A stretch of DNA of 64,000 bases, taken from NCBI GenBank assembly GCA_021796435.1, contig JAJYXM010000016.1, positions 310,625-374,624 of the forward strand. The letters are read 5' to 3'. Positions 1 through 64,000 of the stretch are shown here, one piece after another (within the stretch, counting starts at the first letter, position 1; each line of letters opens with the position of its first letter). The notes below the pieces were generated by a model. That model was given only the letters and a program-made list of their open reading frames with translations. It ran no database searches and was not told where the DNA came from. A program made the translations under genes and the position numbers. The stretch comes from a bacterium (GTDB lineage: Bacteria; Patescibacteriota; Patescibacteriia; 2-12-FULL-60-25).

Positions 1-1742
1 TCGTTCGACGGCAGGCCGGAGAGCGTCGCTTCGATGAGCGTCCTGCGATCGTTCTCACAGTCGTCGCCCGAAGGGTTTTTTTCGGCGAGAATGACGTTCG
101 CTGCACCCGAGGGGAATAGTCGCGCCAGCATCTGCATGTAGCTGGCTGAACTCGGACGGTAACCGAGATGTCGCAACAGGTGGTCGGCACGGCCGGTAAA
201 GAGGGCGTGCCGGAAAAACAGATTGCGGAATCCGGAGAACTTGCATGGGTATAAGGGTGAGAACAGCGGGTTGCTGCCAAAGACAGAGCGTATCCGGACG
301 TCGTCTTTTGGGTTGAGTAGGGGTTTTTCCACGCGATGTACCAGTAGGATGCGCGACTTGAGTTCGACATCTTCTACGGGATGCGTTCGTGGATGATGTT
401 TGAGCTTCGATAGTTCCGTAGCTTTACGTTTTGCGGAGCGTGCATCCAACAAGTCCCCGGCATCGTATCCTTCCAGGTCTGGAACTAACAGCTCCATAGG
501 CATGACCGGCGATCTGATTAAGTTGCGTGGCAAAATCATGAAGATACGGGCTTCCTTGTCCTCGTCCCGGGTCAGAACACGGCAGAATTTCTGTGTGGCT
601 TTGACCACCGAAAGCGATGGTGCTAGGTCGATGAGGAGTTTGCAGCTTGGCGCATCCCATCCTTCAACCAGAACGTTCACGGATATCAGGGTATCTATGA
701 CGTTTTTGTCGAAGAACTCCAGAATTCGTTCGCGGTCCGACGTATCCCCTAGGATGAGTTTCGGCGGCGGCGCGTGGCGGGGATGATGGGCATTGAGGTA
801 TTTGCTCAAGTCATATGCCTGCTGGCGTGAGGAGCAGGTGATCAGGCAGGGTGTGTGACGATTCTGTTCGTCATAGCGGAACGTCTCGACCGCTTTGAAA
901 AAAGGTGCGGCAGACATGATCCGCCCCAGTGTTTCCTCGTGGTAGTCTCCTTGCTTGAGAGTGACTACCGAACCGTCGACGTCCACTTCAGCTACCCAGA
1001 CGCGTAGAGGGGCCAGAAGCTCGAGGCTTATGGCTTCTTGCAGCGATAGTTCGTGCACTAGAGCGGGAAAGAACCGGCCCAACGCCTTGTGTGCGTCGTA
1101 ATTCGGTGTCGCAGTCAAAGCGAGGCGTAGGCTTTGCGGGTCAAAGGCTGAGCGCAAATAGTCGAGCCGGCAATCCGTCAAAGCATGGTGCGCTTCATCT
1201 GCGATGACTAGCGCTGAACTTCGGATGGCTTGGGGTATGACGCCTGATTTCCAGCGTCGGTTCATCATCTCGTAGGTCGTGATGTTCACTCCGTACGGTA
1301 CGATCTCTTCACGTTCACCGGTGAAGCGCCCGATCAGGACGTCGGGCAACTGTTCGCGAAGACTGCGATAGGCCTGTTCAACAAGCGTCAGCGTGTTGGT
1401 GATGAACGTAGTGGTCAGGCCAGTTCGTGCGATGAGTTGGCCGGCAATCACCGTCTTGCCGGTTCGGGGCGGTAAGATGATGCGCCCGTATGGAGTCGCA
1501 CCATCTTCGTTAACCAAGGAATTGCGTACGAAATCCGATACATCTTCGAAGACGCATGCTTGGATTGGTCGGAGCTCGCGTGTCGAATGAGGAACATCTT
1601 GGGATACAGAATCGTCCAAGCGCATCACCGCACTGACGAGCCGGCTAGGCATCGGACTATCTATGATGTCCGGCAGAAGCCTGGCATCTCCGATACTTGC
1701 ATTCTTAGTCTGCATATCGAGAGCGACAGGTAAGTTGCTCAT
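1..1742 (-). CDS. Superfamily-2 DEAD/DEAH-box helicase (XPB/Rad25-like or type III res-like); partial, 3' end lies beyond window start
   Basis: Minus-strand frame is open from the ATG (cat at 1740-1742) to the window edge. The translation has a Walker A PPRTGKT motif, a DEAH box (VIADEAHHAL) and helicase motifs TATP / VNVLVEGWD. It is not in the ORF track because it has no stop inside the window. Confidence 0.7.
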   Translation of the reverse strand, partial: MSNLPVALDMQTKNASIGDARLLPDIIDSPMPSRLVSAVMRLDDSVSQDVPHSTRELRPIQACVFEDVSDFVRNSLVNEDGATPYGRIILPPRTGKTVIAGQLIARTGLTTTFITNTLTLVEQAYRSLREQLPDVLIGRFTGEREEIVPYGVNITTYEMMNRRWKSGVIPQAIRSSALVIADEAHHALTDCRLDYLRSAFDPQSLRLALTATPNYDAHKALGRFFPALVHELSLQEAISLELLAPLRVWVAEVDVDGSVVTLKQGDYHEETLGRIMSAAPFFKAVETFRYDEQNRHTPCLITCSSRQQAYDLSKYLNAHHPRHAPPPKLILGDTSDRERILEFFDKNVIDTLISVNVLVEGWDAPSCKLLIDLAPSLSVVKATQKFCRVLTRDEDKEARIFMILPRNLIRSPVMPMELLVPDLEGYDAGDLLDARSAKRKATELSKLKHHPRTHPVEDVELKSRILLVHRVEKPLLNPKDDVRIRSVFGSNPLFSPLYPCKFSGFRNLFFRHALFTGRADHLLRHLGYRPSSASYMQMLARLFPSGAANVILAEKNPSGDDCENDRRTLIEATLSGLPSN

Positions 1743-1868
1743 GTCCTAAACCCCTTGTTTGGAGGAAAAGAGCCGTCGCACCATCAGGGCCGATGCAACG
1801 GGCTATTTAATACAAAATTATAGGTTCTGTCAACCTTAGGGTGTAGGTTGCGCCGGCAAGAAAAGGCT

Positions 1869-2534
1869 TTATTGTAACGGTACTATTTTTTTCCAGACCA
1901 GCTCGTGTATCTCGTCGATCGGTAAAAGTTTTCCGTCGGTTGTGCATTCGATGGTCTGCCAGTTCTCGACTTTGTCGATTTCGGGTAATCGGAGATAGGC
2001 GCGTTCGGCGGCACGGAGATGCTCGATGTCTTTTTGATGGATGTCGGTCTTTTCTCCGTCGCGTGAGCGGGAAAGCTCGAAGCCGATATCGGCCGGCACG
2101 TGGAGCAACAGCGTCAGATCCGGTTTGGGTATATTCAGCCAACCGTATTCGACCTCGTTAAGCCAAGCGACGAAGGTGGCTTGTTCGTCAGGATCCGTGA
2201 TCTTTCCGGTCTGGTGGCCTTTGTTAGCCGAGACGTAGCGGTTGGAGATGATGAAAGCACCTCGCTCCAAAGCCGCACGCAAATCCGCGGAGGCATCGAA
2301 ACGATCCAGAGCGAAGAAGAGGGATGCGGCTTTCGGCCCGACGTCATTCACGCCGCCGTAATCGCCGCGCAGATAGCGCTCCACGAAATAGGCGGAAGGT
2401 TTGGTGTACCGGGGAAAGTCGAGGAGTTGGGTTTCGCGGCCCAGGCTGCGCAGGCGCTCAATCAGGCGATTGGCTTGGACGGTCTTACCGGAACCATCGG
2501 TCCCGTCGATGACGATGAATTTTCCGTTTGGCAT
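1869..2534 (-). CDS. tmk: Thymidylate kinase
   Basis: N-terminus FIVIDGTDGSGKTVQ and overall similarity to dTMP kinases; 221 aa. Confidence 0.9.
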   Translation of the reverse strand: MPNGKFIVIDGTDGSGKTVQANRLIERLRSLGRETQLLDFPRYTKPSAYFVERYLRGDYGGVNDVGPKAASLFFALDRFDASADLRAALERGAFIISNRYVSANKGHQTGKITDPDEQATFVAWLNEVEYGWLNIPKPDLTLLLHVPADIGFELSRSRDGEKTDIHQKDIEHLRAAERAYLRLPEIDKVENWQTIECTTDGKLLPIDEIHELVWKKIVPLQ

Positions 2535-2608
2535 AATGCCATGCTACCAGACAAAAAAGAAAAACGCGATCCGTGGTCAGGCGGATCGCGCTGTTCGTCG
2601 GTAGGGGG

Positions 2609-4171
2609 TCAAAAACCCTTAGGTTTCGCCCCGAGTGTGGAGGTCGTGGCGGCGGACATGTCTACGCGGATGTGTTTGGCGATGAGAGTGTGGGTCTCGT
2701 TCACCGTGCGCCAGACTTCTTGGGCGATGCGACGATATGACGGGTGTCCCTTGGAACCGGAGCGCAACTCGATGAAATGGAACAGTTCGCGCACGTTCCA
2801 GCTTACGATGAGGCGCCGGCGGAACGCCATGGGGATGGCGTATTCGGCTTCGACCTCGAGACCTGCTGCGACCAGCTGCTTGTGCAGCTCCTTGACTCGC
2901 GTCATGAGCGCATGGAAATCGTCAGCCAAGCCGATGTCCGTGATCTCTTGCGGCACGTCATAACCCAATTCCACGCCGAGCGTCTGGTTCAGGGGCGAGC
3001 AGATGCGGTGGCGCTGGATGTCGCGCCAGGCCCCGTAGTCGATGACGATCTCGTGGGTGAAGGTGGAGTCTTCGAAGGGGCGCGGAGCCGGATCGTGCGG
3101 GCCGCGATCGCGCAAAGCCGTGCTGATAACGCGGTCGATGATATCGAGCGAACCCTCGCCTTTGAGCGTTGAGAGGATCTCCGCGTATGGTCTGTCGCTG
3201 TAGCCGGCCAAGAGCGCAGCGGCGATGTGCAGCTCGGCGAACGGATCGTCAGCCAGCAGAACGACAGGATTCAGGTTATCCGCTACAGGTCCGGAGACCG
3301 GTACGTCCTGCAGGAGGTCGTTGGCCAGCTCGTGCAGCGTGTCAGGCAGCGAGGAGCGATATTCGTTCCGTCCCGCATACTTGAGCAGCGTGTGGATCGG
3401 CTTGGTCAGGATCGCGACTTCCGGATCGGCGTCCGGACCGCCGTGCAAAGCCTCGATGAGTTCGCGACCGACTTCGTGCGCTTCATCATGCGGACTCGAC
3501 ATGAGTTTTGTGATGATGGTCGCCCAGTTACGCGCATTAGCCGTCACGCCGAAGGAGGCCATGGCGGCCGAGGGCAAAAGATATCGTGCCACGTCGCAGG
3601 AACGTCCCTTGATCTGCGCGGCGTAGGCCCGGTCGGAAATGCCGGTCTCGTTGGGGAATTTTTCCCGCATGTATCCGTCCAAGCGACGCAGGGCTTCTTC
3701 GTACAGCGAATACAGGCCCTCGACCGTGCCGGTATAAGCGTGTCGTAGATGGCTAGCGGCGATCTTGGCCGGCGTGACGCAACGTACGGCGGAGAAGATC
3801 TGGTAGCGCGAACTCTTTTCGGTGAAAGAGCAGAGCCGGCAGTCCTCGATGATCTTGATGACGACCTGCGAGACGTTCTCGAGCGCGACGCTCGGCACGG
3901 CGTGTTCGGCGACCGAACCGTGGCCATAACCCACGACCCATTTCTCATGGAACTCGCTCGCTTTGGCTTCCGTCGCCTCGTAGACGTTCTGGTCAAAAGG
4001 CGTGTCGGTGCGCGAACATTTCGCCAAGGCTACGGCGATGACCTCTGGCGAGGGCGTCAAGAGGACGGTCGTACCGTCGTCGAGCTGGCGCTCCATACGG
4101 TTCAACCAATAGACCCGACGCTTGTTGGGATCCGCGGGCGGGACGAGTTTGGGTTTTGTGGTTTCTGGCAT
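2609..4171 (-). CDS. thyX: Flavin-dependent thymidylate synthase ThyX, tandem-fused (two ThyX-like domains in one 520-aa chain)
   Basis: N-domain GHGSVAEHAVPSVALENVSQVVIKIIEDCRLCSFTEKSSRY aligns to the ThyX GHETPFEH...RQWFRHRIASYNELSGRY region, but RHR is replaced by CRL. C-domain has an intact RDIQRHR motif and ELFHFIELRSGSKGHPSYRRIAQEV, which resembles the ThyX LR...EI...A region. Length is about twice a canonical ThyX. Confidence 0.6.
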   Translation of the reverse strand: MPETTKPKLVPPADPNKRRVYWLNRMERQLDDGTTVLLTPSPEVIAVALAKCSRTDTPFDQNVYEATEAKASEFHEKWVVGYGHGSVAEHAVPSVALENVSQVVIKIIEDCRLCSFTEKSSRYQIFSAVRCVTPAKIAASHLRHAYTGTVEGLYSLYEEALRRLDGYMREKFPNETGISDRAYAAQIKGRSCDVARYLLPSAAMASFGVTANARNWATIITKLMSSPHDEAHEVGRELIEALHGGPDADPEVAILTKPIHTLLKYAGRNEYRSSLPDTLHELANDLLQDVPVSGPVADNLNPVVLLADDPFAELHIAAALLAGYSDRPYAEILSTLKGEGSLDIIDRVISTALRDRGPHDPAPRPFEDSTFTHEIVIDYGAWRDIQRHRICSPLNQTLGVELGYDVPQEITDIGLADDFHALMTRVKELHKQLVAAGLEVEAEYAIPMAFRRRLIVSWNVRELFHFIELRSGSKGHPSYRRIAQEVWRTVNETHTLIAKHIRVDMSAATTSTLGAKPKGF

Positions 4172-4289
4172 AATTCGTTCTCCGTAAATAAAGACTCTCG
4201 TTTTTACACGAAAGCCTTCTGAATGAACGGCTTAACCTTAGCCAGCGGGAGAAGCAGGGTCAAACAACGGTGTCAAGAGAAAGAGGGGT

Positions 4290-4380
4290 GCACCCGTCAG
4301 ATGGTAATTTGTCAGCTGCGGGGCTCGTCTCATATACCTCGAACACATCCTCGCTCGACAAATCACCCTCTGACGGGTGC
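4290..4380. repeat. Long imperfect inverted repeat (about 24-nt arms, about 43-nt spacer) in the thyX 5' region
   Basis: gcacccgtcagatggtaatttgtc ... gacaaatcaccctctgacgggtgc; arms are reverse complements with 2 mismatches. Lies between the dut stop and the thyX start. Confidence 0.5.
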
Positions 4381-4421
4381 TTGAGGAGATGAAAAAAAGT
4401 TGAGGGGCTTTTGAGTATGTG

Positions 4422-4859
4422 CTAGTCGCGGTAGCCGCCTGTGGAGCCGATGCCGCCGCGGTCAGGAGCGTCGGCTGGACCTTCTTCGAGTTCGGCGCGG
4501 ATATAGGGCATGATGATGGCATTGACCAGGCGTTCGCCTTTTTCGATCGTGATAGGCGTGTCTCCCGGGTTGCGCACGATTATCTTTATTTCGTCGTTAG
4601 GTCCGCGATAGTCGCTGTCGATGGTGCCGATGCCATTGGCCAAGACAAGGCCTTTCTTCAGATAAAGACTTGAACGGGAGGTCAAAAACAATACATAGCC
4701 ATCAGGCATACCGAAACCAAGGCCGGTCGGTACAGGAAGAGCTTGTTTGGGCTGTACGATTACTTGTTCGGCCGCCGCCAGATCAAAACCAGCCGACCCT
4801 GTAGTCTTGTATTCGGGTAAGGCGACATCTCCGCGAAGACGGGTGATCCTCACCTTCAT
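4422..4859 (-). CDS. dut: dUTP diphosphatase
   Basis: Motifs AGFDL, GIGTIDSDYRG and GERLVNAI; 145 aa. Confidence 0.9.
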   Translation of the reverse strand: MKVRITRLRGDVALPEYKTTGSAGFDLAAAEQVIVQPKQALPVPTGLGFGMPDGYVLFLTSRSSLYLKKGLVLANGIGTIDSDYRGPNDEIKIIVRNPGDTPITIEKGERLVNAIIMPYIRAELEEGPADAPDRGGIGSTGGYRD

Positions 4860-5422
4860 ACTTTTGGTTTCGCGCCAAGCTCGACCATCATCGCGTCGAG
4901 CTGTTTGAGTAAGGCATCCAAATCCCCGGAGTTGTCCATTCTATATACTGCGCGTTCCATGACAGGCGGAATTGTCACTTCGGTAGGAGCTCGTTCTTCG
5001 GCCAGGAATTGTTCCCAGGTCATGTCTTTTTCGCCTGCGCGTTCGCCGCGGTTCATCAGGCGTCGATAACGGATTTCGGGAGGTGCATCGATGGCGACGA
5101 GCTTGAATTGCGATAGCGGTTCGAGTCCGGAAAGGTCGTTTATCCGGCGAACGCCGTCGATGACCACGATATCGGCTGCGTCGCTCAAAGCGTCGCTTTC
5201 CACTACATGAGCCAGGATATCCTCACCGAAACCGTGGCGCAGTGTCTCGGAAAGCGTAATCAGGTTTTCCCGGCTGATGGGCAGGGAGAGCCGTTTCAGG
5301 ATATCGCTAAGGACGGTGCTGAAGCGGAACATCGATGCCCCATATTTTTCCTTGATGTACTTCGTGGCGGTACCTTTGCCTGCTCCCGGCATGCCGACGA
5401 AGCCTAAAATTATTTTTGCCAT
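4856..5422 (-). CDS. Nucleoside-monophosphate kinase, adenylate-kinase family (short LID); possibly a dNMP kinase
   Basis: P-loop GMPGAGKGT, a DGVRR motif (compare Adk DGFPR) and a short LID region. The ATGA overlap with dut indicates translational coupling. Confidence 0.55.
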   Translation of the reverse strand: MAKIILGFVGMPGAGKGTATKYIKEKYGASMFRFSTVLSDILKRLSLPISRENLITLSETLRHGFGEDILAHVVESDALSDAADIVVIDGVRRINDLSGLEPLSQFKLVAIDAPPEIRYRRLMNRGERAGEKDMTWEQFLAEERAPTEVTIPPVMERAVYRMDNSGDLDALLKQLDAMMVELGAKPKV

Positions 5423-5550
5423 AACGGAAGGAACGTTAGCGGTTGCGTGTCGCTAGGGCAAGAGGGCGAGGAAATATTCGGCATGAAGCATCTGGCGATT
5501 GAGGGGAGTGACTTGATGATATGCATCCTGCTCGGACGGACGGCTGGTTT

Positions 5551-5586
5551 ATCGGCAATACAAAAGAACGGGGTCAGCCGTTCTTT
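5551..5586 (-). terminator. Bidirectional rho-independent terminator downstream of rplA
   Basis: aaaagaacgg-ctgacc-ccgttctttt: a 10-bp stem flanked by A- and T-tracts. Confidence 0.6.
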
Positions 5587-5602
5587 TGTGGGAAAATCTT
5601 GA

Positions 5603-6292
5603 TTATATGGCGGAGGTATCGAGTTTGATGCCAGGGCCCATGGTCGTGGTCAGTACGACATTCCGGAGGTACATGCCTTTGGCGCTGGCCGGTTTGTTCT
5701 TCTTGACCGTGGCGAGGATCATCTCGAGGTTCTCGAGCAAGGCCTTGGAATCTCCGGAGACTTTGCCGACCGCCTGGTGAAGGTTGCCGGTGGAGTCGTT
5801 CTTCAAGGTGACTTTACCGCGTTTCAGCTCTTCGACCATCTTTTTGACGTTGGTGCCGACGGTTTCCGTCTTGGGATTAGGCATGATGCCTTTCGGGCCG
5901 AGGATTTTCGCTACCTTGGCCAACTTAGGCATCATATCAGGCGTGGCGACCGCTACGTCGAAATCGATCTTGCCGGTCTTGGCGATTTCGTTGATCAGGT
6001 CATCTGCGCCGACGATTTCGGCGCCCGCATCCTTGGCGTCCTTTTCCTTATCGGCAGGCACGAAAGCGGCGACACGTTTGCTCTTGCCCATGTTGTGCGG
6101 CAGGACGATGGTGGCGCGCAATTGTTGGTCGCTTTTCTTGACGTCGATACCCAAACGGATATGGACTTCAATAGCTGAATCAAATTTGGTGGTGGAGGTC
6201 TTCTTGGCGAGCTCTATGGCTTCTGCCGGTGAATAGACCTTCTTGGGGTCGATGAGCTTCTTGAGCTCGGTGTAACGTTTGCTTCGGGGCAT
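5603..6292 (-). CDS. rplA: 50S ribosomal protein L1
   Basis: Full-length similarity to L1 (MPRSKRY...GPKGIMPNPK...); 229 aa. Confidence 0.95.
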   Translation of the reverse strand: MPRSKRYTELKKLIDPKKVYSPAEAIELAKKTSTTKFDSAIEVHIRLGIDVKKSDQQLRATIVLPHNMGKSKRVAAFVPADKEKDAKDAGAEIVGADDLINEIAKTGKIDFDVAVATPDMMPKLAKVAKILGPKGIMPNPKTETVGTNVKKMVEELKRGKVTLKNDSTGNLHQAVGKVSGDSKALLENLEMILATVKKNKPASAKGMYLRNVVLTTTMGPGIKLDTSAI

Positions 6293-6425
6293 ATTTAGTG
6301 GTTTGCGACCCTTGAAAAACGCGATCTGCTTGGGCTTCGCTCCGCTGCTCGTTCGCCGTAGGTTTGACTACGCCTCACTCGCTGCTCGTTCCAGCCCGTC
6401 GCATCTCATCGTTTTTGAAGGCTCG
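6293..6425 (-). promoter_or_regulatory. Conserved 5' leader of rplA (copy A of the duplicated leader); candidate L1-binding autoregulatory element
   Basis: About 80% identical over about 90-130 nt to the rplK leader at 9621-9750. Contains an internal direct repeat cgctgctcgttc x2. A possible promoter (cTTGACt, 15-16 nt spacer, TATAAT) reads on the minus strand at about 6485-6515. Confidence 0.45.
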
Positions 6426-6579
6426 TGGTCGGACGGCTTTAGCGCCCTTCCACATTATTTATTAATGGCGCCACATTATACGAAATCCGCCCCGGAGTCA
6501 AGGCCTCAGCCTCTCACGAGAGGCGGGGTATAGACACGGGGCGGGAATGGGTAGTTGGGGCACATGGCGTGTTGTGCCC

Positions 6580-7224
6580 CTACGAGGAATGGATGTAGGC
6601 GAGGACTTCGTCGTGTTTTTCCGCGGAGATCTTGCCCTGTTCCACGTAGAACGCGAGCAGCTCGGTGAGGGTGAAGACGGCGTGGAGCTGGTAGCCGTAT
6701 TGCGCCAGCTGTTCCCTTCCGCCCTGCTCGCGGTCGACGAGCACGACGACGTCCTTGACCTTCATATCTGCGGCTTCGAGCGCACGGATGCATTCGATCT
6801 TGCTGTCGGCCTGGGTGATCAAGTCGTCGATGACCAGGGTCGTGGCGCCCTTTGGCCAGGTGCCCAGAGCGACTTCCGCGATCCTGCGCTTGCCGTCCTC
6901 CTCGACCTTGTTGAGCATGATGAGTCCGTGCTCGGTTCCTTGCACGAAGCTGTGCGCGAACGGATTCCCCGCTTTGGGGACACCGGCGACGGCTGAGAAT
7001 TCCAGCCCAGCGTCTTCACAGACACGTCGCATGCACTGCGCGACGGCGCTTACGTGGATCGGTTGGAGCGGCCCGTTCTTGTTGTCGGGCGTACGCAGGT
7101 TGAGGTAGATGGGCGAGAGCGGCGCATTAGGGTTCTTCTCGTGCAGCTTGAGCTTGAAGGCGCCGAACTGGGCCGAGCCGATGTCATACAGCGAGAGGGC
7201 GAGCATTTTTGCGAAACTATCCAT
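6580..7224 (-). CDS. pyrE: Orotate phosphoribosyltransferase
   Basis: OPRT family similarity from MDSFAKMLALSLYDIGSAQFGAFKLKL onward, with the PRPP-binding VIDDLITQADS motif. The track ORF carries a spurious Arg-rich 134-aa N-terminal extension. The real ATG overlaps the pyrF TGA (TGATG). Confidence 0.85.
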   Translation of the reverse strand: MDSFAKMLALSLYDIGSAQFGAFKLKLHEKNPNAPLSPIYLNLRTPDNKNGPLQPIHVSAVAQCMRRVCEDAGLEFSAVAGVPKAGNPFAHSFVQGTEHGLIMLNKVEEDGKRRIAEVALGTWPKGATTLVIDDLITQADSKIECIRALEAADMKVKDVVVLVDREQGGREQLAQYGYQLHAVFTLTELLAFYVEQGKISAEKHDEVLAYIHSS

Positions 7225-7997
7225 CACCCCACCTCCATCAGGGCTTCGGCGATTTCGTCGACGATGCGTTCGGTGGCAGCGATCGGATCGGGATCGTCGG
7301 TGATCGGACGGCCGATGACCATCTTGTCGGCGCCGAGCCGGATGGCTTCGCTTGGCGTCAAGATGCGTTTCTGGTCGCCCTGGGCGCTTCCCTCGGGCCT
7401 CACGCCAGGGGTGATCTTGACGAGCTTCTCGAGTTCGGGGCGTTTGCCGATGATCTCGAGTTCCTGAGGCGAGCAGACGATGCCGGCGCAGCCAGCCAGC
7501 ACGGCGTTGCGCGCGAACTGAAGCACCTTGGCTTTGCTGGGCGCGTTGAAGGTCAGGTTGGCCTGCTCTTCGCTCAGGCTGGTCAGGACTGTCACGGCCA
7601 GAATGCCGCAGTCGGTATCCTTGCATGCCTTGACCGCCGCGATCATGCCGTCGATCTCGGCCGAGGCGTGGACGGTCAGATACTTGCTCTTCATGCGCGC
7701 CAGGTTGAGAGCTGCTCTGCCCATGGTGTTGGAGGTGTCGTGCAGCTTCCAGTCGTCCATGATCTTGCCGTTCAGCATCATGAACAGCGCTTTGTAAGCG
7801 CCGTGCAAGCCTGCCAGCTCGGCGCCATCCGTGAGGATGAAGTCCATGGCGATCGACGTCCAGAACTCGAGGCCGAGCTTGACCATGTCCACATGATCGA
7901 TCAAGGGCTGGACCAGGTCGAGCGCTTTTCCTGGATCGCTTACGTCGACGGCGAGGATGATGCGGCTTCGTGCAGTCTTCTTGATATCGGTCAGCAT
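7224..7997 (-). CDS. pyrF: Orotidine-5'-phosphate decarboxylase
   Basis: ILAVDV...VKLG...LHDT motifs of OMP decarboxylase; 257 aa. Confidence 0.85.
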   Translation of the reverse strand: MLTDIKKTARSRIILAVDVSDPGKALDLVQPLIDHVDMVKLGLEFWTSIAMDFILTDGAELAGLHGAYKALFMMLNGKIMDDWKLHDTSNTMGRAALNLARMKSKYLTVHASAEIDGMIAAVKACKDTDCGILAVTVLTSLSEEQANLTFNAPSKAKVLQFARNAVLAGCAGIVCSPQELEIIGKRPELEKLVKITPGVRPEGSAQGDQKRILTPSEAIRLGADKMVIGRPITDDPDPIAATERIVDEIAEALMEVG

Positions 7998-8115
7998 GAC
8001 GTGCGTTCTCCTTGCGAAATGGAAGGACCTGGCCGGACTTTACAGGATGGATTTAAAAAAACAAGAGTGTTGTCACTTTCAAGACTGAAAGTAACCAAAG
8101 GTCCTGTGGCCACGC

Positions 8116-8445
8116 TTAGCGCGAACCCCCAGACCCCTTGTGCCATTTTAAGCCGGGCTTTTCAGAATTCAATAGAAAGATTTTCTTCTTGGTTCCGCGG
8201 TTGTAGCCGCCGGTCGTTCCGTCGGAACGGACGACGCGGTGACAGGGGATAGCCGGGTCGAAATTCTTATGCAAAATGTTGCCGACGGCACGATAAGCGT
8301 TCGGTCGTCCGGCGAGTGTGGCGACTTGTCTGTAAGTCAGTATTTTTCCGCGAGGTATTTTCGCGACAACCGAAAAGACAAGGCGCGTGAAATCAGTCGG
8401 TCTAATCGACTTTGATCTCGGCATAGGTACCGCCCTTCTCGTCAT
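8116..8445 (-). CDS. ogt: Methylated-DNA-protein-cysteine methyltransferase (single-domain MGMT/Ogt)
   Basis: TYRQVATLAGRPNAYRAVGNIL...IPCHRVV active-site region; 109 aa, no N-terminal domain. Confidence 0.75.
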   Translation of the reverse strand: MTRRAVPMPRSKSIRPTDFTRLVFSVVAKIPRGKILTYRQVATLAGRPNAYRAVGNILHKNFDPAIPCHRVVRSDGTTGGYNRGTKKKIFLLNSEKPGLKWHKGSGGSR

Positions 8446-9130
8446 CGACCGTCAGCAGGGTGATGGTGTGGTTTTTTGCGTTTTGGCTCGCGTTGGTCTT
8501 GAGGCGGAGCTTGAGAATGACGGGCAAGGTGTCATCAGTTACCTGTCCACTTACGGTCAGATCAACACCGCGTTCGCCTTCCCAGATACAGACGGCGTTT
8601 TCGGGGCATCGGGAGTCGGTGAAGTCGTCGGCGGTGAGTTTGATGGCGGCGTAGGGGTTGGGATTGCTTTTGTCGCCGAACCAGACTGATTCGCCTTTGA
8701 AGAGCCTGACCGTCGATCCGAAGGCGGCTGTCTTCGTGTTTTCATCAACTGTAGCGGCACTTGCGGCGGTTTCAGTGGTCGTGGTCGGTTTTTCTGGCTC
8801 GCCTGATTCGATATTACCGCTTATGGTCGAGGCTTGGGTGTCGATTTGAGGGACGTTGGTCAGGTCGGTCCCTTGGAGGTAGCTCGAGTTCTTTGCTTGG
8901 CGGTCGGAATAGAGTAATGCACCGACAATCAAGGCGCAGATAAACAGAATCACCAAGAACCAGGGGCAAATAAAGAACTTGCGTTTTGGTTCCATGGTAG
9001 GCGGCAAGGTTTCGGCCGGGGTGACCGGCTTTTGCTCGATTGGAGTCGGAATAGGTGTATCCATATGTACCCAGTTTAGTATGCGGAGGGCTTGGCGCAC
9101 AAGCCACGGCGTTCGCGAACGCCGTGGCAA
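8402..9130 (-). CDS. Hypothetical membrane-anchored protein (single TM helix, Thr-rich linker, C-terminal extracytoplasmic domain)
   Basis: ORF with a hydrophobic segment FFICPWFLVILFICALIVGALLY. Start is uncertain (alternative ATG near 9064). The 3' end overlaps ogt by about 44 nt. Confidence 0.4.
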   Translation of the reverse strand: MPRRSRTPWLVRQALRILNWVHMDTPIPTPIEQKPVTPAETLPPTMEPKRKFFICPWFLVILFICALIVGALLYSDRQAKNSSYLQGTDLTNVPQIDTQASTISGNIESGEPEKPTTTTETAASAATVDENTKTAAFGSTVRLFKGESVWFGDKSNPNPYAAIKLTADDFTDSRCPENAVCIWEGERGVDLTVSGQVTDDTLPVILKLRLKTNASQNAKNHTITLLTVDDEKGGTYAEIKVD

Positions 9131-9153
9131 GCCGCTTATCTTGATTCAGGCGT

Positions 9154-9186
9154 AAAACAAAACACCCGTCCTTGTCGGAGCGGGCG
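9154..9186 (-). terminator. Rho-independent terminator downstream of rplK
   Basis: On the minus strand: cgcccg-loop-cgggtg followed by ttttgtttta. Confidence 0.5.
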
Positions 9187-9194
9187 TCTGTATC

Positions 9195-9620
9195 TTATTC
9201 GACGACGTTCAGGCCCATGTTCTTGGCTGTCCCTTCCACCTGGCGCATAGCTGCTTCCACAGTGTGGCAGTTGAGGTCGGGCATTTTCTTCTCGGCGATT
9301 TCACGGACCTGTTTCTTGTTGACGCTGCCGATCTTCTCCTGCAATGGTTTGGCCGAACCTTTCTGGATGCCGGCAGCCTTCTTGAGCATCTCGGCGACCG
9401 GAGCGGTCTTGAGGATGAAGTCGTAGGTACGATCTTCGTAGACGGTCAGGACGCAAGGCACGACTTCGCCGCGGCGATCGGACGTGGCATCGTTGAATTT
9501 CTTACAGAATTCAGCGATGTTTAAGCCGTGAGGGCCAAGGGCAGTACCGACCGGAGGGGCCGGAGTGGCTGCACCGCCGTTGATTTGGAGTTTGATGAGT
9601 GTCTTTACTTTTTTTGCCAT
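9195..9620 (-). CDS. rplK: 50S ribosomal protein L11
   Basis: [25 protein letters not shown]...; start taken at the internal MAKK (the track ORF has a 10-aa upstream extension). Confidence 0.9.
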
Positions 9621-9750
9621 ATGATTTCGGCTGATAAAATCGCGATTCACTAGGTCTTCACTGCGCTGCTCATTTACCGTAGGTTCTACTACGCTTCACT
9701 CGCAGCTCGCTCCAGACCGTCGCGACTCATCGATTTTCTTCAGCCTCAAA
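9621..9750 (-). promoter_or_regulatory. Conserved 5' leader of rplK (copy B of the duplicated leader)
   Basis: Aligns with 6293-6425 at about 80% identity, including the cgctgctc core and the ccgtaggtt(c/t)(t/g)actacgc(c/t)tcactcgc segment. Confidence 0.45.
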
Positions 9751-9806
9751 GGTAGTTGTTCGTTAGGGTGTACCGGGCAGGCGAGAAGCGCACCGTCCCG
9801 GAGGCC

Positions 9807-9830
9807 CCGACGAGAATCGTCGGTTTTTAT
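9807..9830. terminator. Hairpin (ccgacga-gaa-tcgtcgg) with T-tract on the plus side, overlapping the nusG stop; orientation ambiguous
   Basis: 7-bp perfect stem, 3-nt loop, followed by tttttat. Confidence 0.35.
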
Positions 9831-10375
9831 ACCTTTTTGACCTGCGTAAAGTCAAGTTCCAGAGGGGTTTCGCGGCCGAACATGGAAACAAGGACTTTGA
9901 CCTTACCGCGCGAACCGTCGATTTCGTTGATTTTACCTTCGAATCCTTTGAATGGGCCGTCGCCGATCTTGACCGGCATGCCGATCTGCAGATCGATGGA
10001 GAAAGCGGTCTCTTCATCGGTGGTCATGCGCTTGAGGATGTCTTGGATCTTGGCGTCATCGATAGGCGAAGGCGTGGTGCCGGTGCCGATGAAGCCCGTG
10101 ACGTTGGGCGTATTGCGCACGACGTACCACGATTCATCGTTCACTTCCATCTCCACGAGGACGTAGCCGGGGTATATCTTCTCTTCCACCAGTTTGCGTT
10201 TGCCGTTCTTGATCTTGATCTTCTTCTCGGTCGGGACGAGCACGTTGAAGATGCTGTTCTGCATGCCGAGGGTCTCGATGCGGCGTTTCAGGTTGTCTGC
10301 AACGTTCTCTTCATAGCCGGAGTAGGTATGGATGGCATACCAGCGCTTGCCGAGGTTAAGGGTTTGTTTAGGCAT
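9827..10375 (-). CDS. nusG: Transcription termination/antitermination factor NusG
   Basis: NGN and KOW regions (WYAIHTYSGYE...GMPVKIGDGPFKGFEG). Confidence 0.9.
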   Translation of the reverse strand: MPKQTLNLGKRWYAIHTYSGYEENVADNLKRRIETLGMQNSIFNVLVPTEKKIKIKNGKRKLVEEKIYPGYVLVEMEVNDESWYVVRNTPNVTGFIGTGTTPSPIDDAKIQDILKRMTTDEETAFSIDLQIGMPVKIGDGPFKGFEGKINEIDGSRGKVKVLVSMFGRETPLELDFTQVKKV

Positions 10376-10398
10376 ATCGAAATAAGGATCAAGAGAAT

Positions 10399-10758
10399 TT
10401 ATTGGTTAGCGTTCGGCGTCTCGAGCGGTTTTGCGTTGTTCAGGTCGATCGTACCGGAATCAGACGGGGTAGGCGTGGTCGGGGCTGTCTCTACCTGGAC
10501 ATCGGACGGTGTCGAAGGGAGCGCTTTGACGGCGCCTAAATTGACGTCTGTCGTGGGGACGGTCATCTTGTAGATCGTCGATTCGAAAAGCATGTTCAAA
10601 CCGTAGTCGGTCAAGGCGAAAAACAGGCCGACGGCGACGCCGATGCCGATGACCAAAGAAGAATAGCGTATGGTGTCGCGTTTAGAGGGCCAAGAGACTT
10701 TTTTGACCTCGGCGCGGACAGCATGGAGATATTCGACTGTTTGCTTGATGGGATTCAT
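10399..10758 (-). CDS. secE: Preprotein translocase subunit SecE with about 60-aa Pro/Thr-rich C-terminal extension
   Basis: SecE-like TM segment (VKKVSWPSKRDTIRYSSLVIGIGVAVGLFFAL) in the conserved position upstream of nusG. Confidence 0.75.
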   Translation of the reverse strand: MNPIKQTVEYLHAVRAEVKKVSWPSKRDTIRYSSLVIGIGVAVGLFFALTDYGLNMLFESTIYKMTVPTTDVNLGAVKALPSTPSDVQVETAPTTPTPSDSGTIDLNNAKPLETPNANQ

Positions 10759-10931
10759 ATGATTCAGACCAGGTCCCGAGTCTTCGCTCGGGACGACAGA
10801 TGTTATATTTTGAGTGTAGGTTTGTCGTTTTAAAAAGCCCCTTCCCCAGGGCTAATGGCCAGAATATAGCAGCTTTATGTGGATTTGGCAAGTTTTGATG
10901 CAGAAGCGCGTCTAGGCTATTATGTGGCTAT

Positions 10932-11984
10932 ATGGAGGCCAAAAAACGTTCTTTAGCTATTTTAGGAGGCGCTCTGGGGATCCTGTGCGTAGTTTTCGCC
11001 TCACCGGCGAATGCTGCGGATTTTGACGTCAGCATGTCGTCGGATAACCTGTCTTTCGCGCCAGTTGATATCTTTGTGGGGACGCAGGCAAAAATCTACG
11101 CATCGGTCAGCAATAATGGGGATCAGGATGTCGAGGGCCAGGTCTATTTCTTCGACGGGACCACGCTCGTCGGCACTAAGCCGTTTTCGGCCAAAGCGCA
11201 TGGCAAGGCAGAAGACGTCTGGTTCTCGTGGCGACCGGAGACACAGGGTACGCATGACTTAGGATTCAAGGCCGTGAATGATCCCGGATTTCCGGAAGCG
11301 ACGCCGATGGACAATGCGGCTTTCGAGGACAAGTTCGTGGATCTTGATACCGACGGAGATGGCATAGGAAATGCGGTCGACCCGGATGACGATAACGACG
11401 GCGTGCCGGATAGCCAGGATCAGTTTCCATTGGATCCGTCGCGCTCGATCGATACCGACCATGACGGTCAGGACGATTCGATAGATTCGGATGACGATAA
11501 CGACGGCCTGTATGATTTCCAGGAGCAGGCGATGGGTACGGATCCGTTGAAATATGATACGGATGGCGATGGAGTAGGCGATAAGGAGGATGCCTTTCCG
11601 TTGGATCCGAAGAAGACGAAAGCCGAGACGCCAGCGGCAGAACCGGCAGAGGCCCCGGCTCCAGCACAAGGAGCTGTTCCTGTAGCGCAAGCCGCTGAGA
11701 TCGTGAATCAGCCGTCTGCGGTTGATGCGTCATTGGCTTATGCGAAAGCGCCGACTTCAGGGACCGTCGAAGAGGTGATCGCGACGGCGACAGAGCCAGC
11801 GACGCAGTTTCCGCAAATCACCGGTGCGGCATCAGATCAGCCGAAGCCCGTGGATGCATCGGCCAAGCTGACCAACAGCGGTTTTGCCGTGGACAATAAT
11901 CTGCTTGTGGTCGGATTGCTGGCGGCGGCAGGAGCTTCGTTGTCGGCAGGCGTGTTTTTCCTGATCAAACATTTCAGGGCGTGA
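10932..11984 (+). CDS. Secreted/anchored surface protein with CARDB-like N-domain and thrombospondin type-3-like Ca-binding repeats
   Basis: Signal peptide; repeated DTDGDG / DPDDDNDGVPD motifs; acidic composition; C-terminal hydrophobic anchor. Confidence 0.6.
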   Translation: MEAKKRSLAILGGALGILCVVFASPANAADFDVSMSSDNLSFAPVDIFVGTQAKIYASVSNNGDQDVEGQVYFFDGTTLVGTKPFSAKAHGKAEDVWFSWRPETQGTHDLGFKAVNDPGFPEATPMDNAAFEDKFVDLDTDGDGIGNAVDPDDDNDGVPDSQDQFPLDPSRSIDTDHDGQDDSIDSDDDNDGLYDFQEQAMGTDPLKYDTDGDGVGDKEDAFPLDPKKTKAETPAAEPAEAPAPAQGAVPVAQAAEIVNQPSAVDASLAYAKAPTSGTVEEVIATATEPATQFPQITGAASDQPKPVDASAKLTNSGFAVDNNLLVVGLLAAAGASLSAGVFFLIKHFRA

Positions 11985-12007
11985 AGCAGGACATTCAATA
12001 AACGAGC

Positions 12008-12040
12008 GATCCCTCGGCGAGGTGTGCCGAGGGATTCTGT
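12008..12040. terminator. Hairpin between convergent genes (10-bp stem atccctcggc/gccgagggat)
   Basis: Perfect inverted repeat followed by tctgttc. Confidence 0.4.
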
Positions 12041-12817
12041 TCAGAGGAGGTAGATCTTGTCGCGGTAGTTGTCGAGCTGCTGGTGCCAGAGGCGGAAGAG
12101 GCGTGGCTGGGCGGGCTCGACGACGTACTGCTCCGTGTTGCCTGGGGCGTAGGCGCTGTGCAACGGACTCGGTTGGAAGATGGAGGTCTTGCTCGAGAGC
12201 TCATGGATCGCTTGATTGCCACGAGCGAATTCGCGGAAGAGGTCGCCGATCTCGCGCAACCCGCCCAGGCCGAGGTCAGTCCACGAGATCACGACACGTC
12301 CGAGTTCGTTCGCCGCGATCCGCTTGGCGACGTCAGGCATGTCGGGTGAGAGTTCGACGAGAGCCTTGAACATGCGGAAGTTGGGTAGGTGGTCGCAGGG
12401 CGAAACGAGCGTACCCGAGGCGAGGGGTGTGCAGACGATGCCGCGCTTCGATTGGTCGACGACCAACTGGACCTTGAGTTCGATCTTCAGATCGAACGGA
12501 CCTTTGTCTCTTTCGGTCCGACTGAAATTCCAGTAGTTGCTGAGGGCGAAACCGTGCGGTGGTGGATCTTGAGGGTTCGTGTCGATGAGCGTGAAGACGT
12601 CGCAGTCGGGGCGCTCCTGACGCTTGATGCCGCGTTCTTCCAGCGCCTTGAGCTTGGCCTGGTCGAGTTCGAATGTGGCGAACGCCTTGGTGATGCTGCG
12701 TGTCTTGTCTTCTTGGCCGATCTCGAGTCCGATGAGAGCTGCGGCGCGCTGCATGAGCTCGCTCTGGGTCAGGATGTCTTGGCCGGGGATGAAATCTGGT
12801 TCCACTTGCTTGGGCAT
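12041..12817 (-). CDS. Hypothetical protein
   Basis: 258-aa ORF with no family recognised. Lies in a co-oriented block downstream of gyrB. Confidence 0.45.
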   Translation of the reverse strand: MPKQVEPDFIPGQDILTQSELMQRAAALIGLEIGQEDKTRSITKAFATFELDQAKLKALEERGIKRQERPDCDVFTLIDTNPQDPPPHGFALSNYWNFSRTERDKGPFDLKIELKVQLVVDQSKRGIVCTPLASGTLVSPCDHLPNFRMFKALVELSPDMPDVAKRIAANELGRVVISWTDLGLGGLREIGDLFREFARGNQAIHELSSKTSIFQPSPLHSAYAPGNTEQYVVEPAQPRLFRLWHQQLDNYRDKIYLL

Positions 12818-12946
12818 CGCGAATCCCTCCGTGTATGGGGAATGTACGGGGATATCTAAATACAGTGCGCGTAGGAGGTCAAATGGGTCAGGAGGGAAAG
12901 AAAAAGGCGGGCACTAGGCCCGCCATTCCAATTAAATTTTGATTCG

Positions 12947-15516
<2,570 letters not shown>

Positions 15517-15571
15517 TTATCCATGATTCGCTCAGACATTCCTCGCTGCAAAAACTCTTCTCATTCCGCTC

Positions 15572-17113
15572 TTGAAGGGAGGTGCAGAGACTTGTGTGGC
15601 TCGACTAAAAGATGTTGTGCGGCTAACTGCATTGCTTTATGATGGCCTTATGCAAGACTATTTTTCATCAGAAGAGGGGAAAAAGCTTTCATTGTCCCAT
15701 AAGGAGGTCAATGTCAGCGGATTCACCATCTCGGTCAATATCTGGGGTTGGATCAGTCCGTGGTTGGGGGCCGTCTGCAAAGTCGGTTCTTTCGGGACCA
15801 CGGCGAGCCTTTTCAGGGGCAATGACATGGATTTCTATATCGAGAGAGGCCGGTTGATCATGGCCCATAACGAGGTCTGTCGTCAGGCGGAAAGCGGTGA
15901 TTTGCCCTTGGACTCATCTATCGCTGAATCGCTTAAATTGGGCGAGAGCATCGTCTCTACGGTCCTTTCGAACCATGGAAAAGCGGAAGACCTGAAGCCA
16001 GAAGAGATGGTCGAAATAATCACTGCTTTGTTCGGGTATGCGCGCAAGCTCTGCTCTTTCGGTTACATCGCACCCTTGTCGGATTGGCCCGAGGAATACA
16101 TGACGCCACGCATCGATGCGATCATGCAGGCGAAATGCCCGAGCGACAGGGCGGCGACGCGCTTGTTGTTGACTAGTCCGACGATGGAAAAGTATTCCGA
16201 TATCGCCAGAATCGAACTGTGCCGAGCCGTGATGGGCGGCGAGGATCTTTCCGGATGGTTAAAGAAATGGTTTTGGTTAGACTTCGGCCACATCGGGAAA
16301 GTGCTGACGAAAGAAATGTTGCCAGAGAAATATCCTCAGATATTTCCCACAAAGGAAGAAGCGGAGATTGAGCTGAAAAGAATCCAATCGGCCGCAGCTG
16401 ATACCGCCAAGAGGCAGGATGAGCTATTCGTTGGATTGGGTCTCGACGAAAGCGAGAAGAATGTTTTCATCCTGGCACAGAAATTCGCATTCCTGAAAGG
16501 ATATCGTATGGAAGTGCTTTCTTGCGTCAATGCCTTTTTCGACGAAGTCTTTTCTTGCTATGCGAAAAAATTCGGTTGGGACAAAGACGTGTTCCGTTTC
16601 TCTACGCTAGATGAAGTCTGCGGCTATCTGGTAGGCGGCCATACGGACCAAGATGTTGTCCTTAAAAGAAAGAATGACTCAATCTGGATATTAGATAATG
16701 AGGAGGATGGCTTGATCATCCTGCAAGGTGAAGACGCGGAAAGATTCAGGAAAAACCGTCTGTTGGTCGAAGTCGAGGCCATGAAGTCGGATTTGATCAA
16801 AGGGAATACGGCTTTTCCGGGTGTCGTGAAGGGCAAGGTCAAGATCGTGATTAACGCGTCAGATCTGAATAAGGTCGAGGACGGAGATGTCCTGGTCGCC
16901 GTGCAGACTACGCCGGAATTGTTGCCTGGAATGAAGAAAGCGGCGGCTTTCGTGACGGATATAGGAGGCATCACTTCGCATGCCGCTATCGTATCCCGTG
17001 AGTTGAAGAAGCCTTGCGTCGTAGGAACGAAGAATGCGACCAAAGTGTTGAAGGACGGCGATACGGTCAAAGTCGATGCCGACCACGGCTACATCTTGTT
17101 GCAGGAAAGCTGA
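15572..17113 (+). CDS. PEP-utilising-enzyme mobile (phosphohistidine) domain protein lacking an ATP-grasp domain
   Basis: C-terminal GGITSHAAIVSRELKKPCVVG motif, homologous to the central domain of the ppsA at 59058. N-terminal 350 aa unassigned. Confidence 0.6.
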   Translation: MKGGAETCVARLKDVVRLTALLYDGLMQDYFSSEEGKKLSLSHKEVNVSGFTISVNIWGWISPWLGAVCKVGSFGTTASLFRGNDMDFYIERGRLIMAHNEVCRQAESGDLPLDSSIAESLKLGESIVSTVLSNHGKAEDLKPEEMVEIITALFGYARKLCSFGYIAPLSDWPEEYMTPRIDAIMQAKCPSDRAATRLLLTSPTMEKYSDIARIELCRAVMGGEDLSGWLKKWFWLDFGHIGKVLTKEMLPEKYPQIFPTKEEAEIELKRIQSAAADTAKRQDELFVGLGLDESEKNVFILAQKFAFLKGYRMEVLSCVNAFFDEVFSCYAKKFGWDKDVFRFSTLDEVCGYLVGGHTDQDVVLKRKNDSIWILDNEEDGLIILQGEDAERFRKNRLLVEVEAMKSDLIKGNTAFPGVVKGKVKIVINASDLNKVEDGDVLVAVQTTPELLPGMKKAAAFVTDIGGITSHAAIVSRELKKPCVVGTKNATKVLKDGDTVKVDADHGYILLQES

Positions 17114-17149
17114 CCGAAGGTATCGCACAGGGCCGCGGCGTGATAAACT

Positions 17150-18043
17150 ATGGCCAATATGGCAACCGAAGAAGTACCGATTGGCGGTTTTACCCAGGGC
17201 GAGCTGCAGATGGCGTCTTGGTGGGTGCGTAATCATCTGATGCTGCGCAAACTTGGTTATGGGACGCTGATCGGTCTGGCGGTGTTGCTGTGGGGCTATT
17301 CTTTGTGGGGAGTGTTGGATGCTTATGCGATCTCTTATCCTCGCGAATCAAGGATCACGCACGACATAGCGGTCAACCAGCAACTTTTGGCTGCTTTGGA
17401 GCAGGATATGCCGCAGGGCATCTCTTTGTCCGACGTCACCGTGCTGCAGACGACGGATAACCGATTCGACATGGAAGTCGAGGCGACGAATCCTAACGGG
17501 CAGTGGTGGGCGGAATTCGATTACCGTTTCAACCTTTCGGGAGAAGAGACCCCGTTGAGGCGCGGCTATGTCTTACCAGGCAGCTCGCAGCATCTGACGG
17601 AGTTGGGCTATAAACCGGAGACACGAGGGGGCAAATCCGCGGCCTTGGAAGTCGAGAATATGCACTGGCATCGTCTGGACAGGACGATGGTCCCGGGCGA
17701 TTACCAGGATTTCGCGGCGCAACGCCTCAAACTGAACTTCAACAACATCAGTTATCTACCGGACATTGCGTTGGGGACGAAGAAAGTCGGGGAGACTAAT
17801 TTCGAGCTTGAGAATGCCGGTGCTTATGGTTTCTGGGGTGTCGATCTTTTCATCCGTCTATATCGGGGGACATCGGTCATCGGTCTGCAGCAGATCAGAG
17901 CCACCAACCTATCACCAGGCGAGAAGCGCGATATGCAAGTGATTTGGCCGGAAAGTCCACCTGGCGTGACCAAGACGGAGATAATCCCGCAAGTGAATCT
18001 ATTGGATCCGTCCGTCTTTTTGCCGACGGAATACTTTAAGTAG
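17150..18043 (+). CDS. Hypothetical membrane-anchored protein
   Basis: ORF with one N-terminal TM segment (LIGLAVLLWGYSLWGVL). Confidence 0.4.
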   Translation: MANMATEEVPIGGFTQGELQMASWWVRNHLMLRKLGYGTLIGLAVLLWGYSLWGVLDAYAISYPRESRITHDIAVNQQLLAALEQDMPQGISLSDVTVLQTTDNRFDMEVEATNPNGQWWAEFDYRFNLSGEETPLRRGYVLPGSSQHLTELGYKPETRGGKSAALEVENMHWHRLDRTMVPGDYQDFAAQRLKLNFNNISYLPDIALGTKKVGETNFELENAGAYGFWGVDLFIRLYRGTSVIGLQQIRATNLSPGEKRDMQVIWPESPPGVTKTEIIPQVNLLDPSVFLPTEYFK

Positions 18044-18074
18044 TCAGTGAGTCGATAAGTAAGTGTGTTAGGAT

Positions 18075-18758
18075 TCAGTTTACGTAAGCTTCCATGATTG
18101 TCATTTGGCCATTTGGGTTGAGTTGATGTGTCAATTCAGGAAATTTTTTTCCTGATTGGATGGCATTGGCTAGATAATCAAGCGAGGACATACCGGGATA
18201 GGGAAGCAAGTTGTAGTTCGTGCTATTGTAAGATAAACCGCAAATTAATATCGGCAGTTCGTTTAGGATGTATTGCGCTGCCTGGTTTGTAGTGACCCCG
18301 TCGATCGGGGGTTGGTTTTCGTTGACGATAGAATCAATAATCGAGTGGAAAGTTGAGTTGTGGACGTAGTATCGATTAACGGCTTTGATTTTTTCCAGCA
18401 ACTTTTTGTCCAGAGCTTCATCCCAGCGGATTACGGTGATCCGTTTAAGATTTTTTGAAGGAAATTTATTGATGATTTTATAGATAGAACTGTTTAGGTC
18501 GGTGCCTTTGCGCAACGCAACATTGAGTGCACGAGCAGTCGAATACCCGTTGCGGTAGTGATAATTCAAGGCATGCAGACGGTCAGGAATCAGAATAAGG
18601 ATCCTGCCACAAGTGTATGCCAGTGCCCATTCTAAATAGCATAAGATGTTCTCAAGAGTGAAATATCTGTTTCCCAGGCTTATGCCGATGAGGATATTTT
18701 TTTCGTTAAGGTTTTGCGTTTGATTGAGTATCTTGCAGATGCGCATATTGGAAGCCAT
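18075..18758 (-). CDS. tRNA-dependent cyclodipeptide synthase (CDPS)
   Basis: ILIGISLGNRYFT matches the CDPS catalytic-Ser motif (AlbC ALIGISAGNSYFS, YvmC VLVGISPFNSRFS). QYILNELPIL matches the Y-x-L-x-E-x-P catalytic Tyr/Glu motif. A PYP triplet lies near the C-terminus. 227 aa. The gene sits in a distinctly AT-rich segment. Confidence 0.75.
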   Translation of the reverse strand: MASNMRICKILNQTQNLNEKNILIGISLGNRYFTLENILCYLEWALAYTCGRILILIPDRLHALNYHYRNGYSTARALNVALRKGTDLNSSIYKIINKFPSKNLKRITVIRWDEALDKKLLEKIKAVNRYYVHNSTFHSIIDSIVNENQPPIDGVTTNQAAQYILNELPILICGLSYNSTNYNLLPYPGMSSLDYLANAIQSGKKFPELTHQLNPNGQMTIMEAYVN

Positions 18759-18860
18759 TGTCTTCTGTTGTATGTTAGGAGTACTTGATCTGAAAGTCTA
18801 TAGGATTGATACGTCGGTGCCGACTACCAGCTTTTTGACCGATGTGGCAAGCTGTGGGAC

Positions 18861-19964
18861 ATGGATAGGTGGCTGAAAGTCTTTTCGCGTTACGATTGGC
18901 CTCTGATGTTCACGTCTTTGATGCTCGTGGTCATCGGTTTTTTGTCTATCTACGGCATCAACCTTTCGCAGGCGACGGATTTTTTCCAATTCAAGAAACA
19001 GCTCCTGGCCGTCGGACTGGGGCTCGTCGCCATGGTCGCCATCTCTTATCTCGACTATCGCCATATCATGATGTCGGGTTGGCTGATTTATATCGTCGGT
19101 TTCATCCTGCTCATCTTGGCGCTTGTCGTCGGCAAGAGCGCGCATGGCGGAGGTCGCTGGTTCGTCTTGGGATCGTTGTCGTTCCAGCCGGTGGAATTGG
19201 CGAAGGTCACGATGGCGATTTTTTTAGCTTCTTATTTTTCACGTCACTCACACAAGAGACTGACTTGGATTATTTTTATCGGTAGCGTCTTGGCCTTGTT
19301 GGGCTATCTGATTCCGGTATTGCTGCAGCCGGATTTCGGTTCGGGCATGGTGCTGCTTGCCATCTGGGGCGCGACGGTCGTGTTCTGCGGTTTGCCGAGG
19401 CGAGCTTGGTGGATCCTGCTCATCATCGCGGCGCTAAGCTCGACGTTGCTGTGGAATTTCGGCCTGAAGCCGTATCAGCGCGATAGGCTGATGTCATTCG
19501 TGAACCCGGCGGCTGATCCGCTGGGTGCGGCGTATAACGTGACTCAAGCCAGGATCGCCATCGGTTCCGGAGGATTCTTCGGTAAGGGCATCGGAGAAGG
19601 TTCGCAGGCGCGTCTACGCTTCCTGCCTGAAGCGTCGACTGACTTCATGTTCGCAGTGGTCGGGGAGGAACTTGGTTTCCTTGGACTGTTTTTGGTGCTC
19701 GGACTTTTCGGTTATGTCATGTGGCGGATATTGAGGATAGGGATGCAGAGCTCGGATGCATTCGGCGGTATCCTGGCGGTCGCATTCTGCGCTTTCATCT
19801 CGTTCCATCTGTTGGTCAATGCAGGAATGAATCTGGGATTGATGCCAGTGACCGGAATACCTTTGCCGTTTCTTTCCGCGGCGGCTTCGTCCATCGTGAT
19901 AATGTTCGTCGTCATCGGGTCGGTGCAGTCGGTTGCGGTACATGGACGAAAAAGCGGGGCGTGA
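18861..19964 (+). CDS. ftsW: SEDS-family peptidoglycan glycosyltransferase FtsW/RodA
   Basis: Ten-TM SEDS architecture with conserved GFLGLFLVLGLF and PLPFLS regions. Confidence 0.85.
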   Translation: MDRWLKVFSRYDWPLMFTSLMLVVIGFLSIYGINLSQATDFFQFKKQLLAVGLGLVAMVAISYLDYRHIMMSGWLIYIVGFILLILALVVGKSAHGGGRWFVLGSLSFQPVELAKVTMAIFLASYFSRHSHKRLTWIIFIGSVLALLGYLIPVLLQPDFGSGMVLLAIWGATVVFCGLPRRAWWILLIIAALSSTLLWNFGLKPYQRDRLMSFVNPAADPLGAAYNVTQARIAIGSGGFFGKGIGEGSQARLRFLPEASTDFMFAVVGEELGFLGLFLVLGLFGYVMWRILRIGMQSSDAFGGILAVAFCAFISFHLLVNAGMNLGLMPVTGIPLPFLSAAASSIVIMFVVIGSVQSVAVHGRKSGA

Positions 19965-20076
19965 ATCCAGCTGGCATGTTTCAGCCGCTGCGGGGCGGAC
20001 ACATCCTCGCGACGGAACTTCTCATCGGATACATCGGGAAGTGGAAAGAAAATTGATGGTGAGGTAGGATTGATGA

Positions 20077-20415
20077 ATGGATAATTTGAGCCCAAACAAG
20101 ATCGTCGGACACTGCCCGTTATGCCAAGCGGCTTATGACCAATCGGTCGTGAGATTGTTGGGGCAGAGCGGATCAGCCCGCCTGTTCCATTGCACATGCC
20201 AATCATGCGGACATGCCGTTTTGGCCGTCGTCGTAGAGTCTTTGGGCGCGGTGAGTTCGGTCGGTATGTTGACGGATCTGGAGGCTGGCGACGCCTTACG
20301 TTTCAGCTCGCGTGAGCCGGTTTCGGCCGATGAGTGTCTGGCTATCCATTCAGCTTTAGGCAAAAGCCGTGAATTTTGCGCATTATTGCTTGACAAGAAA
20401 GCGGGTATAAAGTAA
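20077..20415 (+). CDS. Hypothetical small zinc-ribbon protein (CxxC ... CxxC)
   Basis: CPLCQ ... CQSCGH motif pair. Confidence 0.35.
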   Translation: MDNLSPNKIVGHCPLCQAAYDQSVVRLLGQSGSARLFHCTCQSCGHAVLAVVVESLGAVSSVGMLTDLEAGDALRFSSREPVSADECLAIHSALGKSREFCALLLDKKAGIK

Positions 20416-20455
20416 GCTTCGGCCACCATTTTACTTGTCCCAAGAACCAAAGAAT

Positions 20456-21133
20456 ATGCCATATTCACTGACAGCAAGCACACGCAACGCGACAGGAAGG
20501 CGTGCAAAGACGCTATTAGCCGACGGAAAGGTCCCGGCGGTCATGTACGGACACGGTTCCGAGGCTTCGAATTTGGAGCTGAATGCCGGAGAGTTCCGCC
20601 GCATCCTCAAGACAGCAGGTACTTCGTCTTTGATCGACCTCGAACTTGAAGGCAAGCCGTTGCAGAAAGTTTTGATAAAGGACGTGCAGGTAGAGCCGAT
20701 AACCATGGAACCTGTGCACGTGGATCTGTATCAGATCCGCATGGACGAAGAGCTCGAAGTCGAGGTGCCGATCAAACTGGTCGGAGAATCCCCGGCGGTC
20801 AAAGGCCTGGGCGGTACGTTGGTCCAGAGCTTGGACGAAGTCACGGTCAAATGTCTTCCGGGCGATCTGCCGCATGAGATCGAGATAAACTTGGATAAGC
20901 TGGTCACTTTCGAGGATTCCATCGCCGTCAGCGATATCGTGGTCCCGAAGGGCGTAACCATTATGGATGATCCCAACGGCACCATCGCGACGGTCGAAGC
21001 TCCGTTGACCGAGGAACAGCAGAAGAAACTTGAAGAAGGCGAGACGGCCGACGTCAGCGCAATCAAGACCGAAGCCGAAGAGAAGAAGGCTGCGGAGGAA
21101 GCTAAGGCAGCTGAAGAAGCAAAAACCGAATAA
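20456..21133 (+). CDS. rplY: 50S ribosomal protein L25 / general stress protein Ctc
   Basis: L25/Ctc beta-barrel N-domain plus an acidic/Ala-Lys C-terminal tail. Start taken at MPYSL. Confidence 0.85.
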   Translation: MPYSLTASTRNATGRRAKTLLADGKVPAVMYGHGSEASNLELNAGEFRRILKTAGTSSLIDLELEGKPLQKVLIKDVQVEPITMEPVHVDLYQIRMDEELEVEVPIKLVGESPAVKGLGGTLVQSLDEVTVKCLPGDLPHEIEINLDKLVTFEDSIAVSDIVVPKGVTIMDDPNGTIATVEAPLTEEQQKKLEEGETADVSAIKTEAEEKKAAEEAKAAEEAKTE

Positions 21134-21192
21134 GTCCAAGACTTCCATTTTTGGCGCATTACTTTGTCGAAATCTCCGTTTTTCGTTCGTCG

Positions 21193-21212
21193 CCTGCCTG
21201 CCGGCAGGCAGG
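21193..21212. repeat. Perfect 20-nt palindrome cctgcctgccggcaggcagg
   Basis: Exact inverted repeat about 60 nt downstream of rplY with no adjacent T-tract. Confidence 0.5.
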
Positions 21213-21377
21213 TACGCTCAAGTACGTCTCACGAAAATACTCGATTTCTTCGCGTACTGCATCCATAAATGGAAGTCTTTTGTTCAAGCTAGACAGTTTC
21301 GGCATGACTGGTCGAAGAAATGAAATCTAGACCCTTTTAGTTTGGCGCGTTAGGGTTATAATGGGTAATACAACAAC

Positions 21378-22523
21378 ATGGACGAGAACTCACGCAAAAT
21401 AAAGATCCCGATCGAGGTCTTCCTGAAACGCTCCTGGCCCATATTGGCGCTGGGCGCTGTCTTATTGGTCTTCGCCATCAGCGCCTTGGTCTGGTTCGCG
21501 GTCTCGGGCAAGGGCAGACGGACTGCATCGGCGACCTCCACCTCCACAGCGGAAGAGGTCATCGAGATGACGACCACGACGGGTGACCTGATACCGCGTT
21601 CCTTGGACGGCGTCTTGGTGACGCCGGAGGAATCGCGCCTGCAGCCGTTCGCCGTGATGGTCGAGAACCATGTCGATGCCCGTCCCATGTTGGGACCGGC
21701 TAAGGCGAACCTGGCTTTCGAGATCCCGGTCGAAGGGGGGATAACGCGTTATCTGCTGCTGTTCGATGCCACGTCGACTGTCGATGCCATCGGTCCGGTA
21801 CGGAGCGCGCGGCCGTATTTCGTGGATATCGCTGACGCCTTCAACGCGGTTTATGCGCATGTGGGCGGCAGTCCTGACGCGTTGACCAAAGCCGGTGCCC
21901 TCTCCGGTTTCAGGAACCTGGATGAATTCTCCAGCGGAAAATATTTTTGGCGTTCGACCAAACGTGCGGCGCCGCACAACGTATATACCCGCATGGATCT
22001 GTTGCAGTCGGCGGCGGACGCCAAGAAATGGTCAACCGGGCACTTCACAGCTTGGCATTATAAGGACGATCTTCAGGCGGAGTCGACGACAGGGTCAGTA
22101 CGCGGAAGCAGCGACGGACCGACTCTTAAATACGGCGGTTCATATAACGTGGCGTGGAAGTACGATAGGCAGAAGAACGTGTATGTCAGATACGAGGCTG
22201 GAGCGATCCAGAAGGATCAGGATGGAGAAGCTGTGACGGCCCACAACGTGATAGTCATGTCTACGGACGGGTCGGTCTTGGACGATGTCGGCAGGTTGCA
22301 GATCCGCACGACAGGCAAGGGATCGGCGACGTTGTATCGCGACGGTAAAGCGGAAAAGATAGTGTGGCGACGCGCGACGGGCGAGAATTTCAGATGGGAG
22401 ACGGTCGATGGCTCTGACGTGATGTTGAACCGCGGAACTACTTGGGTGGAGGTGACGTTGGATCAGAAAGTCTTCGCGACCGACTCGACCTCGGATACGA
22501 CCGCGACGACTACGACCCAGTAG
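21378..22523 (+). CDS. DUF3048-like (YerB-like) membrane-anchored protein
   Basis: N-terminal TM; AFEIPVEGGITRYLLLF resembles the DUF3048 signature. Confidence 0.5.
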   Translation: MDENSRKIKIPIEVFLKRSWPILALGAVLLVFAISALVWFAVSGKGRRTASATSTSTAEEVIEMTTTTGDLIPRSLDGVLVTPEESRLQPFAVMVENHVDARPMLGPAKANLAFEIPVEGGITRYLLLFDATSTVDAIGPVRSARPYFVDIADAFNAVYAHVGGSPDALTKAGALSGFRNLDEFSSGKYFWRSTKRAAPHNVYTRMDLLQSAADAKKWSTGHFTAWHYKDDLQAESTTGSVRGSSDGPTLKYGGSYNVAWKYDRQKNVYVRYEAGAIQKDQDGEAVTAHNVIVMSTDGSVLDDVGRLQIRTTGKGSATLYRDGKAEKIVWRRATGENFRWETVDGSDVMLNRGTTWVEVTLDQKVFATDSTSDTTATTTTQ

Positions 22524-22877
22524 ATGGGGCGGCTTTTTATGTTGCATGAAATGAGGTTGCATCCGGGGCCTTTCGCAGCAGTCAGGTCGGGCAAGAAGAC
22601 TATCGAAGCCAGGTTATTCGACGGAAAGAGAAAGAAGATAAAGTTAGGCGATGAGATAATTTTTTGGAGTAGAGGGGATGCGAGACGGTCCATTCGCGTC
22701 AAAGTTGTAGGACTTTTGAGATATCCGACTTTTTCCGCCCTGTTCACTGACTTTAGACCGGTGGTTTTCGGCGGCAAGAGCACCAAGGCCCTCGAGAAAC
22801 AAGCCTCTGATTTTTATACCAAGGAGGAAGAAAAGAAGCTTGGCGTCGTGGGGATAAGGATCGCATTGATGGAGTGA
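22524..22877 (+). CDS. ASCH-domain protein
   Basis: TIEARLFDGKR..I..GDEIIFW pattern of the ASCH domain; 117 aa. Confidence 0.5.
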   Translation: MGRLFMLHEMRLHPGPFAAVRSGKKTIEARLFDGKRKKIKLGDEIIFWSRGDARRSIRVKVVGLLRYPTFSALFTDFRPVVFGGKSTKALEKQASDFYTKEEEKKLGVVGIRIALME

Positions 22878-22920
22878 AAAGAAGGTTTGATTGCCACGCA
22901 TACCTCTCTTGGGTTAAGAT

Positions 22921-24240
22921 TTGCTTATGACTAAAAACAAAAAAGAACGTTCATATCTGGTGACCGGCGGCAAACCGCTAAAAGGGACAGTGAGGGTAGC
23001 GGGTGCTAAGAATGCCGCCACCAAAGAGTTGGTCGCCGCTTTGTTGACCGACGAAAAAGTAGTCTTGTCGAACGTACCTGATATCGGTGATGTGGCCGTG
23101 ACGATCGAGATGCTTGAGGATCTGGGCGTAAAGATAAGCCGTAAAGCAGATCAGGTGACCTTGGATGCGAGCAAGCTGAAGAACTCGCGCGTGTCTGAAG
23201 CGTTCAGCGGCAAGAATCGTATACCCATCTTGTTCCTGGGTCCCTTGCTGCATCGTTTCGGCGAAGCAGCGATCCCATCCTTGGGCGGCTGCAGCATCGG
23301 CGGCCGTACTGTCGACTTCCATGTCGAGGCTCTGCAGAAGATGGGCGCCGTGATTTCTTGCGAGGGGAATACTTACATGGCGCGGACGGCTGGATTGAAA
23401 GGCGCAGTCATCGAATTGCCGTATCCTTCCGTCGGAGCCACGGAGAACGTGATCTTGGCTGCCGTATTGGCTAAGGGCACGACCATCATCAAGAATGCGG
23501 CCATCGAACCGGAGATAAAGGATTTGGCCATGCTGCTGCAATCGATGGGCGCCATAATCAATCTTGAGGCGAACCGTACGTGGATAATCGAAGGCGTGGA
23601 GAAATTGGGCGGCGCGAACCATCGCGTAATCCCGGATCGCATCGAGGCCGCATCTTTCGCCGTGGCTGCTGCTTTGACCGGAGGAGATGTTTTGATCGAG
23701 GAGGCAAGCCAAGGCTCGTTGCTGTCTTTCCTGAATGCGATGCGTAAAGTCGGCGTGCCGTATGAGATCACCGAGAAAGGCGTGCGTTTCATGGGCGCGA
23801 AAAAACTCAAACCCATCGTCATCGAGACGGATGTCCATCCGGGATTCATGACCGACTGGCAACAGCCTTTCGTGATGTTGCTGACGCAGGCGGATGGCGT
23901 CTCCATCGTACATGAGACTGTATACGAGAACCGTTTCGGCTATACCGATGCGTTAAGGCAGATGGGAGCGAACATCCAATTGCATAGCGAGTGTCTCGGT
24001 TCGAAACCTTGCCGTTACCAACATCGCGATTATCGGCATAGCGCAGTCATCGTCGGACCGACGCCGCTCAAGGCCGCGGATATCCGCATACCCGATCTGC
24101 GTGCCGGTTTCAGTTATCTGATCGCAGCGCTTGTCGCACAGGGAAAATCACGCATCACCGGCGTCGAGATAATCGAACGCGGATACGAAGACATCATCGG
24201 GAAGCTCAAGAAGCTGGGGGCAAAGATCGAGGTGGAGTAG
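22921..24240 (+). CDS. murA: UDP-N-acetylglucosamine 1-carboxyvinyltransferase
   Basis: EPSP-synthase-fold MurA similarity throughout (VAGAKNAATKELVAALL...). Confidence 0.9.
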   Translation: MLMTKNKKERSYLVTGGKPLKGTVRVAGAKNAATKELVAALLTDEKVVLSNVPDIGDVAVTIEMLEDLGVKISRKADQVTLDASKLKNSRVSEAFSGKNRIPILFLGPLLHRFGEAAIPSLGGCSIGGRTVDFHVEALQKMGAVISCEGNTYMARTAGLKGAVIELPYPSVGATENVILAAVLAKGTTIIKNAAIEPEIKDLAMLLQSMGAIINLEANRTWIIEGVEKLGGANHRVIPDRIEAASFAVAAALTGGDVLIEEASQGSLLSFLNAMRKVGVPYEITEKGVRFMGAKKLKPIVIETDVHPGFMTDWQQPFVMLLTQADGVSIVHETVYENRFGYTDALRQMGANIQLHSECLGSKPCRYQHRDYRHSAVIVGPTPLKAADIRIPDLRAGFSYLIAALVAQGKSRITGVEIIERGYEDIIGKLKKLGAKIEVE

Positions 24241-26515
24241 AGCGACGGCTAATTTTTTCGGTCCGCAGTTTGCCGCGAGATGAGGTGATCGTCTGGTCCA
24301 GATTCAATTGCTCCAGGAATTCGGTGTCGTGGCTGATGACGACGAAAGTCGTCTCGGGATGATTGATTTTTTCTTGGTTCAAGATCCGCGCGATGTCTTT
24401 TTTAGTCGCTGCATCGACCGAGGCCGTCGGTTCATCCAGATAGACGACGCGCGATTTTTCCGTGCGGATCTTAAGCAGCGTGCGGGCTAACCCGATACGC
24501 GAAGTCTCGCCACCTGAAGTACCGCTTTGGTCGCCGCGTCCGCTCGTCAATTTTTCCTGCAGATTAGGGAAGCGTTGCGTCAATCCGACTTCCTGCAGGA
24601 TAGCCTTGAGTTCTTCCTCCGGCACATCTCCTTTGACTCCGAAGAGCAGGTTGTCTTTGATGCTGCCGTCGAAGATGTAAGGGAATTGAGAAAGATAGGC
24701 GATCTTGCGGTAGATGGCATCAGGGCCGGATTTTTTTATGTCTTGGACGGGCACAGGAGAATCGAGCATTTTTCCAGAATCATCAGGCGTCTCACGAGTG
24801 CCGAAAAACGCCTGACCTTTCGTCGGTGTGTAATAACCTGACATGATCTTGAGCAATGTGCTTTTGCCGCCACCTGATTGCCCTTGGATACTGCAGAAGG
24901 AACCGCCCGGGATGCGCGCAGAAGCACGGTCGAGGATTTTTCGGTCTCTATATTGCACCGTGATGTCATCGAGGACGATGTCATTGCCCTGTACTTCATC
25001 CATGCCGACGCGTTCGAGCTCGCGTCCTTTCTCTTCCTTGGCGTGTCCGTTGAACATGAGCTCCATCTCCATGATGCTGCGCAGGTCGCGTTGCAGCCTA
25101 CGTTTCATATCCAACATGGTCCGCATGCCTTCGGAGAAATTCCCCGAATACACCAAGGCAGCGACAAAGCCGCTCGAGCCACCGTTAGTCAGATAGGTGA
25201 CGATGGCTGCGGTGAACGCATTGAAGACACCGAAGAAGCGGGAGATGTTGTCCTGGACCATCTGCAGGACGTTCTCTTGTGCATCGGCAGAGCGTGCTTC
25301 ACGCATGAGTTTCTCCAGGCGTTCCTGCAGCTGGTCCTTTTCGCCGGATAAGACGGTCTCCAGATGGGCGCTCATCTGTTCGCTCAAGGCATGCGAGAGC
25401 TCCTCGGCGCGTCTTTCGACGTCTTTGCGTTTTTTCCAGAATTTTCCCCTTTTCTGCAGCTGGCGGTCGAGCATCAACATAAGTCCGGCTCCGGCAATCG
25501 TGCCGACGGCCAGTTTGGGATCCTTGTATGACAATACCGCAATGCTGGTGAGAAGGGTCGTGATGGTGGGCAAAAGGTTATAGCTCACATTGCGCATGAC
25601 CGACTCGTAGCCCTGTTGTGCATTACCGGCGCGACGTCGGATGGCGTCTTCGCCGAATTCGCGGATACTGCCACCCGGAAAATAGGCGAAATTCTCGGCC
25701 ATGTATTCGTTGAATCCGCCTTCCTTGGATACGTTGCCTTGCATGAATTTCTCGAACCAGGCGTTGATGCCGATGGTCGCTCCTGTGCTCATGATTTCGG
25801 ACAGCCCATATAGCCCGATATGCGTGATGTCGACGTCAGAACCTTTGAAGGCGTCGGCCAAAAGAGCCGGGGCTATGCCGCGCAACAGAGCGGGGATCAT
25901 CAACGCCACCGAGAGCGCGAGATATTTACCGCGTTCACCACCGAGGTAGCGCCGGAACAACTCGTTAGTATGCTTGATCGTCTGAATTTTGTGTAAAGGC
26001 AGGCTTTGGAGATCCTCGATGTCGCAGAGCGTGATCAAATCCTTTATTTCTTCCTCAGTGAAGCCTGCTTTGCCGTATTTTTCCTGTAAACGGCCGAGCA
26101 GCAGCTTTTGCGGGAATTCTTTCTCCACGAATTCTTGACGTTCTTCCTCCGAATAAAAATTGCGTTTGCCGATCTCCGTCTCGTGAATGATCTCTTGCTT
26201 GGTTTCGCGCAGCGTGTCGCGGAAGACGTGGGCATTTTCCGCTTCGCGGAATGCGTCGAAGTAGCGCGTCAGAGTCTCGGTTAATTCGGCTTCCTGGTCG
26301 GGCGGCAAGACGGCTCCTTCGCCTTTGAAGTGCGCGATGTCATGCGCCAAGTTACGGATTCGTCCGGCGTCTTCAGTCGAAAGTTCAGAAACATAACTTT
26401 CTGTTTTGGAACGTGCGGTGATCCCGCGGCGGATGTCGAGCGTCTGTTGCAGAAGCTCTTTGGGCATCTTTTCCGTACCGAAGTATTCCAGCAGTATCTG
26501 TTTGGCGTCATCCAA
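24206..26515 (-). CDS. ABC exporter, fused permease/ATPase with about 200-aa N-terminal cytoplasmic extension
   Basis: Walker A GQSGGGKST, signature SGGETSRIGLARTL, Walker B VVYLDEPTASVD and a type I exporter TMD. The 3' end overlaps murA by 35 nt (convergent). Confidence 0.8.
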   Translation of the reverse strand: MDDAKQILLEYFGTEKMPKELLQQTLDIRRGITARSKTESYVSELSTEDAGRIRNLAHDIAHFKGEGAVLPPDQEAELTETLTRYFDAFREAENAHVFRDTLRETKQEIIHETEIGKRNFYSEEERQEFVEKEFPQKLLLGRLQEKYGKAGFTEEEIKDLITLCDIEDLQSLPLHKIQTIKHTNELFRRYLGGERGKYLALSVALMIPALLRGIAPALLADAFKGSDVDITHIGLYGLSEIMSTGATIGINAWFEKFMQGNVSKEGGFNEYMAENFAYFPGGSIREFGEDAIRRRAGNAQQGYESVMRNVSYNLLPTITTLLTSIAVLSYKDPKLAVGTIAGAGLMLMLDRQLQKRGKFWKKRKDVERRAEELSHALSEQMSAHLETVLSGEKDQLQERLEKLMREARSADAQENVLQMVQDNISRFFGVFNAFTAAIVTYLTNGGSSGFVAALVYSGNFSEGMRTMLDMKRRLQRDLRSIMEMELMFNGHAKEEKGRELERVGMDEVQGNDIVLDDITVQYRDRKILDRASARIPGGSFCSIQGQSGGGKSTLLKIMSGYYTPTKGQAFFGTRETPDDSGKMLDSPVPVQDIKKSGPDAIYRKIAYLSQFPYIFDGSIKDNLLFGVKGDVPEEELKAILQEVGLTQRFPNLQEKLTSGRGDQSGTSGGETSRIGLARTLLKIRTEKSRVVYLDEPTASVDAATKKDIARILNQEKINHPETTFVVISHDTEFLEQLNLDQTITSSRGKLRTEKISRRSTPPRSLPPAS

Positions 26516-26663
26516 AAAAAAGCTGCCTTTCCTGTGCGGCGGCTTTTTTATCCCGCGAAAATTCTTGTTTGCGCGGGCTTGGCGTCTCTTGAGTGGGAGC
26601 GAAGGGATGGGAAAAAGACTCGGCCATATGGACGTAAGAATAACATGAAAAATGCCTCTTAGC

Positions 26664-27641
26664 TCATCGGCTATTCTCGAACATGATCGAAAGCAATCGG
26701 TCCCTTTTCGCCAGGTCTTTCTTGATCTCGATCAGAGCTGAAGGGAATAGGGTCTTGGCGAGTTTTTTCAGCTCTTTGGCCTGAGGCGGATCGAACTCAA
26801 GATAAATCGAGATGTGCTTGAACGGCAGTCGGTTCTTGTGGAATGCGATCTGATCCAAAAGTTTGATGATCAGCTCAAGACCTTCGCGGCCAGTGAAGAG
26901 CGCTTTTGATGGTTCGTATCTGACGACATCGGGATCAAGGATTTTTTTGTCTGACAAAGGAAGATAGGGGAGATTGGCGGCGATGATGAGTGAACCGAAT
27001 TTCCTTGAAAGGGATTTAAGCCTCTTCAGCATCTTGGCATCAAGAAGGCTGGCTTGGACGAATGATACGTCGTCAGCTTTCAGACGTCGTGCGTTACGAC
27101 GAGCCACTTTGAGCGCGGCGGGTGACGAGTCTGTCGCGATGACGGTCGCCTCCCGTAATTCCTTAGCGAGGGTTATGGCTATGGCGCCGGATCCAGTGCC
27201 GATGTCACAGACAAGTAATCCCTCCTTTCCTCCCCTTAGCTTAAGGGGAGGTCGGGTGGGGTTATGGTTCGCAAGAATGGAATCGATCATCAGCTCCGTC
27301 TCCGGTCGTGGGATCAGTACGTCTGGCGTGACGATGAAGTCGCGGCCGTAGAATTCCTTTTCGCCTAGGATATAGGCGATGGGTTCGTGTTTGAGGCGAC
27401 GGGAGACGAGTCTGGAAAATAGATGATAGATGATAGAGGGTAGAGGGTAGAGGGGGTGGGCGAGGAGGAAAACGCGGTCGCGATTCAGGACGTGGGACAG
27501 CAGGATTTCCGCCTCAAGGCGTCCGAGGTTTTTTTCTTCGGCGCACATGATTCGTTTGGGCTGCAGCTTGGTCGCTGCTTCTTTGATGGCTTCAGCTGTG
27601 GTCATGAGTCGTAGGATGAGGTAAGTAGCGTCCCGAGTCAA
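26664..27641 (-). CDS. prmC: Release-factor glutamine N5-methyltransferase PrmC/HemK
   Basis: DIGTGSGAIAI SAM motif and NLPY (NPPY variant). Contains a roughly 12-aa insertion encoded by a DNA palindrome. Confidence 0.8.
   Translation of the reverse strand: MTRDATYLILRLMTTAEAIKEAATKLQPKRIMCAEEKNLGRLEAEILLSHVLNRDRVFLLAHPLYPLPSIIYHLFSRLVSRRLKHEPIAYILGEKEFYGRDFIVTPDVLIPRPETELMIDSILANHNPTRPPLKLRGGKEGLLVCDIGTGSGAIAITLAKELREATVIATDSSPAALKVARRNARRLKADDVSFVQASLLDAKMLKRLKSLSRKFGSLIIAANLPYLPLSDKKILDPDVVRYEPSKALFTGREGLELIIKLLDQIAFHKNRLPFKHISIYLEFDPPQAKELKKLAKTLFPSALIEIKKDLAKRDRLLSIMFENSR
27229..27251. repeat. 10-bp-arm palindrome inside the prmC coding sequence
   Basis: cctcccctta-gct-taaggggagg encodes part of an insertion (NPTRPPLKLRGGKEG) that is absent from canonical HemK. 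Confidence 0.5.
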
Positions 27642-27671
27642 ACCAAAACCCGCCTTGCGGCGGGTTTTATC

Positions 27672-28428
27672 TTAAGGCATCGGAGGTGCCGGCATGGGAC
27701 GCATCATCTGGTTCGGGCGCGGACGTCTGTGCACGGGTGCTTCCCAAGGCCGAATTTCTTCGGCGAAGAAAGAATCCTCATCCAGCATGTGGCCGATGAT
27801 CTTTACGGGCGTGCCTGTGGCATCGCCGATCATCGGAGGCCAGAACGCATTCTCATCCACTACGGTCCAGGTGTTGCCGTCCCAGTCCATGATCAGGAAG
27901 TTGGGTCCGATCGGCGCTTGGATGATCTCGCCGGAGAGCAAGCCGACATCCGGCCGCGACCAGATGGCGCGTTTTTGCGCCAGAGAGCTGGGGAAGCTCG
28001 GCATGCTCAAATCCAGATAGTTGTCGATCGTCGCACCCATCCCGCCGAAGTGGAAGGCGAGGCCCAGGAGCAAGGAGAGCAGCAGGTTGGATCCGATGAT
28101 GTAGATCGGACGGATGCGATAACCGCGATCGGTATGCTTGAAATCGAAGTAGGCTGCGACAAAGAGGATTGCCAGCAAGGCGATCCAGAAGAAAGGCAGG
28201 ACCGTGAATACGGTATCCAGGAAAGTCAGACGCAGACGCGGCAGGAGGCTCCATTCACGGTCGCTCAAGAAGTAGATCGTGCTGGCCGTGGCCAATCCGC
28301 CGAGCAGGATGGAGAAGAAATAGACGAGCCAGAGCGAGGCGCGTTTGAGCAAAAATAACCACCGGCCACGCGGCGTGAGCCGCTTGGTCTCGAGTTCCTG
28401 TAGGACTTTTTCGCTGATGTCTGCCATA
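27672..28428 (-). CDS. Multi-pass membrane protein; candidate anti-sigma factor
   Basis: Start (MADISEK) lies immediately downstream of the ECF sigma gene. Has 3-4 TM segments and a Pro/Met-rich C-terminus. Confidence 0.4.
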
Positions 28429-28431
28429 TGT

Positions 28432-29049
28432 TTAGAATTCCAGGTTGAGTTTCCGTGCTTCCTGCTTGAATTTCCCTTTGGCGCGGCGGAGCAGGGTACC
28501 GATGGTGCCGAGCGGTTTGCGCAACACATCCGAGATCTCGTTATAGTCCAGACCTTCGAGATATTTCAGGATCAGAACTTCGCGGTATTTATCGTCCATC
28601 TTGCCCAAGACGCGATGCAGGTTGGCGACAAGTTCGTGCGTCTCGGCGGTTTTCTTGATGTCGAGGTCTGATGCCAGGTTAAGGAACGCATCGTCTTCGA
28701 GTTCAGCTGATTGGGGACGTGCTTTGACTTTGCGGAAGTGACTCATCGTTTCGTTGTGCGCTATGCGGTAGATCCAGGACGAGAATTTGAGTTTGCGGTC
28801 AAAACCGTTGAGGTTGAGATAGGTCTTGAGGAAGATCTCCTGCAGGATATCCTCGGCGTCCTCTAAAGAGGCGCTGGAGATGCGTCGGATGTAGCGCAAA
28901 AGACGTTCCTCATAACGGCGCATCAAGGGGAGGAAATGCTCTTTATCCTGCAAAGCCAGGGCAACCAGCTCCGTGTCGCTCAGTTCGGAATAGTCCTGCA
29001 TAGGTACAACTCTAACATAAATACGTGAAAAATCACGTTTTTCTTTCAA
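28432..29049 (-). CDS. RNA polymerase sigma factor, ECF (sigma-70 region 2/4) family
   Basis: Region 2 (EDILQEIFLKTYLNLNGF...FSSWIYRIAHN) and region 4 (YREVLILKYLEGLDYNEISDVLRKPLGTIGTLLRRAK). The track start is TTG; an internal ATG (MQDYSEL) near 29001 is an alternative. Confidence 0.8.
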   Translation of the reverse strand: MKEKRDFSRIYVRVVPMQDYSELSDTELVALALQDKEHFLPLMRRYEERLLRYIRRISSASLEDAEDILQEIFLKTYLNLNGFDRKLKFSSWIYRIAHNETMSHFRKVKARPQSAELEDDAFLNLASDLDIKKTAETHELVANLHRVLGKMDDKYREVLILKYLEGLDYNEISDVLRKPLGTIGTLLRRAKGKFKQEARKLNLEF

Positions 29050-29135
29050 AATGCCCGTAAATAATGACTTGATTTAAATGTTTTTATTGGTTAATATCCA
29101 CCCACCTTCGCCGAAGCTGCGATCGGCAGGTCCAC

Positions 29136-29217
29136 GTTCCGGACGTTTAGCTTCACCCTGCGCAAAAGCTACGGGTGACAGGACGCCGAACGTAATCAGT
29201 TCAGGACGTTTAGCTCA
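29136..29217 (+). repeat. Duplicated tRNA-Val 5' end with flank (gttcCggacgtttagctTca at 29136-29155 versus gttcAggacgtttagctca at 29199-29217)
   Basis: About 19/20-nt direct repeat; the upstream copy is not followed by the rest of a tRNA. Confidence 0.6.
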
Positions 29218-29280
29218 GTTGGTTAGAGCGTTCGATTCACATTCGAAAGGTCGCAGGTTCGAATCCTGCAACGTCCACCA
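29204..29280 (+). tRNA. tRNA-Val (anticodon CAC), CCA encoded
   Basis: Hand-folded cloverleaf: acceptor ggacgtt/aacgtcc, D-stem gctc/gagc, anticodon stem ttcga/tcgaa with loop ttCACat, T-stem gcagg/cctgc with T-loop ttcgaat, then a-cca. Confidence 0.9.
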
Positions 29281-29499
29281 GGCAAGATGCACGGTCAAAA
29301 GCCGTGCGTTTTGATTTTAAGAAGCGCGGGTAAGAATTCAGTTGCAGGATGAGGACGGGAAGGGGGTCGGGGAAACGGGAGTTTCCCCTTGGCGGAAGTG
29401 TTGAAACCGCTGGGTTTCAAAGAGACCGGAGGTCGATGTGAGATTCCTGCAACGTCCACCAGCAAGATGCACGGTCAAAAGCCGTGCGTTTTGATTTTT
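29262..29499 (+). repeat. Direct repeat (about 57 nt, 2 differences) comprising the last about 19 nt of tRNA-Val plus its terminator, duplicated 181 nt downstream (29262-29318 and 29443-29499)
   Basis: aatcctgcaacgtccaccaggcaagatgcacggtcaaaagccgtgcgttttgatttt versus attcctgcaacgtccaccagcaagatgcacggtcaaaagccgtgcgttttgattttt. Confidence 0.7.
29287..29318 (+). terminator. Rho-independent terminator after tRNA-Val
   Basis: gcacgg-tcaaaag-ccgtgc followed by gttttgatttt. Confidence 0.7.
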
Positions 29500-29548
29500 G
29501 TCGTAAACGTTTAACGGACCGCGAGGGCGGTCCGTTGGGAGAGGGGGT

Positions 29549-30055
29549 TCACGGCGTCACGAAGAAGCCGTCTTTCTTGGGGTCGAAGCGCTTGACCGCG
29601 ACCTCGACTTTGGCGTCGGTCGTGCGGCGCAGGCGGTTGAGCTCTTTCTTGATCGCGGTCGCGAGCTTCTTGGCGTAGGTGGCGCGCTTCGCGTGTGTCC
29701 GTTCGGGCATGTCGAAAAGGAGTTCGACGATGACGGTGGCAAGCGGATACGGGTCAGTAGGCACGCTTGGATCGTGGGGGAAGGAGCAGGTGATGCCGTC
29801 GGGCGACAGCTTCCAGAATCTGGCCGTCACCTGGATGATCACCATCTCGAGAGCGTTGCGCCAGTCGTCTGGCATGTCGTGGTGCGAATGTTCCTTGGGT
29901 TTCGGCGCGTCAGATTCACCCTCGAACCAGGGCTGAACGTTATCGTCAACCTGTGGACCGTACATCACCGGCGTGTCCATAAGTTCCGCGAGCGAAGCCG
30001 GCGGTGCATGTTCAGGTTGGCGCGGAGAGATGTTTAAGCAGACGATGTGGGGCAT
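29549..30055 (-). CDS. Hypothetical protein, paralog A; possible tautomerase-superfamily member (mature N-terminal Pro)
   Basis: Start MPHIVCLNIS is preceded by GGAGG. Shares FPHDPSVPTDPYP and KELNRLRR blocks with paralog B. The track ORF carries a spurious 107-aa upstream extension. Confidence 0.4.
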   Translation of the reverse strand: MPHIVCLNISPRQPEHAPPASLAELMDTPVMYGPQVDDNVQPWFEGESDAPKPKEHSHHDMPDDWRNALEMVIIQVTARFWKLSPDGITCSFPHDPSVPTDPYPLATVIVELLFDMPERTHAKRATYAKKLATAIKKELNRLRRTTDAKVEVAVKRFDPKKDGFFVTP

Positions 30056-30125
30056 GAGTTCCTCCGGGAAAGGTACGCGGCGATTTAAATATGGTGCAGC
30101 GGATATGTCAAACGCCGATAGATGG

Positions 30126-30154
30126 GAAAGCCGCCCCGGTGAGAGAGGGCGGCT
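30126..30154 (-). repeat. 29-nt hairpin element gaaagccgccccggtgagagagggcggct (copy 1), downstream of paralog B
   Basis: Identical 29-mer also at 30652-30680. Has an 8-bp stem agccgccc/gggcggct. Confidence 0.6.
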
Positions 30155-30170
30155 GGGTGGAGGCGGGACG

Positions 30171-30575
30171 TCAGAGCGAGGAGCGGAATCCCTCGCCGGA
30201 AACGTTGCGGGCCGTGACGCTGACCCGGGAGCCGGTTCTCTGGCGCAATCTGTCCAGTTCCTTCTCCAGGATCCTTGCCAGCGAATCGCAGAGTGCGTGG
30301 CCGTGCTGGAGCTCGGATATGGATTCGAGGTTCTCGACGTAGACTTGAGCGACGGGGTAGGGGTCGCTTGGGACATCTGGGTCGTGCGGAAACGAGACTT
30401 GGATGTCTTCCGGTTTGACCTTAAAGAGATCGGCGACGGCCGTTATGATGGTGGGCCGGAGATCTTTGCGCCAACGCGGGAGCATGTGTTTCAGATCGCC
30501 CCATCCTATGTCGTTCTGGGTCCACTCATCGGTCGGCAGACGGGATGAAATGTTCCAACAGATGACGTGCGGCAT
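30171..30575 (-). CDS. Hypothetical protein, paralog B of 29549-30055
   Basis: Start MPHVICWNIS is preceded by GGAGG. Shares FPHDPDVPSDPYP and KELDRLRQR blocks with paralog A. Confidence 0.4.
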   Translation of the reverse strand: MPHVICWNISSRLPTDEWTQNDIGWGDLKHMLPRWRKDLRPTIITAVADLFKVKPEDIQVSFPHDPDVPSDPYPVAQVYVENLESISELQHGHALCDSLARILEKELDRLRQRTGSRVSVTARNVSGEGFRSSL

Positions 30576-30651
30576 GCGAAGCCTCCTGGTGAATGAACGT
30601 GGCGATTGAAGCATTTTGAGTTGAGCATGTCAATCGCTATGCGCTAGACGA

Positions 30652-30680
30652 GAAAGCCGCCCCGGTGAGAGAGGGCGGCT
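30652..30680 (-). repeat. 29-nt hairpin element (copy 2), downstream of kptA
   Basis: Exact repeat of 30126-30154; terminator-like position. Confidence 0.6.
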
Positions 30681-30713
30681 CGTGGGAGCGCGATGAGTCA
30701 GATGGTGGCGAAG

Positions 30714-31187
30714 TCAGTCGTCCACTTGGCTGTCGATCTGTAGGATGGTCTCCACGTGCTCGCGGGCATCAGGAGAAGCGAGCTCGCTACGGTGTTCATC
30801 AACCTCGACGTCGATGAAGCCGACTATGCCTATCATGAGTGCCTCATCCCAGGCTTCGGGTAATCCCGAGAACGAGAAGACCCAGCCGTCGATAGTACGG
30901 ATGGCCCCGCCCCACCGGTCAAGCGCAGGGTCACGACTTTGCCAGCTGGTACGATGCCCAGGATGAGCATGAAGACGAAGAGCTTTCTCGGCGGAAAGAT
31001 GCTTGTAGCGCTCGTCCTTTTCTGAAGAGGTTTTTCCGATCCGTTGGTGGATGAAAACTTCACCATCGGGGCGGAGGATGCAAAGCCATCCGCCTTTCCT
31101 ATGGCGATCTTTCGTCTCAAGGTGGGAATTGATGAGGTGCAGGAATAAGGTGACCGAATCGCGGATGTCTGCCTGTTCGGGCGTCAT
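30714..31187 (-). CDS. kptA: RNA 2'-phosphotransferase, KptA/Tpt1 family
   Basis: ERYKHLSAEKALRLHAHPGH aligns to the E. coli KptA region [23 protein letters not shown]. GGW and GLPEAW also match KptA (REGW, GLPFW). Start taken at the MTPEQ codon preceded by GGAGG; the track ORF has a 69-aa upstream extension. Confidence 0.55.
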   Translation of the reverse strand: MTPEQADIRDSVTLFLHLINSHLETKDRHRKGGWLCILRPDGEVFIHQRIGKTSSEKDERYKHLSAEKALRLHAHPGHRTSWQSRDPALDRWGGAIRTIDGWVFSFSGLPEAWDEALMIGIVGFIDVEVDEHRSELASPDAREHVETILQIDSQVDD

Positions 31188-31301
31188 GAGTGCCTCCAAG
31201 GTTCGTTTTGCTGCTTCATTCAAGCATATCAAATGGTAAAGGACAATTTTTAACCTTTGGTTAGTTTTGGTTTGGTGCAGAATGTGCAAGAATGTATCCA
31301 T

Positions 31302-32051
31302 ATGATCAAACGCGCCATCATATTGGCCGGAGGGCAGGGGACGAGGTTGCGTCCCGTGACTTTGGAGACGCCCAAGCCGCTCGTGACCGTGCAAGGCACG
31401 CCTATCGCGACGTGGCTTCTGCAGCTATTCGCGAAGCATGGTGTTGAAGATGTGACTGTCATCTATCCGACGGCGTGGAAAAATAAATTTGAGGAGTGGG
31501 GAGAAAGCGTACCGCATACTTCGTACCGCGTACCGCGGATAGAACTTCATGAAGAAAGAGAACCGATGGGGACCATGGGGGCGTTGGTGCATGAGGTGGA
31601 TTTGGGAGACGCGCCGGTGTTCGTCACGAATGGTGACGAACTCAAAGGACTTGATCTGGCGCGCTTATCAGGATTCCATGAGGAGCAGAAGAGAGCTGAT
31701 CCGCAGCATGCTGCGACGATAGCTTTGGTGCGCGTTCCGAATCCGTCGGAATACGGCGTGGCGGAAATGGACGGTCATAGGATCGTACGATTCCATGAGA
31801 AACCGGCGATACCGCCTTCGACCCTGATCTCTTCCGGACTTTACGTCATCGAGCCGGATGTTTTGAAAGAAACCGTAGGGGCGAATAATCATTCGCCACT
31901 ACCTAAGTTCCTGATGTTCGAAAAAGATCTGTTTCCTCAGCTGGCGGAACAGCGCCGTCTTGCAGGTTGTCAACTTGAAGGGCAGTGGTACGACTGCGGG
32001 ACTCTCGAGCGTTGGGAGAAGGCGATCAAGGAGTGGCAGGGCCTCGCCTAA
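31302..32051 (+). CDS. Sugar-phosphate nucleotidyltransferase (NDP-sugar pyrophosphorylase family)
   Basis: AIILAGGQGTRLRPVT NTP-transferase motif; start taken at MIKRAIIL. Confidence 0.7.
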   Translation: MIKRAIILAGGQGTRLRPVTLETPKPLVTVQGTPIATWLLQLFAKHGVEDVTVIYPTAWKNKFEEWGESVPHTSYRVPRIELHEEREPMGTMGALVHEVDLGDAPVFVTNGDELKGLDLARLSGFHEEQKRADPQHAATIALVRVPNPSEYGVAEMDGHRIVRFHEKPAIPPSTLISSGLYVIEPDVLKETVGANNHSPLPKFLMFEKDLFPQLAEQRRLAGCQLEGQWYDCGTLERWEKAIKEWQGLA

Positions 32052-32079
32052 GTGCGGTTTTGTTTGTATCATCTTAGCC

Positions 32080-33309
32080 ATGTCATCGAACCTCGCTCCT
32101 TGGTGGAAAAGGATTTTTTCTGCGCACAGTATCCAGAAGATAGATCGATATAGCTTGGAGATCGTCACGACTCCGGCCGAGTTGGCGTTGCAGGACCAGT
32201 TGCCTTTGGAGATCAGATACGTGTTGGCGCTCAAGCCATCGCGCTTCGAGACTTTAAGGGAGATGTTGGAGGCGGGCTATGGCATCGCTGTAAGATCGAT
32301 GGACTGCACGCCTGAACGTCTGCTCTTGGCTATCGACAGGATATCCCGTTTCACCCAGTACAATACGATAGTGCCTTGGTTGCCTAACCTGCTGCGTAAC
32401 GAAGAACTTCCGGTGTTCAGCGAACGCGAGCTACGCGAAGCGGAGGAGCAGGGGGTGAACCTGTATGAAGAAGCGAAGTCCATCCTGGAGCAACGCTTCG
32501 AGTTCAAGAGGATCGTACTGGTGGATCTGCACAACAGATGCATCAACGAAACGCAGCGGCAGTCGATGTACGAGATCAACCAAGACCTTTTTCCGTTGGC
32601 CATAGATGCCATCGTGCACCGGGTGGTCTTCGACAACGCACACTCCCGGACGGAGATAGCGCAGACTTTGATCAAGGCGTTGATCATCATCGGTCCGATC
32701 GCGCATATCTTGGAACATACGCTGACCGGCTTGGGTAAGATCTTTGCTGCGAGTTCCGACGATCTGTTGGCGGAGTTGGCGGAGCTTTTTGCTTTGCGCG
32801 GTTCGGGATTCACCTGGCGGCAACTGCTCAAGCGTTCGCGTCTGTTGATTCCGGTATTCATCTTGGCGACATATGCCGTCTTCCAGGTCGAGCCCTTGTT
32901 GCACGCAGGAAAGCCGATCACTGCGGGCATCCTGTTCGGATTTTCGGCGGTCGCGCTGTCGCTCGTCACGGCTATCCAGTCGATTTTCATGTTCCGCAGT
33001 TCCTATGTCGCGTTATGCGCAGAAAAGAAGATGGTGCTGAAGACGGGGGAGTCGCTTTTGCGTTGGGCTTTCAGACAGGACTTCTTGAATCCCGCGCGGC
33101 TGGGGTTGTTCATCGGTGCCGCATGCTCTCCTGTGCTTGCCGCTTTGGTCTTCAGTTTTTTCCCCGAGCTGTCGAAAAACGGCTGGATTTTGGCCGGTTT
33201 GGGCTCGGTAGAATCGATTGTCGCAGGTTTGGCGGTATATAACGCAAAATTCGTCGAAAAAGCCTGGTTCAGGCATAAGATACTGGGCAGGATGAGAAGG
33301 ATGGCGTAA
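32080..33309 (+). CDS. Hypothetical membrane protein (cytoplasmic N-domain, multi-TM C-domain)
   Basis: Start taken at MSSNLAPWW. Several C-terminal hydrophobic helices. Confidence 0.45.
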   Translation: MSSNLAPWWKRIFSAHSIQKIDRYSLEIVTTPAELALQDQLPLEIRYVLALKPSRFETLREMLEAGYGIAVRSMDCTPERLLLAIDRISRFTQYNTIVPWLPNLLRNEELPVFSERELREAEEQGVNLYEEAKSILEQRFEFKRIVLVDLHNRCINETQRQSMYEINQDLFPLAIDAIVHRVVFDNAHSRTEIAQTLIKALIIIGPIAHILEHTLTGLGKIFAASSDDLLAELAELFALRGSGFTWRQLLKRSRLLIPVFILATYAVFQVEPLLHAGKPITAGILFGFSAVALSLVTAIQSIFMFRSSYVALCAEKKMVLKTGESLLRWAFRQDFLNPARLGLFIGAACSPVLAALVFSFFPELSKNGWILAGLGSVESIVAGLAVYNAKFVEKAWFRHKILGRMRRMA

Positions 33310-33381
33310 ACCTTAAATTGAACCTATAATATCTTTCACGCCTACTCGACAGACGTCTAAATAAAGGTTAATGTAACCAAC

Positions 33382-33987
33382 ATGAATAATCCATTTTCGC
33401 GTAAAAATGCAGAAACTGGCGACAAGAAGGCAGCTGGTTTTACCGTAGGCCTGGTGATCGAGTTCGTGCAGGTATTGGCCATATCTTTGGCCATCATCAT
33501 TCCGGTGCGCTATTTCCTGATCCAACCGTTTTACGTGAAAGGCGCTTCGATGGAGCCGAGCTTCTGGGATCATGAATATCTGATCATCGACGAACTAAGC
33601 TATCGGTTCACTACCCCTGAACGCGGCGACATAGTCGTCTTCCGTTACCCCAACGATCCGAAGCAGTTCTTCATCAAACGCGTCATCGGATTGCCGGGCG
33701 AGACGGTGGAGATAGCCGGCGGACAGATCAAGATATACAACGACAAGAACCCCAACGGCGCGGTCTTGGACGAGACGTCGTATCTGGATCAGGACTATAC
33801 GACCATGACGCGGACCGTGACCCTGAAAGCGGATGAGTATTACGTCTTGGGCGACAACCGCATCGCAAGTTTGGATTCGCGTCTGTTCGGACCGATCAAG
33901 AAAGACGCGATTGTAGGACGCGTGTGGCTGCGCGGTTGGCCGCCGGAACGCTGGAAGGTGTTCGCCGAGCAGAACTACGCCCTCTAA
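33382..33987 (+). CDS. lepB: Signal peptidase I
   Basis: GASMEPSF catalytic Ser box, GLPGETVEI and GDNRIASLDSR boxes. Confidence 0.85.
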   Translation: MNNPFSRKNAETGDKKAAGFTVGLVIEFVQVLAISLAIIIPVRYFLIQPFYVKGASMEPSFWDHEYLIIDELSYRFTTPERGDIVVFRYPNDPKQFFIKRVIGLPGETVEIAGGQIKIYNDKNPNGAVLDETSYLDQDYTTMTRTVTLKADEYYVLGDNRIASLDSRLFGPIKKDAIVGRVWLRGWPPERWKVFAEQNYAL

Positions 33988-33998
33988 CGAAAAATATT

Positions 33999-35348
33999 AT
34001 GCCAAAAATGAAGAAAACACCTACCAAGGAGAAACCTAAAGAGAACAAGAAGACTGAACCGACGAAAAAAACGGTTTCCCCGATCAACCTGCTGCGAGGC
34101 ATGAGGGATATTTTGCCTGTAGATCAGCCGGTGTGGGACAGGATCCGTGACGGCGCGCGTCAGCTTGCCTCGTCTTATGGTTTCGAACGGATTGATACGC
34201 CGATTATGGAAGAGACGGGGCTGTTCATCCGCGGCATCGGCAAACAGACGGATATCGTGGAAAAGGAAATGTACAGCTTCGAGACACCGGGCGGAGAGAA
34301 AGTCACGTTGCGCCCGGAAGGTACGGCCTCGGTGATGCGCGCCTACATACAGCACGGCATGTTGAACCTGCCGCAGCCGGTGAAACTTTGGTATCTAGGT
34401 CCGATGTTCCGCCACGATCGTCCGCAGCATGGACGCTATCGCCAGCTGCATCAGTTCGGTTGCGAGATACTGGGCGACGCAAATCCGGTGGCGGATGCGC
34501 AGTTGGTGCATTTAGGCTATCAGCAGCTCAAGGATCTGGGCATCGAATCGACGGTGCAGATAAATTCGATCGGTACTCCGGAAGCGCGTAAGAATTATCG
34601 CGATGCGTTGCAGGCATTTTTCCGTTCACGCCGCAGTAAGCTTTCGGATGAAGACAAGAAGCGTCTGCAGAAGAATCCGTTGCGTATCTTGGACTCCAAG
34701 GATCCGGTTGTCGTCGAGATGAAAGCCGAAGCTCCGCAGATCATCGATTGGCTCGACGAGGAGTCCAAAGCGCACTTCATGAAAGTGCTCGAGATGCTGG
34801 ACGAGATGAACGTGCCGTATCAGTTAAATCCTTATCTGGTGCGCGGGTTGGATTATTACACCAAGACAGTCTGGGAATACTATGCGAATTCAGCCGATCA
34901 GGATCTGGCGCAGTCGGCCTTGGGCGGCGGCGGACGATATGACGGTTTGGCCGAGCTGTTGGGCGGTCGTGCGACTCCAGCGGTGGGTCTGGCGATGGGG
35001 ATGGATCGCATGGCTAACTTATTGAAGGAGCAGGGCTCGGGATCAGCTACCGAAGCGGCGGAGATATTCGTGGCCCAATTGGGCGACCAAGGACGCAAGA
35101 AAGCTTTGGCCATCTTCGAGGAATTGAGGAAAGCAGGTATACCGGCGTTCGAGGCTTTCTCCAAGGATTCGATCAAGGCGCAGATGGAGATGGCGAACAA
35201 GAAAGAGGTGAAATTCGCGATCATCATCGGGCAAAAGGAGGTACTGGACGGCACGGCAGTCATCCGCGACATGGAGTCGGGGACCCAGGAAATCGTCGAT
35301 GCGCTCAAGATAGTGCAGGAAATCAAGAAGAAGCTGGGCCGAGCGTAG
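33999..35348 (+). CDS. hisS: Histidyl-tRNA synthetase with Lys-rich N-terminal extension
   Basis: Class II aaRS motifs (MRDILPVD, FRHDRPQHGRYRQLHQFGCEILG, GGGRYDGL). N-terminal about 28-aa KxK-rich segment. Confidence 0.9.
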   Translation: MPKMKKTPTKEKPKENKKTEPTKKTVSPINLLRGMRDILPVDQPVWDRIRDGARQLASSYGFERIDTPIMEETGLFIRGIGKQTDIVEKEMYSFETPGGEKVTLRPEGTASVMRAYIQHGMLNLPQPVKLWYLGPMFRHDRPQHGRYRQLHQFGCEILGDANPVADAQLVHLGYQQLKDLGIESTVQINSIGTPEARKNYRDALQAFFRSRRSKLSDEDKKRLQKNPLRILDSKDPVVVEMKAEAPQIIDWLDEESKAHFMKVLEMLDEMNVPYQLNPYLVRGLDYYTKTVWEYYANSADQDLAQSALGGGGRYDGLAELLGGRATPAVGLAMGMDRMANLLKEQGSGSATEAAEIFVAQLGDQGRKKALAIFEELRKAGIPAFEAFSKDSIKAQMEMANKKEVKFAIIIGQKEVLDGTAVIRDMESGTQEIVDALKIVQEIKKKLGRA

Positions 35349-35364
35349 GGATTTGACGTAACCA

Positions 35365-35393
35365 TTGACTTTTTTAGGGTTTTTGAATAAAAT
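35365..35393 (+). promoter_or_regulatory. Candidate sigma-70 promoter of rpsU-yqeY (TTGACT, 17 nt spacer, TAAAAT)
   Basis: Hexamers at 35365-35370 and 35388-35393 with an exact 17-nt spacer. An aaggaagg SD lies before the rpsU ATG. Confidence 0.5.
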
Positions 35394-35444
35394 CCAACGG
35401 TCGAAATAATCAGTAATCCTATTTAAGAAAGGAAGGTGTTCCCC

Positions 35445-35690
35445 ATGGGTGAAGTCAAAAAGAGAAAAGGCGAGGCTTTTGACGCATTGTTGCGCAGATT
35501 CACGCGTCACTTGCAGTCCAGCGGCAAGATACTGCAAGCCAAGAAGAACAGGTTCAAGACCAAGAAAGCCAGTCGCAACAAACGACGGGAGAGCGCACTA
35601 TATCGCGAAGAAAAACGCGAGACATACGACTACCAAATAAAGACCGGACAGATCAAGGAAGACGCTTTCAAGCGACGTAAGCGTAGATAA
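35445..35690 (+). CDS. rpsU: 30S ribosomal protein S21 with basic C-terminal extension
   Basis: GEVKKRKGEAFDALLRRF resembles the S21 N-terminus (ENEPFDVALRRFKR). Confidence 0.8.
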   Translation: MGEVKKRKGEAFDALLRRFTRHLQSSGKILQAKKNRFKTKKASRNKRRESALYREEKRETYDYQIKTGQIKEDAFKRRKRR

Positions 35691-35697
35691 AAATTCC

Positions 35698-36141
35698 ATG
35701 ACTATACATCAACAGATCGAGGAAGATTTGAAGGCTGCGATGAAAGCCCACGACGAGTTGCGTCTTTCGACGCTGCGTCTGGTTCGTTCGGCCTTCAAGA
35801 ACAAAGAGATCGACAGCGGCAAGGAATTGTCCGACCAAGACGCCGTAGCCGTCATGCGCACCATGCTCAAGCAGTATAAAGACGCATTGAACGATTTCAC
35901 TACTGCCGGGAGGACCGATTTGGCCGAAAGGCAGACCAAGGAAATCGGGATAATCGAAGGCTATCTTCCGCAGCAGATGGGCGAGGCGCAGGTCGAAGAG
36001 GTCTGTAAGTCGGTGATCGGCGAAATGAACGCCACGCTCTCGGATGCAGGAAAGGTCATGGGAGCGGTCATGAAACGTCTGGCTGGCCAAGCCGATGGAG
36101 CCATGGTCAAGCAAGTCGTCGAGAGACTGTTGAAAGGTTGA
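35698..36141 (+). CDS. yqeY: GatB/YqeY-domain protein
   Basis: YqeY family similarity; conserved rpsU-yqeY adjacency. Confidence 0.8.
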   Translation: MTIHQQIEEDLKAAMKAHDELRLSTLRLVRSAFKNKEIDSGKELSDQDAVAVMRTMLKQYKDALNDFTTAGRTDLAERQTKEIGIIEGYLPQQMGEAQVEEVCKSVIGEMNATLSDAGKVMGAVMKRLAGQADGAMVKQVVERLLKG

Positions 36142-36150
36142 TAGAACAAA

Positions 36151-36186
36151 AAAACAAAAAACCCGGTCCGCCGGGTTTTTTGTTTG
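36151..36186 (+). terminator. Bidirectional rho-independent terminator after yqeY
   Basis: aaaaaa-cccgg-tccg-ccggg-tttttt. Confidence 0.8.
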
Positions 36187-36291
36187 TGGATAGGGGTAAA
36201 AGAGGGGATGGAATTTTGACCCGTATGGCCCATTTCGATCCATCTCTAACAGTTCTTGGGTTTGAGATCCTTTCCGTTTATTGCCTTTCTG

Positions 36292-36323
36292 TTTGTTTGT
36301 GCTTTTGTGGTGTATAATTAGCC
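36292..36323 (+). promoter_or_regulatory. Candidate promoter of the giant-protein locus (extended -10 TGgTGTATAAT; 18 nt to ATG)
   Basis: tgtggtgTATAATt at 36306-36319 and a weak -35. The very short leader has no SD. Confidence 0.4.
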
Positions 36324-36336
36324 CATAATACTCGCC

Positions 36337-38214
36337 ATGCAAAAAAATAGAGCGTTCCTCTTTTCATTTTTGAAAACTGCCACCGGACGGGTGCTGTTTT
36401 TCGCCCTCATAAGCGCCGTGGTCGTGACTCTCTTGCCGGTAGAAATCAGGGCACAGACTGACGTCGGGGTCAATAACGTCCAGCAGGTAGCGAATACGGC
36501 CGGCTTGGCTGGAGGGTCGGATTTGATAACCATCATCGGGAGGATAATCAACATCTTCTTAGGCTTCTTAGGGTTGGTGTTCTTGGTGTTGATGCTTTAC
36601 GCCGGATTCACCTGGATGACCGCGGCGGGTGATGCGGATAAGATCAAGAAAGCGCAGGGGACCATCCGTAATGCGATCATCGGTCTGGTCATCATAGCTT
36701 CGGCTTGGGCGATAACATCGTTCATCCTCGGCATTTTCGCAGGACAGGGTTTGGGCGGCATCGGTGGTGGAGGACCTAGCGGGCCGTTGGCGCCATTCTC
36801 TTCAGCGCCAGGTTCGGCTTGCTTGGGCAAGGGGATAATCGAGACGCATCTGCCGGACAGGAACTCTACCGGTATACCGAGGAATTCGCCGATTATCATA
36901 ACGTTCAAGGAGCCGATGAAGCCTGACACGATAATGAAGGGGTGGACGGATGCCACGAGCAATACCCAGATGGAATGGCCCTTGGAGGATAAGAACGTGC
37001 TCATCTATCGGACGGTGCAGGGTCAGGATGCGGCCATGGGATCGGACCAGATAAAGGTCAGATATACCAAGGATCTGAAGACGTTCGTCTTCAAACCGGC
37101 TGATTATTTGGGGAGCCCGACCGAGAAGATCGGCTATACCGTAGTTTTAAAAGGAAGCAAGAACGGTATCCTGAAGGCAGACGGTTCTCCTGCTCTGACT
37201 TGTTCACCGAACAATGAATATTCCTGGCAATTCGAGGTGTCGACAGTGCTTGATCTCACTCCGCCTTATGTGACTGCGGTCATCCCGCCGGCTGAAGGAC
37301 TATACGCGAGGAATATCATAGTGATGTTGAATTTCAATAAAGCCATGGATCCGACCGCGTCACAGGGTACGACGGCTGACGGTTTCCAGAATATCGAGAT
37401 TTTGGCTACGCCTAACGGGCAGACTGTAGGCATCCCGGTAACCGGAGAATTCAAGATCGTCAACCAGTACAGGACAGTCGAATTCGTGAGCGACGCGAAG
37501 TGCGGAACGAATTCATGCGGACGCGACGTCTATTGTTTGCCGGGCAATGCACAGATCCAAGTCAACGCCAAAGCTGGGACGTTGGATGGTCCAGGGCCGC
37601 AAGCCGTATTCACGACCAATGGTTATGACGGCTTGGTAAGCGTCGTCGGGAATTCTTTGGATGGCGACCACAACGACAAGGCGGAAGGTCCGCCGGGAGA
37701 TAATTATCAGTGGTCTTTCGGAACCTCGAATGACATCAAGCTATCACCGCCGGTGATCGTCAGCACGACGCCTGATTCAGACCCGAATACCGGTAAGAAT
37801 TCCAACGTATCATTGGACATGCCGATAACGGCGCTTTTCGATTCTTTCCTTCAGGCATCTACATTGAATTCGGATAACGTATACGTGGATGCCCATGGGA
37901 CTACCGAGCAACCGGATACTTTCTGGTGGACCGTCGGCATGAAGCTGGTCAAGAACGACGGGTCGGACATCGATACTACGACCGTACCGCCGGAAAAGCC
38001 GGAAGTCAGCGCGCTGACCATAGATCATCGGCCGTTCCAGCCGTCAGGAGTATTCCCGAACCTGAATTATTATGATCCATACATCACTTCCGGGGTGCAG
38101 GACGCTTATCAGAACTGTTTCGTACCGGCACGAAAATGCGGTGCAGGGAGCGGCGCCAATTGTTGCAAATTCCAACCCAACTCTGAAGTGTGCAAGAAAA
38201 TATTAAATCCATGA
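36337..38214 (+). CDS. Surface protein with signal peptide + TrbC/VirB2-pilin-like double-TM N-module, Gly linker and Ig-like domains
   Basis: The N-terminal 140 aa are about 55% identical to the N-terminus of the next gene. Hydrophobic helices IINIFLGFLGLVFLVLMLYAGFTWMTAAGD and NAIIGLVIIASAWAIT. TGA overlaps the ATG of the next gene (ATGA). Confidence 0.7.
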   Translation: MQKNRAFLFSFLKTATGRVLFFALISAVVVTLLPVEIRAQTDVGVNNVQQVANTAGLAGGSDLITIIGRIINIFLGFLGLVFLVLMLYAGFTWMTAAGDADKIKKAQGTIRNAIIGLVIIASAWAITSFILGIFAGQGLGGIGGGGPSGPLAPFSSAPGSACLGKGIIETHLPDRNSTGIPRNSPIIITFKEPMKPDTIMKGWTDATSNTQMEWPLEDKNVLIYRTVQGQDAAMGSDQIKVRYTKDLKTFVFKPADYLGSPTEKIGYTVVLKGSKNGILKADGSPALTCSPNNEYSWQFEVSTVLDLTPPYVTAVIPPAEGLYARNIIVMLNFNKAMDPTASQGTTADGFQNIEILATPNGQTVGIPVTGEFKIVNQYRTVEFVSDAKCGTNSCGRDVYCLPGNAQIQVNAKAGTLDGPGPQAVFTTNGYDGLVSVVGNSLDGDHNDKAEGPPGDNYQWSFGTSNDIKLSPPVIVSTTPDSDPNTGKNSNVSLDMPITALFDSFLQASTLNSDNVYVDAHGTTEQPDTFWWTVGMKLVKNDGSDIDTTTVPPEKPEVSALTIDHRPFQPSGVFPNLNYYDPYITSGVQDAYQNCFVPARKCGAGSGANCCKFQPNSEVCKKILNP

Positions 38215-41200
38215 AGGTACGTAACATTTTCGCCATAGCGTCTATCGGACTCGGCCTGGCGGCGGGTACGATGTTTCTGTCGGCCCACGCCGTACGAGCA
38301 CAGGTCGATACGGGGTTGCAGCAGGTGGGGCAGACGGTGAAGCTTTCAGGGACTGACCCGCGCACTATAGCCGCGAACATCATCAATATCGCGTTGGGCT
38401 TGGTGGGTATCGTGCTCGTCGGTCTGATACTTTACGGTGGCTTCCTGTACATGACGTCGGCCGGTGACAGCGCCAAAGTGGATAAAGCCAGGAAAGTCAT
38501 CACCAACGCCATAATCGGTCTGGTCATAGTGTTGTCGGCTTGGGCCATCACCAGATACGTAATAGATAAGTTGTTGCAGGCGACGCAGGAAGGCGGAGGC
38601 GTCGGTGGAGGTGCTAGCTCTGGTTATGTCGGAGGGTTCGGCAGCGGAACGGGCGGCAGCAGCTTCAGGATAGTCTCGATCACTCCGCAAGGCAGCCAGC
38701 CTGGGAAGCCAAGGAATACCGTAGTCAAGATCCTTTTGACCAAGGCCGTGGATGAAGCGACAGCTTCTGCCGTTACCGTGGTCAAAGATGGCGGTACGAC
38801 CGTCGGAGGCACTATTGCGGTTCAAGGGACGCTTGTGACGTTTACGCCGGTACAAGCCTGTCCTTCGCCGAACGAAACACGTAAATGTTTCGACGCCGAT
38901 TCGGCCTTTACGATTAAAGTCGGGACAAGCCTGAAATCAGCTCAAGGACAGCCGATCGCTTGCGGCGGTTTTGCACCAGCATGCGAAGCGCATTTCACTA
39001 CAGGCAATCTGGTCGACGTTTCGGGCCCGAACGTGTCTTTGACCTTCCCGACGGACGGCATGTCGATCCAGCAGAATTATTATTCGGATGTCTTGGCTCA
39101 TGCGACAGACGATAGCGGCGTCGCAATCGTGCAATTTTTGGATGGCGCCGATGAGATCGGCAGCGACGGACCGAGTTCGGCGGATACGCCACTAAGTTTC
39201 GATGCCAAGATTTTTTGGGATACGGCTGGAGCTGCTTTAGGCGTGCATACCTTGACCGCAAAGGCGTTGGATTTGGATACGAACACGACGCAAAGCCAGA
39301 GCGTTTCGGTCGTCGTACGCCCGGAACATTGTTTCAACGGTAAACAGGATCAGGATGAGACTGGCATAGACTGTGGTGGTGATCCGAACAGCACGGATTT
39401 CTGTGGCGTATGCAGCGGTGGTTCGTGTACCAGTAATAGCCAATGTTCTTCGGGTTTTTGCCAAGGCGGGGTGTGTATCGAGAAGCCTGTGATCAAGTCA
39501 GTTTCTCCGTTGAACGGCAAGCCGGGTACTTTCGTCTCCATCGCGGGTACTAATTTCGGAACTAATCCGGGTACGGTCGTTTTCTTAGGTGACCCGAACA
39601 ATCCAGCCGACGATAAAATCGCAGTCGCGCCACAAGCCTGTGTCAATGCAGGAAGCCAAACATGGAGCAATACGCAGGCGATAGTTTCTTTGCCGGACGG
39701 TGCAGCTTCAGGGCCGATAGAAATCAAGAATGCTTCCAGCTCGTTGACCGACAGGACGGATCAAGATCCTGGGCCGGCAGTCGCAGATTTCGTCGTGGAT
39801 AATACGGAACATCCTGGGCTTTGTGCTTTGGATCCAGCGTCCGATAGCGTTGGCAAAAACGTGAAAGCTATAGGACAGGGTTTTGGAAATTCGCAGGGCA
39901 AGGTCATATTCGGTTCCCTGGACCAGCAACTGGCGGGATCACCGTGGTCTGACGCTAACGTCACATTCAAGGTTCCGGTCGTCAACAACGGGCCGTATCA
40001 GGTCTGGGTCCAGACAGGCGCAGGCACAAGTAATCCGGCACAGTTCGTGGTGACGGAAAAGAGCCTCGAAGCGGCTCCTGAATTGGATAGCCTCGATCCG
40101 ACGCAAGGCCCATTGCAGCAATATGTGACGCTGTATGGCAGGAATTTCGGATATAACGTAGGAACGGTGATTTTTTCCGCACAGGATGGTACCGAGGCGA
40201 TCGGTGACACGAGTTTTCCGGCTGCTTGCAGCGCAGGTTTCTGGTTGGATGACACGATCGTAGTCAAAGTCCCTTCGGTCTTCAAGAACGGTCAGGGATT
40301 GATCGACGGCACCTATCAGGTCAGGGTAAAACGTTCCGATAATAAGGAATCGGCCTCGTTGCCTTTCAATGTCAATAAATCCTTACCTCTCAAGCCAGGT
40401 ATCTGTGCCATCAGTCCCGCAGTCGGACCCGTGGGAACGGACGTGAAGATCTACGGTGAACGTTTCGGCTTCGACAAACCGTTGGTGTCTTTCAGCACGA
40501 GCAAGCAGGCTTTGGTGCAATCCAATACGAACCAGGAGGTGCAGACTTCGGTCCCGAATAATTCGATCACCGGTCCGGTGACGGTCACGAGCAATGCCGT
40601 CATCTCTAATGGTTTCAATTTCCAGGTCAGGAATTGCAATGAAGCCCCTGAAATCTGCGGACCGGTCGATAAGTTCCAATGTTGCCAGACTGGGGAGTGT
40701 CGACCAGCGGGACAGTCTTGCGCCGTTGCACCGACCGAATCCGAATATGCCTGGCAACTTTCCACAGGACTGATTCCGTTGGCGCCATACGTCATCGAAG
40801 AATGCCGTCCGGACATCACTCCAGCGCCGACTCCTTCACCATCTCCATGGAGTGGTAGAGCTGGTGGGGACCAGGCGCCGACCGATGCGGCGATAACGAT
40901 GCGTTTTTCGCAGCAGCTCGAAATGAGCACGGTCACCAAACAAGCTTTCCATATATACGCCTGCAAAGGCGCCTCGGCCGATCCTTGCGATACGAAGGAA
41001 GCAATCCAGGATTTCACCATGCACTTGACCCACGAGAACAATCAGCAGGATTTGGTGACGTTGAATCCGAGCGCGAAGTTCGCGACCAATACCACATATC
41101 TGGTGACCATCTCGACAGACATAAAGGGCGCAGGCGAGACAGGGGCCAACATGATCGAGAACAAGGCCTGCGGCAAAGGCCAGAACAATGAGACTTATGG

Positions 41201-44200
41201 CTATTGTTTCAGGTTCAAGACGCGTGCTTCGGAAGAGCCGTCACAAGTCGGTTCGGTCGGCGTCGTTCCATCCAGCTATACCTTCAAGGAGACCGGAGTC
41301 TACATCGGCTACGAAGCCGTACCGACGGATGCACAAGATAAATGCATCGTCCTGGATTGCCAGCAGTTCAACTGGAATTGGCATGCCGGAGATACGCGCG
41401 GGTCGATCACCAACATGACCGGCGGACAATTCAATTACGGCCTGTGCAACCAGCAAGGGACGGGAAATTTCGAGACGGGTAACGTACCGGTGGACATACT
41501 TTCCGATCTGGCCGGCACCAGCCTCACGGGACAAGGCGAGATGTTCGTGAATTTCGTGCCGCCCCGCGTCGAGGAATATGCGCCGAAGTGCGACGAGGCG
41601 TGCAGCAATGCTTTGATCTGGGCCAGGTTCTCGGCCAAGCTCGATGCAGCTTCGGCCTTGACCCCGAACAACATCAAATTGCAGAAGTGTTATAACGAAA
41701 ATTGTTTCGAATCGGAATTGGGCCAGCCTATCGCCATCACGATGAACCTTAAGGACGATACGACGATCGAGATTTCGCATGCACCACTCGAAGCCGGAGG
41801 ATTCTATCGTCTTTTCCTGCGTGGCGGACCTAACGCCATAAATCCTGCCACACTGGAGAATAACGGAATCCAGGGCCTGAACGGCGTGCCGATGACGGGA
41901 ACCAACCATCCGGAAGGGTTTTTCTGGAAATTCCGTGTGTTGCAAGGGACCGCAGCTTTCTGCAAGGCGGAACGCGTAGACCTCAAACCTTTGGAGAAAT
42001 ACGAGACGAACGTCGATGCACGTCAGCTTTTCGAGGCGACGCCGTATAGCCCGCCGGATAAGTGCAGCTCTGATGGCCAGCAGTTGGTGAACCAGGGGGA
42101 TACACAATGGGCATCAGGCGATATCACGGTCGCGGATTTCTACAGACAGGCACAGTCTCTAATCAAGTCCGATAAGACGAAGCTGCCTGCAGGCTGTTCG
42201 TCAAAATGCTTAGCCATGGGAGCTGGCGGGTTGTTCGGCAAGGTCGCGATGTGCGGTAACGGCATCATAGAGACGACTGACGCGAATTATTGCGTAGGTG
42301 GAAAGACTCCCCGAGGTAGCGCATGTAAGCTCATGCCGGCTGGCGCGAAAGCAGGCGAGGAATGTGAGCCGACGATAGACGGTTTGGATAAGTGCGATGT
42401 CGCTACATGCTTGTTCCGTTCCGTGGCAGCTGTCAATCAGGGAGGCACTTGTGGTGACGGTACGGTGCAGGCCGCCGCTGGTGAAGCGTGTGATTACGGC
42501 CCGACATGCGTAGGCGGCAGTACAGCGACCAGCTCTACGCCTGTGCCTGAATATGCTTCATGTCCGGATGCGACGACCAAACAAGCTTGTGAAAACGCCG
42601 GAGGAGTATGCGCGATGCATGATTACCGCGGATGCTCGGCGAATTGTCGGCATACCGGAGCCAAGTCGGGCAAGACGACTTGCGGTAACGGAGATTTCCA
42701 CGGCGACGGAAAAGATTGCGATGACGGCAACGTGGCTAACGGCGATGGATGCAGTTCGGATTGTCTACACGAGCCGTCACAGCCATCTACCGTTTTAGCG
42801 GCGGTGTGCGGTAACGGTATTTTGGAAAAAGGCGAGACATGCGAAGCCACTATGGTGAACGGGAGCCCGGTTTTCGCTCCGGGATGCGACAGCAGTTCGT
42901 GTCTGCATACAGGTACCTTATCCTGCATGCCGGGTCAGAACCTCAGTTGCTGCGGTAATGCGGTGCTTGATCCAGGAGAGGACTGCGACGACGGCAACAC
43001 CGCCTCAAAAGACGGATGCAGCTCGAGTTGTCTGTTGGAAGGTTCATCAGCCTATTATTCCGCCGTACCTTCCGGTATCGCGCCGAGTTTCTGCGGCAAC
43101 GGTTATCTGGAGAAGGGCGAACAGTGCGAGGTGGGCGCTTCATCCGACAGTATCGCTAAATTGGTTTACGCAGGCCTGCCGAAGGACGCTGCCTTGGCAT
43201 GGTCGCCGGTCTTGAACAAGAGTTTCGCTAACATCCAAAGCGGCATCGACCCCATACAGTTGGCCAAAATAATCGGCGAAAAAGAACCCGATCCAGCGAC
43301 CGGAAGATCATCTTCCGAATTGAGCGCGGTGATGCTGGAACAGACGGGTAAAGCGACGTATGGCCTGCAGTGCGGCTATAACGACGAAGCGAATTGCACT
43401 CCGGATGACCTGTCTAACCCGCGCGGTCTGGATGATTTCGGTTGCTGCCGACTGCGTCCGATCGTGGCCAAGGCTTATCCGCCACCGCCGCCATTCGAGG
43501 CTTGCCGTAATGTCCAGATCCAGATCGAATTCAATCAGGCGATGGATACGGTATCGGTGACCAATAATTTCGAGATTTCTGAAGGTCCTGATGCAGCGAA
43601 CAAATGTCCGGACGGTACGCAGGAAGTCGTGTTGAACACTGATAATCAGCCGGGTTTCTGGAATTTCCTGAAACGCATTTGGCGCTCGATCGTCGCTTGG
43701 ATCTTTAAGCAGCCCGCCATAGCCGAGAAGTGGTGCGTAGGCAAAGTCACGGGACAACTCACCGCAGCCGATCAGCAATCGCAGGCGACTAAATTCATCT
43801 ACACTTTGGATCATGCCCTGGATGCCGGAAAGCTTTATCGTATCAGGTTGAAAGGCGACGATGATCTGACCGACAACGCTGACAAGAACGCACGGCATGG
43901 CATCAAGACGGCGGCTGGCGTGGTGCATGATGGCGACATCACATGGAACTTCAAGACGGGCAACCAAATCTGCGCCTTGAACACCGTCACGATATACGAT
44001 GTGACGCAGGATCCGCCGGACGAGAAGCATCCTTTCCTATACGTGAACAAAGGCAACAAGTCTGAAGAGAGGCATTTCGAGGCAGAGGCGCAATCACTGC
44101 AGAACGGCACGGCGATACCGCTTTCGACGACAGCTGAATACCAGTGGGATTGGCACGTCTGGACGACGAGCGATCCGGATTTGGTTAATTATAGCCCGAA

Positions 44201-47200
44201 TTATCCGATCCAACCGCCGACCTACAAAGGACATTTCGTTTCGGTGGTCGAGGGTAGCGCGCAAAAGAACGGGCACGCGATACTGACGGCCGGCATCAAA
44301 GTCGTCCACGACGAAGTTAACGTCCCGTCATCCACGGGTTCGGTAATACAAGGCGTGGCACATGTCGCGGTCTTGGCTTGCGAGAACCCATGGCCATCGC
44401 TGCAGACTTCTCCGTTCAGCGACACCAAGACTTGGTTGAACGACCGTTGGGCCGATCTGCCTGATTCAAGGCCTAACATCTTCATCGGCAACGATCCGTA
44501 TATCGGCAAACCGGTCTTCTACAATTTCTCCACCATGTATTGTCGCGATGCGGGCGTGGAGCATGACCAGACCGACGATCTGCCGGAACTCGTGATAAAC
44601 CAGGTGCCGCGAACCGCAGTGGACAAAGCAAACGGCATCTTGCGTCAATACCTTTTGACCTTCAAGGACGATGCCTTGAAGAAGGATGGTATCGGTATCC
44701 GTGTCGCCGAGAATCCGCAGCATCTGTCGGCTTTGGAGTGGTACTACTCGAAGGGCTTCGCAGGCAAACCGAAAGTGCTTAGCGTAGACGGATATCCGGC
44801 GGTCCAAGACGGCAATACGTTATATGTCGATGCCGCCAACCAACCCGAAACGAACGAATCGATATATTCGAACATCTATGTCTTCTCCTTGAATCCGGAT
44901 GCTCAGCAGGTGACGCAGGACATATTCAAACAGCTGGTCCAATATCTGGCTTTCAACGTCAACATCGTCGGTCAGAGCAATACCTGCCATATAGCAACGG
45001 GCGCGAACCAATACACGAATACCGACATCTACACCGACAGTCAGGGAGTACCGAAACGCTGCACCGCAGATTGGGAGTGTGCACCTTTGGATTCCTCGAG
45101 CAATCTGTTCTGCGATTCCAATAAGGCCAAGATGGCACGTGACACGCAGCGCATGGCTGATTTCCAGGCCATCAACAAACGGTTGCTGGAGACGCGAGAT
45201 GCGCAGGGCAGATATCTGCAGCTCCAGACCGGAACGTACCTTAAAGGATTGACGACCTCATTGTGGCCGTCATGGACGGATGAATTCGGGAAGGCCTTGG
45301 GCACCATGCCGGTTGATCCGATCGATAGGTTCTTGACTTGTGGAGAGTGCACTGACGGGAGTGTGTGCCAGACGGATAAGGACTGCGGGGAAAACGGCAA
45401 GTGCATGGGTAAACGTTTCGAGAACGGCGAATGGGTGGACGCACCGGATCTGGATCCGCAGACCTGTTGGAACTCTAAAGCGTTCACCTATACCTGTCCG
45501 GCTTATAAGACCGGCAATCCGTTCTCGGTCTCGCGTCTGTACCAGTACCGCTCCTTGGCCGGAGGCACACAGTATGAATTGGCTTCGGAGTTCGAAGTCC
45601 AACCAATGACATTGAACCAGAAAGACTGGTGGTACCCGGCATTGCCGAGCACCATGTACCAGTGCGTGAATCCAGGAGCGGTCGGCAGATATTGCAATGA
45701 CGGCAACGGCAATCCATCAGATGCCCTATGCCGTATATGCGCGAATCCAGCCAGCTGCAAACAGTGCAAGACGAGCGGTGCGGATTGCACGACTAACGCG
45801 GCAGTCTGTGCTGCGCCGGATACGTGCGTGGATGTAGCTTCGATCCCCGCGTCCTGTCGGCCTTTCGGGGGTACGTTCAAATATGCCGGAGTCTGCACCA
45901 ATCAAGCTTATGCCGAGAACGGGACTTGCGGAGACAAGGTCCTCAACAATAACGAACTATGTGAATTAGGCGACACAAAGTCCGAAACCTGTACCGTGAA
46001 CGGTAAGCCGGGACATCGCCAGCTGGCATGTAATGCGTGCACCAAGTTCGATGTGGATCCGCAGAGACCGCAGTGCGTGGAGGATTCGGTTTGTGGCAAT
46101 GGCCGTATAGATAAGGTTTGCGCCGGAAGTACGGTTTCGTGTTTAAGTAATGCTGACTGTACGGGAGGCGTGCTCTGCATCAATAATGAAGCATGCGATG
46201 ATGGGGTGGATAACGGTAAATACGGTCATTGCAACGCGACGTGTCAGGGCTATGCGGGGTTCTGTGGAGATGGTCAGCTTTCGCCAGGTGAAGTCTGTGA
46301 TAAGGGTGTGAACAATGGCCAGTGGAGCAACGCTTATAATGCAGCTACCTGTGCGACGAACTGCAAAGGCGTGGGTCCGTATTGCGGCGATGAGGAGATC
46401 AACGGCTCGGAAGAGTGTGACGGCGGTGCCCAGACGACGCAGGCTGCTTTCTGCATAAACGCCAACCCACCGACGCTTTGTGATACGAATGCCGATTGCC
46501 CGCAAGGTAAATTATGCGCGGGTAAAGCGGTCGCTCGTCTAGACGCAAAATCTTCCCGGACGTTAGCGTTCGTCCGTGGGAAGTTGGGTGAGGCTTGGTT
46601 GAATTATGTGTTGGTACCGGCGGTCCAGGCTGCACCTCCGCCACCCCAGCAACAGAATAGTTCCAACATAAATTCGGTCGTCTACACTAAGTTAAATATC
46701 TGGACCACTAACACCATCAAACCCGGTAAACTCAGCGGCGGGTTGCAGTTCATTCCTGCTATCCCTGGCGGTGGAGGCGGAGGACAACAGACGACGCAAT
46801 ATGTCGATGTCAACGGCAATAAGATAAACGTCACAGCGTTCAATTCATGCGAGGGTGTGTATGTCGTGGATTCAAACGGAATCAAGCGCGAGACGCAGCA
46901 CGTGAGGAACTGCAATGCTCCTGGCGCCACCAACTCCTGTAAGTGGAGCGACTGGACCGGTTGTGTCCCGGTCGGCATCTGTGGCGACGGCATCAAGGAC
47001 CTTAACGAAGCTTGCGATAATGGAGCAAATAACGGCGATACAAAAGCGTGCACCTCGCAGTGCAAGGTCAATACTTGCGGCGACGGTCTGTTGAATGTCG
47101 GGGTAGAGGAATGCGATTCAGGTGCGCAGAACGGCCAAGTGACCTGTAACGCCGACTATGATTCGTCCTGCCTATCGTGCAGCAATCTGTGCAAGTTCAT

Positions 47201-48839
47201 GGCTTCGGCTGGAGGATATTGCGGCGACGGGGTAAAGAACGGTCCGGAACAATGCGACGGCACTCAAGGCCTGACTGTAGGGAATTCTCCGGTGACATGT
47301 TCGATGTTGGGCTATGATTACGGAGTGAACGCGAACAATAATGCGACTTGTGCTTCGGATTGCAATTACGGCGGTTGCAAGCGTTGTTCGGACGAGCCAG
47401 GCGACGGAGTGATAGAGGGAAGGGTGTATGATGCGGTTTTCCAGCAGGTCGTCCCGAACGCACGTGTCAGCCTGATGTATAAAGGTGCGAAAGTGGAAGA
47501 GGCTTTCACGGATCAGGACGGCAAATATAAATTCGTCGACCTAAATAAAAATTCCGCCTGTACGAGCTACAGAATCGTCATCGACATGTATCAGGATAAC
47601 GTATGTACAGGCCAAGACCATGCTGGTTTCAATTGCTTCAGCGTCGGTGTCAGTCCATGGGTCTATCCGTATGCTCTGGATGAAGGGGCGAATGGAGGAT
47701 ATTTCTCTTTCACCACAGACCTTTTCAGCTTCAGTACCTATAAGAGCGTGTTGAACGGTGAAGATTTCGACTCGGTGCCTCATATCGACATATTCCCGCG
47801 TCCTGAAAGAGGCCGTGCATATATGGCTATGACATGGAAGCCGACCGGAGGGACCATAGGTTACAAGGCTCATACGATATTGCCTGATGTAAGCGCCTAT
47901 AAGGTCGTAGATTTTGATGGCGGAGATACGACCATGTCGTGCGATTACGCTACGCGTCCGACTGCCGACGGAAAGGCTTGTGCACGAGATATAAACTGGC
48001 GTGCCTGGGGCTCGTGGCAGATCGATACCTTGCCATATACCCGAATGATATGTCTAAGGCGTGTAGGTGAATTGACTTCTGGATGGTCGAGCTCGGCTTC
48101 GAACGGCTGTCCATTCGAAGGCGTGACGAGCTGTCTGCAGAGGGCGGGTAAGACACTCAGCAGCTGCGGGTGTACTGTCGATGCAGATGGCAAGAAAGTG
48201 ACGTGCACAAGCACAAACTCGGCCTGTTTGGCCTGTGGGGCTGACGTGAGCCATTCGTGCAATAAGGATGCCCACTTCGCTGACTGTGCTAACCCTGTGA
48301 CATATGGACCGATCACCGTTTTGACTAACTATACTGCCCTGATGAACCAGAGCGAGGACATCAAGTTCTACTTCAGCGCCGGTCCGGGCGATGCGGCATC
48401 GTTCAAATCAGCGATGTCGAATACCTCAAAGGGCTATAAGGCTTATACGGCCATAACTGATTTGTCTGGCGCATCGGAGCTGCAAGTGATCGAAAAGCCA
48501 TCAGATTCGGGTTGGTTCTGGGAAATCGCTCACTTACAGCCGAAGCAACAAAAGGTCGTCAAGATAGATAAATTAGCCGGTAGCGACAATGACATGGCTA
48601 CGACAATGCAGAATACTCCGACGTCCAATAAACCGAGTTATCTTGATGGTTGGGGAGCTTGGTCGCTGTTCTTCCAAGCCGGTGGGAAAAATTATTGCGT
48701 AAGCACGACCGATAACACGAAACTTCATCCGACCATCGGCCCATGCTATTGGGATACTCCTAAACAGATTTGTGCACAGACGGCGGGCTATCACTGTGCA
48801 GACGTGGATCCCACGACTTATTACAAATATAACTGGTGA
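38211..48839 (+). CDS. Giant (about 3,542 aa) cell-surface protein: pilin-like N-module, Ig-like domains, IPT/TIG domains, about 25 cysteine-rich CGDG/CGNG...CDDGN repeats, carboxypeptidase-regulatory-like domain, Cys/Trp-rich C-terminal domain
   Basis: Single uninterrupted ORF. IPT/TIG signatures (PVIKSVSPLNGKPGTFVSIAGTNFG; PELDSLDPTQGPLQQYVTLYGRNFG; PGICAISPAVGPVGTDVKIYGERFG). Repeats such as CGNGILEKGETCE, CDDGNVANGDGCSSDC and CGDGLLNVGVEECDSG, like the Myxococcus cysteine-rich repeat. CarbopepD-reg-like GRVYDAVFQQVVPNARVSL...TDQDGKYKF. Confidence 0.8.
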   Translation: MKVRNIFAIASIGLGLAAGTMFLSAHAVRAQVDTGLQQVGQTVKLSGTDPRTIAANIINIALGLVGIVLVGLILYGGFLYMTSAGDSAKVDKARKVITNAIIGLVIVLSAWAITRYVIDKLLQATQEGGGVGGGASSGYVGGFGSGTGGSSFRIVSITPQGSQPGKPRNTVVKILLTKAVDEATASAVTVVKDGGTTVGGTIAVQGTLVTFTPVQACPSPNETRKCFDADSAFTIKVGTSLKSAQGQPIACGGFAPACEAHFTTGNLVDVSGPNVSLTFPTDGMSIQQNYYSDVLAHATDDSGVAIVQFLDGADEIGSDGPSSADTPLSFDAKIFWDTAGAALGVHTLTAKALDLDTNTTQSQSVSVVVRPEHCFNGKQDQDETGIDCGGDPNSTDFCGVCSGGSCTSNSQCSSGFCQGGVCIEKPVIKSVSPLNGKPGTFVSIAGTNFGTNPGTVVFLGDPNNPADDKIAVAPQACVNAGSQTWSNTQAIVSLPDGAASGPIEIKNASSSLTDRTDQDPGPAVADFVVDNTEHPGLCALDPASDSVGKNVKAIGQGFGNSQGKVIFGSLDQQLAGSPWSDANVTFKVPVVNNGPYQVWVQTGAGTSNPAQFVVTEKSLEAAPELDSLDPTQGPLQQYVTLYGRNFGYNVGTVIFSAQDGTEAIGDTSFPAACSAGFWLDDTIVVKVPSVFKNGQGLIDGTYQVRVKRSDNKESASLPFNVNKSLPLKPGICAISPAVGPVGTDVKIYGERFGFDKPLVSFSTSKQALVQSNTNQEVQTSVPNNSITGPVTVTSNAVISNGFNFQVRNCNEAPEICGPVDKFQCCQTGECRPAGQSCAVAPTESEYAWQLSTGLIPLAPYVIEECRPDITPAPTPSPSPWSGRAGGDQAPTDAAITMRFSQQLEMSTVTKQAFHIYACKGASADPCDTKEAIQDFTMHLTHENNQQDLVTLNPSAKFATNTTYLVTISTDIKGAGETGANMIENKACGKGQNNETYGYCFRFKTRASEEPSQVGSVGVVPSSYTFKETGVYIGYEAVPTDAQDKCIVLDCQQFNWNWHAGDTRGSITNMTGGQFNYGLCNQQGTGNFETGNVPVDILSDLAGTSLTGQGEMFVNFVPPRVEEYAPKCDEACSNALIWARFSAKLDAASALTPNNIKLQKCYNENCFESELGQPIAITMNLKDDTTIEISHAPLEAGGFYRLFLRGGPNAINPATLENNGIQGLNGVPMTGTNHPEGFFWKFRVLQGTAAFCKAERVDLKPLEKYETNVDARQLFEATPYSPPDKCSSDGQQLVNQGDTQWASGDITVADFYRQAQSLIKSDKTKLPAGCSSKCLAMGAGGLFGKVAMCGNGIIETTDANYCVGGKTPRGSACKLMPAGAKAGEECEPTIDGLDKCDVATCLFRSVAAVNQGGTCGDGTVQAAAGEACDYGPTCVGGSTATSSTPVPEYASCPDATTKQACENAGGVCAMHDYRGCSANCRHTGAKSGKTTCGNGDFHGDGKDCDDGNVANGDGCSSDCLHEPSQPSTVLAAVCGNGILEKGETCEATMVNGSPVFAPGCDSSSCLHTGTLSCMPGQNLSCCGNAVLDPGEDCDDGNTASKDGCSSSCLLEGSSAYYSAVPSGIAPSFCGNGYLEKGEQCEVGASSDSIAKLVYAGLPKDAALAWSPVLNKSFANIQSGIDPIQLAKIIGEKEPDPATGRSSSELSAVMLEQTGKATYGLQCGYNDEANCTPDDLSNPRGLDDFGCCRLRPIVAKAYPPPPPFEACRNVQIQIEFNQAMDTVSVTNNFEISEGPDAANKCPDGTQEVVLNTDNQPGFWNFLKRIWRSIVAWIFKQPAIAEKWCVGKVTGQLTAADQQSQATKFIYTLDHALDAGKLYRIRLKGDDDLTDNADKNARHGIKTAAGVVHDGDITWNFKTGNQICALNTVTIYDVTQDPPDEKHPFLYVNKGNKSEERHFEAEAQSLQNGTAIPLSTTAEYQWDWHVWTTSDPDLVNYSPNYPIQPPTYKGHFVSVVEGSAQKNGHAILTAGIKVVHDEVNVPSSTGSVIQGVAHVAVLACENPWPSLQTSPFSDTKTWLNDRWADLPDSRPNIFIGNDPYIGKPVFYNFSTMYCRDAGVEHDQTDDLPELVINQVPRTAVDKANGILRQYLLTFKDDALKKDGIGIRVAENPQHLSALEWYYSKGFAGKPKVLSVDGYPAVQDGNTLYVDAANQPETNESIYSNIYVFSLNPDAQQVTQDIFKQLVQYLAFNVNIVGQSNTCHIATGANQYTNTDIYTDSQGVPKRCTADWECAPLDSSSNLFCDSNKAKMARDTQRMADFQAINKRLLETRDAQGRYLQLQTGTYLKGLTTSLWPSWTDEFGKALGTMPVDPIDRFLTCGECTDGSVCQTDKDCGENGKCMGKRFENGEWVDAPDLDPQTCWNSKAFTYTCPAYKTGNPFSVSRLYQYRSLAGGTQYELASEFEVQPMTLNQKDWWYPALPSTMYQCVNPGAVGRYCNDGNGNPSDALCRICANPASCKQCKTSGADCTTNAAVCAAPDTCVDVASIPASCRPFGGTFKYAGVCTNQAYAENGTCGDKVLNNNELCELGDTKSETCTVNGKPGHRQLACNACTKFDVDPQRPQCVEDSVCGNGRIDKVCAGSTVSCLSNADCTGGVLCINNEACDDGVDNGKYGHCNATCQGYAGFCGDGQLSPGEVCDKGVNNGQWSNAYNAATCATNCKGVGPYCGDEEINGSEECDGGAQTTQAAFCINANPPTLCDTNADCPQGKLCAGKAVARLDAKSSRTLAFVRGKLGEAWLNYVLVPAVQAAPPPPQQQNSSNINSVVYTKLNIWTTNTIKPGKLSGGLQFIPAIPGGGGGGQQTTQYVDVNGNKINVTAFNSCEGVYVVDSNGIKRETQHVRNCNAPGATNSCKWSDWTGCVPVGICGDGIKDLNEACDNGANNGDTKACTSQCKVNTCGDGLLNVGVEECDSGAQNGQVTCNADYDSSCLSCSNLCKFMASAGGYCGDGVKNGPEQCDGTQGLTVGNSPVTCSMLGYDYGVNANNNATCASDCNYGGCKRCSDEPGDGVIEGRVYDAVFQQVVPNARVSLMYKGAKVEEAFTDQDGKYKFVDLNKNSACTSYRIVIDMYQDNVCTGQDHAGFNCFSVGVSPWVYPYALDEGANGGYFSFTTDLFSFSTYKSVLNGEDFDSVPHIDIFPRPERGRAYMAMTWKPTGGTIGYKAHTILPDVSAYKVVDFDGGDTTMSCDYATRPTADGKACARDINWRAWGSWQIDTLPYTRMICLRRVGELTSGWSSSASNGCPFEGVTSCLQRAGKTLSSCGCTVDADGKKVTCTSTNSACLACGADVSHSCNKDAHFADCANPVTYGPITVLTNYTALMNQSEDIKFYFSAGPGDAASFKSAMSNTSKGYKAYTAITDLSGASELQVIEKPSDSGWFWEIAHLQPKQQKVVKIDKLAGSDNDMATTMQNTPTSNKPSYLDGWGAWSLFFQAGGKNYCVSTTDNTKLHPTIGPCYWDTPKQICAQTAGYHCADVDPTTYYKYNW

Positions 48840-49141
48840 TTATGGAGAAGAAAGCGCTGATATTCTATGTCGCGGTGACTTTGGTCGGTTTGGGGATCAT
48901 GGCTGGTTTGGTGCTGTACTTGAGGAGCCGTAATGCACCTAACGTAATACCGGTAGCAATACAAAGCACGACATCGACTGCGGCAGTACAAAATCTTACA
49001 GGCAATCAGACCAACTCAAAAGTGAGATATGCAGTGCCGTTGGATAAAATCCCTAAGGCTGAATCATACAAACCAGGGGACCCCATAAACGAACAATTAC
49101 CCACACTAACAATTTCGCCAGACGGTCAATTAGATCAATAA
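48836..49141 (+). CDS. Small single-TM membrane protein
   Basis: GTG/ATG start overlapping the giant gene stop; TM FYVAVTLVGLGIMAGLVLYL. Confidence 0.4.
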   Translation: MIMEKKALIFYVAVTLVGLGIMAGLVLYLRSRNAPNVIPVAIQSTTSTAAVQNLTGNQTNSKVRYAVPLDKIPKAESYKPGDPINEQLPTLTISPDGQLDQ

Positions 49142-49146
49142 TCACT

Positions 49147-50205
49147 ATGTTCGACAACGTACCCCCGAATCTGCCGGTAGAACCGGCCAATCAGACGCCG
49201 CCACCTCCGCCACCTACGCCCTCCGGCAATCAACCGAAACCGATCGTCGTCGGGCAACCCAAGAAAGAACCCGAGGATATCTTTTCGGACATCAATGTGG
49301 GCGGTGACGACATACAGACCGCACCATCTAGTCAGGATATCTACAGCGCACCGAAGAAGTCGGCTTTGCCTTTGGCCGCCGTGATAGTCGTTGCGATTAT
49401 CGTGTTAGGGGGAATAGCTTTTGCAGTATGGTATTTCCTGTTGCGGCAGGAGAGCGTCCCGGCTCCTGCCTCGAATACGACGCAGACTACACAGCCTGCG
49501 CCTGTCCAGCAGCAGCCGGAGATCGTCGAACAGCCTCCTGTGACGGCGAATGAGGTGACGACCGTGCCCCCGGCAGGTACGAATATCCCCTTGCCGGAAC
49601 AGACGGAGCAACCTACGACCACCGAAAACATGCCCGCCGAAGCGTCGACGGAACCGGCTGTGCCACCTCCGCCAGCAGCGGTGATTACGGAAGGTGTAGA
49701 TTCCGATAGCGATGGGCTGACTGATGTGGAGGAGGCGTTACTCGGGACAAACCCACAACTTGCCGATACTGATGGTGACGGATACAGCGACGGCAGCGAA
49801 GTGATGAACCTATACAGCCCTTTGGCGGCGAACCAGCCTTTATCCGCAGACCCAAGCTTCAGTCCAGCGACTTGGGAAGCGAAGTCGCCGCTTAACAGCT
49901 ATACTTGGACGTTTTTGCGGCCTAAGGCATGGCTCCTTAACGGAGAGTCGGTGATGCAAGCTGTACTTTCGACCGATACGTCTGCACGATTCGTCTTCAG
50001 CCTAGCTACGAAAGCGGATATCCCGCCTGGCGCCACTTTCAAGACGAAATCCGGTTTGGATGCCGTAAGGACAGAAGATCGTCTGACCACGTATGTCTAT
50101 TCGGGTGACGCCGTCATAGCTGTGACCTATGATCCGAATGGAGCGGCGACTTATGAGTATAGAACGTTATACGACGAACTGGTGAACTCGCTGCATCTGC
50201 AATGA
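49147..50205 (+). CDS. Membrane-anchored surface protein with Pro-rich linker, TSP3/dockerin-like Ca-binding motif and a C-terminal domain shared with the next gene
   Basis: TM LPLAAVIVVAIIVLGGIAFAVWYFLL; DSDSDGLTDVEEALLGTNPQLADTDGDGYSDGSEV; C-terminus ...YEYRTLYDELVNSLHLQ. Confidence 0.5.
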   Translation: MFDNVPPNLPVEPANQTPPPPPPTPSGNQPKPIVVGQPKKEPEDIFSDINVGGDDIQTAPSSQDIYSAPKKSALPLAAVIVVAIIVLGGIAFAVWYFLLRQESVPAPASNTTQTTQPAPVQQQPEIVEQPPVTANEVTTVPPAGTNIPLPEQTEQPTTTENMPAEASTEPAVPPPPAAVITEGVDSDSDGLTDVEEALLGTNPQLADTDGDGYSDGSEVMNLYSPLAANQPLSADPSFSPATWEAKSPLNSYTWTFLRPKAWLLNGESVMQAVLSTDTSARFVFSLATKADIPPGATFKTKSGLDAVRTEDRLTTYVYSGDAVIAVTYDPNGAATYEYRTLYDELVNSLHLQ

Positions 50206-50290
50206 GTGCCTAGGTGAGACCGATCGGAGCACGGACGTATATAGAAAAAATTAGTGCGGCAAGGTAAAATCATGATGACCACATCCTTTT

Positions 50291-51646
50291 ATGCCTGAAG
50301 AACAGATGAAACAAAACACGGCTGCAGCTGCAGAACCGGAAATAGTAGTCATACCGGAGAAGTACTACGGTGCTGCTTTGCGAGCTAAGGCTCCTGAGAT
50401 GGCGCCTATGCCTCAGCAGACATTGGAGAAACCCAAGAAGAGCCATGTTTTGCCTATCGTGATCGTTGTCGTCGTCCTGTTGATAGGTGCCGCCGCCGCT
50501 TTCGTCTATCTCAATCAGGAGTTGTTTTTCCCCAAGCCAGCGCCTACGCCGCAACCCGTCGTCGAGACGCCGGTCGAACCGACACCTGTGCCGCCTCCCG
50601 CCGCTCCGCTCAACCTAGCGGCTACATCGACTAATCCGCAGAGCGTCGCGATATCCTGGACCGATAATTCGGATAACGAATCAGGTTTCCGTCTGGAGCG
50701 TGCTGAAGGCACTGGCCCATTCTTCGCTTTGACCAATCTTCCGCCGAACAGCAGTTCTTTCCTGGATGTTTCGGTCAAAGCAGACACGACATATCGTTAT
50801 CGTGTATTCGCCTCTAACCAGTCTGGAGATTCCGCTCCATCAAACGAGTCCACGGCGCAAGTCCCACCATTACCGCCGGCGCCACCTGAACAGCAGAAGC
50901 TGCCACCGGCAGGTCTGGACAGCGACTCTGATGGTCTGACTGATCTGGAGGAGGACCTATTCAAGACGAACAAGAACAATCCAGACACCGACGGAGACGG
51001 ATTCTTGGACGGCAATGAGGTATTCCATCTGTACAACCCGAATGGTCAGGCGCCAGCCCGTCTGATTGACGCCGGTCTGGTCAAGGAGGTCAAGGGAAGC
51101 GTGGGTTGGACGATGCAGATACCGAGCGTCTGGAACATGAGGTTAGATAAGACTGACGGCACTGCTGCCACGATCGATAGCGGGCATGGCGAGACCTTCA
51201 TCCTCACCATACAGGATAATCCGAACAGGTTACCGATAATCGATTGGTATCTCGAGAAGAATCCTGATGTGCAACGCAGCGAAATATTGGTCTACAGGTC
51301 CAAGCAGGGTTATGACGGAATCATCGGTAAAGACCTATTGACTACGTACATACCCTGGGAAGATAAAGTCTTCGTATTCAAGTACGATATCGACGGCCAG
51401 CAGTACATAAACTATCGGACGACATATTCGATGATGTTGAATTCCCTCATCCTGCAGGGTATGCCGCAGGTTTCTCCGCCGGTAGCAGGGACACCGTTGC
51501 CTTTCGAACCAGCCGCTACGACCACAGGGGTCGTAAACCAGCCACAAGCCGTCGATGTATTCCCTTCGCCCGGAGAACAGACGCCCCTTGAGGGAACAGA
51601 GGGTCTGACGGCTACCACTACAGAGACGGTAAATCCAGCGCCATGA
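50291..51646 (+). CDS. Membrane-anchored surface protein, paralog of 49147-50205, with fibronectin type III domain
   Basis: TM VLPIVIVVVVLLIGAAAAFVYL; FN3-like PLNLAATSTNPQSVAISWTDNS...TTYRYRVFASN; DSDSDGLTDLEEDLFKTNKNNPDTDGDGFLDGNEV; C-terminus ...YINYRTTYSMMLNSLILQ. Confidence 0.55.
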   Translation: MPEEQMKQNTAAAAEPEIVVIPEKYYGAALRAKAPEMAPMPQQTLEKPKKSHVLPIVIVVVVLLIGAAAAFVYLNQELFFPKPAPTPQPVVETPVEPTPVPPPAAPLNLAATSTNPQSVAISWTDNSDNESGFRLERAEGTGPFFALTNLPPNSSSFLDVSVKADTTYRYRVFASNQSGDSAPSNESTAQVPPLPPAPPEQQKLPPAGLDSDSDGLTDLEEDLFKTNKNNPDTDGDGFLDGNEVFHLYNPNGQAPARLIDAGLVKEVKGSVGWTMQIPSVWNMRLDKTDGTAATIDSGHGETFILTIQDNPNRLPIIDWYLEKNPDVQRSEILVYRSKQGYDGIIGKDLLTTYIPWEDKVFVFKYDIDGQQYINYRTTYSMMLNSLILQGMPQVSPPVAGTPLPFEPAATTTGVVNQPQAVDVFPSPGEQTPLEGTEGLTATTTETVNPAP

Positions 51647-52089
51647 TTGAGATAGATTTGATCGAAGACGCCAAGTCAGGGCTCCCGAAGAAACAGCTTT
51701 TGGGGGCAGTGAGGAGCGTTTTGGATAAGAAGGACGCGAAGCAGGACCTTTATCTGAGTATCGTGTTCATCACGGCCGCGAAGATGAAGAGATTGAACAA
51801 AAAATATCGTCATAAGGATAAAGCCACTGATGTATTATCCTTTCCGGCGGATGTGACGCTTCCGGACGGAACGGAGGTCAGGTCTTTAGGTGATATCTTC
51901 ATCTGTCCTAGTTATGTGGCAGATGCGGCGCGTGAGATTGGCGTCGATTTCGATGAACAGGTGTTGCGCGTATTGGTACATGGCGTATTGCATCTTTTGG
52001 GCTATGATCACGAGAAAAAAGATGATGAAGGCAAGATGCTGCGCCTACAGGAACGTATGCTTAAGCGGTATATGAAGGCTTCTTTATGA
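51643..52089 (+). CDS. ybeY: rRNA maturation endoribonuclease YbeY
   Basis: HGVLHLLGYDHE zinc-binding motif; 4-nt overlap with the upstream gene. Confidence 0.9.
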   Translation: MIEIDLIEDAKSGLPKKQLLGAVRSVLDKKDAKQDLYLSIVFITAAKMKRLNKKYRHKDKATDVLSFPADVTLPDGTEVRSLGDIFICPSYVADAAREIGVDFDEQVLRVLVHGVLHLLGYDHEKKDDEGKMLRLQERMLKRYMKASL

Positions 52090-52460
52090 GTTTTATCCGT
52101 GGTTTAGGCGATAGTTTTTCACATGCCTGGAGAGGCCTGCGTTTGGCGTTCGTCAGCGAGAGGAGCTTCCGTATCCAGATCGTAGCAGCCACGGCCGTGT
52201 TGTTCGTAATTTTAGTCTTGCCGTTGAAGGAGCATGAGCGTCTGATACTGATACTGGCCGCAGGGGCGGTTCTTGTGCTAGAATTACTGAACAGCGCAGT
52301 CGAAAGGTTGGTGGATTTGTCGAAACCGAGGTTGCATGCGTTCGCGAAGGATATCAAAGACATCATGGCTGCTGCGGTTTTAGTTGCTTCGGTATTTTCT
52401 TTAGTCATAGGGATAATCGTCTTATGGCCGTATATCGGTGAACTTTTCCGTCTTTTATGA
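52086..52460 (+). CDS. dgkA: Diacylglycerol kinase (prokaryotic DgkA family)
   Basis: Three-TM DAGK_prokar-like sequence; conserved ybeY-dgkA adjacency; 4-nt overlap. Confidence 0.85.
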   Translation: MSFIRGLGDSFSHAWRGLRLAFVSERSFRIQIVAATAVLFVILVLPLKEHERLILILAAGAVLVLELLNSAVERLVDLSKPRLHAFAKDIKDIMAAAVLVASVFSLVIGIIVLWPYIGELFRLL

Positions 52461-53734
52461 AAGAACGCCTCATCATTGGTCTTGACCTAGGTTCATCGCG
52501 GATCCGTATCGCGGTGGGTCAACTTAATGTAGGTGCGGATAAGCAGGTTAAACTGAATCTGATAGGTGCGACGGAAGTGTCCTCGCAGGGTATAGCAAAG
52601 GGCAATATCACCGCGCTGGAAGACGCGGTAAGCGCGATTTCTTCCTGTTTGGAGCAGGCGGAGCGCATGATAGGCATGCCGTTGCCGGAAGCCACCGTGG
52701 GTTTGGGAGGGACTACTATATCGTCGCAAGATGCCAAGGGCGTCATAGGTGTTTCGAGGACGGATGGCGATATCAGGGCCGAAGATGTCGCGCGCGTAGT
52801 CGAGGCAGCTAAAGCTTTGGTGAACCCGGCGAACCAAGATATCTTGCATATCCTGCCGCGCAGTTTCACGGTCGATGGGCAGATCGGCATCAAGGATCCG
52901 ATCGGCATGCAGGGCATCCGTCTCGAAGTCGATGCCGTCATCGTCCAAGGGCTATCTTCGCAAGTCAGGAACATCACAAAAGCCGTTTTCCGTACGGGTT
53001 TGGACATCTCTTATCTCGTATATTCTCCGTTAGCTACGGCTGAAGCCATCTGTACGTCGCGACAAAAGGAGCTGGGCGTATGCGTGTTGAATATCGGTGC
53101 AGCGACCACGGGCGTCGCGGTATATGAGAACGGCGAGCTGTTGAAGGCCGTGACCATACCTTTAGGTGCCGATCACATCACCTCCGATATCGCCATCGGC
53201 TTGAAGATAGCTTTGGAAGCAGCCGAGAACATCAAGGTGATGCACGGCACGGCCAACCCCGAAACATTACCCAAACGCGGTGCGGATATCGACCTGATAG
53301 ATTACGGTTCAGGACAAAGCGAAATAGTTCCGTTACGCTATGTATCCGAGATCATCGAGGCCCGCGTCGAAGAGATTTTCGAGCGTGTCGACGCCGAGCT
53401 CAAGAAGATCGATAGGCAGGGGATGCTTCCGGCAGGCATAATCATGACCGGAGGTGGAGCGAAACTGCCCGGCATGGTCGAAGTAGGGAAGCGTGTATTG
53501 AAGTTGCCCTGCGCCTACGGCGTGACGCAGAACGTATCAAGCTCGATGCCCGAATTGGTCGAGGACCCTGCATACAGTACGGCCGTCGGATTGGTCATGT
53601 GGACGTTCGAGAACGAAAGGCGCGAGCAAGATGGTGTTTTGACGGCTATCGGTGGATTGGGGAGTAAGGGTTCGCAGTTGTTGAGTAAAATAGGCAGCCC
53701 GATAAAAAAGATCTTCAAATCATTCATGCCCTAA
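52457..53734 (+). CDS. ftsA: Cell division protein FtsA
   Basis: Actin-like ATPase motifs (IIGLDLGSSRIRIAVG, GGGTTISS, MTGGGAKLPG). Confidence 0.9.
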   Translation: MKERLIIGLDLGSSRIRIAVGQLNVGADKQVKLNLIGATEVSSQGIAKGNITALEDAVSAISSCLEQAERMIGMPLPEATVGLGGTTISSQDAKGVIGVSRTDGDIRAEDVARVVEAAKALVNPANQDILHILPRSFTVDGQIGIKDPIGMQGIRLEVDAVIVQGLSSQVRNITKAVFRTGLDISYLVYSPLATAEAICTSRQKELGVCVLNIGAATTGVAVYENGELLKAVTIPLGADHITSDIAIGLKIALEAAENIKVMHGTANPETLPKRGADIDLIDYGSGQSEIVPLRYVSEIIEARVEEIFERVDAELKKIDRQGMLPAGIIMTGGGAKLPGMVEVGKRVLKLPCAYGVTQNVSSSMPELVEDPAYSTAVGLVMWTFENERREQDGVLTAIGGLGSKGSQLLSKIGSPIKKIFKSFMP

Positions 53735-53779
53735 AGTCAGTGGCAAAAGAGACGCTCAATCAAGCGTTTTTTATTTGGC

Positions 53780-53808
53780 TTGACGGTGGCACATGGCTTC
53801 TGTATGCT
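53780..53808 (+). promoter_or_regulatory. Candidate internal promoter for ftsZ (TTGACG, 17 nt spacer, TATGCT)
   Basis: Hexamers with a 17-nt spacer in the ftsA-ftsZ intergenic region. Confidence 0.4.
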
Positions 53809-53847
53809 TTCTAAGAAGATTCAAATTTTGGCTCAATAGAGCCACTT

Positions 53848-55224
53848 ATGAGTACTTTTGGTGCTCAATACCATATGCCTGAGATCAAACCTGAAATTGA
53901 AACTTTCGCCAAGATCAAAGTAGTCGGTGTCGGAGGATCCGGAGGTTCGGCTATCAATCGGATGATCGCCTCGAAAATCCGTGGCGTCGAATTCGTCGTC
54001 ATGAATACTGACGTGCAAGCGTTGCATCACAGTGCAGCCTCGGTCAAATTGCATATCGGCAAGACCGTGACACGAGGTTTGGGTGCGGGCATGGATCCCG
54101 AGGTCGGTGCAAGAGCGGCAGAGGAATCACAGAATGAGATCAAAGAAATACTCAAAGGCGCGGACATGGTGTTCATCACCTGCGGTTTGGGTGGAGGTAC
54201 TGGTTCGGGTGCGGCGCCTGTCATTGCGGAAATGGCGAAGGAGATCGGCGCCCTGACCGTGGCCGTGGTGACACGACCATTCACTTTCGAAGGAGCGCAG
54301 CGCAGGGCCATAGCCGACACGGCCCATGAGAAACTTGCGGATGTGGTGGATACGATTATCACCATACCGAATGACCGTGTGCTTCAGATAATCGATCGCA
54401 AGACTTCTCTGTTGGACGCGTTCGAGATCGTTGATGATGTGTTGCGCCAAGGCGTCCAGGGCATATCTGAGCTTATTACCGTCCCCGGTTTGATCAATGT
54501 CGATTTCGCGGACGTCCGTGCCATCATGCATGATCGCGGTTCTGCCTTGATGGGTATCGGTCGTGGGAGCGGAGAGAACCGTGCGGCAGAAGCGGCTAAG
54601 GCAGCCATCGCTTCGCCTTTGCTCGAGGTCTCAATCGATGGAGCTAAAGGCATCCTCTTCACCATCACAGGTGGCTCAAACTTGGCGATGTTCGAAGTAT
54701 CTGAAGCCGCTAAGGTGATCACGCAGTCCACGGATCCGAGCGCTAAAGTCATATTCGGTGCGATTATCGATGAGGTCCTGAAGGATGAAGTCAAAGTCAC
54801 GGTCATCGCTACGGGTTTCGAGGTCAGACAACCATCCGGCAAGAAGAACGTCCTGGGCTCAGGTTCTTTCACGCCTAGGTCATATGGAGAATCGTTAGAG
54901 ACGATATCTTTCGCCGGTAAGCACTCGAGCGCTCCGGCTGCCGCACAACCAACCGCACCTCAACCATCACGTTTCAACCAAGAGCCGCCGACTTATCATC
55001 CGACGCCTGTCGCCGAGGAACAGCCTACAGCACCTTCGGCTCCACAACCGAGACAGCCTAATCCGACGCCTGCAGCAGTGCAGCCGCATGTCCAACCGCC
55101 GAATTATGCTCCGGTACAGTCTGCGCGTCCGCAGACTCCGAGCGCGCCGACGCGCGTGTCACCTCCTAAGACTGAAGAAGAAGAATTGGAGATCCCTGCT
55201 TTCATACGTAAGAAGATGATGTAG
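53848..55224 (+). CDS. ftsZ: Cell division GTPase FtsZ with Pro/Gln-rich C-terminal linker
   Basis: [13 protein letters not shown] and [14 protein letters not shown] tubulin motifs; C-terminal conserved peptide [11 protein letters not shown]. Confidence 0.95.
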
Positions 55225-55323
55225 GTCGAATAGAAAGAATATTTCGTACTTCGTATCCTCGTGTCCTGTGGGCTTGGCCATGCGCCAGACACGGAGTACG
55301 ATGTACGAAGTACGATTTTGTTT

Positions 55324-55836
55324 ATGCATTGCCCCATCTGCAGCCACCAAGAGACGAAAGTCATAGATTCGCGCATCTCAAGCGAAGGTTCCTCCGTACG
55401 TAGGCGCAGGGAATGCGAAAAGTGCGGTTTTCGGTTCACGACCGGCGAGGAAGTAGAGTTGCTGGATCTGGTCGTCGTAAAACGTGATGGCCGGCACGAT
55501 GCGTATTCCCGGGATAAGTTGGCGCAAGGCCTAAGGAAGTCGCTGGAGAAAAGGCCCTACACGGATGCAGCCTTCAGGAACCTATTGAGCGCTATCGAGA
55601 GGGACATACAGAAGAAGAAGACAAACGAGATAACCAGCGCAGAGATGGGCGAGTTGGTGATGGATAGGCTGAAGGGTTTCGATAAAGTCGCGTACATACG
55701 TTTCGCCTCGGTCTACCGGCAGTTCGAGGACGTCGAATCTTTTTCCAAAGAATTGGAGACATTGAAGGCGAAAAGACGTCGGAGGAAAGACAAAACCGGT
55801 GAAAACCGTAGTACGAATACGAGATTAGACTTATAA
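55324..55836 (+). CDS. nrdR: Transcriptional repressor NrdR
   Basis: MHCPICSHQETKVIDSR...CEKCGFRFTT zinc ribbon plus ATP-cone. Start taken at MHCP; the track ORF has a 21-aa upstream extension. Confidence 0.85.
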   Translation: MHCPICSHQETKVIDSRISSEGSSVRRRRECEKCGFRFTTGEEVELLDLVVVKRDGRHDAYSRDKLAQGLRKSLEKRPYTDAAFRNLLSAIERDIQKKKTNEITSAEMGELVMDRLKGFDKVAYIRFASVYRQFEDVESFSKELETLKAKRRRRKDKTGENRSTNTRLDL

Positions 55837-55846
55837 TACAAAAAAT

Positions 55847-57109
55847 ATGGAAGAACGAAAGAAAATCATCGTAAGCTTATTGATATCTGCCGCAAGCGGA
55901 GCGATCGGTGCGATTTTTGTCCTGTCTTTAGCTCCTTTCGTCAGACCGCAGTTGGCTTTCTTGTTTCCGCAGAAAAATGCCATAAAAAGCGAGCAAAAGG
56001 TCATCCAACCTCCTCAGAATCCTTTGTTGGCGTCTGAAAAGCCAGATGAAGAACGTGTAGTACAAGTGGTCAAACAGGCACAGCCTGCTGTCGTGGCAGT
56101 TTTGGTCTCGGCAGATGTGCCGACCCAACAGACACTGCCCCAATTCTATTCGCAAGATCCGTTATTCGAGCAGTTTTTCGGTCAGCAGCCGCAGCAACAG
56201 CAGGCGCCGACAGCAGACGGCCCGCAACGAGTCGCTGGCGGGTCCGGTTTCTTCGTCTCCGCCGATGGCCTGATCGTAACCAATAAACACGTGGTCCAGC
56301 TAAGCGGATTCGCAGCGGACAAACTGTACTACAAGATACAGACAAATGCGGGCAAGACATATGATGCCAAGCTCTTGGCGGCCGATCCGATACTCGATCT
56401 GGCTTTCCTTAAGGTAGAGAACGCAGGCGACGAGAGGTTCACCTATCTGGAGTTGGGTGATTCTTCACAACTCATGCCGGGCCAGTCGGTCATCGCCATC
56501 GGCAACGCTTTGGATGAGTTCAGGAATTCAGTGACTCAAGGAGTCGTTTCCGGTCTGAACCGGCGCATCGTGGCCGGCGACGGTGTCGGGTCAGAGGTCA
56601 TAGAAGAGGCGATACAGACGGATGCTGCGATCAATCCCGGCAATTCAGGCGGACCACTTCTGGATCTGAACGGCAAAGTCGTAGGCGTGAACAGCGCAGT
56701 GTCGGATCAAGGTCAGAACCTGGGTTTCGCCATACCATCGCAGGTGTTGCAGCGCGATTTGGATAGCGTCAACAAAGACGGGAAGATCGCCAGGCCATTC
56801 TTAGGCGTGCGCTATATCATGGTGACGCCGGAACTGATCAAGGCGAACCAGTTGAAAGTCGATCACGGTGCTTTGATCATGCGCGGCGAAAACCGGAATG
56901 AATTGGCCATATCGCCCGGTTCGCCGGCGGATAAGGCTGGGTTGAAGGAAAACGACATCATCCTAGAGGTCGATGGACAGAAAATAGATGAAGAACATTC
57001 ATTGTCATCACTCATCGGTAAGCATGCCGTGGGGGATGAAGTGACGTTAAAGATCTATTCGGCGGGCGAAGAAAAGACGGTCAAGGCGAAACTCGAGGAA
57101 ATGAAATAA
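55847..57109 (+). CDS. htrA: HtrA/DegP-family serine protease (trypsin-like + PDZ)
   Basis: GSGFFVSADGLIVTNKHVV (catalytic His), GNSGGPLLDLNGKVVGVNSA (catalytic Ser), C-terminal PDZ. Confidence 0.85.
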   Translation: MEERKKIIVSLLISAASGAIGAIFVLSLAPFVRPQLAFLFPQKNAIKSEQKVIQPPQNPLLASEKPDEERVVQVVKQAQPAVVAVLVSADVPTQQTLPQFYSQDPLFEQFFGQQPQQQQAPTADGPQRVAGGSGFFVSADGLIVTNKHVVQLSGFAADKLYYKIQTNAGKTYDAKLLAADPILDLAFLKVENAGDERFTYLELGDSSQLMPGQSVIAIGNALDEFRNSVTQGVVSGLNRRIVAGDGVGSEVIEEAIQTDAAINPGNSGGPLLDLNGKVVGVNSAVSDQGQNLGFAIPSQVLQRDLDSVNKDGKIARPFLGVRYIMVTPELIKANQLKVDHGALIMRGENRNELAISPGSPADKAGLKENDIILEVDGQKIDEEHSLSSLIGKHAVGDEVTLKIYSAGEEKTVKAKLEEMK

Positions 57110-57196
57110 TCCTGTCTTTTTTCGGGACTTGACAGCGGTCGCTGCGCGGCATAAGAAAGCCGTGTAGTTTTCGGACTTTCTCCGTGGAGGTATGTT

Positions 57197-57529
57197 ATGG
57201 CTATGCCGCCAGTGACGAGACCGCAAGAAGCCAGGGAATATCTAGACGCGCTTCAGCAGCGGAAGTGGCAGGCTGAGCTTTTTGGACGGGTCGACAACTC
57301 CCGTCTTACGGCCGGTTCGCCAATGCGCTACTACTGCGAAGTATGTGGCTTGCAATCGGACGTGCTGGCGGAGTCTGACTTCGTTACCAGGCCGAAGAAG
57401 CAGTGCGCGGCCTGCAAGGAGATGCTCGATCGCGGTTACTCGCCCAGCTTGGGCAAGTTTCCAGGTGTCGACACTTCCGTCATCGACACGCATGGGGAAA
57501 CCGTCGGACACCGGCGGCTCGGACGCTGA
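57197..57529 (+). CDS. Hypothetical small zinc-ribbon protein
   Basis: CEVCG ... CAACK motif pair; preceded by GGAGG. Confidence 0.35.
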   Translation: MAMPPVTRPQEAREYLDALQQRKWQAELFGRVDNSRLTAGSPMRYYCEVCGLQSDVLAESDFVTRPKKQCAACKEMLDRGYSPSLGKFPGVDTSVIDTHGETVGHRRLGR

Positions 57530-57535
57530 ACTTCT

Positions 57536-57576
57536 GCGCACGCATCCACTCGGATGCGTGCGCTTTCCGTTTTGTC
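57536..57576 (+). terminator. Strong rho-independent terminator upstream of pyk
   Basis: gcgcacgcatcc-actc-ggatgcgtgcgc (12-bp perfect stem) followed by tttccgttttgtcc. Confidence 0.75.
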
Positions 57577-57599
57577 CGAACCGGTAACTGCGGTACAAT
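57572..57599 (+). promoter_or_regulatory. Candidate pyk promoter (TTGTCC, 16 nt spacer, TACAAT), about 10-nt leader
   Basis: Hexamer spacing and position relative to the ATG at 57610. Confidence 0.4.
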
Positions 57600-57609
57600 G
57601 CCATAAAAT

Positions 57610-59061
57610 ATGGCAAAGCAAACCAAGCGTACAAAGATCGTCTGCACGATAGGTCCGGCGACGGCGAGTAAGGAGAAGATCAAAGAGTTGATAAGTTCCG
57701 GGATGAACATGGCGCGATTGAATTTTTCGCACGGTTCGTACGCCGATCACACGAAGCTCATCAAAGCCATCCGCGCTGCGTCAGCTGAACTGGGTGAGAC
57801 GGTCGCTATCCTGCAGGATCTGCAGGGTCCGAAGATCCGTGTCGGAGAACTGCCGGCCAAGGGTGTCGAGTTGAAGGCCGGAAGTACGGTCGTGTTGACG
57901 ACAAGCAACAAGCCGGGGAAAGGCAAGCTGCCTGTGACATATGCGGATCTGCATAAAGACGTCGAACCGGGGCAGAAATTGTTGCTGGACGACGGCTTGA
58001 TGGACATGAAGGTGGTCAAAGTAGTGGGCCGCGACATCACGTGTCTCGTCGGGACCGGCGGACTCCTGACGTCGCATAAGGGCATAAACTTGCCGGAGAC
58101 CAAGGTCAGTGCCTCGGCTTTGTCGGATAAAGATAAACAGGATGCGGAATTCGGTGTGAAGATGGATGTGGACTGGATCGCGTTGTCTTTCGTGCGCACG
58201 GCCAAGGAGATCCTTGATCTGAAATACCTCATAAAGAAATTCGAGAAACAGCAGAAAAAGAAAGTCACGGCGCCTATCCGCATCATCGCCAAGATCGAGA
58301 AACGTGAGGCGGTGGATAATATCCAGAGCATCCTGGAGGTCGTCGACGGCATCATGGTGGCGCGCGGCGATTTGGGCATAGAGATCCCGGCGGAGGATGT
58401 ACCGTTGGTGCAGAAACATCTCGTGGATGCGGCGCGCGAAGCGTCCAAGCCAGTCATAGTAGCGACGCAGATGTTGGATTCCATGATCCGCAATCCACGT
58501 CCGACGAGGGCAGAAGTCTCGGATGTAGCGAATGCGGTGATCGATCATACGGACGCGGTCATGCTGTCGGGCGAGACGGCTGCGGGAAAATATCCGATCG
58601 AGACGGTAGAGACCATGGCGCGTATCGTCCGCCGTACGGAACAATCGCACTATGACGACGTGGCAGCGCCGAAAATCCGCAAGTTCCTGACGGAGGAAGA
58701 GGCCGTGTCCAATGTCGCCGCCATACTGGCGAAGAGCACTGACGCCGCAGCCATCCTGGTAGCGTCACTCTCCGGCTCGGCCGGCAGGATAGTCAGCCGC
58801 TATCGACCTGAATTGCCGATCCTCGTCTCGACGAACGACCCGCGGGTGTGCAGGCAGCTTTCGGTCTCGTGGGGTGTGGTTCCCTTCGTCTTGCCGACTT
58901 GCCGCAGCATCGAAGAGCTTATAGATCGTTCGATGATCTATCTATTGGAGGCGCGTCAGGTCAAGAAAGGCGACGACGTGATAGTCATCGCTGGAGAGCC
59001 GGTCGGAGTCTCCGGACACATCAACTTCGTCGAAATCCGTAGAGTCGGACTAGAGAAATGA
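57610..59061 (+). CDS. pyk: Pyruvate kinase
   Basis: KIVCTIGPAT...MARLNFSHG...MVARGDLGIEIP motifs. Confidence 0.9.
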   Translation: MAKQTKRTKIVCTIGPATASKEKIKELISSGMNMARLNFSHGSYADHTKLIKAIRAASAELGETVAILQDLQGPKIRVGELPAKGVELKAGSTVVLTTSNKPGKGKLPVTYADLHKDVEPGQKLLLDDGLMDMKVVKVVGRDITCLVGTGGLLTSHKGINLPETKVSASALSDKDKQDAEFGVKMDVDWIALSFVRTAKEILDLKYLIKKFEKQQKKKVTAPIRIIAKIEKREAVDNIQSILEVVDGIMVARGDLGIEIPAEDVPLVQKHLVDAAREASKPVIVATQMLDSMIRNPRPTRAEVSDVANAVIDHTDAVMLSGETAAGKYPIETVETMARIVRRTEQSHYDDVAAPKIRKFLTEEEAVSNVAAILAKSTDAAAILVASLSGSAGRIVSRYRPELPILVSTNDPRVCRQLSVSWGVVPFVLPTCRSIEELIDRSMIYLLEARQVKKGDDVIVIAGEPVGVSGHINFVEIRRVGLEK

Positions 59062-61469
59062 AACATATGAAGAAATCAGATTTTTGCGTCCCATTCTCCA
59101 GATTACGCCTGAAAGACATACCGGGCGTGGGAGGAAAAAACGCTTCGTTGGGCGAGATGTTCGTCCGACTGAGATCGAGGGGTATTCCGGTGCCGGATGG
59201 GTTCGCCGTGACGACTCATGCCTATTGGGCTTTCGTCGACGCCAATGGTCTGCGCAAGACCATAAAGGATACGTTGCGTGGCTTGGACGTGGATGATGCC
59301 GACGATCTGGCGCGACGCGGCAAAATCATCAGAGAAGCATTCGTCTCAGGTCAGATGCCGGAGAAGGTAACGCAGGAGATAACAAAAGCCTATGCCGCTT
59401 TATCCAAACGCCTGGATTGTCGTTTCGCGGACGTAGCGGTCCGTTCGTCAGCCACGGCGGAAGATCTGCCGACGGTCTCGTTCGCCGGACAGCAGGAGAC
59501 CTATCTGCATGTCCAGGGACAGGAGATGCTGGTCGATGCGGTGCGTAAGTGTTTCGCGTCATTGTTCACGGATCGGGCCATAGTCTATCGCGTCGCCAAC
59601 GGTTTCGACCATCTCAAAGTCGCTTTGTCGGCCGGGGTGCAACAGATGGTGCGTTCTGATTTGGGTGCGGCCGGCGTGATGTTCACCTTGCACACCGAGA
59701 CGGGTTTCCCTGACGTCATCCTGATAAACGCTTCGTATGGCTTGGGTGAGAGCGTGGTGAAGGGCCTGGTGAATCCTGACCAGTATCTGGTGCATAAGCC
59801 GACTTTGGCTTTAGGTTTCAAGTCAGTCATCGAGCATCGTCTGGGCAATAAGCATAAGAAGATAGTCTATGCACGACCCGAGGCGCATCGGTTGATGAAC
59901 GCTGAAGGCATGACAAGATCCGTCCTGACTGACGCCAAAGACCGTATACGTTGGACATTGAAGGATGAGGAGGTTTTGCAGTTGGCGAAATGGGGCGTAG
60001 AGATAGAGAAATATTTTTCGCACGAATCAAGGATGGAGCGCCCGATGGACATCGAATGGGCCAAGGACGGGAAGAACGGGAAGCTGTACATCGTGCAAGC
60101 CAGGCCGGAGACTGTCGCGTCGCAGAAATCCAAATCATTCATGGAGACGTATAGGCTCAAGGCCAGCGCAAGGCCGATACTGCAAGGCGTGGCTGTTGGG
60201 CAGAAGATCGGGGCAGGCAAGGCGCGCCTGCTCAAGACGGCGAAAGAGATGGATAGGTTCAAGCCGGGCGAGGTCTTGGTGGCGCATATGACCGATCCCG
60301 ATTGGGTACCGGTGATGAAGCAAGCGGCGGCCATCGTGACCGAAGAAGGAGGGCGGACGTGCCATGCCGCGATCGTATCACGTGAACTTGGGGTACCTTG
60401 CGTGGTCGGCGTGCCGAACGCCATGCAGAAACTGAAAGACGGCATGGATGTGACGGTCAGCGCCGAACATGGCGAGGAGGGTTATGTCTATGCCGGCATA
60501 CTACCGTTCGAGATCAAGCGGACTCCGCTCAAACGTCCGGCAAACCTCAAGACCAAGGTGATGATCAATGTCGGTAATCCTGACATCGCTTTCGAGAATG
60601 CGGTCTTGCCGGTCGATGGCGTGGGACTGGCACGTATGGAGTTCATCCTGAACGAACATGTGAAGATCCATCCTTTAGCGGCTTTGTCCCCATCTGAAGT
60701 CGGCAGTAGGGACCGCGAGTTGATACGTAAGTTGTCTTTAGGCTATAAGAACCCAAGGGAATATTTCGTCTCGGTCTTGGCGGAAGGCATAGCTAAGATA
60801 GCGGCGGCATTCTACGACAAACCCGTGATCGTACGTACTTCGGATTTCAAGACTAACGAGTATGCGAATCTGATAGGCGGAAAACTTTTCGAGCCGAAGG
60901 AGGCGAACCCTATGCTAGGTTGGCGCGGCGCATCGCGTTATTACGACCCTGCGTATCGGCCGGCTTTCGCCTTGGAATGCGAGGCGCTGCGGCGCGTGAG
61001 GGAGACGTTCGGCCTGACAAACGTGGTCGTCATGATCCCTTTCTGCAGGACGGTCGAGGAAGCTAAGCAGGTGTTGGGTGTGATGAGGGAAAACGGTCTG
61101 CGCCGAGGCGTAAAGGGTTTGGAGATTTATATGATGGTGGAGATCCCGAGCAACGTAATCTTGGCCGAAGATTTCGCGAAGCATTTCGACGGTTTCTCTA
61201 TTGGTTCGAACGATCTGACTCAGCTGACTTTGGGCGTGGATCGGGATTCCGCTCTAGTCCGCCATCTGTATGATGAGAGGAATCCGGCGGTGAAATCGCT
61301 GATCGCATCGGTCATCCGTTCAGCCAAGAGGAGCAAGACGAAGATAGGGATCTGCGGCCAGGCGCCTTCCGACTATCCGGAATTCGCGAAATTCCTGGTG
61401 CAGCAGGGGATAGACAGCATGTCGCTCAATCCTGACACAGCGATGGCGATAATGAAACGGCTGAAATGA
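59058..61469 (+). CDS. ppsA: Phosphoenolpyruvate synthase (pyruvate, water dikinase)
   Basis: N-terminal PPDK_N/ATP-grasp (GGKNASLGEM), mobile His domain (GGRTCHAAIVSRELGVPCVVG) and C-terminal PEP-utilisers TIM barrel. 4-nt overlap with pyk. Confidence 0.9.
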   Translation: MKHMKKSDFCVPFSRLRLKDIPGVGGKNASLGEMFVRLRSRGIPVPDGFAVTTHAYWAFVDANGLRKTIKDTLRGLDVDDADDLARRGKIIREAFVSGQMPEKVTQEITKAYAALSKRLDCRFADVAVRSSATAEDLPTVSFAGQQETYLHVQGQEMLVDAVRKCFASLFTDRAIVYRVANGFDHLKVALSAGVQQMVRSDLGAAGVMFTLHTETGFPDVILINASYGLGESVVKGLVNPDQYLVHKPTLALGFKSVIEHRLGNKHKKIVYARPEAHRLMNAEGMTRSVLTDAKDRIRWTLKDEEVLQLAKWGVEIEKYFSHESRMERPMDIEWAKDGKNGKLYIVQARPETVASQKSKSFMETYRLKASARPILQGVAVGQKIGAGKARLLKTAKEMDRFKPGEVLVAHMTDPDWVPVMKQAAAIVTEEGGRTCHAAIVSRELGVPCVVGVPNAMQKLKDGMDVTVSAEHGEEGYVYAGILPFEIKRTPLKRPANLKTKVMINVGNPDIAFENAVLPVDGVGLARMEFILNEHVKIHPLAALSPSEVGSRDRELIRKLSLGYKNPREYFVSVLAEGIAKIAAAFYDKPVIVRTSDFKTNEYANLIGGKLFEPKEANPMLGWRGASRYYDPAYRPAFALECEALRRVRETFGLTNVVVMIPFCRTVEEAKQVLGVMRENGLRRGVKGLEIYMMVEIPSNVILAEDFAKHFDGFSIGSNDLTQLTLGVDRDSALVRHLYDERNPAVKSLIASVIRSAKRSKTKIGICGQAPSDYPEFAKFLVQQGIDSMSLNPDTAMAIMKRLK

Positions 61470-61519
61470 ATCCATGAAAGGCGAGTGATTTTCGCCACAT
61501 GATAGAGCAACAGACAGGC

Positions 61520-61545
61520 GAGCGCCTGTCTGTCTGTTTGAGATT
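61520..61545. terminator. Hairpin gacaggc-gagc-gcctgtc between convergent genes
   Basis: 7-bp stem followed by tgtctgtttg. Confidence 0.35.
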
Positions 61546-62378
61546 CAGTCTTCGTCCCAGCCTTCATCGACGTCGTGGCTCGGCTCGGACTCTGCTGTGG
61601 TCGTTGGTTCTTCTTGGGCAGGGACTCCGTAGGCGCGGGTGCGATTGCGGTCATCGTTCCGCGGTTTGGCGTTTTGCGGCTTGATGAGCGGCAAAAGGCT
61701 TTCCGGATTGCGTGGGCTTCGGTCGCTCGTGGCCGGCGCAACGTGTTGGAGCGGACGCTTCTGCAATTCTATCTTGGCGATAGGCGTGCGCGGAGCGGGA
61801 GCGGCTGGCGCTTCTTGCGTCTCACGGAGACGGCGTATCTTTTCGAGCGCGGCGGCGACTTCCGGTTTCAGCCGAGGTATTTGCGGCTGCCGGAGTTTTT
61901 CGGCCAAGCGCGCTTGAGCTGCCTCGAATGCCGGCGGTTTGACCGATTCTCGACGAGCCTGCTCCGGGGCGTCGAGCACCAGGAACATGTCTTTTCCTGT
62001 GAGGCCCGCCGCACTGACGATGAAGGGTTGGATAGCCCTGCTTTCCTTGCAGGCTTCGCGGAATTCCATGAAGCTTACCGAAAGCTCGATGCGTTTTAGC
62101 ACTTCGAACTCGTCTCCGCCGAAGCCGCGCATTAAGATCAGGCGCGTGCGGAACATGCCGCAGAAATCGATGCGTATCCTGACGTCGCCGTCCACCCAAC
62201 GGCTCGTCATTGCCACCCGGGAAAGGAAGCGCAGGATCGCCGTCGAGGTGCCGTCGTGCTGTCGGGAGATCTCCGCGATCCGGAGCAAGAGTTCGTAGGT
62301 GTCTTCGCGGCTCTCGGCCGCTTCGGCGAAATGGTCTTCGGTCAGGTCGTTGCAACTTAGAAGGAACGAAAAATCCAT
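61545..62378 (-). CDS. Hypothetical protein with about 150-aa N-domain and Pro-rich, acidic disordered C-terminal tail
   Basis: ORF only; no family recognised. Confidence 0.4.
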   Translation of the reverse strand: MDFSFLLSCNDLTEDHFAEAAESREDTYELLLRIAEISRQHDGTSTAILRFLSRVAMTSRWVDGDVRIRIDFCGMFRTRLILMRGFGGDEFEVLKRIELSVSFMEFREACKESRAIQPFIVSAAGLTGKDMFLVLDAPEQARRESVKPPAFEAAQARLAEKLRQPQIPRLKPEVAAALEKIRRLRETQEAPAAPAPRTPIAKIELQKRPLQHVAPATSDRSPRNPESLLPLIKPQNAKPRNDDRNRTRAYGVPAQEEPTTTAESEPSHDVDEGWDED

Positions 62379-62420
62379 GGCCTCCTCCGCTCAGGAGGTA
62401 ACAGCAAAAAGACGCTCGTG

Positions 62421-63152
62421 TCAACGTTTACGGATGGCGAGATAATGCTGGCGTGTCTTTTCATCCAATCGTTCGATCGAATAGCGCAACATGGTGCGCG
62501 GCATGTCCGCGGCGTAAGCATCGAGGAATCCGGTCAGGGTCTTCTCCGAACAGCGTTTGCCTACTTCGCGCAACATCCAACCGAGCGATTTGTGCATCAG
62601 GTCATGACGATCCGCCATCAGTCTTTTCGCGAGCGCTAAGATATCAGCGCAGTCTCCTTGTCTGATGAACCAGAAACAGGCGAGCACCGCGATACGTCTG
62701 TCCCATAACAGCTTGGATTCAGCTAAGCGATACAGGACGGTGTGCGGCTTCTCGACCAGATGCCGACCGACTATCTGCGGGGCAGTCAGATCCACCAGAT
62801 CCCAATTGTTGATGTAGCGCGTGTTGCCCAAATAAGCTCGGTAGATCTTTTCTCGTATTCGCGGTTTTCCATGTTCATACGCATCGACCATGATGAGCAG
62901 GGCGCACAGACGTTCTTCGTGGATGGGGGAATGGAGAAGCTTGATGACGGACACGAGGTCGAGGTCGCGAAATCTTTTAGCGACGCGTCGGATGTCAGGG
63001 ACGACGACTCCGATGAATTCGTCGCCTTCGCCATATTCACCTTTGCCGGTCTTGAAGAAACGGCGCAGGAGAATGGCTTTATCCGCATCGGCGAAATCCT
63101 TGAGTTCTTTCTTGAGCGATGCGAGAGATAGCTTCTTGTTTTTCGGTCCTGA
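62421..63152 (-). CDS. DNA alkylation repair protein (AlkD/AlkC-like HEAT-repeat glycosylase)
   Basis: Similarity to the DNA_alkylation family (LLHSPIHEERLCALLIMVDAY...NNWDLVDL...WFIRQG). Start taken at MSGPKNKK. Confidence 0.7.
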   Translation of the reverse strand, partial: SGPKNKKLSLASLKKELKDFADADKAILLRRFFKTGKGEYGEGDEFIGVVVPDIRRVAKRFRDLDLVSVIKLLHSPIHEERLCALLIMVDAYEHGKPRIREKIYRAYLGNTRYINNWDLVDLTAPQIVGRHLVEKPHTVLYRLAESKLLWDRRIAVLACFWFIRQGDCADILALAKRLMADRHDLMHKSLGWMLREVGKRCSEKTLTGFLDAYAADMPRTMLRYSIERLDEKTRQHYLAIRKR

Positions 63153-63505
63153 CATATGTGTGGATATCGTTGACGACATGATACCTGATTATCGGGTTTT
63201 TATAGCAATATCGCGCCTATAATGGGCCTTGAACCCAAGTCTTGCCAATATTCTGTGGCCATGGTATTTTTTTATCACTTCGGAGCAATCCGAAAGTGTG
63301 CAAACGAGGAAAGGCTCCGCTCTTAATAAGTGCGGGGTTTTTCTTTATGCAGGATCGAGGTTTCTGCGCTTTTTCGTCATCGATCCTTTTTGACTCGATT
63401 TTTGCATAAACGAATCGCGCTCGGCCGGAGTCGGGCGAGCGCGTCGGAGCTTAGCTTAAGAGGTCGCTAAGCGAGAGTGTGTTTACTGGTCAGCGGCGCA
63501 GAGGT

Positions 63506-63925
63506 CTAGACCTCGAGGTCTTTCGGCTCGCTGTGCCAGGCGGCAGCGGGAGTCAGGTTCTCCCGGGCGAAGGGGAGCGCGGCCTCCAGCGTCTTGACCA
63601 TCGGGCGGTGATTGATTCCCTGGAGTAGGCCGATCTCCGCAGTCGCCTGCGTGCAGCTTCCGGGCAAACCGTCTTTCGGCAGGTCCCATTTGATGGGGTC
63701 GGTGAATCCGCAACGCGGGATATCGAAGTAGATGTCTACTTCGTCGAACGAGTCGGCGATGGCGATGACGCCGGGGGCGAGTTCGCGCGCCTTCAGTGCC
63801 TTGAATTTGCGCGATTCGATGTACGCAAGGACCTTAGCAAGGAACGGATCGGGTTTGTCGGATTTGGCCACGTCTGCCTCCTTTGATGTTGTCCGAGCAA
63901 GGGCGGAACATGTGCTGGATGGCAT
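63506..63925 (-). CDS. Hypothetical protein
   Basis: ORF only. Confidence 0.3.
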   Translation of the reverse strand: MPSSTCSALARTTSKEADVAKSDKPDPFLAKVLAYIESRKFKALKARELAPGVIAIADSFDEVDIYFDIPRCGFTDPIKWDLPKDGLPGSCTQATAEIGLLQGINHRPMVKTLEAALPFARENLTPAAAWHSEPKDLEV

Positions 63926-64000
63926 TTCATTACGCTACGCCGTAGAAAAAGTCAATTATGTGAGGTGGTGGGGATGGGGTTGACTGTTAGTTTTGGCCTA

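What the first reader, a model, noticed from the sequence alone, without database searches (positions are those of the whole stretch)
38211..48839. Single 10.6-kb ORF encoding a giant cysteine-repeat surface protein
The reading frame is uninterrupted for about 3,542 codons. It contains IPT/TIG domains at least three times (xVSPxxGxxGTxVxIxGxNFG), more than 20 copies of a CGDG/CGNG-x5-8-E-CD-GN-x3-GDGCS-x-C repeat (the Myxococcus-type cysteine-rich repeat), a carboxypeptidase-regulatory-like beta-sandwich (TDQDGKYKF) and a Cys/Trp-rich terminal domain. Giant genes of this kind are typical of reduced-genome symbionts, but this domain combination looks uncommon. The repeat content makes the gene assembly-sensitive.
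Basis: partly seen in the sequence, partly recalled or inferred. Interest (0 to 1): 0.7.

Follow-up and report, generated by a model that had tools for sequence, protein, structure and literature searches.

The report
Giant pilin-anchored surface protein of Patescibacteria
The 10.6-kb reading frame is a real, strongly conserved gene for a 3,542-residue disulfide-rich cell-surface protein of an ultrasmall (Patescibacteria/CPR) bacterium, held in the membrane by a conjugation-pilin-like domain; it belongs to a large uncharacterised family rather than being a one-off.

Summary
The ORF (window 38211-48839, +) is real. The identical protein occurs on four separately recorded public contigs. Full-length collinear orthologs exist in two other genomes (78% and 53% identity), dN/dS is about 0.05 along the whole gene, and 98-99% of its 164 cysteines are conserved. 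There are no DNA-level repeats, so it is not assembly-fragile.

Three IPT/TIG domains pass Pfam thresholds and a fourth is motif-only. The Myxococcus-type cysteine repeat is present, but in about 13 copies (3 canonical), not more than 20. The carboxypeptidase-regulatory-like sandwich is below the Pfam cut-off but supported by fold.

That module finds 1,346 protein clusters, mostly 3,000-4,600-residue giants with the same N-terminus. Those with names are Patescibacteria proteins annotated only generically. Gene order is conserved: a second pilin-fusion gene, the giant, TSP3/fn3 membrane proteins, then ftsA-ftsZ.

Best reading: a membrane-anchored giant surface fibre, probably for partner-cell contact, with a fast-evolving distal end. 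It is a new variant of a known kind, of moderate interest.

The parts
38211..48839 (+). Giant gene, 3,542 codons plus stop. Its ATG overlaps the TGA of the upstream gene (ATGA).
   Evidence: the identical product is recorded on 4 public contigs; dN/dS about 0.05 against L001
38211..38300 (+). Signal peptide, aa 1-30. Predicted cleavage is after AVRA, before the conserved QVDTGL.
   Evidence: Hydrophobic segment at aa 5-25. The A-x-A/Q site and the following motif are conserved in family N-termini. The cleavage site itself is inferred.
38361..38561 (+). VirB2/TrbC-like T4SS_pilin domain, aa 51-117, with two hydrophobic helices at about aa 51-85 and 95-119. Proposed membrane anchor.
   Evidence: PF18895 46.5 bits against a cut-off of 26.6; hydropathy; shared by 83 of 86 giant relatives
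38586..38663 (+). Glycine-rich linker after the second helix (aa 126-151).
   Evidence: Read directly from the sequence; also present in relatives
38664..39002 (+). Big_5 Ig-like domain (aa 152-264).
   Evidence: PF13205 27.5 bits against a cut-off of 23.6
39027..39260 (+). Big_7 Ig-like domain (aa 273-350).
   Evidence: PF17957 32.5 bits against a cut-off of 24.1
39486..40367 (+). Three IPT/TIG domains (aa 426-509, 541-613, 623-719).
   Evidence: PF01833 35.0, 23.2 and 25.6 bits against a cut-off of 20.9
40398..40634 (+). Fourth TIG-like unit (aa 730-808), recognised by motif only.
   Evidence: Regex match ISPAVGPVGTDVKIYGERF; no Pfam hit at E<=0.1
40866..41138 (+). Big_5 Ig-like domain (aa 886-976).
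   Evidence: PF13205 36.9 bits
42249..43178 (+). Cysteine-rich acidic repeat cluster 1 (aa 1347-1656). About 6 repeats, including the 3 canonical TIGR02232/DUF4215 copies.
   Evidence: TIGR02232 82.1 bits with 3 stretches; DUF4215 41.6 bits; self-trained HMM
43908..45770 (+). Family-defining central module (aa 1900-2520). It contains an Ig-like sandwich (about aa 1925-2054), an alpha/beta domain (about 2106-2244), and a long helix plus beta-sheet domain (about 2304-2460) with the RD..R..D, YP, WPSW and DP.N motifs.
   Evidence: No Pfam or NCBIfam hit. 1,346 clusters in an exhaustive HMMER search. AF2 model pLDDT 78.9, pTM 0.80. Only generic Ig-like and PsbP/LpqN-like fold hits. No PDB sequence hit.
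45924..46466 (+). Cysteine-rich repeat cluster 2 (aa 2572-2752), about 4 degenerate repeats.
   Evidence: Self-trained HMM; TIGR02232 only 13.7 bits here
46977..47378 (+). Cysteine-rich repeat cluster 3 (aa 2923-3056), about 3 degenerate repeats.
   Evidence: Self-trained HMM
47412..47591 (+). Transthyretin-like / carboxypeptidase-regulatory-like beta-sandwich (aa 3068-3127).
47613..48836 (+). Cys/Trp-rich C-terminal region (aa 3135-3542). It is the fastest-evolving part of the protein and ends in a conserved ...KYNW.
36337..38214 (+). Upstream gene in the same cluster: a 625-aa protein with the same VirB2-like domain plus Big_5.
   Evidence: PF18895 37.6 bits. 49% identity to the giant over 107 aa. 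Conserved upstream of giants in L001, L002, L004 and L005.
48836..51646 (+). Three downstream membrane proteins: 101 aa with one TM helix, 352 aa with TSP3 repeats, and 451 aa with fn3 plus TSP3. The last two are paralogs.
   Evidence: conserved downstream of giants in L004 and L005
36152..36185 (.). Strong GC-rich hairpin flanked by A and T runs, between yqeY and the pilin-fusion gene. Likely the upstream boundary of the transcription unit.
   Evidence: 15-pair stem. Overall terminator counts were not above the shuffled expectation, so its function is inferred.

Best explanation
The gene encodes a giant, membrane-anchored cell-surface fibre of a Patescibacteria (CPR) bacterium.

Shown:
- There is a cleavable-type signal peptide followed by a VirB2/TrbC-like hairpin of two hydrophobic helices.
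- About 3,400 residues follow with no further hydrophobic segment.
- This stretch is built from at least 8 Ig-like/TIG domains, three clusters of disulfide-type cysteine repeats, a conserved 620-residue central module of unknown function, a transthyretin-like sandwich, and a fast-evolving Cys/Trp-rich C-terminal region.
- The whole length is under strong purifying selection.
- The architecture and the gene neighbourhood are conserved across deeply diverged relatives.

Inferred:
- After export by the Sec pathway and signal-peptide cleavage, the two-helix hairpin stays in the cytoplasmic membrane with its C-terminus outside, as in VirB2 topology.
- The Ig/TIG and disulfide-locked repeats then form a long stalk that projects the central module and the variable distal region beyond the wall.
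- The distal region contacts a partner or host cell, or its surface glycans. Some relatives carry concanavalin-like lectin modules there.
- The co-transcribed second pilin-fusion protein and the TSP3 (calcium-binding) bitopic membrane proteins are probable partners at the base of the fibre.
For: Gene reality:
-.

Anchor and topology:
- PF18895 scores above its cut-off.
- Hydrophobic segments occur only at aa 5-25, 51-85 and 95-119.
- The A-x-A/Q cleavage site is conserved in relatives.

Extracytoplasmic character:
- There are 164 Cys, none in the first 160 residues. 99% and 98% are conserved in orthologs that are 78% and 53% identical overall.
- Ig-like, TIG, TIGR02232 and DUF4215 domains are present.

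Fixed, conserved architecture:
- The alignment to L001 is nearly gap-free.
- 83 of 86 giant relatives share the N-terminus, and 79-81 of 86 share the TIG and aa 830-1340 regions.

Fast-evolving distal end:
- dN is highest in the C-terminal region.
- The C-terminal region is detectable in only 9 of 153 relatives.
- Laminin_G_3 lectin modules occur in the distal regions of P0044, P0065 and P0055.

Operon partners:
- Start and stop codons overlap by 4 nt.
- Synteny is conserved in L001, L002, L004 and L005.

Literature context:
- T4SS-pilin-domain proteins are among the highly expressed, putatively adhesion-related genes of Patescibacteria parasitising methanogens (PMC10936435).
- Surface adhesins are essential in Saccharibacteria (PMC11665869).
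Against: - No recognised adhesive or lectin domain was found in this protein's own distal region.
- The gene is a conserved, syntenic, apparently single-copy core gene next to ftsA/ftsZ with a fixed repeat number. This is not the usual signature of a host-range adhesin, which tends to vary in copy or repeat number.
- Nothing here shows expression, surface exposure or binding.
- The lifestyle (episymbiont) of this particular organism is assumed from its phylum.
Confidence: 0.55

Rival explanations
1. It is a modular T4SS pilin. The VirB2-like N-terminal domain is assembled by the Patescibacteria type IV secretion system into a pilus, together with the upstream 625-aa paralog and, in relatives, a small pilin-only protein. 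The 3,400-residue passenger then decorates or caps that pilus rather than sitting on the cell membrane.
For: - The PF18895 match is above its cut-off.
- The giant sits in a tandem 'VirB2 array' of 2-3 pilin-domain genes. Such arrays are described for Patescibacteria and are essential in Southlakia (PMC12102498; PMC10633639).
- The signal-peptide cleavage site lies before a conserved Gln, as I recall for VirB2. This last point is from my own knowledge and was not tested.
Against: - No T4SS gene (VirB4, VirB6, PrgI and so on) was found among the ORFs scanned in the 64-kb window or in the flanks of L004 and L005. The neighbours are housekeeping and division genes.
- Steric packing of a 370-kDa passenger on every pilin subunit is implausible, so it could only be a minor or tip subunit.
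- The NCBIfam pilin-like equivalog NF045849 scores below its cut-off (33.6 against 40).
Confidence: 0.2
2. It is a core envelope scaffold, for example an S-layer-like or wall-spanning structural component, perhaps coordinated with division, rather than a host-contact device.
For: - Gene order is conserved next to ybeY-dagK-ftsA-ftsZ across relatives that are only 35-40% identical in the central module.
- The architecture is fixed and purifying selection is strong along the whole length.
Against: - No S-layer homology, wall-binding or self-assembly domain was identified.
- The rapidly diverging C-terminal region, and the lectin modules at that position in relatives, fit an outward-facing recognition role better.
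- Conserved synteny is common in small CPR genomes and need not imply function (my own knowledge).
Confidence: 0.15
3. It is a secreted or contact-dependent polymorphic toxin, or a lytic effector, with a variable C-terminal warhead.
For: - The C-terminal region is variable.
- In my own experience, cysteine-rich DUF4215/TIGR02232 repeats occur in secreted proteins of predatory myxobacteria. This was not tested.
Against: - There is no toxin, peptidase, nuclease or glycosidase family anywhere in the protein.
- The C-terminal model matches only beta-sandwich folds, TerD-like and transthyretin-like.
- No immunity-like small gene with a matching pattern was found.
- The invariant residues of the central module give no catalytic signature.
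Confidence: 0.04
4. It is an assembly chimera or a chance or decayed ORF.
For: None, beyond the general risk for repeat-bearing giant genes in metagenome assemblies.
Against: - The identical 3,542-aa product is recorded on four contigs from different assembly sources.
- Full-length intact orthologs exist in two other genomes and in dozens of database giants.
- dN/dS is about 0.05.
- There are no long DNA repeats.
Confidence: 0.01

Closest known systems
Fibrillar / giant surface adhesins of bacteria (stalk of tandem Ig-like domains plus an anchor plus a distal binding region; for example invasin/intimin, SiiE-, Bap- and Ebh-type proteins)
   Same: - Very large size.
- A stalk of Ig-like domains (Big_5, Big_7, TIG).
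- Extracytoplasmic location.
- A distal region that evolves fastest.
   Different: - The anchor is an N-terminal VirB2-like two-helix hairpin, not LPXTG/sortase, a beta-barrel or a T1SS retention module.
- The repeats are ancient and diverged, with no DNA-level repeats. Their number is fixed between relatives.
- There are 164 conserved cysteines.
- A 620-residue central module has no known relative.
- The gene is a syntenic core gene.
VirB2/TrbC-type T4SS pilins and the 'VirB2 arrays' of Patescibacteria (Pfam PF18895; PMC12102498)
   Same: - The N-terminal 120 residues match PF18895 above its cut-off.
- The gene lies in tandem with another PF18895 gene. In L004 there are three in a row.
   Different: - Described pilins are small. 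This one carries a passenger of about 3,400 residues.
- The array is not next to virB4 or any other T4SS gene seen here.
- The paper, as searched, does not mention such fusions.
Myxococcus-type cysteine-rich acidic repeat proteins (TIGR02232 / DUF4215)
   Same: Three canonical repeats score well above the cut-off (82.1 bits). About ten more are degenerate copies with the CG[DN]G...E.C[DE].G core. JGI names one relative 'cysteine-rich repeat protein'.
   Different: The repeats make up only about 15% of the protein and are interspersed with unrelated modules. The organism is a Patescibacterium, not a myxobacterium.
Modular type IV pilins (a pilin module with a grafted functional domain), known from Gram-positive Tfp. 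This comparison is from my own knowledge and was not tested here.
   Same: The concept is the same: a pilin-type membrane or filament module carries a large grafted extracellular module.
   Different: The pilin class is different (T4SS VirB2-like, not a type IV pilus prepilin). No prepilin motif is present in the window. The passenger is one to two orders of magnitude larger.
Giant genes reported in other ultrasmall or predatory lineages (Omnitrophota, Vampirococcus/Absconditabacteria). These papers surfaced but were not read.
   Same: Very large predicted surface proteins in reduced-genome, host-dependent bacteria.
   Different: No sequence relationship was tested. This family's central module finds mainly proteins with the PF18895 N-terminus, and those that carry a source name are from Patescibacteria.

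Membership tests
IPT/TIG domain (Pfam PF01833) | Match to the family HMM at or above the gathering score (20.9 bits) | tested here: met
   Three separate segments score 35.0, 23.2 and 25.6 bits. A fourth has the motif only.
Cysteine-rich acidic repeat, TIGR02232 (myxo_disulf_rpt) / DUF4215 | Match to the curated repeat HMM above its cut-off (20.8 bits) | tested here: met
   82.1 bits with 3 stretches in aa 1480-1660. DUF4215 scores 41.6 bits against a cut-off of 27.
   10 CG[DN]G motifs. About 13 repeats with a self-trained HMM. Outside aa 1480-1660 the curated model gives only 13-14 bits.
CarboxypepD_reg (Pfam PF13620) | HMM score at or above the gathering score (32.3 bits) | tested here: not met
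   25.4 bits, E 1.8e-5, covering profile positions 2-47 of 82.
CarboxypepD_reg / transthyretin-like fold | Seven-stranded transthyretin-like beta-sandwich | tested here: met
   [not shown]
T4SS pilin, VirB2/TrbC-like (Pfam PF18895) | HMM match above the gathering score, and a signal peptide followed by two hydrophobic helices | tested here: met
   46.5 bits against 26.6. Hydrophobic segments at aa 5-25, 51-85 and 95-119.
T4SS pilin, VirB2/TrbC-like | Encoded with, and assembled by, a type IV secretion system (VirB4, VirB6, VirB3/PrgI nearby) | tested here: not met
   No T4SS family was found among 20 neighbouring proteins scanned in the window or in the called genes of L003-L005. The rest of the genome could not be examined.
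T4SS pilin, VirB2/TrbC-like | Polymerises into a pilus | not testable with these tools
   This needs microscopy or biochemistry.
Mbov_0395 family pilin-like conjugal transfer protein (NCBIfam NF045849, equivalog) | Score at or above 40 bits | tested here: not met
   33.6 bits.
Fibrillar adhesins | A stalk of tandem Ig-like domains plus a surface anchor | tested here: met
   Big_5 (at least 3), Big_7, TIG (3-4), an Ig-like domain in the central model, and an N-terminal membrane anchor.
Fibrillar adhesins | An identifiable adhesive (ligand-binding) domain | tested here: inconclusive
   [not shown]
Type IV pilin / pseudopilin (GspG-like) fold, for aa about 2304-2460 | A long helix packed on a 4-stranded sheet, with detectable profile similarity to pilins | tested here: inconclusive
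   - The model has a 24-residue helix followed by four strands.
- There are no PDB sequence hits even at E<=10.
Polymorphic toxins / Rhs-teneurin-like effectors | A C-terminal toxin domain and/or an Rhs/YD shell | tested here: not met
   No such family in Pfam or NCBIfam scans of all segments. The C-terminal model shows beta-sandwich matches only.

The most novel reading that the evidence does not exclude
This family may be the conserved contact organelle of a large branch of Patescibacteria. On this reading it is a giant 'modular VirB2 pilin' whose N-terminal domain plugs it into, or onto the tip of, the enigmatic, essential, relaxase-less T4SS of these bacteria. Its uncharacterised 620-residue central module would include a domain that looks like a type IV pilin head, and its fast-evolving C-terminus would engage the host. 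This would physically link the T4SS to host recognition and give the first candidate for what that system's 'pilus' carries.
Probability: 0.12. Interest if true: 0.8.

Novelty: new variant of a known kind. Interest (0 to 1): 0.45.

Why it matters
Patescibacteria make up a large share of bacterial diversity and mostly live attached to other cells. The molecules that make that contact are largely unknown outside a few Saccharibacteria.

This gene takes up about 0.7% of a genome of roughly 1.5 Mb. It is under strong constraint over all 10.6 kb, and it belongs to a family of more than 1,300 sequence clusters. The public names seen for members are only generic ('Ig-like', 'IPT/TIG domain-containing', 'cysteine-rich repeat protein').

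Three things turn an anonymous giant ORF into a defined target for proteomics, cryo-ET and structure work:
- the VirB2-like anchor;
- the conserved five-gene cluster;
- a large central module with no solved or curated relative.

If the anchor really engages the T4SS, this would bear on what that essential system does in these bacteria.

Tried and rejected
- **Full-length homolog search.** It timed out.
- **Word-indexed protein searches.** The central region, the C-terminus and the profile A1 each returned only 1-2 hits. They gave no taxonomic picture. The exhaustive representative search was what revealed the family.
- **Pilin-head idea for aa 2304-2460.** It could not be raised above a lead. 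There are no prepilin-motif genes in the window or loci to use as native comparators.
- **Promoter and terminator scan.** Counts were below the shuffled expectation. Only the 36152-36185 hairpin stands out.
- **Literature searches.** Searches for giant, cysteine-rich or pilin-fusion proteins of Patescibacteria/Parcubacteria found no description of this family. The T4SS paper does not mention fusions.
- **Rejected readings.** Assembly chimera, variable-repeat contingency adhesin and toxin were all rejected. See the rival explanations.
Full report

The frame is open from a GTG at 38190, or an ATG at 38211, to the stop at 48839. From the ATG it encodes 3,542 residues with no internal stop. The ATG overlaps the stop codon of the upstream gene (ATGA). 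The next gene starts at a GTG that overlaps the giant's stop, or at an ATG three bases after it.

The ORF is not an accident of assembly or composition:
- The identical 3,542-residue product is on record on four contigs from different sources. These include a Logan assembly of run SRR13201255 (35 kb) and contigs of 0.2-1.5 Mb from NCBI/ENA assemblies.
- A scan of one genome per species found two full-length orthologs with intact frames. One is 3,577 aa in a 1.24-Mb contig of a Patescibacteria MAG (L001). The other is 3,594 aa in L002.
- The three proteins are collinear end to end. Identity is 78% with 41 gap columns for L001 and 53% for L002.
- Between the window and L001, synonymous sites are saturated (dS at least 1.8). 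dN is 0.08-0.22 in every region, which gives dN/dS of about 0.05 overall.
- Of the 164 cysteines, 99% and 98% are conserved in the two orthologs. For serine or lysine the figures against L002 are 39% and 19%.

The worry that the gene is assembly-sensitive does not hold at the DNA level. The longest internal direct repeat is 45 nt at 76% identity, and Tandem Repeats Finder reports nothing. The protein repeats are old and diverged.

**2.

*IPT/TIG.* Scanned as separate segments, three regions pass the Pfam gathering score: aa 426-509, 541-613 and 623-719. A fourth, aa 730-808, has the diagnostic motif but no HMM hit. 'At least three' is confirmed.

*Cysteine repeat.* TIGR02232 and DUF4215 match strongly, but only in aa 1480-1660 (82.1 bits, three stretches). 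Elsewhere the curated model gives 13-14 bits. An HMM trained iteratively on the protein itself converges on 14 significant matches, two of them fragments. This corresponds to about 13 repeats in three clusters: aa 1347-1656, 2572-2752 and 2923-3056. 'More than 20' is an overcount.

*Terminal domain.* It is indeed Cys- and Trp-rich.

- An N-terminal signal peptide plus T4SS_pilin domain (PF18895, 46.5 bits against 26.6). It consists of two strongly hydrophobic helices at aa 51-85 and 95-119, and these are the only hydrophobic segments after the signal peptide.
- Big_5 and Big_7 Ig-like domains at aa 152-264, 273-350, 886-976 and about 1765.
- Aa 1900-2520 has no Pfam or NCBIfam match at all, although it is the best-conserved part of the protein against L001 (81-90% identity).

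**3. Organism and neighbourhood**

The window carries housekeeping genes: thyX, gyrB, ftsW, murA, hisS, lepB-type signal peptidase, ftsA, ftsZ, htrA and ppdK. The nearest genome is a 'Patescibacteria group bacterium' MAG.

The gene immediately upstream (36337-38214, 625 aa) has the same PF18895 domain plus Big_5. It is 49% identical to the giant over 107 residues. Downstream lie a 101-aa single-pass membrane protein and two paralogous bitopic proteins. These paralogs have proline-rich linkers and TSP3 calcium-binding repeats, and one also has fn3.

A strong hairpin at 36152-36185 separates this block from yqeY.

The order S21-YqeY-[pilin+Big_5]-giant-small protein-TSP3/fn3 proteins-YbeY-DagK-FtsA-FtsZ recurs in L004 and L005. 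The giants there are only about 35-40% identical to this one in the central module. L004 has an extra 129-aa pilin-only gene between the two fusion genes.

No T4SS component was seen in any of these neighbourhoods.

**4. The family**

An exhaustive HMMER search of 1.84 billion cluster representatives with aa 1900-2520 returned 1,346 proteins at E<=0.001 and 513 at E<=1e-30.

Among the best 150:
- The median length is about 3,000 aa, and 84 are at least 2,800 aa.
- The match sits at about residue 1,800-2,500 in most of the giants.
- 83 of the 86 giants tested (these 84 plus the two locus orthologs) share the N-terminal pilin-like domain, with a conserved A-x-A/Q cleavage context.
- The TIG region, the aa 830-1340 region and the cysteine clusters are also shared by most giants.

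By contrast, the last roughly 400 residues are recognisable in only 9 of 153 sequences, and they have the highest dN. Other members carry Laminin_G_3 (concanavalin-like lectin) modules, or no known domain, in the distal region.

Source names are only 'Ig-like domain-containing protein', 'IPT/TIG domain-containing protein [Patescibacteria group bacterium]' or 'cysteine-rich repeat protein'.

A set of short proteins of 300-1,300 aa consists of a signal peptide followed directly by the sub-module aa 2155-2400. That piece is therefore an autonomous, mobile domain.

The domain combination is thus lineage-typical and common in metagenomes, not rare.

**5. What the unknown parts look like**

The AF2 model of aa 1900-2520, built from 25 sequences, has pLDDT 78.9 and pTM 0.80. 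It contains:
- an Ig-like sandwich;
- an alpha/beta domain;
- a small cysteine knot;
- a 24-residue helix followed by a short helix and four strands.

The helix region carries the pattern K.K..RD..R..D...I...L..Y....G.YP.L..G...WPSW...LP.DP.N, later followed by Y.YR...G..YEL. To my eye this resembles the soluble head of type IV pilins and pseudopilins. I keep this as an untested lead.

The invariant residues of the central module are mostly Cys, Trp, Gly, Pro and Asp/Asn. They suggest structure or binding rather than catalysis.

**6. How it most likely works**

*Shown:* The protein has an export signal, a two-helix membrane domain of VirB2 type, and a hydrophilic, cysteine-rich, Ig-rich remainder of about 3,400 residues. 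Selection acts on all of it. The architecture is fixed, the distal end evolves fastest, and the gene has tightly coupled and conserved neighbours.

*Inferred:*
- The protein is exported by the Sec pathway and cleaved after AVRA.
- It is retained in the cytoplasmic membrane by the hairpin, with the C-terminus outside as in VirB2.
- It extends as a long, disulfide-stabilised stalk that presents the central module and the variable terminal region to the outside.
- The function there is most probably contact with a partner cell or its surface polymers.
- The second pilin-fusion protein and the TSP3 membrane proteins probably form the base.

I put 0.55 on this as a whole. I put about 0.85 on 'membrane-anchored extracytoplasmic giant surface protein' and about 0.5 on 'cell-cell or host contact'.

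*Rivals:*
- **True modular T4SS pilin, as a tip or minor subunit (0.2).** This is favoured by the tandem pilin array and by published evidence that pilin arrays are part of an essential T4SS in Saccharibacteria (PMC12102498, PMC10633639). It is weakened by the absence of nearby T4SS genes.
- **Core envelope or division-linked scaffold (0.15).** This is favoured by the deep synteny with ftsA/ftsZ and the fixed architecture.
- **Toxin or effector (0.04).**
- **Artefact (0.01).**

**7. Comparison with what is known, and novelty**

In kind, this is a giant fibrillar surface protein. It differs from characterised examples in five ways:
- the VirB2-like N-terminal anchor;
- non-repetitive DNA;
- a fixed repeat number;
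- heavy disulfide content;
- a large central module with no curated or solved relative.

It passes the membership tests for TIG, TIGR02232 and PF18895. It fails the sequence threshold for CarboxypepD_reg but matches its fold. It fails the 'encoded with a T4SS' criterion within the DNA I could see.

Four full-text literature searches found papers on Patescibacteria T4SS pilins and on highly expressed pilin-domain proteins. None described this giant family or pilin fusions of this size. Absence from that library is not proof of absence from the literature.

I rate it a new variant of a known kind. The protein itself is already deposited, unnamed, in public databases.

**8. Verdict**

It is wrong on the repeat count, on rarity and on assembly fragility, and it misses the anchor.

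Interest is moderate (0.45). This is not a surprise to someone who knows CPR genomes. It is, however, a well-defined, widespread, uncharacterised core component whose anchor hints at a link to the unexplained T4SS of these bacteria.

Noticed in passing
L002 (CAYWEE010000008.1), whole locus: The record is titled 'uncultured Gammaproteobacteria bacterium'. It nevertheless carries the same Patescibacteria-type gene order (signal peptidase, HisRS, pilin+Big_5, giant, TSP3/fn3 proteins, FtsA, FtsZ) and a 53% full-length ortholog. This is probably a mis-binned or mislabelled MAG.
   Followed up: partly
window 36337-38214 (+); L004 7607-7996: The gene in front of the giant is a second VirB2-like (PF18895) fusion protein, 625 aa with Big_5, and its stop overlaps the giant's start. 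In the distant relative L004, a third, 129-aa pilin-only gene lies between the two. Together these form a tandem 'VirB2 array' away from any T4SS genes.
   Followed up: partly
window 49147-50205 and 50291-51646 (+): These are two paralogous bitopic membrane proteins (32% identity over 188 aa, E 5e-25). Each has a cytoplasmic N-terminus, one TM helix, a Pro/Thr-rich linker, TSP3 calcium-binding repeats and a shared C-terminal domain. They are conserved downstream of the giant in distant relatives.
   Followed up: partly
window 36152-36185: A 15-bp GC-rich hairpin is flanked by A-runs and T-runs (AAACAAAAAACCCGG...CCGGGTTTTTTGTTT). It looks like a bidirectional intrinsic terminator between yqeY and the pilin-fusion gene.
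   Followed up: no
window 48822-48836 (last residues of the giant): The extreme C-terminus ...(Y/F)xKYNW-COOH is conserved among all relatives that share this type of C-terminal region (HKYNW, DKYNW, HAFNW, HLYNW, NQYNW, EKYNW, QKLNW). This suggests a functional terminal motif.
   Followed up: no
proteins P0128, P0120, P0146, P0100, P0107, P0001 (relatives): These short proteins (323-1,266 aa) consist of a signal peptide followed directly by the sub-module that corresponds to aa 2155-2400 of the giant. In some, PKD/He_PIG domains follow. The module therefore also exists as a stand-alone secreted or anchored protein.
   Followed up: partly
[not shown]
   Followed up: no
window 2609-4171 (-): The ThyX homolog is 519 aa and has two Thy1 stretches. 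It is an apparently duplicated, double-domain flavin-dependent thymidylate synthase.
   Followed up: no
window 15572-17113 (+) and 59058-61469 (+): There are two PEP-utilising proteins. One is a full pyruvate phosphate dikinase (803 aa). The other is a 513-aa protein in which only the mobile PEP-utilizers domain is recognised.
   Followed up: no
window 1-64000: GC skew is positive in every 2-kb bin and the cumulative skew rises monotonically. The whole window therefore lies on one replichore arm. G+C is about 54%, and the longest contig carrying the gene is 1.52 Mb. From my own knowledge, both values are on the high side for Patescibacteria.
   Followed up: no

Follow-up and report, generated by a model that had tools for sequence, protein, structure and literature searches.

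The gene cluster

The window analysed here is a stretch of 64,000 nucleotides of patescibacterial DNA. It contains three consecutive genes, P1 (48836..49141), P2 (49147..50205) and P3 (50291..51646), which are co-oriented on the + strand, as had been reported for three membrane genes in the initial annotation. Their products are bitopic proteins of 101 amino acids (aa) for P1 (99 aa from the ATG at 48842), 352 aa for P2 ('type A') and 451 aa for P3 ('type B'). According to hydrophobicity each protein has one strongly hydrophobic segment (residues ~8–30 in P1, 74–99 in P2 and 53–74 in P3), and an AF2 model of P2 places a helix at residues 74–99, in line with the single transmembrane (TM) helix proposed before for P2 and P3. 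Judging from motif and domain type, the N-terminus of the trio proteins is probably inside and the C-terminus outside the cell.

The first gene of the cluster encodes a 625-aa protein (36337..38214, + strand) that combines a Big_5 domain with an N-terminal membrane hairpin of the T4SS_pilin type; it has a pilin-like NCBIfam match and is kept upstream in locus L002 and others. It is followed by the gene of a giant surface protein of 3,549 aa (38190..48839, + strand) comprising a T4SS_pilin N-terminal anchor and the Ig-like domains Big_5, Big_7 and TIG. Apart from these families Pfam returned only a weak SdrD_B match and recognised no enzyme or toxin domain. A conserved Cys-rich core of ~300 aa (44580–45569) had no match in Pfam and PDB sequence searches. 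Downstream of the trio, ybeY (51643–52089), dgkA (52086–52460), ftsA (52457–53734) and ftsZ (53848–55224) form a block on the + strand (51643..55224), and the order of the whole cluster is 625-aa Ig protein, giant protein, P1, P2, P3, ybeY, dgkA, ftsA and ftsZ.

The gene junctions are tight. P1 starts either 2 nt past the stop of the giant gene (ATG 48842) or in a 4-nt overlap with it (GTG). The GTGA overlap at 48836 noted earlier exists if the GTG start is chosen, but ATG 48842 is favoured because the homologues begin with MEKK or MDKR. P1 and P2 are spaced by 5 nt, and the stop of P3 overlaps the start of ybeY (ATGA at 51643–51646), from where overlapping junctions continue through to ftsA.

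Domain architecture of P1, P2 and P3

P1 consists of an N-terminal TM helix at residues ~8–30 and a region in which Pfam and NCBIfam searches recognised no domain. In related loci, position 1 of the trio is likewise occupied by short ORFs with an N-terminal TM, and in other clades by a protein of 200–330 aa with thrombospondin type 3 (TSP3) repeats.

In P2 a cytoplasmic tail is followed by a TM helix, a stalk predicted to be disordered, a TSP3 pair and a PsbP-like C-terminal domain. The N-termini of P2 and P3 are indeed short (73 and 52 aa), as was claimed, but both carry conserved motifs. In P2, an ortholog alignment revealed motif 1, MFDNVPPNLPVEP (49147..49185, + strand; MFDxxPPNLPVEP), in which M1, P6, N8 and P10 are invariant and F2, D3, L9 and P13 are at least 90% conserved among 46 orthologues, and motif 2, KEPEDIF (49264..49284, + strand), with an invariant P42 and at least 90% conservation of E41, E43, D44, I45 and F46. 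The cytoplasmic motifs were also listed across 56 loci; they contain the most conserved positions of P2 besides those of the Ca loops, and other CPR lineages also have the [DE]DIF motif in their type A proteins. The TM helix (49366..49443, + strand) is followed by a Pro/Thr/Gln-rich stalk (49444..49692, + strand) which is predicted to be disordered (pLDDT 53–63, residues 101–170). The TSP3 pair (49693..49821, + strand) includes the loops DSDSDGLTDVEE (49699–49734) and DTDGDGYSDGSE (49765–49800), both on the + strand and located by regular expression. The C-terminal domain (49822..50202, + strand), predicted to have a PsbP/Mog1-like fold, is devoid of a ~16-aa helix segment that orthologues retain.

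P3 shares this plan and possesses in addition a fibronectin type III (FN3) domain between stalk and TSP3 pair as well as a Pro/Thr-rich tail. Its cytoplasmic motif, EPEIVVIPEKYYGAALRAKAP (50333..50395, + strand), was recognised by column conservation (mean 0.70 vs 0.29–0.34 in the flanks; 32 orthologues) and has the family consensus EPEIxVIPxxYYGAALKA, with the counterpart [IV]x[VT]MP[KE]x[FY]R in other clades. The TM helix (50447..50512, + strand) precedes a stalk, and the Pro/Thr-rich stalks described earlier for P2 and P3 are supported. The FN3 domain (residues 105–189; 50603..50857, + strand), also proposed previously, was matched by Pfam fn3 (PF00041) with E=6.2e-8 and 33.2 bits, above the cutoff of 25; only part of the family has it (34/80 related loci). 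The TSP3 pair (50912..51040, + strand), with the loops DSDSDGLTDLEE (50918–50953) and DTDGDGFLDGNE (50984–51019) found by regular expression on the + strand, shows the highest conservation in the family (0.83). It leads into a C-terminal domain (51041..51460, + strand) with the same predicted fold as in P2.

Calcium loops

Pfam assigns the loops of P2 to TSP3_bac (PF18884) in two stretches with 35.1 bits (cutoff 25; E=1.2e-8). P3 reaches 16 bits and stays under the cutoff, yet it has the same loop motif as P2, and many P3 homologues have a precomputed PF18884 match. Two tandem DxDxDGxxDxxE loops exist in each protein, and their Asp, Gly and Glu columns are invariant in 40 sequences. The TSP3-type repeats of the initial annotation are therefore supported by domain match and motif, and the loops of both proteins probably bind Ca2+, to judge from motif and domain type.

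The same loops had also been read as dockerin-like, which would allow P2 and P3 to plug into cohesin modules of the giant protein encoded next to them. As in type I dockerins, there are two 12-residue Ca loops with a short helix after each, at a spacing of 22 residues. However, Pfam returned no Dockerin_1 in P2 or P3 at E<=1 (HMMER filters may drop very weak matches), and a cohesin-like partner sought in the giant protein was likewise missing at E<=1. Furthermore, the loops are predicted to be rigid with the C-domain (pTM 0.91) instead of forming a free docking module, and type A and position-1 proteins end in 2–5 repeat copies, a TSP3 and not a dockerin pattern. The dockerin reading is thus not upheld, and docking of this type is very unlikely.

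Relationship of P2 and P3 and fold of the C-terminal domain

P2 and P3 had been regarded as paralogs with a shared C-terminal domain of about 190 aa. They align over 188 aa with 32% identity (BLASTP with composition-adjusted statistics, E=5e-25), and the aligned region consists of the two Ca loops and the C-terminal domain, with the Pro/Thr stalks outside. The possibility of a low-complexity artefact fails because the C-domain alone still aligns at E=8e-12, and the shared domain is real. Paralogy applies to the C-terminal halves but not to the N-terminal halves, which represent two different conserved families, and the C-domain lineages of P2 and P3 part deeply in a rough NJ tree. The shared region is in fact a TSP3 pair of ~45 aa plus a globular domain of 125–140 aa.

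In both AF2 models the loop pair and the C-domain appear as one confident unit (pTM 0.91, pLDDT >95), which is predicted to be rigid. The C-domain resembles an alpha/beta sandwich that can be superposed on PsbP and Mog1. In sequence searches neither P2 nor P3 had a Pfam match at E<=1 to the PsbP, DcrB or Lpp-LpqN families, and a profile against PDB sequences returned only PsbP (2xb3, E=0.43). As PsbP, Mog1, LpqN and Apa score alike, the modelled fold match is generic and names no ligand. Compared with the envelope proteins of this superfamily (cyanobacterial PsbP, mycobacterial LpqN/Apa/MTC28, DcrB and the T6SS immunity proteins Tsi3 and TplEi), the heads of P2 and P3 have only 7–16% sequence identity, are carried by a TM helix and a long stalk in place of a lipid anchor or a soluble form, and are always preceded by a TSP3 pair.

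By analogy with Tsi3 and TplEi, the PsbP-like head might inactivate or control an enzymatic or toxic domain in the giant protein. However, the families that Pfam recognises in the giant protein are limited to the pilin-anchor, Ig-like and TIG types, and its conserved core is without a match. In addition, a TM helix with an 80–130-aa stalk and TSP3 repeats is unlike known immunity proteins, and the fold match itself is generic; an immunity or inhibitor role is accordingly highly improbable.

The type 3 repeats of thrombospondin form a 'wire' packed on a C-terminal globular domain. A comparable unit of Ca-type repeats and globular domain is predicted for P2 and P3, but with two loops versus about thirteen and with a PsbP-like instead of an L-type lectin-like partner, and the homology shown is confined to the loops. 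The bacterial TSP3 proteins of PF18884 (for example OmpA_C proteins of diderms and the Myxococcus gliding adhesin CglD) share tandem DxDxDGxxDxxE loops in an extracytoplasmic linker or head. In contrast to them, P2 and P3, from a CPR cell that is probably monoderm, use an N-terminal TM helix as anchor; they combine just two loops with a PsbP-like domain, and OmpA_C, VWA and beta-barrel are all missing.

Conservation of the gene order

In Uhrbacteria-like Patescibacteria the three genes form a fixed module, and the cluster is specific to Patescibacteria (Uhrbacteria and related lineages). Wherever a related genome locus extends 4 kb or more upstream, the gene next to the trio on that side encodes a homologue of the giant protein (62/62). 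Among divergent metagenome loci, the 18 that reach 5 kb or more upstream all contain an ORF of at least 800 aa there, with detectable giant or pilin homology in 15 of them. The linkage to large genes persists at 25–30% identity, where the giant gene is split and where the upstream large genes include LamG- and VWA-domain proteins, and the three-position order of the trio is conserved. Also in Falkowbacteria-like and other loci the trio stays linked to large surface genes. Of the suggested tie to the giant protein, a functional link is thus indicated by adjacency, which is indirect, while docking of the dockerin type is not.

Downstream of the trio, ybeY-dgkA-ftsA-ftsZ is present in all 71 related genome loci, and 19/21 divergent loci have ftsA within 2.5 kb of the trio. 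In some lineages unrelated genes (clpP, secDF, wzy, pilD or three unknown ORFs) occupy 3–8 kb between the trio and ftsA-ftsZ. In L086 and L170 ybeY is absent and ftsA-ftsZ is located 6–8 kb further downstream, in L169 other genes lie between dgkA and ftsA, all three keeping the large-gene link, and L109 has no ftsA within 9 kb of the trio.

These neighbours, together with the overlapping junctions from P3 to ftsA, raise the question of whether P2 and P3 are FtsN- or ZipA-like connectors whose cytoplasmic peptides bind FtsA or FtsZ, so that the trio, at the septum or new pole, would connect the divisome with the assembly of wall or surface. FtsN is a bitopic divisome protein. Its cytoplasmic peptide binds FtsA (PMC7613929). 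P2 and P3 resemble FtsN in having a short conserved cytoplasmic peptide (MFDxxPPNLPVEP and KEPEDIF in P2, the motif with conservation 0.70 vs ~0.3 in the flanks in P3), one TM, a long Pro-rich linker, a globular C-domain and a gene near ftsA-ftsZ. They differ by the lack of sequence similarity and of a SPOR domain (none in Pfam, the C-domain fold being PsbP-like), and neither the POTRA nor the C-terminal domain of FtsQ/DivIB is present. Moreover, the trio adjoins ybeY and not ftsA, and the surface-gene link is kept in lineages with unrelated genes before ftsA-ftsZ; in L109 ftsA is not close at all. Such a connector function, which is compatible with the tether function proposed below, appears rather unlikely. 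An extended version, in which the giant protein and the trio form one CPR-specific division-coupled apparatus with the P2 peptides and EPEIxVIPxxYYGAALKA binding FtsA or FtsZ, is unlikely. If true, assembly or positioning of the giant surface structure would take place at the septum or new pole, and the trio would link divisome and envelope via a TSP3/PsbP-like head which replaces the usual SPOR or POTRA.

The housekeeping genes ybeY and dgkA have no evident tie to surface structures, which counts against a tether; since they share the synteny, gene order can be kept here without a functional link. Accordingly, P2 and P3 could act on their own as Ca2+-dependent adhesins or as proteins by which an epibiotic CPR cell contacts its host, within a frozen gene order that is inherited without functional coupling. 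Adhesins often contain TSP3 repeats and FN3, and Apa, one of the structural neighbours, is a fibronectin-binding protein. In NCBIfam, the Myxococcus adhesins CglD and MtsD were matched far under the cutoff and over the repeats only. However, the linkage to large genes survives low identity, gene splitting and the presence of LamG- and VWA-proteins, the three positions keep their order, and conserved cytoplasmic motifs are unexpected in a simple adhesin. This explanation is therefore regarded as improbable.

Proposed function of the trio

With about an even chance, the trio proteins are Ca2+-stabilised bitopic tethers or adaptors of the surface apparatus built by the giant protein. The cytoplasmic tails of P2 and P3 with their own linear motifs would anchor or position the apparatus inside the cell, and the TM helix and the long disordered Pro/Thr stalk would span the envelope. 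The outer head would consist of two Ca2+-binding TSP3 loops joined to the PsbP/Mog1-like alpha/beta domain, a fold in general use for protein or ligand binding on outer membrane faces. Stiffened by Ca2+, the trio may fix, space or order the giant protein, or the wall layer around it, at a defined distance from the membrane. The putative outer partner is the giant protein or the wall, and the motifs would contact a further partner inside.

This proposal is consistent with the domain make-up, the predicted fold, the paralogy, the motif conservation and the gene linkage established here, as well as with the tight junctions across the giant gene, P1 and P2. TSP3 repeats are found in OmpA_C-containing diderm envelope proteins (Pfam) and in the Myxococcus adhesin CglD (bioRxiv 10.1101/2023.10.19.562135), and an envelope or adhesion role is therefore consistent. 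A purely extracellular tether leaves the strongly conserved cytoplasmic motifs unexplained.

Significance

P2 and P3 represent an undescribed family assembled from known modules, and literature searches found no description of the domain family, the bitopic families or the cluster. The combination of TSP3 pair and PsbP-like head is an unannotated domain family with ~1,650 clusters at 50% identity and no Pfam model. Furthermore, two bitopic protein families are defined by sharply conserved cytoplasmic peptide motifs, and a deeply conserved cluster ties them to giant surface proteins with a pilin-type anchor and, in the majority of lineages, also to ftsA-ftsZ.

A large part of bacterial diversity belongs to the Patescibacteria (CPR), and little is known of how these cells construct their surface, attach to hosts and divide. 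The peptides of 10–20 residues and the soluble heads of 170–190 aa are small probes of the role of the giant protein and of a coupling between surface and division in these ultrasmall bacteria.

The trio of membrane genes and their junctions

The gene of a giant protein of 3,549 aa (38190-48839, + strand) is directly followed in the same orientation by three genes encoding P1 (48836-49141, +, 101-aa ORF), P2 (49147-50205, +, 352-aa ORF) and P3 (50291-51646, +, 451-aa ORF). This arrangement, and one hydrophobic segment in each product, had been described in the initial annotation, and both are borne out by the open reading frames and the hydrophobicity. The three proteins are bitopic, with a single strongly hydrophobic segment at residues ~8-30 in P1, 74-99 in P2 and 53-74 in P3; the segment of P2 is modelled as a helix (AF2). 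The lack of a signal peptide, a Lys-Lys in front of the TM helix and the extracytoplasmic types of the domains point to an N-in/C-out topology, and partners of the trio are to be expected at the inner as well as the outer face of the membrane.

The GTG at 48836 overlaps the TGA of the giant gene, and this GTGA overlap had been read as the junction to P1. It holds if P1 starts with GTG, but as the homologues of P1 begin with MEKK or MDKR, the ATG at 48842 appears to be the likelier start; P1 would then begin 2 nt past the stop of the giant gene, with a 2-nt gap replacing the overlap. P1 and P2 are spaced by 5 nt, and the stop of P3 overlaps the start of ybeY (ATGA). Falkowbacteria-like loci carry an additional ORF of ~63-65 aa with a C-terminal TM segment between the counterparts of P2 and P3 (10745-10936 in locus L086, 10684-10881 in a second locus), which is not present in the 85-bp gap between P2 and P3 in the window. 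Identical P1, P2 and P3 sequences occur on a contig of 1,522,766 bp, which is large for a Patescibacteria genome, and a 98 % identical P2 on a 380-kb contig.

Ca loops and the shared C-terminal domain

P2 and P3 are 32 % identical over 188 aa (BLASTP with compositional adjustment, E=5e-25), in an alignment that spans the Ca loops and the C-terminal domain (C-domain) and leaves the disordered Pro/Thr stalks outside. The C-domains alone reach E=8e-12. The proposed similarity and shared C-terminal domain are therefore real, and low complexity as their only source is rejected. Likewise, Pfam recovers the anticipated thrombospondin-type-3 (TSP3) Ca loops as TSP3_bac (PF18884) in P2 (E=1.2e-8) and below threshold in P3, as well as the fn3 domain of P3 (residues 105-189, E=6e-8). 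The acidic ligands of the loops are invariant, and the loops probably bind Ca2+. From the earlier interpretation the Ca loops and the C-domain remain, but not a dockerin-like docking onto the giant protein: the defining features of dockerins and cohesins were looked for with Pfam at E≤1 and not found, dockerin/cohesin identity is rejected, and docking of this kind is highly improbable.

P3 residues 205-395 were modelled with AF2 on 40 sequences (mean pLDDT 96.3, pTM 0.91). In the model the two Ca loops are followed by two short helices and then by an alpha/beta sandwich. The C-domain is thereby predicted to have a PsbP/Mog1-like fold, forming one rigid unit with the Ca loops. This fold class is recognised at the level of predicted structure and by no sequence family; Pfam has no family over the C-domain at E≤1. 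PsbP/Mog1-like folds are binding modules of envelope lipoproteins, T6SS immunity proteins and PSII. An immunity-like role of the trio is very doubtful. Out of 1.84 billion, a profile of the C-domain only picks out 1,657 cluster representatives at E≤1e-3 and 1,277 at E≤1e-10, and all matches have the domain at or near the C-terminus of proteins of 150-620 aa. The P2 of the window and its closest relatives (69-98 % identity) lack a helix segment of ~16 residues in this domain (missing at ~49990-50040), which every P3-type protein and the remaining P2 orthologues have retained.

Three protein types and their cytoplasmic tails

Comparison of neighbouring genes across related loci reveals three protein types in fixed order. 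Position 1 is taken by a protein with an N-terminal TM segment, short and devoid of TSP3 in the clade of the window, elsewhere 200-330 aa long with TSP3 repeats. Type A at position 2 starts with MF[DE]…P.NLP and also has [DE]P[EQ]D[IM]F; behind these motifs it continues with a TM helix and a stalk that leads to 2-5 TSP3 loops. Type B at position 3 has [IV]x[VT][MI]P[KE]x[FY] in its tail, likewise followed by a TM helix and a stalk; in part of the proteins an FN3 domain comes next, ahead of a pair of TSP3 loops and the PsbP-like domain. P2 joins the N-half of type A to a PsbP-like domain, a form common to many orthologues; in other clades type A stops right after the repeats (GYNPNGPGKL). The designation of P2 and P3 as paralogs is correct for the Ca loops and the C-domain but not for the N-halves, which belong to type A and type B, so that the two are paralogous in one half only. 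With one exception, the C-domains of P2 type and of P3 type fall into two groups in a rough NJ tree (distance 0.87 between versus 0.77 within groups), which points to an old duplication rather than to one gene having recently been copied from its neighbour.

Among 46 orthologues of P2, M1, P6, N8, P10 and P42 are invariant and F2, D3, L9, P13, E41, E43, D44, I45 and F46 at least 90 % conserved; Ca-loop residues aside, the positions of the N-tail motif are among the best-kept of the protein. In 32 orthologues of P3 the tail motif EPEI.VIP..YYGAALKA has a mean conservation of 0.70 with flanks at 0.29-0.34, the TSP3 pair reaching 0.83 and the C-domain 0.60. Both motifs are confined to P2 and P3 within the window and, judged by sequence conservation, would imply specific cytoplasmic contacts. 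A resemblance of the P2 tail motif KEPEDIF to the C-terminal peptide of FtsZ was weighed and is too weak to be claimed.

Gene neighbourhood

The trio is preceded by the genes of a 625-aa protein and of the giant protein and followed by ybeY, dgkA, ftsA, ftsZ, nrdR, htrA and pyk. This gene order recurs in three metagenomic homologues. A scan of species-representative genomes gave at least 390 relatives, of which the best 80 loci, mostly titled Candidatus Uhrbacteria or Patescibacteria, were kept. Among these best 80 a giant homologue is found upstream in all 62 loci with room for it, and ybeY-dgkA-ftsA-ftsZ downstream in 71 of 71 (68 strings parsed in exact order; three represent overlapping stop-to-stop ORF artefacts or a missed ybeY). 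Many cluster-bearing MAGs are titled 'uncultured Gammaproteobacteria bacterium' (including loci L007-L009, L014, L017 and L018) and one Vicinamibacterales (L041); titles of this kind probably reflect wrong labels or wrong binning in the public records.

A second scan used a Falkowbacteria-like protein of type B as query and covered loci at 25-44 % identity. There ybeY is adjacent in 26 of 30 cases, ftsA lies within 2.5 kb in 19 of 21, and an ORF of at least 800 aa is located within 3.5 kb upstream in 18 of 18, with giant or pilin homology in 15 of them. Some lineages lack ybeY or have 3-8 kb of other genes between the module and ftsA-ftsZ, and even then the module is placed directly downstream of pilin-anchored large proteins. 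Of the three linkages, that to the large surface genes is thus kept most constantly; the one to ybeY comes second, and the one to ftsA-ftsZ, frequent but breakable, third.

Two other explanations bear on this neighbourhood. The trio might be coupled to cell division via its cytoplasmic peptides, which would be compatible with a tethering function; the overall plan of P2 and P3 is FtsN-like, and the cytoplasmic peptide of FtsN binds FtsA (PMC7613929). However, the SPOR feature of FtsN is missing in P2 and P3, ybeY and dgkA are interposed, and genes are inserted in some lineages; such a coupling is rather unlikely. The linkage of the trio to giant pilin-anchored surface proteins is fixed. That the proteins are independent adhesins in a frozen synteny is improbable.

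The promoter and terminator scan yielded fewer matches than shuffled controls and no internal units, with the exception of a strong hairpin at 36152-36185 and of a terminator-like site after ftsA. The latter, a hairpin right after ftsA, is followed by a promoter-like TTGACG-17-TATGCT before ftsZ (53747-53808); ftsZ may have its own promoter, with the scan overall not above shuffled expectation. Rfam detects tRNA-Val only.

The giant protein and upstream genes

The gene before the giant gene encodes a 625-aa protein with an N-terminal T4SS_pilin hairpin and Big_5, and the giant protein itself comprises T4SS_pilin, Big_5, Big_7 and TIG. Its Cys-rich core of ~300 aa (residues ~2131-2460, 44580-45569) has many invariant Cys, Trp and Asp positions and is the part common to the upstream large proteins of all CPR lineages sampled. 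The core profile matches neither Pfam nor PDB sequences, and a homologue search seeded with the core returned none, though homologues are present in the related loci.

Some 150 bp before the pilin-like gene of the 625-aa protein, a perfect palindromic hairpin with a 15-bp stem and flanking A/T runs (36152-36185) is probably a bidirectional terminator that marks the start of the cluster transcription unit. It lies within a 224-aa minus-strand ORF (35668-36342), which has no Pfam match and may be spurious. Another TSP3-like loop (DDDNDGLYDFQE at 11490) is present in a 350-aa ORF with a CARDB domain (10932-11984), a probable surface protein.

Relation to known families and proposed role

In NCBIfam, CglD, GltJ, MtsD, FliL, RodZ and DotF appear as sub-threshold repeat or low-complexity matches only; the likeness to Myxococcus CglD and MtsD is one of repeats. 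The names 'RodZ', 'FliL' and 'PilX' given by some sources rest on the TM segment plus a low-complexity region and are rejected, as is identity with FtsQ/DivIB; the defining features of SPOR/FtsN and of FtsQ were sought and not found. The searched literature on giant proteins, pilins and ftsZ in CPR, thrombospondin in Uhrbacteria, TSP3 in Patescibacteria, Ig-like giants and the divisome holds no account of the cluster, the trio or the TSP3 plus PsbP-like family; a survey of VirB2-like and T4SS_pilin proteins in Patescibacteria (PMC12102498) does not cover these genes. As a protein family and as a gene module the trio is undescribed; its parts are known ones, and it is widespread across a single large CPR radiation.

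In the best reading, for which the chances are about even, the trio would act as tethers or adaptors that span the envelope, are stiffened by Ca2+ and belong to the surface apparatus of the giant protein. Independent adhesins, immunity and dockerin docking are less likely than either tethering or division coupling. The trio offers testable hypotheses on giant surface proteins and possibly on division.
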